DNA of 42,664 bases, from NCBI GenBank assembly GCA_015066165.1, contig SVOX01000001.1, positions 1 through 42,664 of the forward strand. Reading direction: 5' to 3'. Positions 1 through 42,664 of the stretch are shown piece by piece (positions within the stretch are counted from its first letter, which is position 1; each line of letters starts with the position of its first letter). Below the pieces are notes generated by a model, which was not told the origin of the DNA, did no database searches, and saw only the letters and a program-made list of their open reading frames with translations. The stretch is from Oscillospiraceae bacterium. GTDB taxonomy: Bacteria > Bacillota > Clostridia > Oscillospirales > Acutalibacteraceae. The translations under genes and the position numbers were made by a program.

Positions 1-821
1 TTACCAACCCCGAATATGCAGACGTTCGCTCACTTGAAGGCGTTGCTCCTACTAAAAACAAGTGTGTTCCGATTATTGCAGTTCCTACAACTGCAGGTAC
101 CGCAGCTGAAGTTACCATCAACTACGTTATTACCGACGTTGAAAAGAAACGTAAGTTTGTTTGCGTTGACACAAACGATATCCCGATTGTTGCTGTTGTT
201 GACCCTGATATGATGTCTTCAATGCCTGCAGGTCTTACCGCTGCAACGGGTATGGACGCTTTGACACACGCTATTGAAGGTTACATAACCAAAGGCGCTT
301 GGGAACTTTCTGATATGTTCCATATCAAAGCTATCGAAATTATTGGCCGTTCACTCCGTGCCGCTGTTAAAGGCGAAGCAGACGGTCGTGAAGGTATGGC
401 TCTTGGTCAATACGTTGCAGGTATGGGCTTCTCTAACGTAGGTCTTGGTGTTGATCACTCAATGGCACACACACTTTCGGCTTACTATGATATGCCTCAC
501 GGTAAAGCGTGTGCTACACTTCTCCCTGCTGTTATGGCTTACAACGCTGAAGCTACAGGCACAAAATACCGTGATATTGCTATTGCTATGGGCGTTGAAG
601 GCGTTGAAAAAATGAATCAAGACGAATACCGTGCAGCCGCTGTTGAAGCAGTTAAAAAACTTGCCGAAGACGTTGGTATTGTTTGCTCACTTAAGGGCGT
701 GGTTAAGGAAGAAGACCTTGACGCACTTTCGGCTGATGCATTTGCTGATGCTTGCCGTCCGGGTAACCCCAAGGATGTAACTCTTGAAGATATCAAAGCA
801 CTTTATAAGAGTCTTATGTAA
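1..821 (+). CDS. fucO: Iron-containing (group III) alcohol dehydrogenase, lactaldehyde/propanediol oxidoreductase FucO-like; 5' end lies outside the window
   Basis: The frame of tracked ORF 210..821 stays open back to nt 3 (TNPEYADVRSLEGVAPTKNKCVPIIAVPTTAGTAAEVT...), which gives the Fe-ADH AVPTTAGT nucleotide-binding motif. GMDALTHAIEGYIT, GQYVAGMGFSNVGLG and the His-rich metal-site segments follow the E. coli FucO pattern as I recall it. Stop is TAA 819-821, followed by a hairpin. Confidence 0.8.
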   Translation, partial: TNPEYADVRSLEGVAPTKNKCVPIIAVPTTAGTAAEVTINYVITDVEKKRKFVCVDTNDIPIVAVVDPDMMSSMPAGLTAATGMDALTHAIEGYITKGAWELSDMFHIKAIEIIGRSLRAAVKGEADGREGMALGQYVAGMGFSNVGLGVDHSMAHTLSAYYDMPHGKACATLLPAVMAYNAEATGTKYRDIAIAMGVEGVEKMNQDEYRAAAVEAVKKLAEDVGIVCSLKGVVKEEDLDALSADAFADACRPGNPKDVTLEDIKALYKSLM

Positions 822-838
822 TTAAAACAAACTTATAA

Positions 839-874
839 CCCCCACCTGTGCAAAAACGCATGGGTGGGGGTTTT
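839..874. terminator. Intrinsic terminator between convergent genes
   Basis: Inverted repeat CCCCCACC (839-846) / GGTGGGGG (863-870) followed by TTTT. It lies between the stops of the fucO-like (+) and capA-like (-) genes. Confidence 0.7.
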
Positions 875-891
875 CAATATGTTCTTTCAAT

Positions 892-2070
892 TTATAATAG
901 ACTGATAATATATTCCTTTATCCTTTTAAGATGGCGCTCTTTACATGCGCCCTCATCCGCCCTTTCGGCAAGCGGTACAAGACAACTAAAGTCCATATGT
1001 TCTTTTGCAAAGTATCCCTCCGGCTCTGTGTGCAAAAAATATTCATTCCACACTTCCAAAGTGGCATTGGTGTAGATTTCGGGATTCAGAAAAACCATCC
1101 GACGCTTTTCTTCTGCAATAAAACTCTTTACTGCCAACGGCACAAGATTCTCATAGTCTTCGGCGGTGATATTATCAAAAATATAAGGCAAAGGCGCTTC
1201 CACTATACGTTGTTCGCCACGAATAAGTTTAACACCCATCGCCTCAAAACTCATTTTTTCTTCGGTAAAAATCAATTTCAACAAAACACCATTATCGGTA
1301 TATTGGTGGGCACGTTGATAATCAGTGTCAAAAATGAAGTTGCCCAATGAATAAAAGATTGCTTTACCATCATCAAATAGTTCATAGTTTTCGGGAACGT
1401 GTGGGTGGTGAGCAACCACTACGTCGGCACCCAACTCCAAATATTTCATATATCGCTCACGTGTATATGGACTGGGCATACATGCAAACTCTTCACCACC
1501 GTGACACACGACAACACACCATCGGCACTTTGCTTTCACCTCAGAAATACGCTGCGCAATATGTTCATAAGCGTCCCAACGGAAAATACCCGGTAACGTC
1601 TCGGTAGCGATTATCTCATTTTTGCGTAATGATTCCTCAGAAATGTAAGTTGTACAAAACATACCAATACCGCCCGCTTCATCCAGATATACGGGCTCGG
1701 ACGCTTCCGTCAAATTAAGACCCGCACCGATGGTAAAGGCACCATTTTGTGCTGCGATTGCCTTTGTGCTAATGATTCCATCTTTACCCGCATCCATAAT
1801 ATGATTATTTCCAATATTCCAAATATCCGCATGCATCTTATTTAGCACCGTAGTTATTTTTGGAACCATTGTATGGAAATAAGCCCCGCGAGAGCCGTCA
1901 TTGACAATATCCATCACAGCACCTTCAACGTTGGCAACCGTGTGATCAGCACTGTCAAAAAAATCCAAAATGGGTTGGGACAACAATTGCTCATCCTCCC
2001 ATTTGTGATCCATATAACGATCAAATCCTATATCACCTGTAAATACAATCGCTGTTTTTTCTTTATTCAT
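892..2070 (-). CDS. CapA-family metallophosphoesterase (poly-gamma-glutamate synthesis CapA-like)
   Basis: Tracked ORF 892..2097. I place the start at ATG 2070 (MNKEKTAIVFTGDIGFDR...) because GAGGTG (complement of 2078-2084) sits 7 nt upstream. Calcineurin-like motifs are present (GDIGFD, GNNH, VVCHGGEE, AHHPHV). Confidence 0.75.
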   Translation of the reverse strand: MNKEKTAIVFTGDIGFDRYMDHKWEDEQLLSQPILDFFDSADHTVANVEGAVMDIVNDGSRGAYFHTMVPKITTVLNKMHADIWNIGNNHIMDAGKDGIISTKAIAAQNGAFTIGAGLNLTEASEPVYLDEAGGIGMFCTTYISEESLRKNEIIATETLPGIFRWDAYEHIAQRISEVKAKCRWCVVVCHGGEEFACMPSPYTRERYMKYLELGADVVVAHHPHVPENYELFDDGKAIFYSLGNFIFDTDYQRAHQYTDNGVLLKLIFTEEKMSFEAMGVKLIRGEQRIVEAPLPYIFDNITAEDYENLVPLAVKSFIAEEKRRMVFLNPEIYTNATLEVWNEYFLHTEPEGYFAKEHMDFSCLVPLAERADEGACKERHLKRIKEYIISLL

Positions 2071-2101
2071 ACATTTCACACCTCTAATGGGATTCATATC
2101 T

Positions 2102-2130
2102 TTTATATCACATAAATTCGATTATTGCAA
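2102..2130 (-). promoter_or_regulatory. Putative sigma-A promoter for the capA-like gene
   Basis: Minus strand reads TTGCAA (2130-2125), a 17-nt spacer ending in TG, then TATAAA (2107-2102). It lies downstream of the 2151-2186 terminator and about 30 nt upstream of the capA-like ATG. Confidence 0.45.
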
Positions 2131-2150
2131 TAAAATAAAGATTTAATCTA

Positions 2151-2186
2151 AAAAAGCGGTTATGAAATTTTCCATTCATAACCGCT
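2151..2186 (-). terminator. Intrinsic terminator ending the orphan 2.15-2.58 kb transcript
   Basis: Minus strand reads GCGGTTATGAA-loop-TTCATAACCGC (2186-2157) followed by TTTTTT (complement of 2151-2156). Confidence 0.7.
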
Positions 2187-2513
2187 TCTAATAATATTCA
2201 ATTGTATCTATCACTTAAAATTTCACCTTTTGCACACCGTTAAAACGGCTTGATTTTTTATTTCTTGGGGCGTTCCCCTGTTACTTTACATTTGCAACAA
2301 CTGTAAACTTTTAAGTTTTAAAATTTAAATTGTACATTGGACTCACCCTAACAGTTTATTTGATAAAACGTTTAATTCCTTTCATTTTATCACCGCCTGG
2401 TGTTATATATATGTAAATTTTAATTATAATATCATTTTTGCCAGAAATCTAAATTTTGAAGGTTTATTTTTTGTTTTCTACATTTGTTACTTCATTGGAA
2501 TCACGCCTTTCGC

Positions 2514-2552
2514 TTATTTTCGAAACCTTTCAGGTGGAGTTAACTCTTTCAT
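2514..2552 (-). CDS. 12-codon mini-ORF MKELTPPERFRK at the 5' end of the orphan transcript (possibly a leader or micropeptide)
   Basis: AAAGGAGGAG (complement of 2561-2570) lies 8 nt upstream of ATG 2552, with TAA at 2516-2514. It is too short for a coding-potential argument. Support is the very strong SD and its position right after the promoter. Confidence 0.25.
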   Translation of the reverse strand: MKELTPPERFRK

Positions 2553-2584
2553 TTTTTTAGCTCCTCCTTTCTTTTTCTGTCTTT

Positions 2585-2613
2585 ATTATAAGGCACATTA
2601 CACAGTTTGTCAA
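2585..2613 (-). promoter_or_regulatory. Consensus sigma-A promoter (TTGACA-17-TATAAT)
   Basis: Minus strand reads TTGACA (2613-2608), a 17-nt spacer (2607-2591), then TATAAT (2590-2585). It points away from the ABC exporter gene into a region with no ORF of 60 aa or more. Confidence 0.6.
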
Positions 2614-2729
2614 GCAAAAGTTGATAACTTTTGTGCATTTTGTAAAAATATACATTTGTTCACACTTTTATTTGTGCAATATGTTAAAATATACCTATAA
2701 GAAATATTCAAATATAAGGATTTGATTAT

Positions 2730-4619
2730 ATGCGACCAATGAATCCACCGCCTGCCGGAATGCGCGGCCCTATGCATCTTGGGGGACCCAGAGGTTTTTT
2801 AACCGAAAAAGAAAAACAAAATATGCCTAAAATGGATAAAAAACTGCTTTTTAGAATTTTATCTTATTTAAAACCGTACAAATGGCAGTTTTTACTTGTT
2901 TTTGCCGCTCTCATAATATCGGCAATACTCGGTCTTTTCCCTTCTATTATTACGGGTAAAATAGTTGATTCAATTATTGCCGACGGCAGTATTCAGTTGC
3001 TCGTAAAATTACTAATAATGGCATTTGTAGTGCTTTCACTTGCACAAATTATAAGCGTTTTAGAACAGTACATAAACTCTTGGATTTCACAAAAAATTAT
3101 TTTTGATATGCGCAACGAAATGTACGACCACCTGCAGCATATGCCCCACGCCTTTTTCTTGGGTGAAAAACAGGGTGATATTATAACCCGTATGAATAGC
3201 GATATTAACGGTGTGAGCGCTGTAATATCGGTTATGCTGACTTCGATTGTGAGTAACATTTTAACCGTTGGCACCTGTGTTTTTTATCTCTTTTATACCG
3301 ACTGGCGTTTGGCTATTGTGGGACTTATTGTAATTCCGTTGCTTATTTTCCCAACAAAAGCGGTTGGTAAAAAACGTTGGATGTTGGCAAGCGAAGCGCA
3401 GGAAAAAAGCGACGATCTTAACACCCACATAAACGAAACCCTTTCAGTCAGCGGTTCAATGCTTGTAAAACTTTTCACAAAAGAAAAGGATGAATACCAA
3501 AAGTTTAAAGATATTAACAATGAAGTCACCAAAACCACAATAAAAGAACGCCGAGCAGGTAGTTGGTTCCACGTTTTTCTTGGAATGTTTATTCAAATAG
3601 CGCCTCTTTGCATATATTTTGCAGGTGGGTTCCTTATTATGAACAGTGACAAATCGGGACTTTCAGTTGGTGATATTACGGTTGTGGTAGCGCTTGTAAA
3701 CCGTCTTTACCAACCGGTACGTTCGCTACTTAATTTACAGGTTGATTTTGTGCGTTCTTTGGCGTTATTTACCCGAATTTTCGAGTATCTTGACCGTCCG
3801 CATTTAATTGAAAATCCCAAAAACCCCAAAAAGCCCGACCTTTCAAACAGTCAGGTAGAATTTTGCGACGTTCATTTTGCATATGAACAAAACAAAGAAA
3901 TTTTAAAGGGAGTTACCTTTACAGTTCCTAAATCAAAAATGTATGCTATTGTTGGTACTTCGGGCGCAGGTAAATCAACCATTATTGGTATGATTCCCCG
4001 CCTTTACGACACAATAAGCGGTGAAGTTAAGGTTGCGGGGGTTAACGTTAAAGATTTTGACCTTTCGTACCTTCGCACAAACATTGGTATTGTAACCCAA
4101 GACACTTACTTATTTAACGGTACAATTTTAGAAAATTTGTTATACGCCAAACCCCAAGCCACCAAAGAAGAAATTGAAAATGCTTGTAAAATTGCCAATA
4201 TTTACGATTTTATTATGAGTTTGCCCGATAAATTCGACACTGTCGTTGGTAACCGTGGGCTTAAACTTTCAGGCGGTGAGAAACAGCGTATTTCGATAGC
4301 CCGAGTGGTGTTAAAAGACCCAAAAATCTTAATTTTGGACGAAGCCACTTCTTCACTCGACTCCATTTCAGAAAACCTTATAAGCGATGCTTTGAACAAT
4401 ATTATGAAAGGCAGAACAAGCATTGTTATTGCACACCGTCTTTCAACAGTTATTGCCGCAGACAAAATTATGGTTATTGAAAAAGGAATAATCACTGCCG
4501 AGGGCTCTCACCAAGAACTTATAACCAAAAGTGAAAAGTATAAAGAACTTTACGAAACCCAGTTTAGAAAAGTTCTTGAATTTGAAAAGCATAAAGATAT
4601 TGACATTGCAAACAAATAA
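2730..4619 (+). CDS. ABC transporter, fused permease/ATP-binding exporter (MsbA/multidrug-type)
   Basis: 629 aa with an N-terminal six-helix-type hydrophobic domain. Walker A is GTSGAGKST, the signature is LSGGEKQR, Walker B is ILILDEATS, and the H-loop is IAHRLS. Confidence 0.9.
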   Translation: MRPMNPPPAGMRGPMHLGGPRGFLTEKEKQNMPKMDKKLLFRILSYLKPYKWQFLLVFAALIISAILGLFPSIITGKIVDSIIADGSIQLLVKLLIMAFVVLSLAQIISVLEQYINSWISQKIIFDMRNEMYDHLQHMPHAFFLGEKQGDIITRMNSDINGVSAVISVMLTSIVSNILTVGTCVFYLFYTDWRLAIVGLIVIPLLIFPTKAVGKKRWMLASEAQEKSDDLNTHINETLSVSGSMLVKLFTKEKDEYQKFKDINNEVTKTTIKERRAGSWFHVFLGMFIQIAPLCIYFAGGFLIMNSDKSGLSVGDITVVVALVNRLYQPVRSLLNLQVDFVRSLALFTRIFEYLDRPHLIENPKNPKKPDLSNSQVEFCDVHFAYEQNKEILKGVTFTVPKSKMYAIVGTSGAGKSTIIGMIPRLYDTISGEVKVAGVNVKDFDLSYLRTNIGIVTQDTYLFNGTILENLLYAKPQATKEEIENACKIANIYDFIMSLPDKFDTVVGNRGLKLSGGEKQRISIARVVLKDPKILILDEATSSLDSISENLISDALNNIMKGRTSIVIAHRLSTVIAADKIMVIEKGIITAEGSHQELITKSEKYKELYETQFRKVLEFEKHKDIDIANK

Positions 4620-4652
4620 TATTAAAATATACAAAGTAAAGGAGAGAGAATT

Positions 4653-4958
4653 ATGGCAGAAATGAATAACGAATATAATCCCGATATTATAACTTTAGCC
4701 GACGACGAAGGAAAGGAATATACCTTTGAAGTACTCGACGCTATTGAAACCGACGACGGAAGATATTTAGCCCTTTTACCAACATTTGAAGATCCCAAGA
4801 AAATGCTTGAAGAAAGCGGCGAATTGGTAATTGTAAAAGTTGGCGAAGAAGACGGCGAAGAATATTATTACGAAATTGAAGACGACGATGAATATGAAAC
4901 TGTTGCCGACGCTTTTGTAGATCGCCTTGAAGACTTTTTTGAGATTGATAACAAATAG
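4653..4958 (+). CDS. DUF1292-family small acidic protein
   Basis: 101 aa and very acidic. The pattern DDEGKEYTFEVLDAIETDDGRYLALLP is typical of DUF1292/UPF0473. SD AAGGAGAG lies upstream. Confidence 0.75.
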   Translation: MAEMNNEYNPDIITLADDEGKEYTFEVLDAIETDDGRYLALLPTFEDPKKMLEESGELVIVKVGEEDGEEYYYEIEDDDEYETVADAFVDRLEDFFEIDNK

Positions 4959-4959
4959 A

Positions 4960-4986
4960 AAAAACTCCGCTTCGGCGGAGTTTTTT
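4960..4986 (+). terminator. Intrinsic terminator
   Basis: CTCCGC-TTCG-GCGGAG (4965-4980) followed by TTTTTT (4981-4986). Confidence 0.8.
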
Positions 4987-5024
4987 AATGCGTAATTCAT
5001 AATTCGAAATGCGTAATTATTTTC

Positions 5025-5459
5025 TTAAACTATCAAACAAATTGAAAACTGTCTTTCCGTTTTTTCTGCGAATTCTTTAAAACTATACGAATTGGAAAAT
5101 GTATGTTCCACATAACAAACCAAAAAATCACACTTTTTAATCATCCATTTATTTCTTTCAATTATCGCATACTTTTTCGGAACTTTTTCTAAACCATCCG
5201 GATAGATTGTTTCCAAATAATCTTTATATTCTTCTTTATCTTTAGGAATATAAGCCAAAACAATACTATAGTCTATCCAATCATATTGTTTTTTTAATTT
5301 TCCCAAAACCCTTTGCGCCATATTATCAAAACTGCCATGTGTACCTACATAAAATTTTGTGACTTTTTTATTTATTATCAAATCATTCAGAGCAGTTTCC
5401 AAAATCGGCTCTATTTCTTTTGGTGTATCCCTGTGACCGATAAAGGTGCAACTTTTCAT
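5025..5459 (-). CDS. SLOG-fold protein (DUF1273 / YpsA-like)
   Basis: 144 aa. The N-terminus CTFIGHRD...KFYVGTHGSFDNMA...IVLAYIP matches the Rossmann-like SLOG/DUF1273 pattern. It is divergent from a small HTH gene. Confidence 0.6.
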   Translation of the reverse strand: MKSCTFIGHRDTPKEIEPILETALNDLIINKKVTKFYVGTHGSFDNMAQRVLGKLKKQYDWIDYSIVLAYIPKDKEEYKDYLETIYPDGLEKVPKKYAIIERNKWMIKKCDFLVCYVEHTFSNSYSFKEFAEKTERQFSICLIV

Positions 5460-5476
5460 AATCCCATCTTTTCTAT

Positions 5477-5541
5477 GGGGATTATATCCCCTTAATATTT
5501 AAGATTATAACCCCCATAATAATAAAAGTCAAGGGGGTTAT
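5477..5541. promoter_or_regulatory. Divergent control region with two perfect palindromes (candidate operators)
   Basis: Palindrome 1 is GGGGAT-TAT-ATCCCC (5477-5491); on the minus strand it contains TATAAT. Palindrome 2 is ATAACCCCC (5507-5515) / GGGGGTTAT (5533-5541), and its right arm is also the SD of the HTH gene. Confidence 0.45.
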
Positions 5542-5545
5542 ATAA

Positions 5546-5746
5546 ATGATAACTTATAATAAACTTTGGGAAACCATGAAAACAAAAGGTGTTTCAACCT
5601 ATTACCTTAGAGAAAAGGCAGGAATTGATAGTAAAACCATTCGCAGACTTAAAGCAAATGAAAATATAGAAACAAAAACTCTTGATAAACTATGTCAAGC
5701 ATTAGACTGTCAAATTGAAGATATTATGCAATATGTAAAAAATTAA
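5546..5746 (+). CDS. XRE/Cro-type helix-turn-helix transcriptional regulator
   Basis: 66 aa. The pattern YNKLWETMKTKGVSTYYLREKAGIDSKTIRRLKANENIETKTLDKLCQALDCQIEDI is typical of short HTH_26/XRE proteins. Confidence 0.8.
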   Translation: MITYNKLWETMKTKGVSTYYLREKAGIDSKTIRRLKANENIETKTLDKLCQALDCQIEDIMQYVKN

Positions 5747-5757
5747 AGAAACAAACT

Positions 5758-5776
5758 GGGAGGGGCGACCCCTCCC
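5758..5776 (+). terminator. GC-rich hairpin downstream of the HTH gene
   Basis: GGGAGGGG-CGA-CCCCTCCC. The following T-tract is weak (CTACACATTTTT). Confidence 0.45.
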
Positions 5777-5836
5777 CTACACATTTTTATTTAATATAGT
5801 TTGCGAAGCAAACGCAACAATTCCGAATTACGAATT

Positions 5837-5866
5837 AAAAAAGACCGCTTGAAAGCGGTCTTTTAA
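5837..5866 (-). terminator. Intrinsic terminator of fba (usable in both directions)
   Basis: GACCGC-TTGAAA-GCGGTC (5843-5860), flanked by an A-run on one side and a T-run on the other. Confidence 0.8.
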
Positions 5867-5870
5867 TTTA

Positions 5871-6734
5871 TTATGCTTTGTTTACTGAACCGAAAAGTTC
5901 CATCTTTTCTTTAACAGTATCTTTAATTGCTTGGGTACCGTCTGCCAAAAGTTTTCTTGGGTCAAAGCCCTTGCCTTGTAAATCTTTACCTGCTTCTACG
6001 TACTTACGGGTAGCAGCGGCAAATGCTAACTGACATTCAGTGTTAACGTTGATTTTAGAAACGCCCAAAGAAATTGCCTTTTTAATCATTTCAGCAGGGA
6101 TACCTGTACCACCGTGAAGAACCAAAGGCATATCACCTGTTAATTGTTGGATAGCATCAAGAGTATCAAAACTAAGACCTGCCCAATTTTCAGGATATTT
6201 ACCGTGGATATTACCAATACCTGCTGCAAGCATTGTGACGCCTAAATCAGCAATCATTTTACATTCTTTAGGATCAGCCACTTCACCTGCACCAACAACA
6301 CCGTCTTCTTCACCGCCTATTGAACCAACTTCTGCTTCAATAGAAAGACCTTTTTCTTCACAAATAGCAACTAATTCTTTAGTTTTTTCAATATTTTCTT
6401 CAATAGCATAGTGTGAACCGTCAAACATAACGGATGAGAAACCTGCTTCAATACACTTTTTAGCGTGTTCATATGAACCGTGGTCAAGGTGAAGAGCCAC
6501 AGGAACTGTAATGCCAAGTTCGTTAATCATGCCGTTTACCATACCAACAATTGTGGTATAACCGCACATATATTTACCGGCACCTTCCGATACGCCAAGA
6601 ATAACGGGTGAGTTGAGTTCTTGTGCAGTTTGTAAAATTGCTTTTGTCCATTCAAGGTTGTTAATGTTGAATTGACCTACGGCATATTTACCTGCCTTTG
6701 CCTTATTTAACATTTCTTTTGCGGATACTAACAT
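5871..6734 (-). CDS. fba: Class II fructose-1,6-bisphosphate aldolase
   Basis: 287 aa. Motifs are MLVSAKEMLNKAKAGKYAVGQFNINNLEW..., LHLDHG, GSIGGEEDG and LVLHGGTGIP. SD GGAGG lies upstream. Confidence 0.92.
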   Translation of the reverse strand: MLVSAKEMLNKAKAGKYAVGQFNINNLEWTKAILQTAQELNSPVILGVSEGAGKYMCGYTTIVGMVNGMINELGITVPVALHLDHGSYEHAKKCIEAGFSSVMFDGSHYAIEENIEKTKELVAICEEKGLSIEAEVGSIGGEEDGVVGAGEVADPKECKMIADLGVTMLAAGIGNIHGKYPENWAGLSFDTLDAIQQLTGDMPLVLHGGTGIPAEMIKKAISLGVSKINVNTECQLAFAAATRKYVEAGKDLQGKGFDPRKLLADGTQAIKDTVKEKMELFGSVNKA

Positions 6735-6796
6735 TTTTATTCCTCCAATAATTTTATCCTTTATAGTTTATACTAAAGTATGTATAAAATCAAGTG

Positions 6797-7639
6797 TTAT
6801 TTGCAAGTATCTTGCACAACTTCTTCAGGTGGTAGTTCCAATACTTCGGGATTTGCAAGTAATTTCTTCAAATAACGGAAAGCAGTTGCAAAATAACTGC
6901 CCGAACAAATACGTTCGTCCATTGTAACACCAATCGGCAAACTGCGTTCAAAAATAATTTCGCCGCCCTTGCGCTTTGGCACTTCACGAAGATTACCCAT
7001 AGCCATAAATATGCTTGTTGTACCAAACTCGTAACAGTGGTGATAAATGTGGTTTGTACGAATTGATGCCAGGTTTGTGATACCCAAACTCATATGGAAA
7101 GGTGACATATCAATAATGGCTTTTGGTAAAAGACCGTATTTATCCAAAAATTTAAAAAACTTTACGCCAACAGTCAAAAGACCGGGAATGCTTAAAAGTA
7201 TTTTAATAATTTTTTCAGTGCCGTTGTTTTCGGGCGCTTCACGGTTTTCATTAACGTATGCGTTTATTTTGTTGTTAACGTCAAAAATTGTATCGGTTTT
7301 TTCAAAATACATTTTTGACATTGTACCTTCATGGCTTTCAAGTGACTGTAAAACCACCATACCAACCGCAACTTCGTTTCTTTCATAAACTTTTTTGTTT
7401 ACAATAAAACGATTAAGTTCAGGAAATTTTGCCATTGTACGTAAATACGCTGCCAAAACCAAAGCCATATGGCTTACGGAAACGCCTTCCTTACGCTTTT
7501 TATTAACGTAATTTTGCATTGGAGTATAAGGAATATCAATGGTAATCATATTCATAGAATCAACACGCTTATCCATGATATGTGCCGCAACCCTATACAT
7601 CGGATCAGTATTTCTTAACCTTCTTCCGTCCGCTCTCAT
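6797..7639 (-). CDS. 2-oxoacid dehydrogenase E2 catalytic-domain-like (CAT-fold) protein, stand-alone, with a divergent active-site motif
   Basis: 280 aa with no lipoyl or subunit-binding domains. The C-terminal GVTMDERICSGSYFA aligns by eye to the E2 (S/T)xDHRxxDG motif, with H->E and D->S. SD AAGGGGAAG lies upstream. Confidence 0.55.
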   Translation of the reverse strand: MRADGRRLRNTDPMYRVAAHIMDKRVDSMNMITIDIPYTPMQNYVNKKRKEGVSVSHMALVLAAYLRTMAKFPELNRFIVNKKVYERNEVAVGMVVLQSLESHEGTMSKMYFEKTDTIFDVNNKINAYVNENREAPENNGTEKIIKILLSIPGLLTVGVKFFKFLDKYGLLPKAIIDMSPFHMSLGITNLASIRTNHIYHHCYEFGTTSIFMAMGNLREVPKRKGGEIIFERSLPIGVTMDERICSGSYFATAFRYLKKLLANPEVLELPPEEVVQDTCK

Positions 7640-7796
7640 AATCTTCCCCTTTGTCGATATTTGTAATATTATGATACCACATTGTTAACAATTTTACAAT
7701 CTTTTTTTCAATTTACTTGTTATATTTTAAATTTTATGATATAATTACTATGAATTATTTGTCAAATTCATTACATACTAAATTTGGGTGAATTTG

Positions 7797-8465
7797 ATGA
7801 GTGAAAAAAATAACCAAAAAAACGAAGTAATAGAAGAAATAAAGGAATTTGGCAGCGCCACCTTTTGTGGCAAACACAAAATCTACTGCCTTACAATTAT
7901 TGGTGAAATTGAAGGGCATAACGTTCTTCCGGAGCAATCAAAAACCACCAAATACGAACACGTTATTCCGCAACTTGTAGCGGTTGAAGAATCAAAAGAG
8001 ATTGAAGGTCTTCTCATAATTCTCAATACCGTAGGCGGTGACGTTGAAGCAGGTCTTGCCATAGCCGAACTAATTTCCGGTATGAAAAAACCAACCGTTT
8101 CGTTTGTTTTAGGCGGCGGACATTCAATAGGTGTGCCCCTTGCCGTTTCGGCAAAGCGATCGTTTATTGCCCCAAGCGCCACTATGACTGTGCACCCTGT
8201 GAGAACAAACGGTTTAGTTATCGGTGTTCCTCAAATGTGGGGACATTTTGCAAGAATGCAAGACAGAATTACCGAATTTGTGGTTAAAAATTCCAATATA
8301 GAAAAATCGGAATTTACTTCGCTTATGATGAATACAGGAGAAATGGTTACTGATGTTGGCTCGGTTCTTTCGGGCGAGCGTGCCGTTCAAAGCGGACTTA
8401 TTGACAATATCGGTTCCCTTTCAGACGTTTTAGACGGTCTTTACCAACTAATTGAAGAAAATTAA
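7797..8465 (+). CDS. tepA: ClpP-fold protein, TepA-like
   Basis: The tracked ORF starts at GTG 7788. ATG 7797 has GGGTGA 5 nt upstream. ILNTVGGDVEAGLAIAELI...GGGHSIG...TMTVHPV is ClpP/TepA-like. It sits immediately upstream of ftsK/spoIIIE, as tepA does in Bacillus subtilis. Confidence 0.7.
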   Translation: MSEKNNQKNEVIEEIKEFGSATFCGKHKIYCLTIIGEIEGHNVLPEQSKTTKYEHVIPQLVAVEESKEIEGLLIILNTVGGDVEAGLAIAELISGMKKPTVSFVLGGGHSIGVPLAVSAKRSFIAPSATMTVHPVRTNGLVIGVPQMWGHFARMQDRITEFVVKNSNIEKSEFTSLMMNTGEMVTDVGSVLSGERAVQSGLIDNIGSLSDVLDGLYQLIEEN

Positions 8466-8483
8466 CAATATAGGAGAGTTGTT

Positions 8484-10871
8484 ATGGCGACAAAGAAAAA
8501 AAGAAGTACAAAACAAGCGCCAAAAAAACAAAATACTAAAACTCAAAAGCAAAACGACGGCAACCGTCAATTACATTCGGTAATATGGTTTGCTGTAGCG
8601 GTATTTTTGCTTTGCGTGGTTTTCATTAAAGGTCAAAATATTTGGACCTTTATACATAATTTCATTTTTGGTATATTTGGTGTTACCGCTTATTTTTATC
8701 CGTTTTTATTGGGTTTTATTGCTATAATGTTCGCAACCGATAAAATGGGAAGTTCCATAAAAGCAAAACTTATTGAAGGAAGCGCAATTGCAATTTTAAT
8801 CGGTGCGGTTATAGATGTTTTCACAACTCAAAATCCCGATTTGACTTTTTTTGAGTATCTGACAAGTGCCTACCAAAACGGAATTTTGCTTAAAAACGGT
8901 GGCTTTTTAGGTGCCCTTTTTGGAAAACCGATTTATTTAGCTTTTGGTAAAACAGGTGCCGCCATAACTCTGATTTTGCTTATTTTTGTGCTTTTAATGA
9001 TACTCACAAGCACAACCCTTACTTCGCTTTTCAAAACCGTTGCAGCCCCTGTGGTTTCGGTTAAGAATCATGCTGAAGACACTTATGCAAAACACCTTCA
9101 AGAGCAAAACACCCCGCAATTTAATATTGATATTCCGGTTGACGACGGCCCCATTGAACGCAAAAGAGCACGTTCTAAAATGAATCCTAAACAAAGACGT
9201 CTTGTTGACGCTTACCACGGTAAAGACGTTACCCCCGAACCTCAAAAAATCACCTTGCCCGAAGGCAGTGAAGACAAAGAAGTAATGAACGAGGCGCTAA
9301 AAGAAGCCCAAGAAGAAGTTGTTGAAATCAACTTCAAAGAAGAAACCGAAGTATTTACCGAAGAAGTAAAAGAACTTGACCAATCAACCGATGCCGGTTA
9401 TGTGTTCCCACCGCTTTCACTTTTAAACGAGCCGTCTGTTTCAAAAGGCGGTATAGGTCAAGATACCACAGTCACCGCCGAACATTTGGTTGCAACACTT
9501 AAGAGTTTTGGCGTTGAAACACGCATTGTTGATATTAGCCGTGGCCCCACAGTTACCCGTTATGAACTTCAGCCCTGCGCAGGCGTTAAAATTAGCCGTA
9601 TCACCGCTTTGGCAGATGATATTGCCCTAAACCTTGCCGCAGGTAACGTTCGTATTGAAGCCCCTATTCCAAACAAAGCGGCTGTTGGTATTGAAGTTCC
9701 CAACAAAGAAAAGAACGCTGTTAATATTCGTGAAATACTTGAAGCGCCCGAATTTGTATCAGCAAAAAGCAAACTTACTGTGGCACTTGGTAAAGATATA
9801 AGCGGAAATATTATTACAACCGATATTTCAAAAATGCCACACGGACTTATTGCGGGTGCTACCGGTTCGGGTAAATCAGTTTGTACCAACTCAATTATTT
9901 TAAGTCTATTGTATAAAAATTCGCCCGACGAATTAAAACTTTTGCTTATTGACCCAAAAACCGTTGAATTTGAGCCATATAACGGTATTCCGCACTTGTT
10001 AGTACCCGTTGTTACCGACCCACGAAAAGCCGCAGGCGCTCTTGGTTGGGCAGTAACAGAAATGGAAAAACGTTACAAAATGCTTTCTGACCGTAAGGTA
10101 CGTAATATTGAAGAATACAACGCTTTTGTTGAAACGTTAAAAGACGACCCCGAAAACGAAACCGAAAAAATGCCTTACATAGTTATTATGATAGATGAGT
10201 TTGCTGACCTTATGCAAACCGCTTCAAAGGAAGTGGAAGATTCTATTGCACGTATTGCTGCAAAAGCACGTGCCGCAGGTATTCACTTGCTTTTGGCAAC
10301 TCAACGTCCTTCGGTTGACGTTATAACGGGTGTTATTAAAGCAAATATTCCAACACGTATTGCCCTTACAACTTCATCACAAATCGATAGCCGTACCATT
10401 ATTGATACCGCCGGTGCCGAAAAACTTTTAGGCCGTGGCGATATGCTATTCAGCCCTGTTGGAACAAGCAAACCCCACCGTTTGCAAGGTTGTTTTGTAA
10501 GTAACCAAGAAATTAAAAATGTGGTTGACTTTATTAAGAGTGACAAACCCGCCAACTACGATGACGACGTTATGTTTGAAATCGAACGTCAGGCAGCCAT
10601 CGAAAAGAAACAAAAAACAGGCCTTGCCGAAGACGGACCCGACGAAGACCCAATGATTAAAGAAGCAATTCGTGTTGTTGTGGAAAACGGTCTTGCCTCA
10701 ACCTCACTTTTACAAAGAAAATTAAAGTTAGGTTATGCACGTGCAGCACGTATTGTTGACGAAATGGAAGCACGTGGCGTTGTTGGACCTTACGAGGGCT
10801 CAAAACCCCGAAAAGTTCTTATAACACAAGACGAACTTATGGAAATGGAAATGTCTTCTAATGATGAATAA
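8484..10871 (+). CDS. ftsK: DNA translocase FtsK/SpoIIIE
   Basis: 795 aa with N-terminal TM helices and an acidic linker. The motor domain has Walker A GATGSGKS and Walker B IVIMIDEFADL, plus LLLATQRPSVDVITG. The C-terminal winged-helix gamma domain is LLQRKLKLGYARAARIVDEME. Confidence 0.93.
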   Translation: MATKKKRSTKQAPKKQNTKTQKQNDGNRQLHSVIWFAVAVFLLCVVFIKGQNIWTFIHNFIFGIFGVTAYFYPFLLGFIAIMFATDKMGSSIKAKLIEGSAIAILIGAVIDVFTTQNPDLTFFEYLTSAYQNGILLKNGGFLGALFGKPIYLAFGKTGAAITLILLIFVLLMILTSTTLTSLFKTVAAPVVSVKNHAEDTYAKHLQEQNTPQFNIDIPVDDGPIERKRARSKMNPKQRRLVDAYHGKDVTPEPQKITLPEGSEDKEVMNEALKEAQEEVVEINFKEETEVFTEEVKELDQSTDAGYVFPPLSLLNEPSVSKGGIGQDTTVTAEHLVATLKSFGVETRIVDISRGPTVTRYELQPCAGVKISRITALADDIALNLAAGNVRIEAPIPNKAAVGIEVPNKEKNAVNIREILEAPEFVSAKSKLTVALGKDISGNIITTDISKMPHGLIAGATGSGKSVCTNSIILSLLYKNSPDELKLLLIDPKTVEFEPYNGIPHLLVPVVTDPRKAAGALGWAVTEMEKRYKMLSDRKVRNIEEYNAFVETLKDDPENETEKMPYIVIMIDEFADLMQTASKEVEDSIARIAAKARAAGIHLLLATQRPSVDVITGVIKANIPTRIALTTSSQIDSRTIIDTAGAEKLLGRGDMLFSPVGTSKPHRLQGCFVSNQEIKNVVDFIKSDKPANYDDDVMFEIERQAAIEKKQKTGLAEDGPDEDPMIKEAIRVVVENGLASTSLLQRKLKLGYARAARIVDEMEARGVVGPYEGSKPRKVLITQDELMEMEMSSNDE

Positions 10872-11760
10872 CTCCAGAAAGCGAAATAAAATAATTAAAC
10901 TTACGGCGATTATAACAACGGTTATTTTCGCCGTTGTGTTATATTGGGTACGTCACCCGCTTGGCATTAATAAACTTTTATATAACACCAATTTTGACAC
11001 ATCTCAAGATTTTATAAAATTTATAGACGTGGGGCAAGGCGACTGTGCTTTAATTTACAGTAACGGTTATTGCGGTTTAATAGACGTAGGACTTCCAAAT
11101 ACTGCAAACGATATAAGTAACGAAATTTCAAAGTACGGAATAGATACGTTGGATGCAGTTGTGGTATCTCACCACCATTCCGACCATATTGGCGGTTTGC
11201 CCGAAATTGCAAACAACTTTAAAATTGACAACCTTATAATGCCGCCTATTTTAGAAAAAGGCACTTTGGCAGCATTAAAGGGTAAAGAAAACGCCATAAA
11301 TAGCGGAAGCGCTTTTTATGAAGCCGTTCAGGGTATGAATTTTACAATAGGCGAATTTGAAATCACCGTTCTTTCCGATTTTACCGATAAATCGAACGAA
11401 AATAACCGCTCACTTTTTGTTATGGCAAATATAAACGGTGTAAAATTTTTGTTCACAGGTGACGCCGAAAGAAAAATGGAAACTTTGCTGTTAAAAGAAA
11501 ACTTAAATATTGACTGTGACATATTAAAAGTTTCGCATCACGGCAGTAACACTTCTTCTTCAAAACAGTTTTTAAATGCCACCACACCCGAATATGCCGT
11601 AATATCGGTTGGTGAAAACAACACCTATTCCCATCCACATAGCGAAACCTTGAATTCGTTGAAAGAAGAAACGAATAAAATTTACCGCACCGACCAAAAC
11701 GGCGATATAACTTTTAATATAGACGGTAAAAATATCACCGTTGAAACTGAACATAAATAG
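10861..11760 (+). CDS. MBL-fold metallo-hydrolase, ComEC/Rec2 C-terminal-domain type, membrane anchored
   Basis: 299 aa with an N-terminal TM segment. It has GQGDC...VVSHHHSDHIGG (the HxHxDH motif) and KVSHHGS. It overlaps the ftsK stop by 11 nt. Confidence 0.7.
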   Translation: MMNNSRKRNKIIKLTAIITTVIFAVVLYWVRHPLGINKLLYNTNFDTSQDFIKFIDVGQGDCALIYSNGYCGLIDVGLPNTANDISNEISKYGIDTLDAVVVSHHHSDHIGGLPEIANNFKIDNLIMPPILEKGTLAALKGKENAINSGSAFYEAVQGMNFTIGEFEITVLSDFTDKSNENNRSLFVMANINGVKFLFTGDAERKMETLLLKENLNIDCDILKVSHHGSNTSSSKQFLNATTPEYAVISVGENNTYSHPHSETLNSLKEETNKIYRTDQNGDITFNIDGKNITVETEHK

Positions 11761-11766
11761 CAAAAA

Positions 11767-11792
11767 GCGTCTTGTAAAATTTTACAAGACGC
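11767..11792. terminator. Bidirectional intrinsic terminator
   Basis: GCGTCTTGTAAAA / TTTTACAAGACGC perfect inverted repeat between convergent genes. Confidence 0.75.
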
Positions 11793-11799
11793 TTAATTA

Positions 11800-12075
11800 T
11801 TATTTTATAAAGTTTTTATAACCTTGACCGTATTGTACACAACGTGACACTCGGCTCAATGTTGCCGAAGAAATATCGGTTTTCTCAATTACCTGATTAT
11901 AGGTTTTTCCTTCCATAAGAAGTTTTGCCGCAATAACACGCTGTGTCATTTGCTCAATTTCTTTATCGGTGCAAAGGTCGTTCATTAAAATTTCTAAATC
12001 ATCAGGGGTTTCGATAGATGCCAATAAATTATAAAGTTCTTTTCGCATTTGAGCGGTAATTTTATTAGTACCCAT
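11800..12075 (-). CDS. yerC: YerC/YecD-family TrpR-like DNA-binding protein
   Basis: The tracked ORF starts at GTG 12084. ATG 12075 is preceded by AGGTGA at 5 nt. LCTDKEIEQMTQRVIAAKLLMEGKTYNQVIEKTDISSATLSRVSRCVQYG is the YerC/YecD pattern. Confidence 0.8.
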   Translation of the reverse strand: MGTNKITAQMRKELYNLLASIETPDDLEILMNDLCTDKEIEQMTQRVIAAKLLMEGKTYNQVIEKTDISSATLSRVSRCVQYGQGYKNFIK

Positions 12076-12084
12076 AATTTTCAC

Positions 12085-12843
12085 CTAAATTTCTTCTAAA
12101 GATTTACTTAAAAAATGCTTTGTTTTATCGCTTTTTGGATTATCAAAAATCTCTTCGGGCGTACCCATTTCTTCAATAACACCGTCTGCCATAAATATAA
12201 CCTTGTCGGATACGTTTTTGGCAAATTCCATTTCGTGAGTAACAATTATCATTGTGCTGTCTTTACTCTTAAGACCTTTAATAACCTTTAAAACTTCGCC
12301 CGTAAGTTCTGGGTCCAAGGCACTTGTGGGCTCGTCAAAACAAAGAATATCGGGGTCAAGCGCCAAAGCCCTTGCAATAGCAACACGTTGTTGCTGACCG
12401 CCCGAAAGTTGACAGGGATAACTTTCGATTTTTTCGGAAAGACCAACACGTTCAATAAGCATACGTGCTCTTGTTTCTATTTCTTCTACGGTTCCACGTT
12501 TTAAAAGTTTTGGAGCCAAAGTAATATTTTCCAAAACGTTGTATTGCGGGAAAAGATTAAACGACTGAAAAACAAGTCCAAAATGCAAACGGTTTTCACG
12601 AATTTCTTCATCGCTTAATGTCTTTTTGTCTTTACCGTTGAAAATTTGCTTACCGTCAATGGAAATTATGCCTTCTTCGGCAAATTCCAAAAAGTTGATG
12701 CAACGAAGCAAGGTGGTTTTTCCGCTTCCCGAAGAACCGATAATTGATAGCACTTCGCCTTTTTCAAGGGAAAAACTAATGCCTTTTAAAACTTCCACTT
12801 TGCCAAAGTTTTTCTTAATATTTTTTACTTCTAAAACAGACAT
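12085..12843 (-). CDS. Amino-acid ABC transporter ATP-binding protein
   Basis: 252 aa. Walker A is GSSGSGKTT, the signature is [15 protein letters not shown], and Walker B is [12 protein letters not shown]. This is the polar amino-acid (GlnQ/ArtP) type. Confidence 0.9.
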
Positions 12844-12858
12844 TTTTTCTCCCCCTTT

Positions 12859-13503
12859 TTATGAACGGAAATAGGATAGTTTCTTCTCTATAAAGCCAAA
12901 AAGAAGTGTTAATCCGCCACAGAATATCAAATAAAACGCAGCGGTATAGAATAACGGCCAAATTAAACCGTCACTCTTGATGTAACTTTGTGCAGTCCAA
13001 ATAATTTCATAAACTGCAATAATTCTTGCAAGAGAAGTATCTTTAACCAAGGTGATAATTTCGTTTGACATCGGAGGAACAATTCTTTTTACAACCTGTA
13101 AAAGCACAACCTTAAAAAAGATTTGGCTTTTGGTCATACCAAGCACTTGACCTGCCTCGTACTGTCCACGTGGGATGCCTTCAATTCCGCCACGGTATAT
13201 TTCACTAAAGTAACAAGCGTAATTTATAACAAAAGCCACCATTACCGCTGTGAAACGAGGCATTGCACGCATACCGAACAAAAGCCCCGGTCCGTAGAAA
13301 AAGGCAATAAGTTGAAGCATAAGCGGAGTTCCGCGAATTATCCATACAAAAGTTTTTATAAGATAGCTTAACGGCTTGAACTTGCTCATTGAGCCAAAGG
13401 CAATAATAAGTCCTAAAGGCAATGCAAAAAGCAAAGTAAGCCCAAAAACTTTAAAAGTTTCAAAAAATCCCCGCAATAAGTCGAGGGTTACCGATACAAA
13501 CAT
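12859..13503 (-). CDS. Amino-acid ABC transporter permease (His/Glu/Gln/Arg/opine family)
   Basis: Polytopic protein with an EAA-like loop (...KDTSLARIIAV...). I prefer the second ATG (13503) because AAGGGG directly abuts the first ATG (13509). Confidence 0.85.
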   Translation of the reverse strand: MFVSVTLDLLRGFFETFKVFGLTLLFALPLGLIIAFGSMSKFKPLSYLIKTFVWIIRGTPLMLQLIAFFYGPGLLFGMRAMPRFTAVMVAFVINYACYFSEIYRGGIEGIPRGQYEAGQVLGMTKSQIFFKVVLLQVVKRIVPPMSNEIITLVKDTSLARIIAVYEIIWTAQSYIKSDGLIWPLFYTAAFYLIFCGGLTLLFGFIEKKLSYFRS

Positions 13504-13540
13504 AAACATCCCCTTAAGAATTTGTTTCTTTAAGCGCCAA

Positions 13541-13568
13541 AGTAGAGGTCCGTTCAGAACCTCTACTT
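13541..13568 (-). promoter_or_regulatory. Intercistronic stem-loop between the binding-protein and permease genes
   Basis: AGTAGAGGT / ACCTCTACT 9-bp stem with no following T-tract. This is typical of a hairpin that gives differential mRNA stability or partial termination after highly expressed SBP genes (inference). Confidence 0.4.
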
Positions 13569-13590
13569 AACACTACTTATAAATTAATAA

Positions 13591-14358
13591 TTAAGCCAAA
13601 GTTAATTGATATTTTTCAGCAAGTTTCTTGAGTTCGCCATCTTTAATTGAAGCCATGAATTCGTTGAGCTTTTCAGTAAGGTCAGATTCTTTACGGAAAG
13701 CAACACCGTATTCTTCACTTGAATATTCAATACCCTTTGCAAGTTCAACATAGCTTGTGCCTTCACCTGTCATAGCGTTTGCCATTGTGATATCAATGAT
13801 AGTAGCATCAGCAGTACCTGCTTTAACTTCCATAAGAGCATCGCCTTGTGTACCAACTTCTACAATGTTCTTGTAGCCGGCTTCCTTAGCGCAATCAGCA
13901 CCTGCAGAACCTTTTTCAACTGCAAACTTAAGGTCTTTTGCATCTTCTGCCTTTTTAATGTCAGCAACTTTGTCTGCCTTCATAACAAGTACTTGAGCGT
14001 TCTTAACGTATGCATTAGAAACACTTGCGTTAAGTTTTGCTTCGTCAGTAATTGTCATACCGTTCCATACACAGTCGATAGATTTGGATTCAAGTTCCAT
14101 AAATTTGTTGTCCCAGTCGATTTCAATGAATTCAGCTTCAACGCCAAGTTCTTTTGCAAACAAACGAGCAAATTCGGCATCAAAACCGGTCCATTCGTCA
14201 GAACCTTTTTCTTTATAGTCCATTGGAGCATAGTCGGTAATACCTACTACGATTTTGCCGTTGTCTTTAATTAATTCGCTGTCGGGTTTTTGAGCGCCGC
14301 ATCCTGCAAAGGAAAGGAGCATTACGAGTGAGAGTACGATTGCTAATAGTTTTTTCAT
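13591..14358 (-). CDS. Amino-acid ABC transporter substrate-binding lipoprotein (SBP family 3)
   Basis: 255 aa. The lipobox is LSFAGC, followed by the periplasmic-binding pattern VGITDYAPMDY...WTGFDAEFARLFAKELGV... Confidence 0.85.
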   Translation of the reverse strand: MKKLLAIVLSLVMLLSFAGCGAQKPDSELIKDNGKIVVGITDYAPMDYKEKGSDEWTGFDAEFARLFAKELGVEAEFIEIDWDNKFMELESKSIDCVWNGMTITDEAKLNASVSNAYVKNAQVLVMKADKVADIKKAEDAKDLKFAVEKGSAGADCAKEAGYKNIVEVGTQGDALMEVKAGTADATIIDITMANAMTGEGTSYVELAKGIEYSSEEYGVAFRKESDLTEKLNEFMASIKDGELKKLAEKYQLTLA

Positions 14359-14528
14359 TTTTAATTACCTCTTTTTCAAATTTTGTTTTTTGTTTTTGTA
14401 ATGTTTTGTTTTGCACACTTTAGAACTTTATTTTAATGAAGTGAGCCGTTAAAAAAATAAAAAGTATTCAGTTTAGTTTCGGTGGACTTTCATTTGTTTT
14501 TTCCTCCATGTGCGATGTCGATGTTGTT

Positions 14529-14557
14529 ATTATACTTCACCAAACTAAATTTGTAAA
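14529..14557 (-). promoter_or_regulatory. Putative sigma-A promoter for the SBP-permease-ATPase-yerC unit
   Basis: Minus strand reads TTTACA (14557-14552), a 17-nt spacer, then TATAAT (14534-14529). A ~165-nt AT-rich leader follows, containing a 6-codon uORF (14493-14473, MKVHRN) behind GGAGG. Confidence 0.5.
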
Positions 14558-14565
14558 GTATTTTT

Positions 14566-14614
14566 TTAAAAAATTTTAAACTTTAGTACTTCATACAACT
14601 AAAGTACTAAAGTT
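14566..14614 (-). terminator. Intrinsic terminator after the upstream SBP paralogue
   Basis: 12-bp stem AACTTTAGTACT (14579-14590) / AGTACTAAAGTT (14603-14614), with a T/A-rich run downstream on the minus strand. Confidence 0.6.
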
Positions 14615-14639
14615 TTGTGTATGTTGCACAATTCTCGGC

Positions 14640-15401
14640 TTATGATAACGTTAAATCATACTTCTCTGCAAGTTTCCAAAGGGCATTATCCTTTTCATCC
14701 TTTAAAAATTCATTAAAAAGTTTTGTAAGGTCTGAAGAATTTCTAAAAGCCACACCATAACTTTCAACCGAGTAACTAAAGCCCTTTGCAAGTGAGGGAA
14801 ACTTTTTGCTCTCACCTATTAAAGCATCTGCAACGTTCCCGTCAACAATAGTTGCATCTACCGTTCCGTTTTCAACCAATTCCAACGCTTGTGCCTTTGT
14901 TTCAACCAATATTAATTTTTTATATTTCTCACGGTCGATAGCATAATACCCCGAAGAATCGGTTTGAGCCGAAAATTTAAGTTGTCTTACTTCATATCCG
15001 TTTTGGTAATTGCCAATAACGTTTTTCTTCATAACAATTACCTGTGAATTATCAACGTAAGGGTCAGACATACTTAAATCTTCCTGACCGTATAATCCGA
15101 GTGTGAGCCCAGACCATATACAGTCAATATTATAATCTATAAGGTTTTGATATTTTTCAGCCGCCTTAACTTCAACAAATTCTGCTTTTACACCAAGTTT
15201 TTTTGCAAACAACTTTGCAAGTTCAATATCAAAACCGGTCCATTGACCGTTTTCTTTATAAGTCATTGGCTGATTATCGCAAACGCCCACCACAAGTTTA
15301 CCGTTTTTTACAACCTCTTCTAAATCGGTTCCACGCTTATTGCATCCGGTAAAACTTAAAACCATAATCAAACTCAAGCAAAAAGCCAAAATCTTTTTCA
15401 T
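14640..15401 (-). CDS. Second amino-acid ABC substrate-binding lipoprotein (paralogue)
   Basis: 253 aa. The lipobox is LSFTGC, and the fold pattern matches 13591..14358 (VGVCDNQPMTY...WTGFDIELAKLFAKKLGV...). It is monocistronic between its own SD and terminator. Confidence 0.85.
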   Translation of the reverse strand: MKKILAFCLSLIMVLSFTGCNKRGTDLEEVVKNGKLVVGVCDNQPMTYKENGQWTGFDIELAKLFAKKLGVKAEFVEVKAAEKYQNLIDYNIDCIWSGLTLGLYGQEDLSMSDPYVDNSQVIVMKKNVIGNYQNGYEVRQLKFSAQTDSSGYYAIDREKYKKLILVETKAQALELVENGTVDATIVDGNVADALIGESKKFPSLAKGFSYSVESYGVAFRNSSDLTKLFNEFLKDEKDNALWKLAEKYDLTLS

Positions 15402-15504
15402 TTAAAATACCTCTTTTTTTCTTATACATATATTATACGTTATTGAGTCTTTTGTGTAAAGTCATTTTTAATTTTGTTTTGGTCTTACATATATTATAAA
15501 AATG

Positions 15505-15533
15505 TTGTTATTGAAGAATTTGTGTGCTATAAT
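15505..15533 (+). promoter_or_regulatory. Putative extended -10 promoter for the LtaS-like gene
   Basis: TTGTTA (15505-15510), a 17-nt spacer ending in TGC, then TATAAT (15528-15533). SD AAGGAG lies at about 15557. Confidence 0.45.
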
Positions 15534-15567
15534 AAATATATGTATGCGTTTTAGAAAGGAGTAATTT

Positions 15568-17766
15568 ATGAATTTGCAAAAACTCGCTAAAAGTATTTAC
15601 AATTTTATTTGGGTTAAAATACCCAAATTTTTAAATAAAACATTTGAAGTAAGTTATTCCCCCACTTCAAAAATTGTTGGCAGTGTTTTGTGCCTTTTAG
15701 GTTTGGCGCTTGTTATATTTTGCATAGGCACTTATTCTTCGTTAGATGTTTCTACCCGTTGGTTGCTTATGGCAATAGACTTGTTTTTGCCTTTCTTAAT
15801 TGCTTTTTGCACTATATACACCGTTCGCTTTAAAGATGAAAAGAAACGTAAGATTTTTGGGTTTGTTATTTTATTTCTAATGCCCATTGGTTTGATGACT
15901 GTCACAGAATGTCTTAACAACGTGTTTGTTTACGATATGACCTACCTTGGCTTTTTGGGTAATTATTTGGTGATAATTATCGCATATTTCATTTTCTTTG
16001 CGCTTTCGGGCAGTTTTAAAACGGCATATTTAATTGTGAACACTCCGCTTTTTGTGCTCGCCGTTGCGCACAGTTATATAATGGATTTTCGTGGCACCCC
16101 TTTTCAGCCAATGGATTTTTTAAGTGTAACCACCGCTGCAGGTGTTGCCAACACTTATGATTTTACCCCAAATTACAAAATTATAACTGGTATTTTTCTT
16201 TTTATTTTATTGACCGTAATTTCAATAAAAATGAAAACGCCTAAATACAAATTATGGACAAAAATTGTTTGGCGCAGCGCCACTTTTACATTTAGTGCGG
16301 TTATACTTATTTTGTTTTATGCTACAAGTGTATTTGCTGATATGGGCGTTCGACCTGACTTTTGGAACCAAACACGTGGCTACCATAACTACGGTTTTGT
16401 TTTCAATTTCTTTGCAAACACAAAATATCTTTACAAAAAAGCACCCGAGGCATACGACCCCAACCAAATAGAGCAGGTTATTGAATCTCAAAAAGAAGAA
16501 AATCCGCAAAGCACTTCCAAAACACCTAATATAATATGTATAATGAACGAATCATTATCGGATTTAAGTGTTTTGGGTGATTTTGAAACCAACAAAAAAT
16601 ATATGCCCTATATTAATTCGCTTAAAAAGAATACTATCAAGGGCAATTTATACGTTCCGGTAATAGGTGCCGGCACTTCAAACACCGAATTTGAGTTTTT
16701 AACAGGCCACACAACCGCATTTTTGCCTTCGGGCAGTAATGCGTATATGCTTTACTGTAAACAGCCAATGGCTTCGCTCGTGTCAACTTTGGAAGCGCAA
16801 AAATATTCTTCTTATGCGCTTCACCCTTACTACGCTTCGGGTTGGCGCCGAACCGAAGTTTATTCAAACTTTGGGTTTAACGTTTTTACAGCGCTTGAAG
16901 ATATTATGGACGTTTCGCTTATGGATAAATTCCAACAAAACGGAAGTGACGCCAACTATTTGCAACAGTTGGTAGATGAAAAATACCCAAACGCCAAAAA
17001 AATGTTGGTTCGCCAATATATTAGCGACTCTTATAATTATGACCTTATTATCAAAGACTTTAAAAAACACCACAAAAGAAAACCGTATTTTTGCTTTAAC
17101 GTAACAATGCAAAATCACGGCGGTTATACCAACAGTTGTGACAATTTCCCCGAAAAAATTAAAATCACATCTTCCGAGCAAGATTATGTAAAAGCCAACA
17201 AGTATTTATCACTTGTGAAACAAAGCGATATTGCGTTTAAAAAACTTATCAATTATTTTTCCAGCGTCAAAGAACCTACCATTATTTGTATGTTTGGCGA
17301 CCATCAACCCAATATCGAGCCCGAGTTTATAGAGGAAGTTTTGGGTGTTAACTCTCTTTCCAACCTTACGGTAGAACAAGAGCAAAAACGCCACATTACA
17401 CCGTTTTTAATTTGGGCAAACTACGATATTAAAGAACAATATATCGACAAATTAAGTGTGAACTATCTTTCTCCGCTTTTGCTTAAGACTGCAGGTTTAA
17501 AACTTACTAATTATGATAAATATCTTTTAAATCTTTCTGAAACGTTGCCGGTTATCAACACAGTAGGTTATATCGACAAAGACGGTAATCACTACAAGTG
17601 GAGTGACGTTTCCCCTTATACTGAAATTTTGAGTGAATACGAAAACTTGCAATATAACGCTATTTTCGATACCGAAAACTTCAAATCAGATACTTTCTTT
17701 ATTAAAGGTTACACTCACGAAGCTTCGGAACTTGAAAAAAAGGACAAAACTGAAAAAGATGATTAA
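15568..17766 (+). CDS. LTA synthase family protein (membrane-anchored sulfatase-fold phosphoglycerol/phosphoethanolamine transferase type)
   Basis: 732 aa with an N-terminal multi-TM region of about 290 aa. The extracytoplasmic domain has NIICIMNESLSD, GAGTSNTEFEFLTGH and MFGDHQP, which are LtaS/alkaline-phosphatase superfamily motifs. Confidence 0.8.
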   Translation: MNLQKLAKSIYNFIWVKIPKFLNKTFEVSYSPTSKIVGSVLCLLGLALVIFCIGTYSSLDVSTRWLLMAIDLFLPFLIAFCTIYTVRFKDEKKRKIFGFVILFLMPIGLMTVTECLNNVFVYDMTYLGFLGNYLVIIIAYFIFFALSGSFKTAYLIVNTPLFVLAVAHSYIMDFRGTPFQPMDFLSVTTAAGVANTYDFTPNYKIITGIFLFILLTVISIKMKTPKYKLWTKIVWRSATFTFSAVILILFYATSVFADMGVRPDFWNQTRGYHNYGFVFNFFANTKYLYKKAPEAYDPNQIEQVIESQKEENPQSTSKTPNIICIMNESLSDLSVLGDFETNKKYMPYINSLKKNTIKGNLYVPVIGAGTSNTEFEFLTGHTTAFLPSGSNAYMLYCKQPMASLVSTLEAQKYSSYALHPYYASGWRRTEVYSNFGFNVFTALEDIMDVSLMDKFQQNGSDANYLQQLVDEKYPNAKKMLVRQYISDSYNYDLIIKDFKKHHKRKPYFCFNVTMQNHGGYTNSCDNFPEKIKITSSEQDYVKANKYLSLVKQSDIAFKKLINYFSSVKEPTIICMFGDHQPNIEPEFIEEVLGVNSLSNLTVEQEQKRHITPFLIWANYDIKEQYIDKLSVNYLSPLLLKTAGLKLTNYDKYLLNLSETLPVINTVGYIDKDGNHYKWSDVSPYTEILSEYENLQYNAIFDTENFKSDTFFIKGYTHEASELEKKDKTEKDD

Positions 17767-18232
17767 TACAACTCTTTGTCATATTGAAAAAGACGGTAAG
17801 TATTTAATGCTTCACCGTGTAAAAAAAGAAAACGACGTCAATCACGATAAATGGATCGCCATTGGCGGAAAATTTGAGCAAAACGAAAGCCCTGAAGAGT
17901 GTAACAGGCGTGAAGTTTTGGAAGAAACAGGGCTTACACTCGGCGAAGTTAGATATTGCGGAATTGTAACCTTTGTTTCCGATAAATACCCAACCGAGTA
18001 TATGCACATTTTCCACACAACAAATTTTTCCGGCAACATTAAACCCTGTGATGAAGGTGAACTTTGCTGGGTTCCAATAAAGCAAATTTACAATCTTCCT
18101 ATTTGGCAGGGTGATAAAATATTTTTAAAATTAATAGAAGAAAAAGTTCCTTTTTTCTCACTTAAACTTGAATACCAAGACGAAACTTTAAAAAAAGCAA
18201 TATTAAATGACAAACCTTTAAAACTCGCATAA
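17759..18232 (+). CDS. NUDIX hydrolase (MutT / 8-oxo-dGTP diphosphatase-like)
   Basis: The tracked ORF 17633.. overlaps the LtaS-like gene by 134 nt. ATG 17759 (MINTTLCHIEKDGKYLMLHR...) overlaps only its stop. The NUDIX box is GGKFEQNESPEECNRREVLEETGL. Confidence 0.8.
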   Translation: MINTTLCHIEKDGKYLMLHRVKKENDVNHDKWIAIGGKFEQNESPEECNRREVLEETGLTLGEVRYCGIVTFVSDKYPTEYMHIFHTTNFSGNIKPCDEGELCWVPIKQIYNLPIWQGDKIFLKLIEEKVPFFSLKLEYQDETLKKAILNDKPLKLA

Positions 18233-18237
18233 AAAAA

Positions 18238-18263
18238 CTCCCGTGTTTCCACGGGAGTTTTTT
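18238..18263. terminator. Bidirectional intrinsic terminator
   Basis: CTCCCGTG-TTTC-CACGGGAG, flanked by an A-run (18231-18237) and a T-run (18258-18263). It ends both the NUDIX gene (+) and the 2,100-aa gene (-). Confidence 0.85.
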
Positions 18264-18277
18264 GGTTTTAAACTAAA

Positions 18278-21200
18278 TTATTTAGTTTTCTTTGACTTTG
18301 CACTTGACCAAGCGGAATAGTACTTCTTGCCCTTATAAGTCTTATAGGTACGAACTCTTACATAGTAAGTTTTCTTTGGCTTTAACTTTTTAAGCGTAGT
18401 AGAAGTAATTGAATTCTTCTTGAGTGTTACAGTCTTTGCAGACTTAAATGTCTTTGAAGTGCTGTACTGGATTTGATAACCCGAAGCACTCTTTTGTTTT
18501 TGGATTTTAACTTTCAAGCTCTTCTTTGCGGCTGTAAGTTTAGATACTTTTGAATTCTTTGGTACAATTTCAAAGTAAATTGACTTTGTTCCGCTGTAGT
18601 TGCCCTTGAAGGTTACAGTAATCTTATACTTGCCATAGTTCTTTCTACCGCTTGCATACTTAACTGTGTAGTTGCCAGAACCTATTACCTTGCCGTTTGC
18701 ATCTTTAACTGTTACAGCAGGTTTCTTTGTCTTGCCGTTATAGGTAATCTTTTCAGTTGTTGTAACACTTGCAATTTTAGCAATTGGAGTAGCGTTTAAA
18801 GTATGTCCACATACTGAACATTTGGTTAACAATGAACCGTTAGCGGTAAGTGTTGCCTTTCCGCCAAGTACAGTTACCTGTTTATGTCCAAGTGCTGTGC
18901 CTTGGGTTTCGCCGCATAAAGTACATGTTTTTGGCGCCGTACAAGTAGCATTTGTCCAGTTATGCATACAAGAACTGTAATTCCAAGTCAATTCTTGATC
19001 TGTTTCATAGTCATCAATTCTCATTTGCGCTCTGTCGTCTCTTGTGCCTTCGTAATTAATAACTACGTCGCCACAACCAAAGAACGCATTGTCTCCTATC
19101 GACTTAACCGATTTTGGAATGTAAACAGTTTTTAAATTCTTTTGATTGTTAAATGCATACTCGGCAATAATTTCAGTACCGTTTTTAATATAAACTTCGT
19201 TACCGGATGTGCCCTTGTAATGATAGAACGCATTTTCAAGATATACAGCACCGTTAGGTTGGCTGTTATACCATTTAGTACCATGGAAAGCATAACCTAA
19301 TGCTTCAAGATTTGATGGTAAATCAATATTCATAAGATTTTCACAATCTTCGAAACATCTGTAAGCAATATCGGTTACACTATCAGGAATATCTACCGAC
19401 TGAATATCGGTGTTATAGAATGCTCCTTCAGATAAGTAGGTTGCATTTTGCGATAATTTAAGATTCTTAATCAAAGTATTTGCAAATGCACCATCACCTA
19501 TCATCAATACGTTATCAGGTATTGTCACGTCTTCAAGTTTTGTATCAAAGAATGCCAGTTTACCTATTTCAAACAAGTTTGGACCGAATTTAATGTCCTT
19601 AATATTTGTTTCATAGAAAGCGTATGCATCGATATTTTCCAAACTGTCGGGTAAATCTACTTCAGTAATATTTGATCTTTCAAAAGCGGCAGCACCGATT
19701 GCTACAAGACCTTCAGATAAGGTTACTTCTTCAAGATCAGAGCCACAGAATGCTTCAGCGCCAATTTCCTTAACGCCCAACGGAATATTTGCCGAAAGTA
19801 TTCCGCTGTTTTTAAATGCACGTGTTTCTAATTTTTTAAGTGCAGACGGAATATTAACATCAGTAAGGTTTACACAGTTTTCAAACGCACCGTATGAAAT
19901 TGATGTAAGTGTACTGGGAAGAACAACCTTTTGAAGTTCGGTGCTTCCTACAAACGCATAATAAGCAATTTCTTTAACGCTGTTTGAAACCGTTACACTT
20001 GTAAGTGCGCTGTTTTTAAATGCTCCATTTGAAATTGTTTTAACCGTAGAAGGCATTTCATATTCGCCTGTTTTTTCGGGGTCACAGGAATAAATAACAG
20101 TTTTATCGGTATTATAGAGAATTCCATCTTCCCAAATATAACCTGTGTTATTTTCGCCTTCAAATTCAAGTTCAAAACTATAAGCGCCGTTTATGTAAAG
20201 TTCAATATTGGTAACAGTTGCACGAACAGTGTGCTTGGTTTCTTTGGCAGCAGGAATTGCAACCATTTTGGTTACATCTTTGTCGTAAACAATGCCGTCG
20301 AGAGATTTATACTCGGGGTTGGCTTCATCTACTACAATTTCTTTAAGAGCGCAAGCGTCTTGGAAAATCTTGTTGTTAAGCGCTTCAACACCGGTACCTA
20401 CTGTGATTTTTTCTACGCTTTCATTATCTTGGAACATACCGTCTGAAAGTTTTGTTACACAGTCGGGAATTATAACTTCTTTATAAGTTCCGCCGTTTAG
20501 TGATACTATTGCAGTAACGGGATATCCGCCCAATTCTTCGGGTATTTCCAAAGTTTCAAAGTCATAATATACACCGGTAATTATTGCTTCTTCATTTTGA
20601 ACCAAATAACAGAAACCGTCATCACTGTAATTTTCTTCGGTAATGCTTACTTGAGTATCAAGCCACTGTCCCATGACCTCAACACTCACATTATAAACAT
20701 TTCCAACTTCCCAATTATCTTGCCATTGAGGATATTCTTCATCGGTCCAAGCAGGGTATTTTTTACCTTCAAATTCATATCCGTCACCGGAACACTTGAT
20801 TTCGGTACCGTTTTTGAGATATATAGTATAACTCAACAAATCTCTCCAGCGATACACTGTTCCTACATCTTCGTCATAATAAGAATCTGATTCCGACATT
20901 ATTATGGGTTCTACTGTAATATAATCTACAGGGCTTTCAGCAACTTCTACATTAAATTGATAAGTTTTGCCCAACAATTCAACAGTGACGTTATAAGTGT
21001 TTCCTGCTTCCCAGTATTCATCCCATTGGCTGTCTTCCCAGTCCAATTCATACTCTTGACCATCATATTCGAAACTATAACCTGTAAAGGTTTCTTCGGT
21101 TCCGTCTTTAAATGTTATGGTGTATGAAATTTTATCTTGGTAATAATATCTTTCTGTAAGGTCGCCCTCTGGATATCTATTATTAACACCTTCATAAAGT

Positions 21201-24200
21201 TTTAAATCATGGAATTCAATGTTTTCAATAAACTCTTCCAGTTTTGTAAGTTTTACAACACAAGAATCAGCGCTTGAACCATAGAAGCCAATGTGGAAAT
21301 AATAGGTTTGACCGGCAGTAAGGTCACATATTAATTTGAAATTACGGTTATCGGCATCATCCGAAGAACCGAATTCTCTGTTTTCAGAATTGCAAATAAC
21401 AACATACGGGTCTGCACTAGAGCCCTTGGATTCAAATGCATAAGTGCCGTCTTCTGCGGGTGTGAAAGCAAAATATTTTATTTCAGGACCTGTAACTGTT
21501 TCATTTTTATTGAGAACAAGTTGTGTCGGATTTGAAGCATTAACAGTAACCGAAACAGGAACATTTTTGCCCATTACATCAACTGTCACTTGATAAGTAC
21601 CGCCAACCTGCCAGTTTTCTTCTTCTTGGTCATCCCACCAGTCAAGATAGTATTCCTTGCCTTCAAAAACAATATAAGGATATTCGCCACTCATAACATT
21701 ACTTGTTACGGTTGTACCGTTTGCAAGGGTGATTTCGCAAGTTTTAATTTTGTCAACATAATTATAGCGATAATATTCGCCTGCGGAAACATGTTCTTGT
21801 TCGTCTTCATCCCAAATCCACTTTTCAGTCCAATAACCGTTAAGATGTTCAACGGTAATTGGGTTGAATTCTATTTTCTTTATAGGATCGGCAATAATTG
21901 TTATGGGAGCAGTGTATTTTTCACCGTAAACGGTAATTGTAGCGTTATAAGTATTGCCCACTTTCCAACCTTGTTGATGTTGATCATCAGCCCAATCCAT
22001 ATAAACGGATTGGCCTAAATATTCATCCCAATATCCAAGGCCTGTTTTGGTTATAGTCCTACCGTCCTTATATGTAACTGTGTAGGTTAATTTATCGGCA
22101 TAATCATAATCAAACCATTCATGTTCGCCGTAATAACCGTCAACGTTTTCAATAAGTTTTAACGGCTCAAACGAAATGCTCTTAATTGGGCTTTCAAATT
22201 TTGTAAGTTTTACGGTTATGGTTTCTTCCCTGTTTCTGCCGTCAATTCCAAAATAGTATGTTTTGCCCGCTTCAAGATCACATTCTAATTTAAAATCCAA
22301 ATCATATCTGCTGTCATCGTCACTTGCGATTTGGTTGAAATTTTCATCATAAAGATATACGTACGGATCGATAACTTCGCTATCAGAGAATGACTCTAAA
22401 TAATAGGTTGAATTAACCGAAGGTGTAAACTCATAATATACATTTTTGCCTCTTATAGTTGTAACGCTTGTATCTTGATTTAATACAAGTTTTGGGAAAG
22501 TTGGTTCCTTTACAGTAACCTTTACGGGAATTTCAAAACTTCCCACTTCAATAATAGCGTCATAAGTGTTACCAATTGTCCATTGATTTTGATGTTGAGT
22601 ATCTTCGCTATCAATGTGCAATCTTGTACCTTCAAAATCAATATATGCGCCGTCTTCAGTGCCTAATGCTGTACCGGTTATAACTTCATCGTTAGTAAGC
22701 GTTATTTTGTAAGAAATTTTATCTTCATACTTATAACGGTAATATTCTACGTCTTGTTGGTTTTCTTCATCCCAATAAAAACTCCAATAACCGTCTTTTA
22801 TTCTTTCAACAGTAATTGGTTCAATTTCAATTTTCTTAACGGGGTTAGCCGCAACCGTTACGGGAAATTCGTATGTTTGGCCCATAAAATCAACTGTTGC
22901 GGTGTAGTTTTGACCTGCTTTCCAATGATTATTATGTTGGTCATCATAATAAGAAAAATCAAACCAGTCGCCTTCATAATTGAATCCACTACCCTGACCT
23001 TCAATTACTTCACCGTCAGCCATTGTGATTTTATATTTCGGATACCAATAATAGTAGAAATACTCTACATTTTCTTCTGTTTCATAATCCCAGCGATTGG
23101 TCCAATATCCTTCACTCAAACCTTCATAAACAATAATGGGCTCAAACTCAACTTCGGCTACGGGACTTTCTTTAATGGTAACAGGCACTACATAATCTTC
23201 GCCCATAAACTGAACTGTTACGTCATACGTTTCGCCTGCAACCCATCTGTTTTCATATGAAGGATATGATTTATCAATCACAAGTCGGTATTCTTCATAT
23301 ACGTTACCACAGTCATGACAAATCCAATCGTCTCTAAATGTTGATTCACAACCGTCGGTAAATTTAACGGTGTAATCTAAATAATTCCACCAATAATATG
23401 CATAATATTTGCCGTTTTCATCATCTATACGATTTTCGCATTTTGTGCCTTCTGTAATAGAAATAGGTCTGAAATCTATGCTTTCAACTGTACTCTCGGT
23501 TATTTCGGCAGAAATAGAATAAGTTCCGCCTTGATCCCCTTCGAAAATTTCAAGTCTTTGAACAGAGAAATAATAGGTTTCGTCGGCTTTTAAATAAACG
23601 TTTAATTTTCCGCCAGAATCGTAACTTAAATATTCAGTGTTAATTTCATTAAATTCCTTATCAAATGCTATCATGCGACCGTATGCATCTTCTTCAACTT
23701 GGAATTTATACAAACCGCTCTCTTGAGGTTTTATAACATAACAAGCATCGTTGTCTTCATAGGTATAATCGAAAGTTGTGATACTGCTAAGGTCCATTTC
23801 TTCCGGTTCAGCAATAGTAACATCTACTTCGGCTTCGCCATAAGTCCACTCAACTGTTTCGGTATGAGTTTTTCCGGGAAGCCAGGTATCACCAACGAAA
23901 TCTTCATCATAATAATATCCAAAATCAATATAATATGATTTGTCTCCAACCTCAAACCATGCACGGTTAGACCACTCGCTTTCAAACTCTAACGGATATT
24001 CTTGCTCGCTTTCATCAGAAAATACAACTGTCACAAATTCAATATTTTTATACCAATTATGGTACTCATAATAATACTTAGAATATGTGTGATAAAAATC
24101 ACCGTTTCTCAAAGCTTCAATAGTTATGTCATCAAGTTTAATGTCATAAACAGTTTTAGAACCTTTAGTAACCATTAACGGCACTGCGTAAATTGCATAA

Positions 24201-24580
24201 TTATCATACGCAACACAAAAAACGCTCAAATAATATGTTTCGCCTGCAGTAAGGTAATATTCCATGCGGAAATTATCACCTTCGCCCTCATCGCAACCGC
24301 CTTGCTCAAGTCCCACATCGTTTTGTTGTGAATCATAAAGATATGCTTCTACATCTATGTCCGCAAACGATTCAAAAACATAATTACCTGTTTTTTGGGG
24401 TGTGAACGAAAAATATTTTGTCTCTCCTCCCTCAAAATTTACTGTTTGTTGCTCATCGAGAACAAGTTCGGTAGATTCTTGTCCCCAAGGAATGGTTGCA
24501 AATACTGCAGTGCTCATAACTGACATAAGCATAACTACAGCCAGTACAACTGCAACCGTCTTTTTGAAAATTGAGTTCAT
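18278..24580 (-). CDS. Giant secreted multidomain surface/adhesin-like protein (2,100 aa): signal peptide, PPC-like domains, W/Y-rich repeat modules, BspA-type LRRs, Cys-rich segment, Ig-like and FN3-like C-terminus
   Basis: One uninterrupted ORF. SD AAGGAGGG lies 6 nt upstream. The signal peptide is MNSIFKKTVAVVLAVVMLMSVMSTAVFA. Domain calls were made by eye and are detailed in the sub-features and findings. I see no LPXTG, SLH or choline-binding anchor. Confidence 0.9.
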   Translation of the reverse strand: MNSIFKKTVAVVLAVVMLMSVMSTAVFATIPWGQESTELVLDEQQTVNFEGGETKYFSFTPQKTGNYVFESFADIDVEAYLYDSQQNDVGLEQGGCDEGEGDNFRMEYYLTAGETYYLSVFCVAYDNYAIYAVPLMVTKGSKTVYDIKLDDITIEALRNGDFYHTYSKYYYEYHNWYKNIEFVTVVFSDESEQEYPLEFESEWSNRAWFEVGDKSYYIDFGYYYDEDFVGDTWLPGKTHTETVEWTYGEAEVDVTIAEPEEMDLSSITTFDYTYEDNDACYVIKPQESGLYKFQVEEDAYGRMIAFDKEFNEINTEYLSYDSGGKLNVYLKADETYYFSVQRLEIFEGDQGGTYSISAEITESTVESIDFRPISITEGTKCENRIDDENGKYYAYYWWNYLDYTVKFTDGCESTFRDDWICHDCGNVYEEYRLVIDKSYPSYENRWVAGETYDVTVQFMGEDYVVPVTIKESPVAEVEFEPIIVYEGLSEGYWTNRWDYETEENVEYFYYYWYPKYKITMADGEVIEGQGSGFNYEGDWFDFSYYDDQHNNHWKAGQNYTATVDFMGQTYEFPVTVAANPVKKIEIEPITVERIKDGYWSFYWDEENQQDVEYYRYKYEDKISYKITLTNDEVITGTALGTEDGAYIDFEGTRLHIDSEDTQHQNQWTIGNTYDAIIEVGSFEIPVKVTVKEPTFPKLVLNQDTSVTTIRGKNVYYEFTPSVNSTYYLESFSDSEVIDPYVYLYDENFNQIASDDDSRYDLDFKLECDLEAGKTYYFGIDGRNREETITVKLTKFESPIKSISFEPLKLIENVDGYYGEHEWFDYDYADKLTYTVTYKDGRTITKTGLGYWDEYLGQSVYMDWADDQHQQGWKVGNTYNATITVYGEKYTAPITIIADPIKKIEFNPITVEHLNGYWTEKWIWDEDEQEHVSAGEYYRYNYVDKIKTCEITLANGTTVTSNVMSGEYPYIVFEGKEYYLDWWDDQEEENWQVGGTYQVTVDVMGKNVPVSVTVNASNPTQLVLNKNETVTGPEIKYFAFTPAEDGTYAFESKGSSADPYVVICNSENREFGSSDDADNRNFKLICDLTAGQTYYFHIGFYGSSADSCVVKLTKLEEFIENIEFHDLKLYEGVNNRYPEGDLTERYYYQDKISYTITFKDGTEETFTGYSFEYDGQEYELDWEDSQWDEYWEAGNTYNVTVELLGKTYQFNVEVAESPVDYITVEPIIMSESDSYYDEDVGTVYRWRDLLSYTIYLKNGTEIKCSGDGYEFEGKKYPAWTDEEYPQWQDNWEVGNVYNVSVEVMGQWLDTQVSITEENYSDDGFCYLVQNEEAIITGVYYDFETLEIPEELGGYPVTAIVSLNGGTYKEVIIPDCVTKLSDGMFQDNESVEKITVGTGVEALNNKIFQDACALKEIVVDEANPEYKSLDGIVYDKDVTKMVAIPAAKETKHTVRATVTNIELYINGAYSFELEFEGENNTGYIWEDGILYNTDKTVIYSCDPEKTGEYEMPSTVKTISNGAFKNSALTSVTVSNSVKEIAYYAFVGSTELQKVVLPSTLTSISYGAFENCVNLTDVNIPSALKKLETRAFKNSGILSANIPLGVKEIGAEAFCGSDLEEVTLSEGLVAIGAAAFERSNITEVDLPDSLENIDAYAFYETNIKDIKFGPNLFEIGKLAFFDTKLEDVTIPDNVLMIGDGAFANTLIKNLKLSQNATYLSEGAFYNTDIQSVDIPDSVTDIAYRCFEDCENLMNIDLPSNLEALGYAFHGTKWYNSQPNGAVYLENAFYHYKGTSGNEVYIKNGTEIIAEYAFNNQKNLKTVYIPKSVKSIGDNAFFGCGDVVINYEGTRDDRAQMRIDDYETDQELTWNYSSCMHNWTNATCTAPKTCTLCGETQGTALGHKQVTVLGGKATLTANGSLLTKCSVCGHTLNATPIAKIASVTTTEKITYNGKTKKPAVTVKDANGKVIGSGNYTVKYASGRKNYGKYKITVTFKGNYSGTKSIYFEIVPKNSKVSKLTAAKKSLKVKIQKQKSASGYQIQYSTSKTFKSAKTVTLKKNSITSTTLKKLKPKKTYYVRVRTYKTYKGKKYYSAWSSAKSKKTK
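19046..20617 (-). repeat. BspA-type leucine-rich repeat region (aa ~1322-1845)
   Basis: ~23-aa repeats of the form (I/V)xIPxSVxxIGxxAFxxCxxLxx(V/I), for example VTVSNSVKEIAYYAFVGSTELQKVVLPSTLTSISYGAFENCVNLTDVNIPSALKKLETRAFKNS. Confidence 0.75.
20645..24496 (-). repeat. Protein-level super-repeat region (aa ~29-1312): four PPC-like domains, each followed by 1-3 copies of a ~100-115-aa W/Y/E/D-rich module
   Basis: PPC-like signature (K/N)xYYxFTPxxxGxYxFES...Y(L/V)YD...DDxxxxNFKLxxxLxAGxTYYFxI occurs near aa 40, 262, 697 and 1018. The module signature is PV..IEFEPI...E...GYW....W......EYY.Y.Y..KI.Y.ITL.(D/N)G......G...E...(Y/F).....DDQ....W..G.TY..TV...G......VTV. It recurs at least 8 times, diverged at the DNA level. 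Confidence 0.6.
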
Positions 24581-24601
24581 AAAAAACCCTCCTTATTATA
24601 A

Positions 24602-25918
24602 TCAATGCCTGTCACAAAGACCCGGCACATTTTCCCGTGTGTAATATCCCATTCGTATAAACGAACAACCCGCTTTAAACTTTTTACCGCTTTCGGTACA
24701 ATAGGCAACTTTGGTTAAACCGCCTTTGTAAGCAAACTTGCGTTTAAAGTTTGTTTTGTTTTCATAAATTTTATTAACTGCATTGCCAAAATATTCAGCC
24801 GCATTATTTTTAACACTTTCGCCGTGCCACAAAGCAATGCTGTATTCAGGCGTCACACCAACAAACCAGTTATTTTCACCGTTGTCGTCTGTTCCGGTTT
24901 TACCCGCAACTTCAACCTTTTCACATTTGGCTTTTTCACCTGTACCGCCTTTTGTTACAACCTCTTTTAACATTTGGTTCAAAATATCGGCAGTAGATGC
25001 TTTAATAACCTGCTTTGGCGAATATTGGCGCTCGTAAACTGTTTTGCCTTTGTTATCACAAATTTTTACAACCGTTTTTGGCGCTTCGTATTTTCCGCTA
25101 TTGGCAAAAATTTGATAATAACCTGCCATATCAACAGTGCTTACACCGTTGGTTAAAAGCCCTAAAGCAATGTTGCCAATTACTTCGTCAGCGCCTTTGG
25201 CTTTGGACGCTATTTTTTCAGCCGAAACCGGTATATTAAAATTGGTTTCCAAAAACTCTATTGACTTATTAACACCGTAATCTGCAAGGCATTTAACCGC
25301 CGCAGTATTAAGCGATTCCTTAATTGCCTGGTAAATATATACGTAACGTTCGCTGTAATACTCGGTAGAATTTGCAGGCCAAGGTCTCATAACGCCTTCA
25401 AGATTTTTAACGTATTTATAAGGCGAATCTTCATACCTACTGGACCAATTTATTGTGCCGTCGTCAACCGCAGGCGCATATACGCTAAGCGGTTTAAAAC
25501 TCGAACACGGCCTATGCGTTGCAGTGGCAAAATTTTCGCCCTTGTTACCTTTTTTTGTGCTGTAAACTGCAATAATATTCGCTTGAGTATCGGTAACGGT
25601 GGCCGCAATATCGGTTTCGCCGTCTTTTTCGCTAAGCGCTTTTGCAAGATTTTGGTTAACTTCGGTTTCCAAAGCGGTGTAAACGGTGTAACCGCCTTTA
25701 TAAAGAAGTTTTTTTGCCTCGTCTTCGTTTATTTTATTAAGGTTGGCAATTATTTTAACCGCTTCGTCAACCGCTATTTCCAAATACGATTTATTTTCGT
25801 TTTTCCTGACAGCACGGTCAGATTTTAAGGTGGCAAAAATTTGCCCATCGCTTGACATAACCTTTAATGCGTTTTTAGAACCGCAGCCGCAAAGGGTGCA
25901 AAAAATTGCCAAACACAA
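24602..25918 (-). CDS. Penicillin-binding protein transpeptidase-domain lipoprotein (class-A-like linker plus TP domain, no glycosyltransferase domain)
   Basis: Motifs are SxxK as CSSFKP, and KTGT followed by NNWFVGVTPEYSIALWHG. The N-terminus LCLAIFCTLCGCGS is lipobox-like. The tracked start is TTG 25918. The frame is open to 25942 (ATT), which would give (M)KRIVSAVLCLAIFCTLCGC, so the start is uncertain. Confidence 0.75.
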   Translation of the reverse strand: MCLAIFCTLCGCGSKNALKVMSSDGQIFATLKSDRAVRKNENKSYLEIAVDEAVKIIANLNKINEDEAKKLLYKGGYTVYTALETEVNQNLAKALSEKDGETDIAATVTDTQANIIAVYSTKKGNKGENFATATHRPCSSFKPLSVYAPAVDDGTINWSSRYEDSPYKYVKNLEGVMRPWPANSTEYYSERYVYIYQAIKESLNTAAVKCLADYGVNKSIEFLETNFNIPVSAEKIASKAKGADEVIGNIALGLLTNGVSTVDMAGYYQIFANSGKYEAPKTVVKICDNKGKTVYERQYSPKQVIKASTADILNQMLKEVVTKGGTGEKAKCEKVEVAGKTGTDDNGENNWFVGVTPEYSIALWHGESVKNNAAEYFGNAVNKIYENKTNFKRKFAYKGGLTKVAYCTESGKKFKAGCSFIRMGYYTRENVPGLCDRH

Positions 25919-25937
25919 AACGGCAGATACTATTCTT

Positions 25938-27650
25938 TTAATTTAAATCACCCGTTTCTTTTGTGATTTTTTCAATATAATCTAAAATATCATTAGGCAA
26001 GGTTGTAATTGGCTTTTCGTTAATCATACTGCCAAACTTGCTGATATATTGTTCACTCGCTTCCATTCCGGCTTTTAAAGACAAAAGTTCATCCTTTAAA
26101 ACCTTTGCGCTTGAAGTATCACCCATTTGCTCATAAGCCATTATTCCGTTCACAAGCATAACACCGTACTCACGAAGTTCGGTATATCTGAAACGTATTC
26201 TTGAAAGAGATGCGTTTTTGTTTTCTATTACACCCCTAAAGTCGCCCTTTGAGTAACAATATTTTGCCTTTATGCTGTAAGGCGCATAATAGTGAGTATT
26301 TTGTTCTAAAATTTCGTTTGCAATATCATTTGCCGCAGCAATGTCGGTTTGCTGTTCAAGCAATAATAACTTATTGCGTGTGTTATACGGATAAAGTGCG
26401 TCCGAAGTTTCATAAGCCGTGAACTGCGAAAGCGCCAGTGCAACACACATATAAACGTTTATCACCGCAAACACAAATGCTAACATTTTTGCTGACTTTA
26501 CGTTATTCACAGTAACAATTTTACCGTCTTGGTCATCTAAAAACAAAAGGAACAGCAAAAACATTCCAACAAACTGTAAATTGAAATCGAACATACTGTG
26601 AAGCGAAATTGTTGCAACTATTATCTTTTCGGCAATATTTACGTGTTTTTTAAAAAAGAAACGTACCACCGCCGCAAAAAACATAACAGCGGGAATAACA
26701 CCAACGTCAAGCGCCAACTGTAAAAAATCGTTATGAACGTAAGATACATTGTAAACACCGGTTTGTATTGAACCCTGAACAAACTGGTATCCCATATAAC
26801 CCATACCAAACGGATATTTGAGTAACAACGGCAGTGAGTCAAAAATATAAAGCAGACGTCCAATAAAAGTACTTTGGGTAAGCCCGATTTTAAGATAACG
26901 GCTTAAAACGTTGCCATCGGGTCCCAAAAACGCAATAAGCGTAACTGCCAAAACCACAACCGCCGAAACCGAAAAAATCAAAATACGCATTTTCTTTGAC
27001 GCATTTGTCAAAACCATAAAAAAGTTTGAAACCAAAAACAATATAAACGCTGTTCGGCTACCGGTGTAAAGCAAACCGCCAATTAAAACCGCCAAAGTTA
27101 TAAAATCAAGCCATTTAAAACGGGTTTTCTTTAAAAGCAAAAGTTCACAGACTAATAGCAACAAAGCAAATGTGTTTGGATATTGAAAAAAACCGGCAAG
27201 TCGTTCTGAAACCAAGAACATGCTTTTTAAAGGCGGAACTAAACTGGCTAAAACCGAAATTAAGGTAATTACCGCCACAAAATAAGGTAAAATTTCAAAT
27301 ATCTTTTTCTTTTTTTGCGGTTGAGCCAACAAAATTACATAAACCGCCAATGGCAAAAAACGCAGAAAACCAATAAACGCCATGCCTGTATCTATTGCCC
27401 AAAGCATTGTAAGAGCATAGAACCCAACCACCGCAAATACCGAAACGGTTAAAAGATTTAACCTTATTTGAAAACTTTTTTGCTTTAAAATCTTAAAAAT
27501 TAAGAAAAATAAAAGTACCGCCGATATTAAACAAGCCAAATAATCGTTAAAACCGCCTACTAAAATGAACGATAAAAGCAAAATTACATCAGAAAAATCG
27601 CAATGTTCGTTAATTCTTGTTTTCAAACCGCTAAACGACACACAGCTCAT
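25938..27650 (-). CDS. O-antigen ligase / Wzy_C-family polytopic membrane protein with a C-terminal soluble helical (TPR-like) domain
   Basis: 570 aa with about 12 hydrophobic segments. The YTGSRTAFILFL motif is typical of the Wzy_C loop region. The last ~170 aa are non-hydrophobic and helical-repeat-like. GGGGG abuts ATG 27650, and GTG 27641 has better spacing, so the start is uncertain by 9 nt. Confidence 0.7.
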   Translation of the reverse strand: MSCVSFSGLKTRINEHCDFSDVILLLSFILVGGFNDYLACLISAVLLFFLIFKILKQKSFQIRLNLLTVSVFAVVGFYALTMLWAIDTGMAFIGFLRFLPLAVYVILLAQPQKKKKIFEILPYFVAVITLISVLASLVPPLKSMFLVSERLAGFFQYPNTFALLLLVCELLLLKKTRFKWLDFITLAVLIGGLLYTGSRTAFILFLVSNFFMVLTNASKKMRILIFSVSAVVVLAVTLIAFLGPDGNVLSRYLKIGLTQSTFIGRLLYIFDSLPLLLKYPFGMGYMGYQFVQGSIQTGVYNVSYVHNDFLQLALDVGVIPAVMFFAAVVRFFFKKHVNIAEKIIVATISLHSMFDFNLQFVGMFLLFLLFLDDQDGKIVTVNNVKSAKMLAFVFAVINVYMCVALALSQFTAYETSDALYPYNTRNKLLLLEQQTDIAAANDIANEILEQNTHYYAPYSIKAKYCYSKGDFRGVIENKNASLSRIRFRYTELREYGVMLVNGIMAYEQMGDTSSAKVLKDELLSLKAGMEASEQYISKFGSMINEKPITTLPNDILDYIEKITKETGDLN

Positions 27651-27682
27651 CCCCCAATGTAATTAATATATAAGTATATTAT

Positions 27683-27711
27683 ATATTAACATATTTATTT
27701 TAACCCGTCAA
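27683..27711 (-). promoter_or_regulatory. Putative extended -10 promoter for the Wzy_C-PBP-giant protein operon
   Basis: Minus strand reads TTGACG (27711-27706), a 17-nt spacer ending in TGT, then TAATAT (27688-27683). Confidence 0.5.
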
Positions 27712-27832
27712 TAGCGGTTGGTGTATTTTAACCATAAATTTTAATACAAAATTCGAATGAAAATGCGAACTTTAAAAATCTGTAAGTCCCAAAATTTATT
27801 CGTATCTGTGCCAATGTGGATATAATAAATTA

Positions 27833-28056
27833 AGACGGCGATTATTCGCCGTCTTTTTTAATGAATTGCCTTGGGCGTGAATTGGCTTTGCCATGAATTG
27901 TTCGCTTTGCGAACATGAATTAAATTAAATCCTTATGCACCACAGTGCGATTCATGTTGCGCAGCAACAATTTATGTGCTTTAGCACGATTCATAAATCC
28001 GCAGGATTTAATTCATTGCAAAATTACGCTACTGCGAAATTTTGCACTGCGTTCCA
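27833..28056 (+). repeat. Composite intergenic repeat, copy A (terminator hairpin + eight-mini-hairpin array + tail; lacks the TTCACT head)
   Basis: Starts with AAGACGGCGATTATTCGCCGTCTTTTTT. The 192-nt core differs from copy B at 2 positions by eye. The tail TTACGCTACTGCGAAATTTTGCACTGCGTTCC is identical to copy C. Confidence 0.9.
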
Positions 28057-28068
28057 TCGCAACACAAG

Positions 28069-28094
28069 GGGGACGGTTCTATTGTCCCCTTTTA
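28069..28094 (+). terminator. Stand-alone intrinsic terminator-like hairpin between repeat copies
   Basis: GGGGGAC (28069-28075) / GTCCCC (28085-28090) followed by TTTT. No gene lies upstream on either strand. Confidence 0.5.
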
Positions 28095-28112
28095 TATTCC
28101 GTGCCGAAGGCA

Positions 28113-28347
28113 CACCGAAACTCTTCACTATTCACTTTTCACTCTTCACTAAAAAAGACGGCGATTATTCGCCGTCTTTTTTAATGAATTGCCTTGGGCG
28201 TGAATTGGCTTTGCCATGAATTGTTCGCTTTGCGAACATGAATTAAATTAAATCCTTATGCACCACAGTGCAATTCATGTTGCGCAGCAACAATTTATGT
28301 GCTTTAGCACAATTCATAAATCCGCAGGATTTAATTCATTGCAAAAA
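28113..28347 (+). repeat. Composite intergenic repeat, copy B (TTCACT heptad head + terminator + mini-hairpin array; tail replaced)
   Basis: The head carries four phased heptads (C/A/T)TTCACT at 28124-28151. The core is identical to copies A and C apart from 2 substitutions each. It diverges after ...AATTCATTGCAAAA into the operon terminator. Confidence 0.9.
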
Positions 28348-28367
28348 AGACGGCAATCAGCCGTCCT
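28344..28367 (-). terminator. Intrinsic terminator of the nine-gene catabolic operon
   Basis: Minus strand reads GGACGGC-TGATT-GCCGTC followed by TTTTTT. It lies 28 nt after the stop of 28395..29066. Confidence 0.8.
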
Positions 28368-28394
28368 TTTTGCATTGTGTTACATCACGAATTT

Positions 28395-29066
28395 TTAATA
28401 TTCATTACAAAGGAGATACAGCGGTTGCTCATCCTCTTCGATTTGGGCAAAGCGGCCAACCTTATCATAAAAACAGTTATCGTTTGCATCGTCGTTACAC
28501 ATAGAAACCTCGCCCACAATAACGTATCCTTTGCCTTCTTCACCCCAAAACCTGTGATAAAGACCTTTTGTAAGAGTGATGCTTTGACCGGGAGTAAGCT
28601 TTACAATATATCCTGCGGGGAAGGTGTGACGAACGCCGTCTATCGAAACTGTAACGTCAGTATCGGCAAGACAGTTATTTTCATCCGAATTGTAGAGCTT
28701 TATCATAAGATTACCACCACCGCGGTTTATGATGTCCTCCATCTTATACCAATGATAATGCATAGGTGTTACCTGATTTTCAGCAACTATCATAAGCTTT
28801 TCGGCATACGGTTTGGGATATTTTTCGGGATTTTTTTGACTTCCGTTTCTAAGCGTTATGAGAAAAAGTCCCACTTTACTAAAATTGCCGCTACCAAAAT
28901 CGGTAATATCCCAACCGAGTGCATTTTCTCTTATTTCGTCCGCTTCCGATCCCTTTGTTTGCCACTCCTCAGGCGTCCAAAAAAGAAACTCGGGTAACGA
29001 TATTTTATACTCTTTAAAAAGCTTTAAAGCGTTTTTTATAGCACTGTTAATTTCTGACCTTTTCAT
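28395..29066 (-). CDS. D-lyxose/D-mannose family sugar isomerase (cupin)
   Basis: The tracked ORF extends to 29129. ATG 29066 (MKRSEINSAI...) has GGAG upstream. ...GWDITDFGSGNF...LRNG...YAEKLMIVAENQVTPMHYHWYKMEDIINRGGGNL...GEVSMCNDDANDN...LLCNEY closely parallels the E. coli O157 D-lyxose isomerase as I recall it. Confidence 0.85.
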   Translation of the reverse strand: MKRSEINSAIKNALKLFKEYKISLPEFLFWTPEEWQTKGSEADEIRENALGWDITDFGSGNFSKVGLFLITLRNGSQKNPEKYPKPYAEKLMIVAENQVTPMHYHWYKMEDIINRGGGNLMIKLYNSDENNCLADTDVTVSIDGVRHTFPAGYIVKLTPGQSITLTKGLYHRFWGEEGKGYVIVGEVSMCNDDANDNCFYDKVGRFAQIEEDEQPLYLLCNEY

Positions 29067-29080
29067 ATAAAAATCTCCAA

Positions 29081-30880
29081 TTAACCCTTTTTCCAGCGTT
29101 GAATTACACAGGTAACTCTTCCGCCACATTCGTTGATGATTTCATAATCACCAAAGGAAGCGGGGATAACCAAGGTTGAAAACTTATCACACTCTGCCGA
29201 AAGCTCTGGATTAGACTTTGAGCGAACAGTTACCTTTGTAGCAACGGTAGGAGTGAACATATGCATAAACTTGCCTTCGGTGGAGTATTCTGCCTTTTTC
29301 TCAAAGTGAATTCTCTCTACATGATAGGGCATAACCGAATGAGTTTTATAGCGGTCCACAAAATATTCAGGTGTCCACTTTACAACCAACGGAGTTGACA
29401 AAAGGTTATCCTTTACCCAAGATTCGCGACGTGTTTTTTCCATATTTCTGCCGTGTTCAAGATGCATCTTTAAGGGTTTTCCTGTCATAGTTTTCTTTTC
29501 ATCATCCCAAGAAGGACGGGCAAAATCGTACTCGAAGAAAGAATATTCCGTACCATTAATACTTGGGTTTGTATCCATTTCAAGCACCATTTGATTACCG
29601 CCGTGACCGTGCATTGTTCCTGGTGGAATAAGATAAAGGTCGCCTTCCTTACTGTTCCAATTGGCAATAAAATCTTTCCAGTTTTCTATTGGTTTAATAT
29701 TTTGTGATTCTTCACAAAGACGTTCCCATTCTTCGATATCAGCATCATCCTTAAAGCCCATCCAGGTATTAGCGCCCTCGTAAGCTTCGGCTATGTAATA
29801 GGTTTCATAACGACCAAGTGGCTCGTCAAAATGGTCTTCAACATACTTACTGCTTGGGTGAATATGCATAGGCATACTGATACGCTCGGCAGGTTGGGGT
29901 GTTGGATGCCAACCGTCATCAAGCCAAATATCAAGTGGGAAAAGACCCGGGTATTGCTTATTGATAAGCGAACCAACAAGCTCCTCACCATACTGCATAG
30001 CATTTAGCATAGGCATTGAAATACTACGTTCACCGCCAAAGTCGATAAGAATACGAAGCTCTGGACCTGCGATTTTATTCCAAGCGTTATTAGCAAGACC
30101 TTCTACACCGTAATCCATCTGCTCATAGCGATATGCACCCCAAGGACCTGGGCTGAAAATCTTAACCTCGTGTATAGGATATTTAACAAGAGTTGACATT
30201 ATTTCGTCGTACGCCTTGCGAGGCACAAGAACCAAATCATCTTCAAAATAATTTTCAATGTAAAAATCCATTGCTTCATACATATAGTCTTTTTGGCGCT
30301 TTAAGATATAATAATCGGAATAGTTATATTCTTTCCAGCTGTAATCATTTGTAGGATCGGCTTGGCCAAAGGTTGCAAGCTTGCCTGTCCACATATCCCA
30401 TTGTACCTTTTGGTGAGTGTTGTCTATGTAACATTTAACGTCAACAACTTCTGCCAACGCCTTAACGCAGGCGCCCATACCATAGATAATTGAAACACCG
30501 CCCAAAAGTTTTTTCTTTGCGTTTTCTATCGCAGCGGGATTCATAATATCCTCGATAACGCCATTTTTATTAACCTTTCCAAAACCGGGGTCTTCAGTAA
30601 CAAAGGGGGCATTATAAGCGATAATTTCTTCACGCGATAAGAAGAATTCTTGCGCGGGAATAAGCGCTACTTCCCCACCAATTTGCTTGGCAATAGCGCA
30701 AGCGATTTTTTCAAAATCAATTCCGTACCAACCGTCAAGTGCAATAACTCTTGCTCCGCTTTTCACTTTGTCAGCCAAGGCGCTTACTGTCTTATCCCAT
30801 CCAAAAATAACAGAGTCTTTGTTTTTAGCCGAAATTTTAATTTTGTTATCGGCATTTTTAATTGATTCATAAACCGGCAT
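29081..30880 (-). CDS. 599-aa protein: unknown N-terminal domain(s) fused to a PMI-type-I-like cupin (putative aldose/ketose or sugar-phosphate isomerase)
   Basis: His-rich metal-site-like segments ISMPMHIHPS and LIPPGTMHGHGGNQMVLE lie in the C-terminal half. I do not recognise the N-terminal ~250 aa. There is no signal peptide. Confidence 0.45.
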   Translation of the reverse strand: MPVYESIKNADNKIKISAKNKDSVIFGWDKTVSALADKVKSGARVIALDGWYGIDFEKIACAIAKQIGGEVALIPAQEFFLSREEIIAYNAPFVTEDPGFGKVNKNGVIEDIMNPAAIENAKKKLLGGVSIIYGMGACVKALAEVVDVKCYIDNTHQKVQWDMWTGKLATFGQADPTNDYSWKEYNYSDYYILKRQKDYMYEAMDFYIENYFEDDLVLVPRKAYDEIMSTLVKYPIHEVKIFSPGPWGAYRYEQMDYGVEGLANNAWNKIAGPELRILIDFGGERSISMPMLNAMQYGEELVGSLINKQYPGLFPLDIWLDDGWHPTPQPAERISMPMHIHPSSKYVEDHFDEPLGRYETYYIAEAYEGANTWMGFKDDADIEEWERLCEESQNIKPIENWKDFIANWNSKEGDLYLIPPGTMHGHGGNQMVLEMDTNPSINGTEYSFFEYDFARPSWDDEKKTMTGKPLKMHLEHGRNMEKTRRESWVKDNLLSTPLVVKWTPEYFVDRYKTHSVMPYHVERIHFEKKAEYSTEGKFMHMFTPTVATKVTVRSKSNPELSAECDKFSTLVIPASFGDYEIINECGGRVTCVIQRWKKG

Positions 30881-30892
30881 AATAATTCTCCT

Positions 30893-32926
30893 TTAAAATT
30901 TTATTTTTTGCCCTATTTGAGCTTTATAAACTATGTCTTTACTTGTAACCGTGAATTCTTTACCCGTAATCTCTACTGAAAATACTTTTCCGCAAAGCCT
31001 TGCATTTTCTATTTTCATATTAGCGGCAGGGCGGTTTTCTACAGGACAAACCGTAATATTACCGTCAAAATCCGCCCTTATTCCAAAGATGAAAAAGAAT
31101 ATCATCTGAGCGGCTGATACCGAGCTGATATCACCCTGAAGCGGTGTATCTTCGCGGTTTCTTATCATATTAGCGGCACACGAATCGCCCATATACGGCA
31201 TACGCTCGCCCCACCAATACACTCGGCTTAAAATATCGGTTGCCAATTTGTCGTAGCCAATTTCGTAAAGCTGACCGCAAATTTGCATTGTAAAGTGGGT
31301 ACAAATTCCTCCGCCACCGTTATCGATATCCTCTTGGTCGTAGGCAATATCAAGCTTTGACATACTGTGAAGTCCGAATTTCGACAAAAATTCAGTTTCG
31401 TTAAGGTGTGAAATAAGCCCCTCCCGTTCTTTTGCATCAATTACGGGACTATTCAAAAACTTAAACATCTGAACGGTGTAACGTACGTCTCGTTTACCAT
31501 TTGAATCAATAAAATCATACCATTTTATATCATCGTTCCAAAGTGTTTTAAGCTTTTCTTTAAGCCCTAAAGCACGTTCTTTAAGGTCGTCGCAGGGCAT
31601 TTTTGCCACATTGCAAAGTTCCCACACTCGCATATAATTCATATACCTTCTGGCATTTAGGTCGGGCATAATGCCATCATAAAGTATGCCTCGGCGAAGC
31701 TCTAAATGGTCAAAACCGCTCTTGCCGTAATTGAATAAAGAGTTACCATCCTTACCTTCATCACAAGCGTAAGCATAATGTTTCATCCATTCAAGCACCG
31801 TCTTGCCCTCAACCACTTGGAACAAAAATTCTTTTTCGCCCGTAAAAAGCACGTGGTAGTAAACCATACAAATGATTTTTTCTTGGTTCACCTGATACCA
31901 AGGCCCCACCTTACCCGCAGTTACGGGATTTAGGGCATAAGAGGTTGTAAGGTCATTTTTAAGATAAGCCAAAAGTTGTTTTTTATTGCCAAAGGTATCG
32001 TAAATTGGGTGTATCATCAGTCCGCCGCAATAATCCCAAAGATATGAACACATACAAGCGCCGTTAATACTGCCTGTACTAAAATAAGGCACAGCACAAA
32101 GGTCGCTGTTTTCCCAACGGCAAAGCATATATGTAACAAGTGAGCGGTAGTATAGGTTATCGAGCGCTTTGTTATCGCTTGAAAGGTGTGGCAGATTATC
32201 GTAAATTCTTTTAGATTCTTTCGAAAACCACTCAAACGAGCTTTGCATAAAATCATAAAAATCAAAATTTTCCAAATTTTCGCCTTTTAAAACCGCTTCT
32301 TTTTTATCAAACTGTACCGTTATAAAAACCGTATATTCGCCGTTTGGATTTAATGTGATTTCACCCTCTAAAAGACGGGCTAACTTAAAAAGCTTTACGG
32401 GAATTGACACGGTAATATTCATACCGCAATCATCGGTTTCCAAATACACACCGTTTTTTTGCGGTATAGTATTTGTCACCAAGTTTTTTGCTGTTTGCGG
32501 ACCTAAAAAATCCCAGTTACTTTCATACCGTGGGTTTGCGGTGTATTCAATTTGAAAAGGTAGGGTTAAGACTTTGCTTGTTTTATTTTTATAGGTCACA
32601 CCCATTACAAAACGGCGACTTTTCGGCACTACCGCAGTAATGGTTTCTATCGTAAAATCGGCAGTCTCACCCACACGCTTCATAGCGTTCGGAAGCCATA
32701 CCCATTCTTTCACTTTTACCCTTTCGCCATTTGTTACAACGTCAAGGTGAAATCCCGTATCGGTATATGGACATCCCTGAAAACAGTCGGCGGCCGCCAC
32801 CGAATATTCGGGAGTACGAAGCGAAGAAACATCTGCGCAAATGCCCAAATCCTTTTCTTCTAAAATTGAAAATTCACCTTTAAAAGCGTAAACACTGTTT
32901 TCAAAATAAGAATTATATCTTTTCAT
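30893..32926 (-). CDS. Putative (alpha/alpha)6-barrel glycoside hydrolase, GH63 / MGH1 / GDE_C-like
   Basis: The tracked start is GTG 32938. ATG 32926 is preceded by GAGGGTG. The C-terminal half carries ...FLSKFGLHSMSKLDIAYDQ... (compare GLRSLS..DP.Y of GDE_C/GH63-type toroids) and an aromatic-rich helical region. There is no signal peptide. The family call is tentative. Confidence 0.4.
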   Translation of the reverse strand: MKRYNSYFENSVYAFKGEFSILEEKDLGICADVSSLRTPEYSVAAADCFQGCPYTDTGFHLDVVTNGERVKVKEWVWLPNAMKRVGETADFTIETITAVVPKSRRFVMGVTYKNKTSKVLTLPFQIEYTANPRYESNWDFLGPQTAKNLVTNTIPQKNGVYLETDDCGMNITVSIPVKLFKLARLLEGEITLNPNGEYTVFITVQFDKKEAVLKGENLENFDFYDFMQSSFEWFSKESKRIYDNLPHLSSDNKALDNLYYRSLVTYMLCRWENSDLCAVPYFSTGSINGACMCSYLWDYCGGLMIHPIYDTFGNKKQLLAYLKNDLTTSYALNPVTAGKVGPWYQVNQEKIICMVYYHVLFTGEKEFLFQVVEGKTVLEWMKHYAYACDEGKDGNSLFNYGKSGFDHLELRRGILYDGIMPDLNARRYMNYMRVWELCNVAKMPCDDLKERALGLKEKLKTLWNDDIKWYDFIDSNGKRDVRYTVQMFKFLNSPVIDAKEREGLISHLNETEFLSKFGLHSMSKLDIAYDQEDIDNGGGGICTHFTMQICGQLYEIGYDKLATDILSRVYWWGERMPYMGDSCAANMIRNREDTPLQGDISSVSAAQMIFFFIFGIRADFDGNITVCPVENRPAANMKIENARLCGKVFSVEITGKEFTVTSKDIVYKAQIGQKIKF

Positions 32927-32934
32927 TTTCACCC

Positions 32935-33933
32935 TCACGCCATAGTTTCAAGCATTTTTAAGGTTACTTCGTAGCTTGTGGCTTCGCCCTTTGAAAAAGC
33001 AATATATTCATCTATCATATACTGCGCCATTCGGTGTATTTCCTTGCCGCCGCTCCCTGCTATATGGGGTGTTAAAATGCAATTGGGAAGGGTGTACAGT
33101 TCACTCGAATTTACGGGAGGTTCGGGCTCGGTCACATCGAGCAGTGCAGTAATATCGTCACGCTTTTTAAGAACCTCTATCATTTCGTTCTCCTTTACCT
33201 GCGCGCCGCGACCAGTATTTATAAAGGTGGCGTATTTTGGCATTGAAGCCAACAATTCACCTGTTATCATACCTTGGGTTTTGGGATTATCGGCAAGGTG
33301 GTTTGAAACTACGTTACATTCTTTGAAAATTTCTTCTAAAGATGCTTTTCGGGCGCCATATTTTGCAATTACAGCTTCATCCACAAAAGCATCAAAAACC
33401 AAAACCTCTACATCGTAGTCCATAAGCTTTTTAAGAACAAGTTTGCCTATCATCCCAGCTCCCAAAATACCTACCTTTGCGCCGTAATTACCGGGGTAAA
33501 TATCACAAAATTCACGCATTCTTTCAAAATTTTCGCTTTTTTTATAATTTTGTGTTTTAAAAAAGCCCTTATTAGCAAGAATAATTTGCGCCGTGGTATA
33601 TTCGGCAACGGGTACCGCATTCGCGGCCCAAGCCGAAAAAACCTTTACACCACAGTTTAAAAACGGTTTTGCAAAGCGCTGAACACTGCCTGCGGCATAG
33701 AAAATTGCCTTTAAATTTGGAAAATATTCTTTAATTTCAGCTTCGGAATATTCCTGCATACCCCAAGTAGCAAAAGCTATTTCAGCTTCTTTGGGATTTA
33801 CTTGTCCAGAAAGAATTTTTTCTTTTGTAAAAACTTCGAATTTTACGTTTGTTATATCAATCAATCTTTGTATAAGCTCTTCGCCGTAAACCTTTTTTAC
33901 TCCACGTTCAAGACCTAAAAATATAGCTTTCAT
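32935..33933 (-). CDS. D-isomer-specific 2-hydroxyacid dehydrogenase family protein (NAD-binding)
   Basis: ATG 33933 (MKAIFLGLERG...) lies 1 nt after the upstream stop, with GGGTGA before it. The dinucleotide fold is GILGAGMIGKLV..., followed by ...NTGRG... and TPHIAGS. Confidence 0.75.
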   Translation of the reverse strand: MKAIFLGLERGVKKVYGEELIQRLIDITNVKFEVFTKEKILSGQVNPKEAEIAFATWGMQEYSEAEIKEYFPNLKAIFYAAGSVQRFAKPFLNCGVKVFSAWAANAVPVAEYTTAQIILANKGFFKTQNYKKSENFERMREFCDIYPGNYGAKVGILGAGMIGKLVLKKLMDYDVEVLVFDAFVDEAVIAKYGARKASLEEIFKECNVVSNHLADNPKTQGMITGELLASMPKYATFINTGRGAQVKENEMIEVLKKRDDITALLDVTEPEPPVNSSELYTLPNCILTPHIAGSGGKEIHRMAQYMIDEYIAFSKGEATSYEVTLKMLETMA

Positions 33934-33934
33934 A

Positions 33935-34681
33935 CTATTCACCCACAATTCTTTTAAGTGCTGCCGACTCTGCTTCAAGCGAAGCAATTTTGCCGTCGGG
34001 CATAAATTCCAAAAGCAAGGTTTTATCCTTTTTGAAGCACTTTAAATACTCTTTCCAAGTGTCCGTGCCGTCACAAAGTGGAAATTTTTGCTTTTCCTTC
34101 CAATTAAAGACGTGCAAATGCTCGGTATAAGGCGACAAAGCAGTTGCATAATTTATATTTTCTTCTACCGTTCTAAACTGATTTGGTTGCCAATACATTA
34201 AAAAATGCTTAGAATTTACTGCTTTTATAAGTGAAAGTGCCGACTCCTTGGTATCGGTATAGGTCCAGTTATGGCACTCAAGACAAAGCCTTACGTTGTG
34301 TTTTTGAGCAATATTTGCCGCCTTTTTACATTCTTCAAAAAGAAATTCGGTTTCACTTTTTGAATACTCTGCCGAGCCCTTATTGCCGCACCAAAGCCGT
34401 AAAATATCAGTGCCGAGTATTTTCGCCGCTTTTATATAACCCTCAAGCTCTTTAGTATCATCTACACCAAGATTAAAATAGGTACCGTATGAGCAACACT
34501 TTATTCCGTATTCTTTTTGCATTTTTACAATTTCTTCGAGCTTTTTTATATCATCCTTGGGTGCGTGAATATCACTTCCCCATTCAATAACCGAAAGTCC
34601 TGCTTTTTGCATAGCTTCAAGTATTTCTTTTGCGGAGTGTTCCCTAAAAGAAATAGAAACCAAACCCAAACTGTAAGACAT
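33935..34681 (-). CDS. Xylose-isomerase-like TIM-barrel protein (sugar phosphate isomerase/epimerase family)
   Basis: 248 aa. Pattern: ...GLSVIEWGSDIH...LRLWCG...LCLECHNWTY...MYWQPN.... Confidence 0.7.
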   Translation of the reverse strand: MSYSLGLVSISFREHSAKEILEAMQKAGLSVIEWGSDIHAPKDDIKKLEEIVKMQKEYGIKCCSYGTYFNLGVDDTKELEGYIKAAKILGTDILRLWCGNKGSAEYSKSETEFLFEECKKAANIAQKHNVRLCLECHNWTYTDTKESALSLIKAVNSKHFLMYWQPNQFRTVEENINYATALSPYTEHLHVFNWKEKQKFPLCDGTDTWKEYLKCFKKDKTLLLEFMPDGKIASLEAESAALKRIVGE

Positions 34682-34693
34682 ATACTTTTCTCC

Positions 34694-36577
34694 CTAATAA
34701 ACGTTTTTATTATCTCTGTAGCTGCGCCAAATATTTTCAAAAAAGTCGTCATTTTGCGGAATTGGTCGAACGTTGCGCCAAGACGACGTAAAACCATTTT
34801 TAGTAATAACCGTTTCTTGCACCTTTAAACGTGAAGCGCCGCTTTCTTCGGTAAAACGAAAAACTTCTTCAAGTCCGTTTCGTAAATTGCCGTTTTCATC
34901 GAAACACAAACTCGAGCCACGGGTATCCTTTACCGTTTGGGCGTAGTTTATCATAGCGTTAAGTAACGCTTTTTGCGTTGTTACAATATCCTTATATTTG
35001 TAATAAAGATATACACGTGACCTATCGCTTACCGTAGCGTTTTTATAGTCTGCGCCTACAAGCATATCGGTCATTTTTGCTTTGTTCCTTATAGCGCCTG
35101 CGCAATCACTCATATTACGCTGTGCTGATAAAATCAGTTCTTCTACGTTATCTGTATTCCCGATTACTGCCTTAATCTCTTTTTGGGTTTCTTCTTCGAC
35201 ACAGCTTAAAACAATTTGAAAATCCTCTTGCGAAATTATCTCATTTCCGTTTTGAGCAATATACTGCGCTGCGCGAAGACTGCCCACCTGCCCTGCATTT
35301 AACGCACTGCCACCGGGACGGGTCACGCCGTGAGTACCTGCGCATTCGCCCGCACAGAATAAGCCCTTAACACTTGTTTGCCACCACATATCAACCGCAA
35401 TACCGCCGTTATTATGTTGGGCACAAAGGGCAATTTCAAGATACTCTTTAGTTATATCCAAACCCTTGCCTTTATAAAGTTCAATAGCGGGGGTATTCAT
35501 TTTTTGAAGGCGCTCAATAGGCGTACCAAACAGCGCCTCGGCTTTATTCAAGTAATCGAATGCCTCTTTGGATAATTTGTTATATTCGATATCTTCTAAA
35601 CCAAAGGGATTTTTAGTAAAATCAAGATATACCCTGCGGTTTTTAAGCACACATTCACGATAAACAAGCAAATCAATAACCGAAGAACCTTCTAAAATCT
35701 TTTTAGAATCAAAAGGCCACTGATATCCCTTTAAGAAAACGAGCGATAACGCTTCATATATATCTTCAAAATAATCGGCCAAAAACTCATACTCGTTACC
35801 GTCTTTATCAACCGAAACAAAACGAGGTAAAACCTGCATATACGTGCCCGAAACGTTCCAACGGGGGTTAATTGATGCTAAACCGTACTGCCACTCGGTA
35901 AGGTTTTGCGCTTTGGCGCCTGCTAAAAGTGCAAGACTTGTAGTTCCCGTGTGACATTCGGGATATACACTATCGGCATAAATTCCCGCAGGACCTCCCG
36001 TGCACATAACGATATCGGCACACTTAAATGCCACAAGAATACCGTTTTTCTTTTCTATACACAAAAGACCGCAAACTACATCTTTATACTTTAAAACTTT
36101 AATAGCAAGGTAACCACTATATATTTCTACGCCCAGATTTTGAGCATTTTTTTGCAATGCCTCGGTCATAAATTTAGAGGTAAGAGGTCCTGCCGAGGTT
36201 GCTCTGGCATAAGGGTCGTGGTCGGTTTTATAGCCAACGTATTCGCCGTAACGGTTTACGGGAAACTCCACACCCAATTCACACAAATTCATAAAACAGC
36301 GTGTAGAAAGCGCCGCTTCGCAAAGAGCGTTATCACCATCGACACCGCACCCTGCAAAAAGGTTTTCCGCCATTTTATAAACGCTGTCGGCGGTATCACC
36401 GCCAAGACCTAATTTATAATATGTTTGCTTATCGCTGCCTGTATTACGTGATGTTCCACATCCTACAGCTTCGGTAACTATGGCAACATTTTTACCAAAC
36501 TGCTTAAGTCGGCAAGCGGCGTTATACCCTGCAGCACCCGTGCCGATTACGACCGCATCGTATGTATATATTTTCAT
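34694..36577 (-). CDS. FAD-binding flavoprotein oxidoreductase (fumarate reductase/succinate dehydrogenase/L-aspartate oxidase-type FAD_binding_2 fold)
   Basis: 627 aa. The N-terminus is YDAVVIGTGAAGYNAACRL..., and a late FCAGECAGTHGVTRPGGSALN segment is typical of this fold. There is no signal peptide. Confidence 0.65.
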   Translation of the reverse strand: MKIYTYDAVVIGTGAAGYNAACRLKQFGKNVAIVTEAVGCGTSRNTGSDKQTYYKLGLGGDTADSVYKMAENLFAGCGVDGDNALCEAALSTRCFMNLCELGVEFPVNRYGEYVGYKTDHDPYARATSAGPLTSKFMTEALQKNAQNLGVEIYSGYLAIKVLKYKDVVCGLLCIEKKNGILVAFKCADIVMCTGGPAGIYADSVYPECHTGTTSLALLAGAKAQNLTEWQYGLASINPRWNVSGTYMQVLPRFVSVDKDGNEYEFLADYFEDIYEALSLVFLKGYQWPFDSKKILEGSSVIDLLVYRECVLKNRRVYLDFTKNPFGLEDIEYNKLSKEAFDYLNKAEALFGTPIERLQKMNTPAIELYKGKGLDITKEYLEIALCAQHNNGGIAVDMWWQTSVKGLFCAGECAGTHGVTRPGGSALNAGQVGSLRAAQYIAQNGNEIISQEDFQIVLSCVEEETQKEIKAVIGNTDNVEELILSAQRNMSDCAGAIRNKAKMTDMLVGADYKNATVSDRSRVYLYYKYKDIVTTQKALLNAMINYAQTVKDTRGSSLCFDENGNLRNGLEEVFRFTEESGASRLKVQETVITKNGFTSSWRNVRPIPQNDDFFENIWRSYRDNKNVY

Positions 36578-37305
36578 TATAATCTCCTAATATGGAATCC
36601 GCCGTCAACGTCGATAGACTGTCCTGTAACATAAGGCAAAGAGCCATTACAAAGTGTCCACACAGCGTTTGCTATATCCTCCGGTTTTCCCCAACGCTTA
36701 ATGGGTAACAGTCCGCCATCTATTAGTGCATCGTATTTTGCTTTAACCTTATCGGTCATACCCGTAGCGATAATACCAGGGCGAATTTCGTTAACCATAA
36801 TACCGTACTCGGCAAGGCGGTCGGCAAAAAGGGTGGTTATCATTGTAACACCCGCTTTTGAGATGCAGTATTCCCCACGACTGACACTGCTTGTATATCC
36901 CGACATTGAAGATATATTTACAATACTTCCCGATTTATTTTCCTTCATTACGTTTGCAACCGCTTGTGTTAAAAACAAGGTTCCCTTGGTGTTTATATTC
37001 ATAACAAAATCGTAAGATTCCTCGGTCATTTCGAGAATATCCGCTCTAACCTTTGGGGCTACGCCCGCAACGTTTACAAGAATATCAACCCTACCGTATT
37101 TTTCCATTGCGGTTTTAAGGTAAGCTTCACGGCTTTTCTTATCACTTAAATCACCTTTGAAATAAGTAAAGTCGCCCTCTAATTCTTGGGGCATTTGGGG
37201 TAATACATCCATACCAACAACACTAACGCCGTTTTCTAAAAGTTTTTTTGCCGTAGCAAATCCTATACCACCCGCAACACCTGTTACCAATGCAATTTTT
37301 TTCAT
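36577..37305 (-). CDS. Short-chain dehydrogenase/reductase (SDR)
   Basis: 242 aa. Motifs are TGVAGGIGFATAKKL (TGxxxGxG), NVAG and YCISKAG (YxxxK). It overlaps the downstream start by 1 nt. Confidence 0.88.
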   Translation of the reverse strand: MKKIALVTGVAGGIGFATAKKLLENGVSVVGMDVLPQMPQELEGDFTYFKGDLSDKKSREAYLKTAMEKYGRVDILVNVAGVAPKVRADILEMTEESYDFVMNINTKGTLFLTQAVANVMKENKSGSIVNISSMSGYTSSVSRGEYCISKAGVTMITTLFADRLAEYGIMVNEIRPGIIATGMTDKVKAKYDALIDGGLLPIKRWGKPEDIANAVWTLCNGSLPYVTGQSIDVDGGFHIRRL

Positions 37306-37306
37306 T

Positions 37307-39127
37307 TTATTTCCTCTTTATATTTATTGTAACTTCATACTGCTTACCGCATAATGCCGTAAATTTCAGTCGGTTCATTTTGTCGGTATTCCAGTTTGCT
37401 TTGAGTTTCTCATCATCTTCAAAATCAACGCTATCATAAGCAAAAGCACCCTCGCAGTCGGCTGTGACGATAAATTCGTTACCGATAATCGCCTTATTGC
37501 CTTCGATAGTTATTTCAAGCGGAGTTATAAAATGCTCACAAAACGTATTTTTATCTTTTGTAAAAACAAATTTATCTTTTATTGAAACTCCGTCTTCATT
37601 TACTGTAACAAAGCGATCTAATGTTTCGATTTTTGCCTCTTTTCTATACGCTTTTGCAAAGCTTATATGGGTAGTGGTACCTTCCATTTCAAAATTATCG
37701 GCCTTGTAAATTTTGCCGTCGGGTTGTTCGTATTCCCCCGTTTGACCAAAGCCGTTAATTTGGGGTAAATTGTGCCACGAAGAGTTCATTGTCCATATAT
37801 CATAACGCTGCAAAGAAAATGTTTTTGCGTTGTAAGTACCGCTACCCGAATCAACAAAAACAGGACAACCATTATAATAAACTATTGCACTACCCACATC
37901 GTAGTGATTATGGCGTTCGGCATTATGACCGCCCTTTGCAGCATAAAACCAACCGTTTTTATGAACAAAAGCATTTTGAGTGTCCTTTAAAATGCAGCTA
38001 TCGCACGGCTCAAAATCAGTCAAAGCTTTAATTTCATCTTCATAAATTAAATCAAAAACCATTCTGCGAAGCATTGAATCGTTATCATTAAGTTCATTAG
38101 GAATAAGATTTAACTCTTTTGACAATGATGAAAGCCGACTATCGTTTATTCGTTTGCCGTACATATAAAGAATATAACTTATTTGTGCGTTTTTAAGGGT
38201 TGTGGCGCCGTCGGCAAAATTGGTGAAATAACCGTTACCAATGTATGCGCGGTATTCATATTTACCGCAGTTTTGAGTGGTTTCATCATTAAAAAAGTTA
38301 ATTTTTCCATTTGTGGCTATGAATAATTGGTCGCAAAATTCAAAAAACGCACCTTGTGACATACACCAATAGGTAGCACCCTCATCACAACCGCCGTCAC
38401 GTGGATAGGTGTTGTAAATTCCCTGTATTTCGCTAATCATCTTTTCTATTCCGTGTTTTAATTTTTCACTGTCCTTTTGCATTATCAAAAATACTGTTAA
38501 AAGGTTAGAAAGTATCCACGGGTTCCAGTTGTCAACCTTCCAGCCGGGTGTGTTGCACATCCAAATAAAATCCCGTCTTTCGAGATAGGGTTTTATTATG
38601 CGGCGTTCTATTTCATACTCAATGCGCTCTAACATTTCGGGACAATATTTCCTTATACCTTCCCCTAAAAGATAATGGCAAAGGGTTAGCATTACCGCAG
38701 TTTCGGCGGCAAAAATATCAATATAGGGGTCATCTGCCGCCTGAATATCATAAGGAGCACCTAACGGATGCTTATGAGCAGACAAGGTCCAAGTGGTTTC
38801 TTCGCACAAAAGCAATGCCCCGTCAACGATATCGGGGATAAATCTGCCTTTGTTTTCAAGCAGTTCACCCAAAATCAACGCGCAAAACGCGGCGCGGCGC
38901 TCAAAATAGGGCTTTTCGTGCCTTTGGCGACTGCCCTCGGTATGAAAAGCAATAAAATCCGATGCCTTTATTAAAGGCCAACTAAAGCCAAGAAATTTTT
39001 CCGCCCTTTTTACATACTTTTCCTTATATTTGCTATCCCAAAATTCACGGTTGGAACCATTTGGGAAAAGCATATTTGAAAAATCAAAATCTGCAACGTT
39101 ATTTTCTTTGAGCCAGGTTACAAACAT
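37307..39127 (-). CDS. Heparinase II/III-like family protein (polysaccharide/oligosaccharide lyase fold), cytoplasmic
   Basis: 606 aa with no signal peptide. The N-terminal helical toroid region is ...FWDSKY...RAAFCALILGELL...LLLCEETTWTLSAH.... The C-terminal GGHNAERHNHYDVGSAIVYYNGCPVFVDSGSGTY matches the start of the Hepar_II_III beta-sandwich. Confidence 0.7.
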   Translation of the reverse strand: MFVTWLKENNVADFDFSNMLFPNGSNREFWDSKYKEKYVKRAEKFLGFSWPLIKASDFIAFHTEGSRQRHEKPYFERRAAFCALILGELLENKGRFIPDIVDGALLLCEETTWTLSAHKHPLGAPYDIQAADDPYIDIFAAETAVMLTLCHYLLGEGIRKYCPEMLERIEYEIERRIIKPYLERRDFIWMCNTPGWKVDNWNPWILSNLLTVFLIMQKDSEKLKHGIEKMISEIQGIYNTYPRDGGCDEGATYWCMSQGAFFEFCDQLFIATNGKINFFNDETTQNCGKYEYRAYIGNGYFTNFADGATTLKNAQISYILYMYGKRINDSRLSSLSKELNLIPNELNDNDSMLRRMVFDLIYEDEIKALTDFEPCDSCILKDTQNAFVHKNGWFYAAKGGHNAERHNHYDVGSAIVYYNGCPVFVDSGSGTYNAKTFSLQRYDIWTMNSSWHNLPQINGFGQTGEYEQPDGKIYKADNFEMEGTTTHISFAKAYRKEAKIETLDRFVTVNEDGVSIKDKFVFTKDKNTFCEHFITPLEITIEGNKAIIGNEFIVTADCEGAFAYDSVDFEDDEKLKANWNTDKMNRLKFTALCGKQYEVTINIKRK

Positions 39128-39131
39128 AAAA

Positions 39132-40454
39132 TCAACCCTTTAAACATTGTTTTTTATATATTGGCAAATAAACCTCTTTATCTCTTATTACACAACCGGG
39201 AGTCCCACCCGCAGTACGCATAATTTCGGTACATTTTGAACAACAAATACAAATTTTATTTTTATCCATACTGCCGTTTTTTATTATATCCTTTGCAAAA
39301 TCGGGGTAAGCAAAAATTGTTCTGCCAAATCCCGCAAAATCAAAAGCGCCATTTTGTATAAAAGCCGAAACAACGTTTGGTGCCGCAACACCTAAATAAG
39401 TTATAGCCGAGCAAATAATCGCCATTTCGGGATTTAAGCTTTTAATTTTCTCAATACCTTTAAGTACTCTTGCCACACCTTGTAACGGATGCTCGGGCGG
39501 TTCATACCCACCGCTAACGTACGGACGGTTTACGTGGGGATTAAAATAAGGGTTGCCCATCGTAATATTAAGAAGCTTTACTCCGTAAGAATGAAGCTCT
39601 TTTATAAGACGGTCGGGTTCGGTAATATCAAACTCTGTTCCGCCGTTTTCACTAACGCCAAAACCGTAAGGGTATGGGAAACCGTCATAAACGTTAAGCC
39701 GAGAAGATACAATAAAATCTTTAGAGCAATTTTCAATTGCACCTTTTACACTCTCGCGCAAAAGACGTGTGCGGTTTTCAAAGCAACCGCCGTATTTACC
39801 TTCGCGTTCAAATGCCGACAGTAATTCCGAATTAAGATAACGGTGACAGCATTTTATATCCACACCGTCAAAGCCTGCCTTTTGGGCAAGTAATGCACCG
39901 TTTACAAGCGCTTCTTTTACGCTATCAAGATATTCATCAGTAGCAATACGGCTTTTATCTATTGGGTTTTCCTTTTCAAAAATCGGGTTATTGTAGGCGA
40001 TTATCGGTGCAGGCGTTCCGTTCGGCTTTGAATAACGTCCCGAATGGGTTGCCTGCATAATAACAAGCGGTTCGTAGCCATTTTCTTTAAAAGCGGTATT
40101 TTTAATATCCTCAACCTGACGCTTAAATGCATCTATATTGTTTTCGTTTATGTATAGTTGATGCGGATTGGCTCTGCCCTCTTCCATTACGGCGGTCGCC
40201 TCAAACCAAATAAGCCCCGCTCCGCCTGTGGCAATTCGTTCATAACGTCTTTTAGTCAAAGTGTCTGGTTCACCGTCGGGTGTTCCGTCACAACCCTCCA
40301 TCGCTTGACAAACAAGTCGGTTTGGAACAGTTTTTACTCCTAATTTATAATCTTTACCCAAAACCGAAACGTCATTAGAAAAAGGAAGGGCTGTGCCCAG
40401 CTCATTGTTCTGAATTTCAAAATCTTTTAATTCCGTATATACCTTTCTAACCAT
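39132..40454 (-). CDS. Old-Yellow-Enzyme-type NADH:flavin oxidoreductase with a C-terminal Cys cluster (enoate/2,4-dienoyl-CoA-reductase N-terminal module only)
   Basis: 440 aa. VPNRLVCQAMEG...GGAGLIWFEATAV...ATHSGR...GFDGVDIKCCHRYL is an OYE TIM barrel. The C-terminal CICCSKC-x12-C resembles the CxxCxxxC...C 4Fe-4S motif of the FadH/enoate reductase family. The protein ends about 20 aa later, with no FAD/NAD(P) domain. Confidence 0.75.
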   Translation of the reverse strand: MVRKVYTELKDFEIQNNELGTALPFSNDVSVLGKDYKLGVKTVPNRLVCQAMEGCDGTPDGEPDTLTKRRYERIATGGAGLIWFEATAVMEEGRANPHQLYINENNIDAFKRQVEDIKNTAFKENGYEPLVIMQATHSGRYSKPNGTPAPIIAYNNPIFEKENPIDKSRIATDEYLDSVKEALVNGALLAQKAGFDGVDIKCCHRYLNSELLSAFEREGKYGGCFENRTRLLRESVKGAIENCSKDFIVSSRLNVYDGFPYPYGFGVSENGGTEFDITEPDRLIKELHSYGVKLLNITMGNPYFNPHVNRPYVSGGYEPPEHPLQGVARVLKGIEKIKSLNPEMAIICSAITYLGVAAPNVVSAFIQNGAFDFAGFGRTIFAYPDFAKDIIKNGSMDKNKICICCSKCTEIMRTAGGTPGCVIRDKEVYLPIYKKQCLKG

Positions 40455-40589
40455 TCAAAACATCCTTTTACTCCATTTTATAAAACCATTATATAAACTC
40501 ACGGCACCAATAACAATATTAATATTGCTCAAAATTATGTAAATCTTGCTTTTTGGGGCAAATTGTGTTAAAATTCAATCGGTGATACT

Positions 40590-41384
40590 ATGAATACTTT
40601 TATACACTCCGCAAAATATACCGATACGGTTAAAAAAATAAGCCCGCACCATCACGATGTACATCAAATATTGTACGTAACCGACGGCTGTGCCGAAATG
40701 ACAATAAACGGCGAATGCTTTTTATTAAAAAAGGGGTCGCTTATATTCATCAGCCGAATGGAAGCGCACTCGGTAAATAACACAAGCGAAAATTACAAGC
40801 GGTATGAAATACGAATACCGCCCGAAATCATAGCCGAAGATATGAAGAACATTAAGCTCTTTTCAGTGCTTTTTGACCGACCGCAGGGCTTTAGCCGAGT
40901 AATCGAGCTACCCGTTGAAAAAACGGCGCCTATCTTTGAACAAATAGTGGCCGAACAAAACCAAAATAACGCATATAAAGCCGAAATGCAGTCTTCGCTT
41001 TTGGATATGCTTTTCATAAATATATACAGAAGCTTTCCTCAATTATTTTCGTCGGCTGAAACTCCCGCTTTTGAAACGGTTAAAAAAATCCAACAGCAGT
41101 TTGAAAATAATATTGAATACAAATATTCTTTAGAAGAAATTTCGCAAGAATATCATATAAGCAAATTTTATCTTTCCCACATTTTTAAAAGTATTACGGG
41201 ATATGCCGTTATGGACTATTTAAAATCACTCCGCATAGCAAGGGCAAAAAACATGCTCGCAAAGACAAATTTGAGTATTAGTGAAATTGTTAAAACTTGC
41301 GGTTTTTCGGATAGCAGTAACTTTAGCCGAGAATTTAAATCAATTACCGGACAAACCCCGAGTAAATTTAGAAACTCACATTGA
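40590..41384 (+). CDS. AraC-family transcriptional regulator (cupin sensor + HTH_AraC)
   Basis: 264 aa. The N-terminal cupin-like region is HHHDVHQILYVTDG.... The C-terminal region is ...YSLEEISQEYHISKFYLSHIFKSITGYAVMDYLKSLRIARAKNML...SISEIVKTCGFSDSSNFSREFKSITGQTPSKFR. It is divergent from the operon. Confidence 0.88.
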   Translation: MNTFIHSAKYTDTVKKISPHHHDVHQILYVTDGCAEMTINGECFLLKKGSLIFISRMEAHSVNNTSENYKRYEIRIPPEIIAEDMKNIKLFSVLFDRPQGFSRVIELPVEKTAPIFEQIVAEQNQNNAYKAEMQSSLLDMLFINIYRSFPQLFSSAETPAFETVKKIQQQFENNIEYKYSLEEISQEYHISKFYLSHIFKSITGYAVMDYLKSLRIARAKNMLAKTNLSISEIVKTCGFSDSSNFSREFKSITGQTPSKFRNSH

Positions 41385-41400
41385 CTTTTCTGAATATGGT

Positions 41401-41667
41401 ACACCTTACTTCTTCACTATTCACTTTTCACTCTTCAATAAAAAAGACGGCGATTATTCGCCGTCTTTTTTAATTAATTGCCTTGGGCGTGAATTGGCTT
41501 TGCCATGAATTGTTCGCTTTGCGAACATGAATTGAATTAAATCCTTATGCACCACAGTGCAATTCATGTTGCGCAGCAACAATTTATGTGCTTTAGCACA
41601 ATTCATAAATCCGCAGGATTTAATTCATTGCAAAATTACGCTACTGCGAAATTTTGCACTGCGTTCC
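41401..41667 (+). repeat. Composite intergenic repeat, copy C (full length: heptad head + terminator + mini-hairpin array + tail)
   Basis: Heptads lie at 41412-41439, the terminator GACGGCGATTATTCGCCGTC+T6 at about 41446-41471, and the core and tail run through ...GCACTGCGTTCC (41667). It starts 17 nt after the AraC stop. Confidence 0.9.
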
Positions 41668-41907
41668 GTCGTGCTTTATTTCGTAATTTTCTTTTAATAT
41701 CAAGTCGCTTATAAACACAAACTCATACCCCTGCTCCTTTAGGGTTTTAAGAATAGTCGGTAACGCTTCGGGTGTATGGTCGGCATCGTTATGGAAAAGC
41801 ACAATACTACCATTTTTGACCTTGCTTGTCACCCGTTTTGCAATACTTTCGGGCGTAGCATTTTCTTTCCAGTCAAGCGAGTCACCATACGATACAAAAG
41901 TAATATT
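41641..41907 (-). pseudogene. Polysaccharide deacetylase (NodB-homology, PdaA/PdaB-like) 3' remnant; N-terminal ~2/3 missing
   Basis: The frame is open from 41907 with no start codon: ITFVSYGDSLDWKENATPESIAKRVTSKVKNGSIVLFHNDADHTPEALPTILKTLKEQGYEFVFISDLILKENYEIKHDGTQ.... This is the C-terminal NodB pattern. An in-frame TAA lies at 41908-41910. The last 9 codons and the stop lie inside repeat copy C. Confidence 0.7.
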
Positions 41908-41985
41908 TTAATAATGGCTTGTGTATTTTGCATTAATGTAGTATACTGTATGAAACAAAAAGGTTTTTATTTGAGGTGGTAAAAT

Positions 41986-42664
41986 ATGAAAAAGATTGTT
42001 TCTGTATTATTGTTTATTCTTATGATATTTTCTATATCTGCTTGTAACAAATCAAATAACACCTCTTCTGAATTGGATACAAGTAAACCTGATGCATCAC
42101 AAAGTAAGGCGACTGATTCGACAGATATTTTAGAAAATTTCGAATTAGGTGAACCATCTTTCGAGATTCAATTAGAAGAACTTAAAAGTATAATAGATTA
42201 TAGCTTTTCTGAAAAATTATTCATTACTAGTGATGGTTTGCTATATAGAATAGGAAGATATTCAGATGGAACTAATTTGAAGAAAATAAGCGAAGAAATA
42301 AAATGTGTTAAATTTCGCAAAAGTCGTTCGATTGTTAGTGATGATAATAGTATATATACTTATGATTCTAACAATTTTTCATTATCTTTTTTAGCGAACG
42401 ATGGAAAAGACCATACAAATTACTCGTTTGTCACATTAAATAGTGCAGCAAACGTATATAAAGCCACATTAAAAAGCAATGAAATTTATTTAAATCAGTT
42501 TCGTGGTGAAGATATAGGCGAGCAATTTAAAATACACTCTTTTGCAGGGGACGAAATAATAGAAAATTTTATTAACGGAACTATAAAAACCAATAAAGGA
42601 TATTATTATTTCAAACAAACTATAAACCACTCAGAATATGACGATGTGCCAGATACCATTACAT
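41986..42664 (+). CDS. Lipoprotein of unknown function (3' end outside the window); not in the supplied ORF track
   Basis: GAGGTGG (41973-41979) lies 6 nt before ATG 41986. My hand translation is open to the window end (226 codons): MKKIVSVLLFILMIFSISACNKSNNTSSELD..., with lipobox ISAC. The DNA is noticeably more AT-rich than the rest of the window. Confidence 0.7.
   Translation, partial: MKKIVSVLLFILMIFSISACNKSNNTSSELDTSKPDASQSKATDSTDILENFELGEPSFEIQLEELKSIIDYSFSEKLFITSDGLLYRIGRYSDGTNLKKISEEIKCVKFRKSRSIVSDDNSIYTYDSNNFSLSFLANDGKDHTNYSFVTLNSAANVYKATLKSNEIYLNQFRGEDIGEQFKIHSFAGDEIIENFINGTIKTNKGYYYFKQTINHSEYDDVPDTIT

Follow-up and report, generated by a model that had tools for sequence, protein, structure and literature searches.

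A 13.6-kb sugar-metabolism operon between near-identical direct repeats, a probable strain-variable segment in an uncultured gut Clostridia bacterium

In an uncultured gut bacterium of the Clostridia, a sugar-metabolism operon of 13.6 kb was found between near-identical direct repeats of 190-270 bp, and it is probable that the bracketed block is a strain-variable accessory segment that is lost by homologous (RecA-type) recombination between the outer repeat copies, A and C. RecA is the presumed executor of this recombination. Positions refer to the window, i.e. the whole stretch of 42.6 kb that was analysed, and the features are collected in Table 1.

Table 1. Features of the operon block, of the repeat copies and of the empty-site junctions (window coordinates).
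Feature	Position	Strand	Basis or remark
Copy A	27832-28059	+	Repeat search, alignment, exact comparison
Hairpin H in copy A	27832-27855	+	
M core in copy A	27860-28017	+	
Hairpin H3 in copy A	28018-28045	+	
14-nt deacetylase-tail remnant in copy A	28046-28059	+	
Spacer S between A and B	28060-28108	+	Terminator-like hairpin GGGGGACGGTTCTATTGTCCCC, then T run
Mini-hairpin GTGCCGAAGGCAC, entry of copy B	28101-28113	+	
Copy B	28109-28346	+	Repeat search, alignment, exact comparison
TTCAC heptad array E in copy B	28122-28150	+	
Hairpin H in copy B	28155-28178	+	
M core in copy B	28183-28340	+	
Hairpin H2 (TGCAAAAAAGACGGCAATCAGCCGTCCTTTTTGCA) and ~18-nt diverged deacetylase-tail-like remnant (GCATTGTGTTACATCACG)	28340-28389	.	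Direct reading and comparison with H-tail modules of relatives
Nine-gene operon	28395-40454	-	Pfam, NCBIfam, PDB searches
AraC-family regulator, divergent	40590-41384	+	Pfam
Copy C, most complete of the three	41398-41671	+	Repeat search, alignment, exact comparison
Truncated variant array E' in copy C, heptads	41411-41439	+	
Hairpin H in copy C	41444-41467	+	
M core in copy C	41472-41629	+	
Hairpin H3 in copy C	41630-41657	+	
Deacetylase tail in copy C	41658-41671	+	
Polysaccharide deacetylase remnant, 5'-truncated (~84 of ~250 codons)	41641-41895	-	ORF; against full-length L011 and L012; blastn to relatives
Crossover interval of L003	27923-27948 = C 41535-41560	+	A path to 27948, C path from 41535
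Crossover interval of L004	27989-28055 = C 41601-41667	+	A path to 28055, C path from 41601

The operon encodes a D-lyxose/mannose isomerase (LyxI), two ORFs of 599 and 681 aa without family assignment, a 2-hydroxyacid dehydrogenase, a sugar-phosphate isomerase-like TIM barrel, an FAD flavoprotein, a short-chain dehydrogenase (SDR), a heparinase II/III-like protein and an Old Yellow Enzyme (OYE)-type flavin oxidoreductase. The 599-aa ORF gave only a weak match to mannose-phosphate isomerase in the PDB search, and the 681-aa ORF had no match in PDB, Pfam or NCBIfam. With these same three resources, no transporter was detected among the nine operon genes, and no recombinase, integrase, excisionase, transposase or relaxase domain was detected in the ORFs of the block or of the 42.6-kb window, which extends to the whole window what the first-pass annotation had stated for the DNA between the repeats. 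The GC content of the block differs too little from that of the flanks (~0.40 vs. ~0.36) to speak for a foreign origin. Relatives of the operon found in metagenomes (L102-L117) carried no such repeats.

Repeat search and alignment over the window revealed three direct copies (A, B and C), all of them on the forward strand, and exact comparison returned the same substitution counts that had been reported in the first-pass annotation together with this common orientation. The 192-nt core shared by all three (A 27832-28023, B 28155-28346, C 41444-41635) shows two mismatches between A and B (27949/28272 and 27988/28311), two between B and C (28186/41475 and 28245/41534) and four between A and C. 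A 3' tail of 36 nt is also common to A and C, giving a total homology of 228 nt with five mismatches at an offset of 13,612 nt, and B and C share a 5' extension of 46 nt, for a total of 238 nt with eight mismatches. A 27-mer of the core occurred three times in the window, compared to none in 100 shuffles. The tight fit of the repeats around the operon and its regulator, also proposed earlier, was evident at both ends: a GC hairpin with A and T runs at its sides (H2, 28340-28374), the terminator of the operon, follows directly after copy B, just downstream of the LyxI stop (28395), and the AraC ORF stops at 41384, just before the homology to B begins at ~41398.

The repeat is composite, being formed by a TTCAC-heptad array (E), a bidirectional terminator located at the 3' end of a polysaccharide deacetylase gene (H), a palindromic multi-hairpin element of ~180 nt (M) and the last codons of the deacetylase. 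The TTCAC array is missing from copy A, the left edge of which is joined to the Wzy upstream region, and copy B carries neither H3 nor the tail. The cores match while the outer arms differ: on the left, E faces E', and on the right, the deacetylase tail faces the diverged remnant beside LyxI. Spacer S has homology to what lies upstream of E-H in two relatives (L043 and L011), and S, E and H together are 99% identical to the former over 116 nt.

The last codons and the stop of the deacetylase remnant fall inside copy C, and the placement of its last nine codons in the tail shared by A and C was confirmed (ORF end 41641), although this fragment gave no Pfam match. The presence of the deacetylase tail in A and C, with a diverged remnant beside LyxI, is the feature looked for in an insertion at, and duplication of, a gene 3' end. 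In seven relatives (L011, L012, L037, L043, L062, L087 and L089), array, terminator hairpin and tail natively flank full-length deacetylase genes on their 3' side, and none of the seven has M there. The proposal that the repeat is a duplicated deacetylase 3' flank therefore holds for array, hairpin and tail but not for the ~180 nt of M, which is an added palindromic element. These native loci were found by a protein query with a spurious ORF of 94 aa that runs from A into B, and this query revealed no further copy of M. Most of the homology between the copies is supplied by this ~180-nt Gut-1-related palindromic element beside the deacetylase terminator.

An empty site with a single repeat copy had been predicted, and such sites were found in public assemblies. 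In contigs L003 (ERZ27248446) and L004 (ERZ27248351), left and right flanks are linked via exactly one hybrid copy that joins ~27832 to ~41671, corresponding to a deletion of 13,612 bp with the flanks otherwise unchanged; a third, similar place was also returned. The empty sites come from independent samples, and at least eight contigs bear the island. Each of the two contigs is a perfect A x C single-crossover recombinant with no other mismatch, and their crossover intervals differ and do not overlap, in a sample of only two events. The left flank is 100% identical over 10,031 nt between filled and empty contigs, and therefore the polymorphism is recent and within one clone. A dispersed core without presence/absence polymorphism, the pattern that would have made the bracketing a coincidence, was not what was observed. 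In the 42.6-kb window there are three copies, all at this block, with none in a further 1.7 kb to the right (L118). An exact scan for a 27-mer from the M core returned no hit in the GTDB species representatives or in IMG/VR, and none in the metagenome collection, a weak result in the latter case as the organism is not covered there and known JGI carrier contigs were not returned. None of 22 AraC-bearing and 11 A-B-bearing contigs showed the junction of AraC-C to S-B that a circle or a tandem array would have, and excised circles and the tandem amplification suggested in the first-pass annotation are thus unsupported.

The empty site, the differing crossovers and the identical left flank support the view that the repeats delimit a unit lost or gained via RecA-type recombination. 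Gene loss at the strain level by recombination between direct repeats is a familiar type of event, and long near-identical repeats on the same strand (192-228 nt, two to five mismatches) are available for it here. As the copies are 98-99% identical over these lengths and in direct orientation, recombination between A and C would loop the block out and leave one hybrid copy. The accessory segment, which measures 13,612 bp from A to C, would then comprise the operon with its AraC regulator and a single repeat unit, and both of its ends are copies of one composite intergenic module. A clonal natural population would have lost it one or more times, two losses being the simplest account.

The block may have arrived by the reverse, Campbell-type reaction between a circle with E'-H-M-H2-tail and an E-H-M-H3-tail module of the chromosome, located at a deacetylase paralog's 3' end. 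Unlike outer arms around matching cores in B and C would thereby be accounted for, and the second hairpin and the ~18-nt tail-like remnant found with B beside LyxI are expected if the incoming DNA brought its own module. Copy A may be the relic of a further tandem module, and the presence of three copies, A and B being in tandem, requires further rearrangements that are not documented. The first event may have been a gain or a loss: in the nearest sister species (L124; Wzy 81% identical), the neighbour is a different one and the homology to the window stops at 27756, and the neighbours at the sister-species locus (L124 and L126) differ from those of the window.

Unlikely, though matching several features of the locus, is that the repeats are the attL and attR of a site-specific island directed to the deacetylase 3' end, with its integrase encoded elsewhere in the genome. 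Many islands overlap and rebuild gene 3' ends, and here the repeats extend over that of a protein gene and restore its last codons; the outer arms differ (E vs. E', tail vs. diverged tail) with matching cores, excision is precise with one copy remaining, and a metabolic operon is carried together with its regulator, as in integrase islands at tRNA, tmRNA or protein-gene 3' ends. However, a tyrosine or serine recombinase exchanges at one fixed core, whereas the two natural junctions lie in different intervals ~40-130 nt apart, and no integrase or excisionase is encoded in the block or in the 42.6-kb window. The homology is also far longer than typical att cores, the putative core being a 192-nt stretch of near-identity that is ample for RecA. 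Thus, of the attL/attR-like scar proposed in the first-pass annotation, the differing arms stand, but the variable crossovers and the lack of an integrase argue against it, and for these two reasons homologous recombination is preferred over site-specific recombination.

It is very unlikely that the empty-site contigs are assembly chimeras across a collapsed repeat, with the block fixed in the population. All the population evidence comes from short-read metagenome assemblies (MEGAHIT or JGI), and many contigs of the organism break inside the repeat (L005-L010), a sign that assemblers have difficulty at this locus. Nevertheless, the differing sites leave no stretch of at least 140 nt common to any two copies, and each junction haplotype joins markers 68-121 nt apart that are never together in the filled genome. 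The contigs would therefore not be threadable from k=141 words of an island-bearing genome. Both hybrid haplotypes (L003 and L004) require 141-mers that the filled genome lacks. Furthermore, two samples yielded two different, internally perfect single-crossover products, and a third similar place was returned.

The event proposed here, homologous loss of the block between A and C, is of a kind already known, and the unusual part is the repeat element. Compared to RecA-dependent direct-repeat deletion or Campbell integration at islands and islets flanked by IS, rrn or REP sequences, the locus is alike in its repeats of ~200 bp with 98-99% identity, in the single hybrid copy left after precise loss, in the variable crossovers and in the lack of an element-encoded recombinase. 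It differs in that the repeat is neither an IS nor an rRNA operon but a terminator region with a Gut-1-like palindrome, and in having three copies instead of two.

When the window was scanned with Rfam at the gathering threshold, no match was obtained. The right arm of M scored 30.1 bits (E = 5e-4; 41556-41630, minus strand) against Gut-1 (RF01706), below the gathering score of 50 bits, and the model alignment revealed the Gut-1 feature of three mini-hairpins parted by a repeated UGAAAU-type spacer. Elements with the same layout in L055 and L067 scored 54.9-71.5 bits, above the gathering score. M is thus a putative divergent relative of the Gut-1 motif; its heptamer is AUGAAUU instead of GUGAAAU and, unlike Gut-1, it combines two such arrays, one on each strand, into a palindrome. 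In its original description, Gut-1 is a candidate for a stand-alone sRNA and is found only in human-gut metagenomes (Weinberg et al., 2010, PMC2864571). In the present comparison it was placed in Acutalibacteraceae and Oscillospiraceae MAGs, and in related MAGs it occurs as inverted pairs.

In a separate contig (L083), a 23S-rRNA-IVS-protein gene was observed between copies of a duplicated half-element. Two cases, this gene and the 13.6-kb operon, suggest that the H-M unit could belong to a new family of palindromic 'double Gut-1' elements, a reading that we regard as doubtful. In such elements, three or four copies of an element-specific heptamer would lie between unrelated mini-hairpins, with the exact reverse complement of the heptamer in the other arm, and the elements would settle by terminator hairpins and serve as portable recombination sites capturing or shedding neighbouring genes. 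If true, this would make Gut-1 a DNA-level or two-strand element and not a conventional sRNA gene.

Most improbable is that the 192-nt H-M unit is a MITE/PATE-type mobile element and the block a composite transposon with its transposase in trans. M is present here while most relatives lack it at the orthologous site, it has 8-bp terminal inverted repeats (AATGAATT...AATTCATT) within a T run, and the related L083 element is partly duplicated around a small gene. Against this, a transposon donor or target site is expected without a copy or with a footprint, whereas the empty site keeps exactly one full hybrid copy; no clear target-site duplication and no transposase were found in the window, and a search of 0.8 Mb of DNA from relatives revealed M nowhere else. 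An integron attC was rejected, as there is no IntI, the cargo is of 13 kb and no R''/R' core-site motifs were recognized by eye, and so was an IS200/IS605-end or PATE, as the three left junctions have no consistent target tetranucleotide and no TnpA/TnpB gene is present. Like REP/BIME, Correia, BOX, RUP and ERIC sequences, M is a strongly structured non-coding sequence that lies next to terminators where genes converge and that can serve as a recombination substrate. It was seen in three copies in the window; unlike those sequences, it has no REP-associated tyrosine transposase (RAYT) or other transposase nearby. Its layout of an element-specific heptamer with unrelated mini-hairpins presumably fits none of these families.

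The loss of the block by homologous recombination would mean that, even within a single clone of an uncultured gut bacterium, a metabolic operon can become a presence/absence polymorphism with no mobility gene involved, and that a duplicated intergenic stretch of ~200 bp is sufficient for this. For MAG-based pangenomics, it would explain both the contig breaks at this locus and why the operon seems 'accessory' between samples with identical flanks. Specialists in RNA or mobile elements may be more interested in the host placement and the inverted pairs of Gut-1, an orphan motif of 2010 with neither host nor function, as these change which experiments make sense for it.

Three direct copies (A, B and C) of one sequence were identified in the window by a repeat search and alignment. 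An exact comparison of the copies confirmed the coordinates and substitution counts of the first-pass annotation, which had also rightly placed a hairpin immediately 3' of copy B, the stop of the AraC gene just before copy C (14-17 nt) and the final nine codons of a deacetylase remnant within copy C. The 192-nt cores of A and B differ at two sites, those of B and C at two other sites and those of A and C at all four. Beyond the core, a 36-nt 3' tail is common to A and C, so that their homology totals 228 nt (five mismatches, offset of 13,612 nt), and a 46-nt 5' extension is common to B and C (238 nt in total, eight mismatches). As a 27-mer of the core occurred three times in the window vs. none in shuffled sequences, a chance origin of the copies was excluded. 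A search for this 27-mer gave no matches in metagenome contigs, a weak negative, since JGI contigs known to carry it were not returned.

Coordinates of repeats, Gut-1-type elements and associated genes
Feature	Locus	Position	Strand	Basis or remark
192-nt core, copy A	window	27832-28023		exact comparison
192-nt core, copy B	window	28155-28346		exact comparison
192-nt core, copy C	window	41444-41635		exact comparison
Element M in copy C	window	41472-41651		
TTCAC heptad arrays	window	28122-28150; 41411-41439		
S-E-H	window	28064-28179		
S-E-H	L043	2565-2679		MAG JAZOUK010000025.1
Family-3 solute-binding protein genes	window	13591-14358; 14640-15401	-	Pfam
2100-aa LRR_5 ORF	window	18278-24580	-	
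Deacetylase paralog	L118	5190-5992		254 aa
Gut-1 arm	L067	4400-4474	+	68.3 bits (Rfam)
Gut-1 arm	L067	4521-4595	-	54.9 bits (Rfam)
Gut-1 arm	L055	4970-5040	-	71.5 bits (Rfam)
Gut-1 arm	L055	4862-4948	+	45.4 bits (Rfam)
Gut-1 inverted pair	L067	4400-4595		
Gut-1 inverted pair	L055	4862-5040		
Gut-1 inverted pair	L101	1646-1790		
Duplicated Gut-1-like half and bracketed gene	L083	6599-7190		
23S_rRNA_IVP homolog	L033	5460-5980		
23S_rRNA_IVP homolog	L039	1100-1610		

The block between copies B and C encodes a D-lyxose/mannose isomerase (LyxI), two large ORFs without family assignment (one with a weak cupin match to mannose-phosphate isomerase), a 2-hydroxyacid dehydrogenase (2HADH), a sugar-phosphate isomerase-like TIM barrel, an FAD flavoprotein, a short-chain dehydrogenase (SDR), a heparinase II/III-like protein, an Old Yellow Enzyme (OYE)-type flavin oxidoreductase and a divergent AraC regulator. 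Domain, family and structure searches revealed neither a transporter nor a recombinase among these proteins, and no recombinase was detected by Pfam elsewhere in the window. Elsewhere the window is unremarkable chromosomal DNA, encoding ABC transporters, FtsK, fructose-bisphosphate aldolase, a Clp-like protease, a sulfatase, a 2100-aa LRR protein, a PBP transpeptidase and a Wzy_C protein. Other metagenome contigs carry related OYE-SDR-FAD(-TIM-2HADH)+AraC clusters (50-81% protein identity) that lack the repeats of the window.

The GC content of the block (0.395-0.409 over 28001-40000) differed from that of most flanking 2-kb bins (0.33-0.39) in a mild, non-diagnostic manner. Besides its LRR_5 repeats, the LRR ORF harbours internally repeated DNA (families D3 and D4), and it is kept beside the PBP and Wzy genes in relatives; two adjoining paralogous solute-binding protein genes have in common a 74-nt stretch of 80% identity (family D2).

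A contig look-up with the exact sequence of the left-flank Wzy_C protein returned 17 contigs. L001 and L002 matched the window; L001 and L118 come from JGI 3300029705 contig Ga0224414_10001641, which is 100% identical to it. The empty site that the first-pass annotation had suggested seeking in related strains or metagenome bins was found in L003 (ENA ERZ27248446) and L004 (ENA ERZ27248351, plus one similar place), where the Wzy flank is followed by a single repeat copy, the deacetylase remnant and the right-flank gene. Base by base, L003 follows A up to 27948 and C from 41535, and L004 follows A up to 28055 and C from 41601; each is a perfect single-crossover A x C product with 13,612 bp missing. 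To the left of A, L001-L005 are 100% identical over 10,031 nt, and therefore filled and empty forms belong to one clone. The crossover intervals of L003 and L004 differ. Whatever single-crossover scenario is assumed, the filled allele must have given rise by deletion to one or both of the empty alleles, and the simplest reading has two independent deletions. Of the two events proposed earlier for such homology, loss of the block is borne out by these deletions; tandem amplification is possible in principle but was not observed, and the AraC-C-S-B junction that would mark a circle or tandem array (S, spacer between A and B) was present in none of 22 AraC-bearing and 11 A-B-bearing contigs.

The best supported explanation, and in our judgement a likely one, is that the block is lost through homologous recombination of A with C, its original arrival being probably due to the reverse reaction. 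Site-specific recombination, which would call for a trans-acting integrase, is improbable, as the crossover position varies and an integrase is missing from both block and window. Slightly less probable again is an assembly artefact, against which stand the novel k-mers of the empty-site contigs and the recovery of two perfect recombinants from separate samples. Moreover, no pair of repeat copies has 140 identical bases in common, and each hybrid haplotype joins markers 68-121 nt apart that are never together in the filled genome, so that chimeras appear unlikely. A composite transposon or MITE is the least credible origin, given the hybrid copy retained at the empty site.

The build-up of the repeat was traced in related loci. 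A spurious 94-aa ORF spanning A to B, used as protein query, led to L011 and L012, and a TTCAC-motif scan of GTDB representatives led to L037, L043, L062, L070, L087 and L089. In these Acutalibacteraceae/Oscillospiraceae MAG loci, the 3' end of a full-length polysaccharide deacetylase gene carries, in this order, a mini-hairpin, four TTCACTN heptads (E) and a bidirectional terminator hairpin (H), and the last codons of the gene (..HDGTQCKKDG) run into the hairpin. The proposed origin of the repeat, duplication of the 3' flank of the deacetylase gene, therefore holds for E, H and the tail, native flank in relatives, but not for the palindromic element M, which is an addition, since H joins the gene tail directly in most relatives and about 180 nt separate its T run from the tail in the window.

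The layout of the locus is left flank, H-M-H3-tail(14), S-E-H-M, H2-tail'(~18)-operon-AraC, E'-H-M-H3-tail-deacetylase remnant and right flank. On its LyxI side, copy B adjoins a second deacetylase-type terminator (H2) and a diverged tail remnant, and copy C carries a different E variant (E'; ACACCTTAC.. rather than ACACCGAAAC..). These features suggest that B and C are the paired products of a Campbell-type exchange, in which a chromosomal module presumably crossed over inside H-M with a similar one carried by incoming DNA; copy A looks like a relic of another tandem module.

S-E-H is 99% identical in the window and in L043, a different-species MAG, beside deacetylase genes only about 79% identical, which suggests that the intergenic module is strongly constrained or was recently transferred. 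About 1.6 kb past the right end of the window, a full-length deacetylase paralog terminates in the same tail (..ACACTGCGTTCCGTCGTG) and an H-type hairpin of its own, with neither E nor M at its 3' end; relatives carry two to three tandem paralogs.

Element M consists of a left arm (AUGAAUU and mini-hairpin units), a centre and a right arm (mini-hairpin and AAUUCAU units), and folds more stably than shuffled sequences (RNA z = -9.9 for the plus and -6.9 for the minus strand; DNA z = -7.4). Its right arm matched the Rfam motif Gut-1 (RF01706) on the minus strand with 30.1 bits, short of the 50-bit gathering score. When the retrieved loci were scanned with a heptamer-based search, the same architecture was detected in L055, L067, L070, L083 and L101, and not in shuffled controls. 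Each element has its own heptamer (TGAAATA, GTGAAAT, GCGATAT, ATGAAGT and ATATCAT, respectively) with the exact reverse complement in the opposite arm, and a AAATCCnnnGGATTT hairpin is common to several. The gathering score was reached by both L067 arms, on opposite strands, and by one L055 arm. The L070 element occupies the position that M has in the window, between H and the tail of the deacetylase. Given this placement, the shared architecture and the arm scores, M belongs, as a divergent member, to a family of palindromic elements related to Gut-1. No other copy of M was found in about 0.8 Mb of related loci, and its demonstrated role at the window locus is the supply of homology only.

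Gut-1 has been described only as a human-gut metagenomic sRNA candidate, without known host (Weinberg et al., 2010; PMC2864571), and no later literature on it was found among the papers searched. In Acutalibacteraceae/Oscillospiraceae MAGs it occurs as inverted pairs on opposite strands, forming a single palindromic element. Such elements lie downstream of a tmRNA gene by about 30 nt in L055 and 550 nt in L067; in L101 the two are about 1.3 kb apart.

The four-heptad array TCTTCACTATTCACTTTTCACTCTTCA had exact matches at 89 places in GTDB species representatives of many phyla (L013-L101). Long tandem TTCACTN arrays occur in Chitinophagales, Vulcanimicrobiota and Lentisphaeria MAGs, and in Oscillospirales the array lies between a mini GC hairpin and a terminator. 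At six loci (L029, L055, L063, L067, L085 and L101) it is directly upstream of an apparent tmRNA gene, a reading confirmed by Rfam in L055, L067 and L101. The opposite strand of the heptad, AGTGAAN, resembles the Gut-1 spacer GUGAAAU. Directly after an E array and terminator in L083, two 100% identical copies of one half (64 nt) of a Gut-1-like element lie 528 nt apart and bracket a gene for a 117-aa member of the 23S_rRNA_IVP family (PF05635, E = 8e-26), a small-scale parallel to the bracketing of the block. Two more homologs (L033 and L039; 48-52% identical to the L083 protein) lie just after an apparent tRNA 3' end; their flanks carry TTCAC heptads and, around a hairpin, inverted GTGAA/GTAAT heptads. 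This suggests an association of IVP genes with heptad arrays, in a sample biased by the choice of loci for their heptads.

It is well known that accessory operons can be lost when the direct repeats on either side of them recombine, and the loss of the block is a new, well-documented instance in an uncultured gut Clostridia lineage, which the nearest loci place, by inference, near Acutalibacteraceae. Less ordinary are the repeat element itself and its bearing on the orphan Gut-1 motif.

Follow-up and report, generated by a model that had tools for sequence, protein, structure and literature searches.

The nine-gene operon in the stretch of DNA that we analyzed (42,664 nucleotides, hereafter the window) is a mosaic of three separately inherited parts: a core, a PL33 lyase inserted into it, and a tail cassette. 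The conserved unit is a triad encoding an old-yellow-enzyme-type FMN protein (OYE), a short-chain dehydrogenase/reductase (SDR), and a flavoprotein, with or without a TIM barrel and a D-2-hydroxyacid dehydrogenase (HADH). The PL33 gene is an optional insertion in this core, clean relative to two related loci, L010 and L011. A sequence-only reading of the same DNA had implicitly pictured all nine genes as one coherent, lyase-centered pathway. Its account of the operon, localization, protein families, missing genes, and carbohydrate theme stands; the single coherent pathway does not, since neighborhood comparison shows a mosaic in which PL33 occurs in only 8 to 9 of 80 loci and the tail is a cassette in its own right, 4.5 kb long, that elsewhere follows a different set of enzymes. 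The features are as follows.

41412..41680, plus strand: third copy of a repeat of ~230 to 270 nt, just downstream of araC (repeat comparison)
40590..41384, plus strand: divergent AraC-family regulator, 264 aa (Pfam HTH_18, HTH_AraC, AraC_binding)
40455..40589, no strand: divergent promoter region common to araC and the operon, 135 nt (intergenic sequence)
39132..40454, minus strand: OYE, 440 aa, core triad member 1 (Oxidored_FMN, E 1.4e-19)
37307..39127, minus strand: predicted PL33 polysaccharide/oligosaccharide lyase, 606 aa, accessory gene inserted between OYE and SDR (phmmer)
36577..37305, minus strand: SDR, 242 aa, core triad member 2 (adh_short_C2, E 1e-53)
34694..36577, minus strand: SdhA/FrdA/NadB-like FAD flavoprotein, 627 aa, core triad member 3 (FAD_binding_2, E 9.5e-24, full profile)
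33935..34681, minus strand: xylose-isomerase-like TIM barrel, 248 aa, with HADH the second sub-module of the core (AP_endonuc_2, E 1e-18)
32935..33933, minus strand: D-isomer-specific 2-hydroxyacid dehydrogenase (HADH), 332 aa, ATG at 33933 (2-Hacid_dh_C, E 3e-41)
30893..32926, minus strand: predicted GH63/GDE-fold (alpha/alpha)6-barrel glycosidase or phosphorylase, 677 aa, tail gene 1 (homologs, model, Foldseek)
29081..30880, minus strand: 599-aa protein with a cupin/mannose-6-phosphate-isomerase-like region and a Rossmann-like N-terminal domain (weak PDB matches)
28395..29066, minus strand: D-lyxose/D-mannose isomerase (LyxI), 223 aa, ATG at 29066, last tail gene (Lyx_isomer, 342.7 bits)
28397..32927, minus strand: span of the transferable three-gene tail cassette (GH63-like, 599-aa protein, LyxI), 4.5 kb (blastn against L090)
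28349..28365, minus strand: intrinsic-terminator-like hairpin, GACGGCTGATTGCCGTC then T6, 30 nt past the last stop codon
27825..28346, plus strand: two tandem copies of the repeat, ~230 to 270 nt each, just downstream of the operon (repeat comparison)

The nine minus-strand ORFs run from 40454 down to 28395 in our ORF listing, with gaps, in operon order, of 4, 1, -1, 12, 1, 8, 12, and 14 nt. The starts of the HADH (33933), GH63-like (32926), and LyxI (29066) genes were trimmed to the gene calls on identical metagenome contigs, and after these three trims the gaps match the earlier range of -1 to 14 nt. Gaps of 1 to 14 nt imply that the genes are cotranscribed under a single AraC, and we conclude that the nine form one genuine catabolic operon, AraC-controlled and with cytoplasmic products; a single operon had been proposed from the upstream region common with the divergent araC gene and the one terminator. 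The top promoter-like site in a scan of the minus strand, TTGTTA-17-TATAAT at 40516-40488, is sigma-70-like by consensus match only, with 10 of 12 positions matching. Inspection of the nine N termini revealed no signal-peptide-like hydrophobic stretch, in line with the earlier reading, and all nine proteins are predicted to be cytoplasmic. The absences noted previously were also borne out: among window ORFs of at least 120 aa, with antisense ORFs nested inside longer genes set aside, we found no GH88/GH105, KduI, sugar kinase, KDPG aldolase, or carbohydrate importer.

We compared 80 species-level genome loci, each carrying a homolog of the flavoprotein (59 to 81% identity), 41 of which are flanked by 5 kb or more on each side ("fully flanked"). 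The OYE-SDR-flavoprotein triad was found together in 40 of the 41 fully flanked loci and all five core genes in 24 of them. Of the 54 loci in which the flavoprotein gene is followed by 5 kb or more, 30 had both the TIM barrel and HADH. Because this gene order recurs in dozens of species, it is not a product of chance. A divergent AraC homolog lies at the same position in 26 of the 41 fully flanked loci. The loci come from gut and rumen Clostridia, with the redox set occurring in at least 80 species, and the hosts are mainly herbivores (goat, sheep, deer, rabbit, and buffalo).

The domain calls made earlier for the window's proteins proved essentially right (Pfam Oxidored_FMN, Hepar_II_III_C, SDR, FAD_binding_2, AP_endonuc_2, 2-Hacid_dh_C, and Lyx_isomer). 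The OYE carries a C-terminal CxxCxxC(x12)C cluster motif that begins at residue 402 and is kept in all 67 of 67 homologs; the protein ends after this motif, with no FAD/NAD(P)H domain in its 440 aa. Its NCBIfam matches (BaiCD, the bilirubin-reductase N-domain, and NamA) are partial and all far under cut-offs, and its identity is 64 to 81% in related loci and 43 to 48% in five divergent ones. The SDR, mostly 63 to 91% identical across related loci, scores 281 bits against PRK12745, over the cut-off of 250, and only ~153 bits against the KduD models, for which the cut-offs are 339 to 430. Matches of the flavoprotein to the nadB and sdhA models of NCBIfam are confined to its N-terminal (~3 to 230) and C-terminal (~364 to 558) parts, so its capping domain has diverged. 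The sole sequence relative of the TIM barrel in the PDB is AsbF, a 3-dehydroshikimate dehydratase (3dx5, E 1.5e-7), and its NCBIfam matches, to ketose 3-epimerases, are weak. The NCBIfam models nearest to the HADH are PGDH and glyoxylate/hydroxypyruvate reductase, both under their cut-offs.

We then considered the lyase, for which the "heparinase-like" label can be sharpened. The protein has a Pfam Hepar_II_III_C domain, and phmmer matched it to sequences of PL33 crystal structures (8r73, 8r75, 8r6z, and 8r70; E 2e-91 to 7e-85). The catalytic residues of BtPL33HA are N238, Y291, and H444 (PMC11848413), which align with N200, Y253, and H406 of the window protein, and H118 aligns with H154; these matches identify it as a true member of PL33 with its catalytic Asn/Tyr/His intact. 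Its start lies ~25 to 30 residues downstream of that of its Bacteroides relatives. In L010 and L011, PL33 is missing from the OYE-SDR slot, and the two genes there are 12 nt apart. PL33 occupies this slot at 40% identity or more in 8 to 9 of the 80 loci, and its presence there in at least eight divergent species, at 40 to 56% identity, argues for an old arrangement that has persisted. Any heparinase II/III-like protein was found in 20 of 80 core loci, and about a quarter carry some uronate lyase or esterase: L010 has a PL22-like oligogalacturonate lyase and L033 a fusion of CE15 glucuronoyl esterase and TIM barrel, each immediately upstream of OYE, and L022 and L089 have other DUF4962/heparinase-like proteins within the core. 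These other uronate enzymes were recruited to the same core independently.

The tail was found in none of the 80 core loci. In L090 (GCA_054283605.1), blastn aligned it as one unbroken block of 4,546 nt at 87.6% identity, with breakpoints at the start codon of the GH63-like gene and the stop of LyxI; the upstream genes there are unrelated, a TIM-TIM-Gfo(GH109-like)-Gfo set. The 677-aa GH63-like protein itself had no Pfam match, although 16 of its 32 homologs match PF22422 (MGH1-like GH domain). Foldseek, which the sequence-only reading had suggested, was informative for this protein: the AF2 model (pLDDT 84.5) retrieved the amylo-alpha-1,6-glucosidase 7vma (E 5e-22), GH94 phosphorylases (TMq 0.73), GH65 phosphorylases, and GH63 YgjK, which predicts a GH63/GDE/GH94-type fold. 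Together with the PL33 assignment, this upholds the carbohydrate/uronate theme in both HMM and structure checks. For the 599-aa protein, the model was poor (pLDDT 56) and yielded only generic cupins; Pfam and NCBIfam gave no match, and its links to mannose-6-phosphate isomerase/cupins (PDB 1zx5 and 1qwr) are weak. This protein has 905 homologs, the best 120 at 79% identity or more. Its homologs recurrently have LyxI nearby: of 21 metagenome loci, 5 have it, and the four contigs longer than 9 kb are all among these 5. LyxI itself scores 302 bits against NCBIfam LyManIsomGneg, under the cut-off of 350.

Such sharp cassette boundaries raise the potential that the layers are uncoupled, the operon being a recent recombination product in which PL33 and the tail use canonical GH88/Kdu/KdgK/KdgA enzymes elsewhere and the triad has an unrelated housekeeping redox role. 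PL33 homologs do turn up in unrelated contexts (L008), and G+C is slightly higher in the operon (0.395 to 0.409) than in the flanking 2-kb windows (0.331 to 0.383). The repeats also fit, as their 44-nt core occurs three times versus 0 expected by chance, and the third copy, beyond araC, means that the 13-kb block of araC and operon is bracketed by direct repeats. However, the long retention of PL33 in the same slot, the independent recruitment of other uronate enzymes to the same core, and the cotranscription implied by the short gaps and single AraC leave this explanation very doubtful.

Our preferred reading, which we hold tentatively and rate at somewhat less than probable, is that the operon serves to break down, in the cytoplasm, an acidic oligosaccharide taken up by the cell, with noncanonical redox processing of the unsaturated uronate. 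A transporter encoded elsewhere would import the oligosaccharide, and PL33 would act by beta-elimination at a 4-linked uronate, leaving a 4,5-unsaturated uronate. The GH63-like enzyme could free a neutral, mannose- or glucose-type hexose, which the two cupin isomerases would convert to a ketose. The core would then handle the unsaturated uronate, or the alpha-keto-aldehyde acid that is its open-chain form (DHU), and would thereby stand in for GH88, KduI/DhuI, and KduD/DhuD, and a KDG-type product would pass to a kinase and aldolase encoded elsewhere. That the ene-reductase may act on the unsaturated sugar acid made by the lyase is a reasonable inference. Matching single steps to single enzymes is speculative: the SDR and HADH might reduce carbonyls, the TIM barrel might isomerize or dehydrate, and the Fe-S OYE and flavoprotein might deal with the C=C bond or enone. 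In favor of this reading are the operon anatomy, the PL33 match, the conservation of the core, the modular make-up, and the uronate-specific enzymes that recur in or beside the core, along with the putative KDPG aldolase and KDG kinase of three loci and the carboxylate-type or drug/metabolite-type carriers next to the triad. KduI/DhuI and KduD/DhuD are the only enzymes of the known DHU routes (PMC12838403), and the window has neither. Our literature search, in agreement with the earlier reading, found no published pathway matching this gene combination. The operon may be an undescribed route for using acidic plant or host sugars.

Several observations sit uneasily with the uronate route. The window lacks a transporter, kinase, and aldolase, and a putative KDG kinase and KDPG aldolase, read from sequence without a family search, follow the module directly in only 3 of 80 loci (L012, L032, and L085). 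The OYE has no NAD(P)H domain, the only solved relative of the TIM barrel is a dehydroshikimate dehydratase and not a sugar isomerase, and uronates are already oxidized, so that a fermenter's need for several reductases is not obvious. In addition, about three-quarters of core loci have no lyase within 10 kb, and the core substrate therefore need not be a lyase product. A trio of OYE, SDR, and FAD_binding_2 likewise underlies the equol and bile-acid pathways and could thus point to a nonsugar enone. It is unlikely, although not negligibly so, that the triad, with or without the TIM barrel and HADH, metabolizes a noncarbohydrate unsaturated or alicyclic acid or aglycone (quinate/shikimate-type, plant phenolic, or steroid-like enone) by oxidation, elimination, and ene-reduction, as in the equol (DZNR/DHDR/THDR) or bile-acid (BaiA/BaiCD/BaiN) pathways, which use this same family trio, while lyases, esterases, and glycosidases merely remove sugar or uronyl decorations from conjugates. 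The AsbF relationship, the mainly herbivore-gut origin of the loci, the lack of a CAZyme in most core operons, and the carriers adjoining the triad, which are of carboxylate (organic-acid, AEC Mem_trans) or drug/metabolite (EamA) type, are all consistent with this, and deconjugation would fit the esterase and GH2 neighbors. Against it stand the PL33 inside the triad, with its uronate-binding and catalytic residues, the three loci with the putative kinase and aldolase, the sugar-operon-like AraC regulator with its cupin sensor domain, and neighbors that are sugar enzymes (Gfo/Idh/MocA, GH4, GH13, GH16, CE4, and GH63-like). We also saw no CoA ligase/transferase, decarboxylase, or aromatic-ring enzyme.

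Alternatively, the core could be a variant of oxidation-elimination (3-keto) cleavage of glycosides, which is nonhydrolytic, acting on uronides or other 6-anionic glycosides. Here the SDR or flavoprotein would oxidize a ring hydroxyl, the TIM barrel would eliminate the aglycone or hydrate the glycal, and the OYE would reduce the enone (2-hydroxy-3-keto-glycal), replacing or supplementing hydration. Some 15 core loci have Gfo/Idh/MocA oxidoreductases alongside, and neighbors include GH4 and a protein whose match to 3keto-disac_hyd is weak and under the cut-off. The set preceding the tail in L090 resembles the glucuronide-cleaving Gram-positive P2B11 cluster, and the 3-keto-glycoside 1,2-lyases of that system are AP_endonuc_2 TIM barrels (bioRxiv 10.1101/2024.03.25.586180). 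Nevertheless, we consider this improbable, given that the window operon has no Gfo/Idh/MocA gene, that its TIM barrel matches no solved structure by sequence except AsbF, that the system as described has no need of an OYE or of an SdhA-like flavoprotein, and that PL33 already supplies a different kind of elimination.

Returning to the uronate route, its nearest described counterpart is the canonical pathway, which runs from a PL through GH88/GH105, KduI or DhuI, and KduD or DhuD to KdgK and KdgA. Like that pathway, the operon opens with a predicted beta-eliminating uronate lyase, has an SDR and sugar-operon regulation, and in three related loci is followed by the putative KDG kinase and KDPG aldolase. 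Unlike it, the operon has no GH88/GH105, KduI (cupin), or DhuI (RpiB-like), its SDR falls far under the KduD cut-offs, its lyase is predicted to be cytoplasmic, and it adds an Fe-S OYE, an SdhA-like flavoprotein, a TIM barrel, and a 2-hydroxyacid dehydrogenase. Clostridial 2-enoate reductases, 2,4-dienoyl-CoA reductase, BaiCD, and BilR are OYE-fold Fe-S flavoenzymes, from families that reduce a C=C bond in conjugation with a carbonyl, carboxylate, or thioester. Like them, the OYE of the operon has the TIM barrel of this fold at its N terminus and a 4-Cys cluster motif after it, but it stops there, with no FAD/NAD(P)H domain, and it scores far under the cut-off of every named NCBIfam model. The equol genes encode DZNR (OYE/Fe-S), DHDR (SDR), and THDR (FAD_binding_2), with a logic of ene-reduction, ketone reduction, and a flavoprotein step; the likeness to these and to the Bai enzymes, with the same three families side by side, is at the family level, and the operon differs in having carbohydrate enzymes as neighbors and no racemase or CoA enzyme. 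Compared with the known PL33 lyases (BtPL33HA BT4410, BcPL33HA, BsPL33Hep, ObPL33gellan, and ObPL33CS; PMC11848413), the window protein is strongly similar over its full length and keeps the N/Y/H triad, the H154 equivalent, and the NWNPW platform, but it has no signal peptide or PUL context and sits in a Clostridia redox operon. Finally, the 3-keto clusters (BT2156-2160, Alistipes AL1-AL4, and the glucuronide-specific Gram-positive version, P2B11; bioRxiv 10.1101/2024.03.25.586180) contain Gfo/Idh/MocA and DUF1080 proteins that the window lacks, and they are described without the OYE and SdhA-like flavoproteins of the operon; yet they perform nonhydrolytic, elimination-based sugar cleavage via AP_endonuc_2 TIM barrels, the family to which the operon's TIM barrel belongs, and in L090 the window's tail cassette is joined to such a set.

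The operon and the elements that surround it are arranged as follows in the window.

18278-27650: a 2100-aa BspA-type leucine-rich-repeat surface protein, then a transpeptidase-domain (penicillin-binding) protein and a Wzy_C O-antigen-ligase-like membrane protein
27825-28058, 28123-28346 and 41412-41680: a repeat of about 230-270 nt, present three times in the same orientation
40454 to 28395, minus strand: nine co-directional ORFs, the operon
40590-41384, divergent from the operon: an AraC gene

We took three start codons from gene calls on identical metagenome contigs (33933 for the D-2-hydroxyacid dehydrogenase, HADH; 32926 for the GH63-like gene; and 29066 for the D-lyxose/D-mannose isomerase, LyxI), and with those starts, the nine genes are spaced by 4, 1, -1, 12, 1, 8, 12, and 14 nt. 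Within the 135-nt region common to the AraC gene and the first operon gene, a promoter scan placed its best minus-strand match, and 30 nt past the last stop codon there is a GC-rich hairpin with T6 behind it. The nine genes are likely co-transcribed. Inspection of the N-terminal sequences revealed no signal-peptide-like N-terminus among the nine proteins, all of which are predicted to be cytoplasmic. The sequence-only reading had described this block as a single operon, and that observation stands on the evidence of spacing, promoter-like match, hairpin, and N-termini. Its family calls were likewise recovered in Pfam and NCBIfam, as Oxidored_FMN, Hepar_II_III_C, SDR, FAD_binding_2, AP_endonuc_2, D-2-hydroxyacid dehydrogenase, and Lyx_isomer.

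The G+C content of the operon (0.395-0.409 across 28001-40000) exceeds that of neighboring 2-kb windows (0.331-0.383) by a few points, which is weak evidence compatible with acquisition from elsewhere. The repeat copies flank the 13-kb araC-plus-operon block on both sides; they are 97-100% identical over about 225 nt, and every copy includes short palindromes and a terminator-like hairpin. Their 44-nt core occurs three times, against 0 occurrences expected by chance, and among the fetched comparison loci it is present only in contigs of the same species (L002-L004), where the genes at 18278-27650 also recur.

A search anchored on the flavoprotein returned 80 loci from species-level genomes, with identities of 59-81% (81% for the flavoprotein of the closest genome); every one of these genomes is a Clostridia MAG from the gut or rumen. 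We analyzed the loci by tblastn with the window proteins and by ORF clustering. In the 41 loci with at least 5 kb on both sides, the genes for the old yellow enzyme (OYE), the SDR, and the flavoprotein are adjacent in 40, the TIM barrel and HADH genes complete a five-gene core in 24, and a divergent AraC gene is present in 26. A PL33 gene (at least 40% identity) occupies the slot between OYE and SDR in only 8 to 9 of the 80 loci, and at the DNA level it is a clean insertion relative to two loci (L010 and L011) in which the OYE-SDR gap is 12 nt. The last three operon genes, encoding the 677-aa GH63-like protein, a 599-aa protein, and LyxI, were found in none of the 80 core loci by either method. 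They occur in a related genome (L090; GCA_054283605.1) at 81, 96, and 96% protein identity, as a single block of 4546 nt (87.6% nucleotide identity) that runs from the start codon of the first gene to the stop codon of the last; in L090, genes for two TIM barrels and two Gfo/Idh/MocA oxidoreductases precede it.

Taken together, the conservation of the core, the insertion of PL33, and the presence of the tail block elsewhere indicate, at the level of gene neighborhoods, that the operon is a mosaic of core, PL33 insertion, and tail cassette. A conserved nine-gene unit is ruled out by the distribution of the tail genes, and the unity that the sequence-only reading had implied was not borne out across the 80 loci. 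The operon could alternatively be an accidental fusion, although we consider this less likely because species whose sequences are now only 40-56% identical have kept PL33 in that one slot. The clean cassette boundaries show catabolic operons of gut and rumen Clostridia being assembled by module swapping.

PL33 enzymes cleave 4-linked uronate in GAG or gellan by beta-elimination. Residues 20-582 of the Hepar_II_III_C protein matched the sequences of four PL33 crystal structures in phmmer searches (8r73, 8r75, 8r6z, and 8r70; E values of 2.4e-91 to 7e-85). Its N200, Y253, and H406 align on N238, Y291, and H444, the catalytic Asn, Tyr, and His of BtPL33HA, and its H118 aligns on H154, the uronate-binding residue of that enzyme (PMC11848413); the NWNPW motif is also kept. 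N200, Y253, and H406 are invariant across 28 homologs, and judging by these residues, the protein is a catalytically intact PL33 lyase. In the alignment it starts where the mature Bacteroides enzymes start, as would be expected of a cytoplasmic protein.

The proteins of the core belong to recognizable families, and several more specific identities could be set aside. The OYE (Oxidored_FMN, 440 aa) ends shortly after a CxxCxxC(x12)C motif that begins at C402, and this C402-x2-C-x2-C-x12-C arrangement is found in 67 of 67 OYE homologs. It is thereby predicted to have both the FMN TIM barrel and the four-cysteine [4Fe-4S] motif of the 2-enoate/2,4-dienoyl-CoA reductase type, while the C-terminal FAD/NAD(P)H domains of those reductases are absent from the 440-aa protein, which has no Pyr_redox match in Pfam. 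BilR, BaiCD, and NamA were ruled out as identities for it, given NCBIfam scores 5-10 times below the curated cut-offs. The SDR passes only PRK12745, a generic NCBIfam model, and KduD is an unlikely identity for it, with scores of 145-154 bits against KduD cut-offs of 339-430. The flavoprotein, which FAD_binding_2 (Pfam) matches over its full length, is related to SdhA, FrdA, and NadB; against the nadB, sdhA, and frdA models, it scores at most 105 bits where the cut-offs are at least 450, and it aligns only in its N- and C-terminal parts, outside residues 230-364. Pfam and NCBIfam identify the HADH as a D-2-hydroxyacid dehydrogenase. The TIM barrel has an AP_endonuc_2 domain (Pfam), and its only relative of solved structure in a PDB sequence search is AsbF, a 3-dehydroshikimate dehydratase.

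This last resemblance bears on what the core consumes. Equol and bile-acid systems have the same family composition as the triad of OYE, SDR, and flavoprotein, and a lyase is missing from most core loci. Given these two observations and the likeness of the TIM barrel to dehydroshikimate dehydratase, the substrate of the core might be an alicyclic acid or an enone other than a sugar, with the CAZymes deglycosylating conjugates of that compound.

The genes that different species attach to the core are variable, yet their sequences suggest a bias towards uronates. Heparinase II/III-like proteins occur in 20 of the 80 core loci, with non-PL33 members inside the core in L022 and L089. Directly upstream of OYE, L010 carries a PL22-like oligogalacturonate lyase, and L033 (5557-7911) encodes, immediately upstream of its OYE gene, a single 784-aa protein in which an AP_endonuc_2 TIM barrel is fused to a CE15 glucuronoyl-esterase domain. 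From their sequences, we take proteins that follow the core in L012, L032, and L085 to be a KDPG aldolase and a PfkB-type KDG kinase. Gfo/Idh/MocA genes are neighbors in about 15 core loci, and further neighbors are GH2, GH4, GH13, GH16, CE4, a 504-aa GH63 protein, and AEC and EamA carriers. An uncharacterized family of about 563 aa, which we call c7, usually lies between the flavoprotein and TIM genes (for example, L078:7811-9499) and is present in 13 core loci (L015, L016, L021, L024, L027, L058, L071, L074, L075, L078, L079, L081, and L085). It had no Pfam match, a profile search of the PDB returned nothing for it, and hhalign linked it neither to PL33 nor to the GH63-like family.

Two other arrangements were observed among these loci. 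In L044 (7955-14129), a complete core is followed directly by three to four tandem heparinase II/III-like paralogs of 620-643 aa. In L015 and L016, the TIM gene is followed downstream (for example, L016:14556-15386) by a PyrK-like Fe-S/FAD electron-transfer subunit (Pfam DHODB_Fe-S_bind), and a second protein after the core is presumably a GltD-like NAD(P)H oxidoreductase. The two might supply electrons to the domain-less OYE, or they might be an unrelated NfnAB pair.

For the tail cassette, assignments came from both profiles and structure models. The 677-aa protein itself has no Pfam match, a profile search of the PDB with its family found nothing, and 16 of 32 homologs match PF22422 (MGH1-like GH domain) weakly, with a best E value of 3e-7. 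Its model (pLDDT 84.5) matched amylo-alpha-1,6-glucosidase, GH94 and GH65 phosphorylases, and GH63 YgjK in Foldseek, and these matches indicate a putative (alpha/alpha)6 glycosidase or phosphorylase; the assignment is one of fold, an N-terminal beta-sandwich with an (alpha/alpha)6 barrel, and its link to a family by sequence is the weak, indirect one through PF22422. Homologs of this protein elsewhere lie in still other gene contexts. The 599-aa protein has no match in Pfam or NCBIfam and matches mannose-6-phosphate isomerases weakly in the PDB (1zx5, 2e-5; 1qwr, 5e-4 to 7e-5). Its model, built from an overly shallow alignment in which all members are at least 80% identical, is poor (mean pLDDT 56, and below 50 over residues 230-494, the conserved central part), and Foldseek with this model returned generic cupins only. 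The family is unusually conserved, as the best 120 of its 905 homologs share at least 79% identity; these best 120 clusters include many Lachnospiraceae and other Clostridia. Homologs elsewhere (for example, L001, L097, and L103) are found with ribose-type ABC transporters, a PIG-L deacetylase, a 438-aa arabinose-isomerase-like protein, a PfkB or APH kinase, and, repeatedly, LyxI, in what looks like a separate, uncharacterized sugar-utilization cluster. The window LyxI scores 342.7 bits as a Lyx_isomer cupin (Pfam cut-off 20.8) and 302 bits against the NCBIfam equivalog, below the cut-off of 350, so that the sugar it prefers cannot be taken for granted.

Much of the breakdown of acidic glycans from plants and hosts is carried out by Clostridia of the gut and rumen, yet little has been mapped, to our knowledge, of how they process oligosaccharides with uronates in the cytoplasm. 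With a PL33 that is intact by its residues embedded in a conserved redox core, we infer that the operon would degrade an imported acidic oligosaccharide. PL33 would generate a 4,5-unsaturated uronate and the GH63-like enzyme a neutral hexose, which the two cupin isomerases would turn into a ketose. The core would handle the unsaturated uronate or its open-chain alpha-keto-aldehyde acid form (DHU), replacing GH88, KduI/DhuI, and KduD/DhuD. In a plausible division of labor, the SDR and HADH would carry out carbonyl reduction, the TIM barrel isomerization or dehydration, and the Fe-S OYE and flavoprotein C=C reduction.

A broader proposition, which we hold only tentatively and think improbable as it stands, is that the triad with TIM and HADH is an undescribed, widespread gut-Clostridia route for the reductive disposal of elimination-derived unsaturated sugar acids, whether 4,5-unsaturated uronates made by lyases or enones from 3-keto elimination, with interchangeable lyase, esterase, and glycosidase front ends in place of the GH88, KduI/DhuI, and KduD steps. 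The five-gene core, whose function is unassigned, is found in at least 80 species and is common in gut Clostridia, and its repeated recruitment of uronate lyases and a glucuronoyl esterase makes it a specific candidate, open to testing, for another fate of the uronates that lyases produce. The core likewise suggests a defined class of physiological substrates for orphan Fe-S old yellow enzymes without the usual reductase domain.

We compared this gene set with the described routes. The only ones described for DHU are KduI/DhuI with KduD/DhuD (PMC12838403). No described pathway with the window gene set was found in the literature on PL33 contexts, on ene-reductases and unsaturated uronates, or on alternative DHU pathways, nor was the same set found in that on gut-bacterial quinate/shikimate reduction or on lyxose isomerase and GH63 clusters. 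The sequence-only idea of a non-canonical route finds partial support, but the nine-gene unity that it implied does not. The canonical Kdu/Dhu pathway has GH88/GH105, KduI/DhuI, KdgK, and KdgA/Eda, whereas the window is without all of these. Among window ORFs of at least 120 aa, antisense ORFs nested in longer genes aside, we found no Pfam match to GH88/GH105, no KdgK kinase or KdgA/Eda aldolase, and no sugar kinase or sugar importer, in agreement with what had been read from the sequence; the window also has no match to KduI/IolB or RpiB (DhuI-like), its cupins being Lyx_isomer and the unclassified 599-aa protein.

Another possibility is that the core represents a version of the 3-keto oxidation-elimination route, which was found by functional metagenomics and includes a Gram-positive glucuronide-specific cluster (bioRxiv 10.1101/2024.03.25.586180). 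Clusters of that route combine a Gfo/Idh/MocA 3-dehydrogenase with an AP_endonuc_2 lyase, with or without DUF1080, whereas the window has the TIM barrel only; Gfo/Idh/MocA genes are present in loci related to the window and in L090. We regard the locus as most aptly described as an operon for sugar-acid catabolism whose foundation is an uncharacterized, widely conserved redox core.
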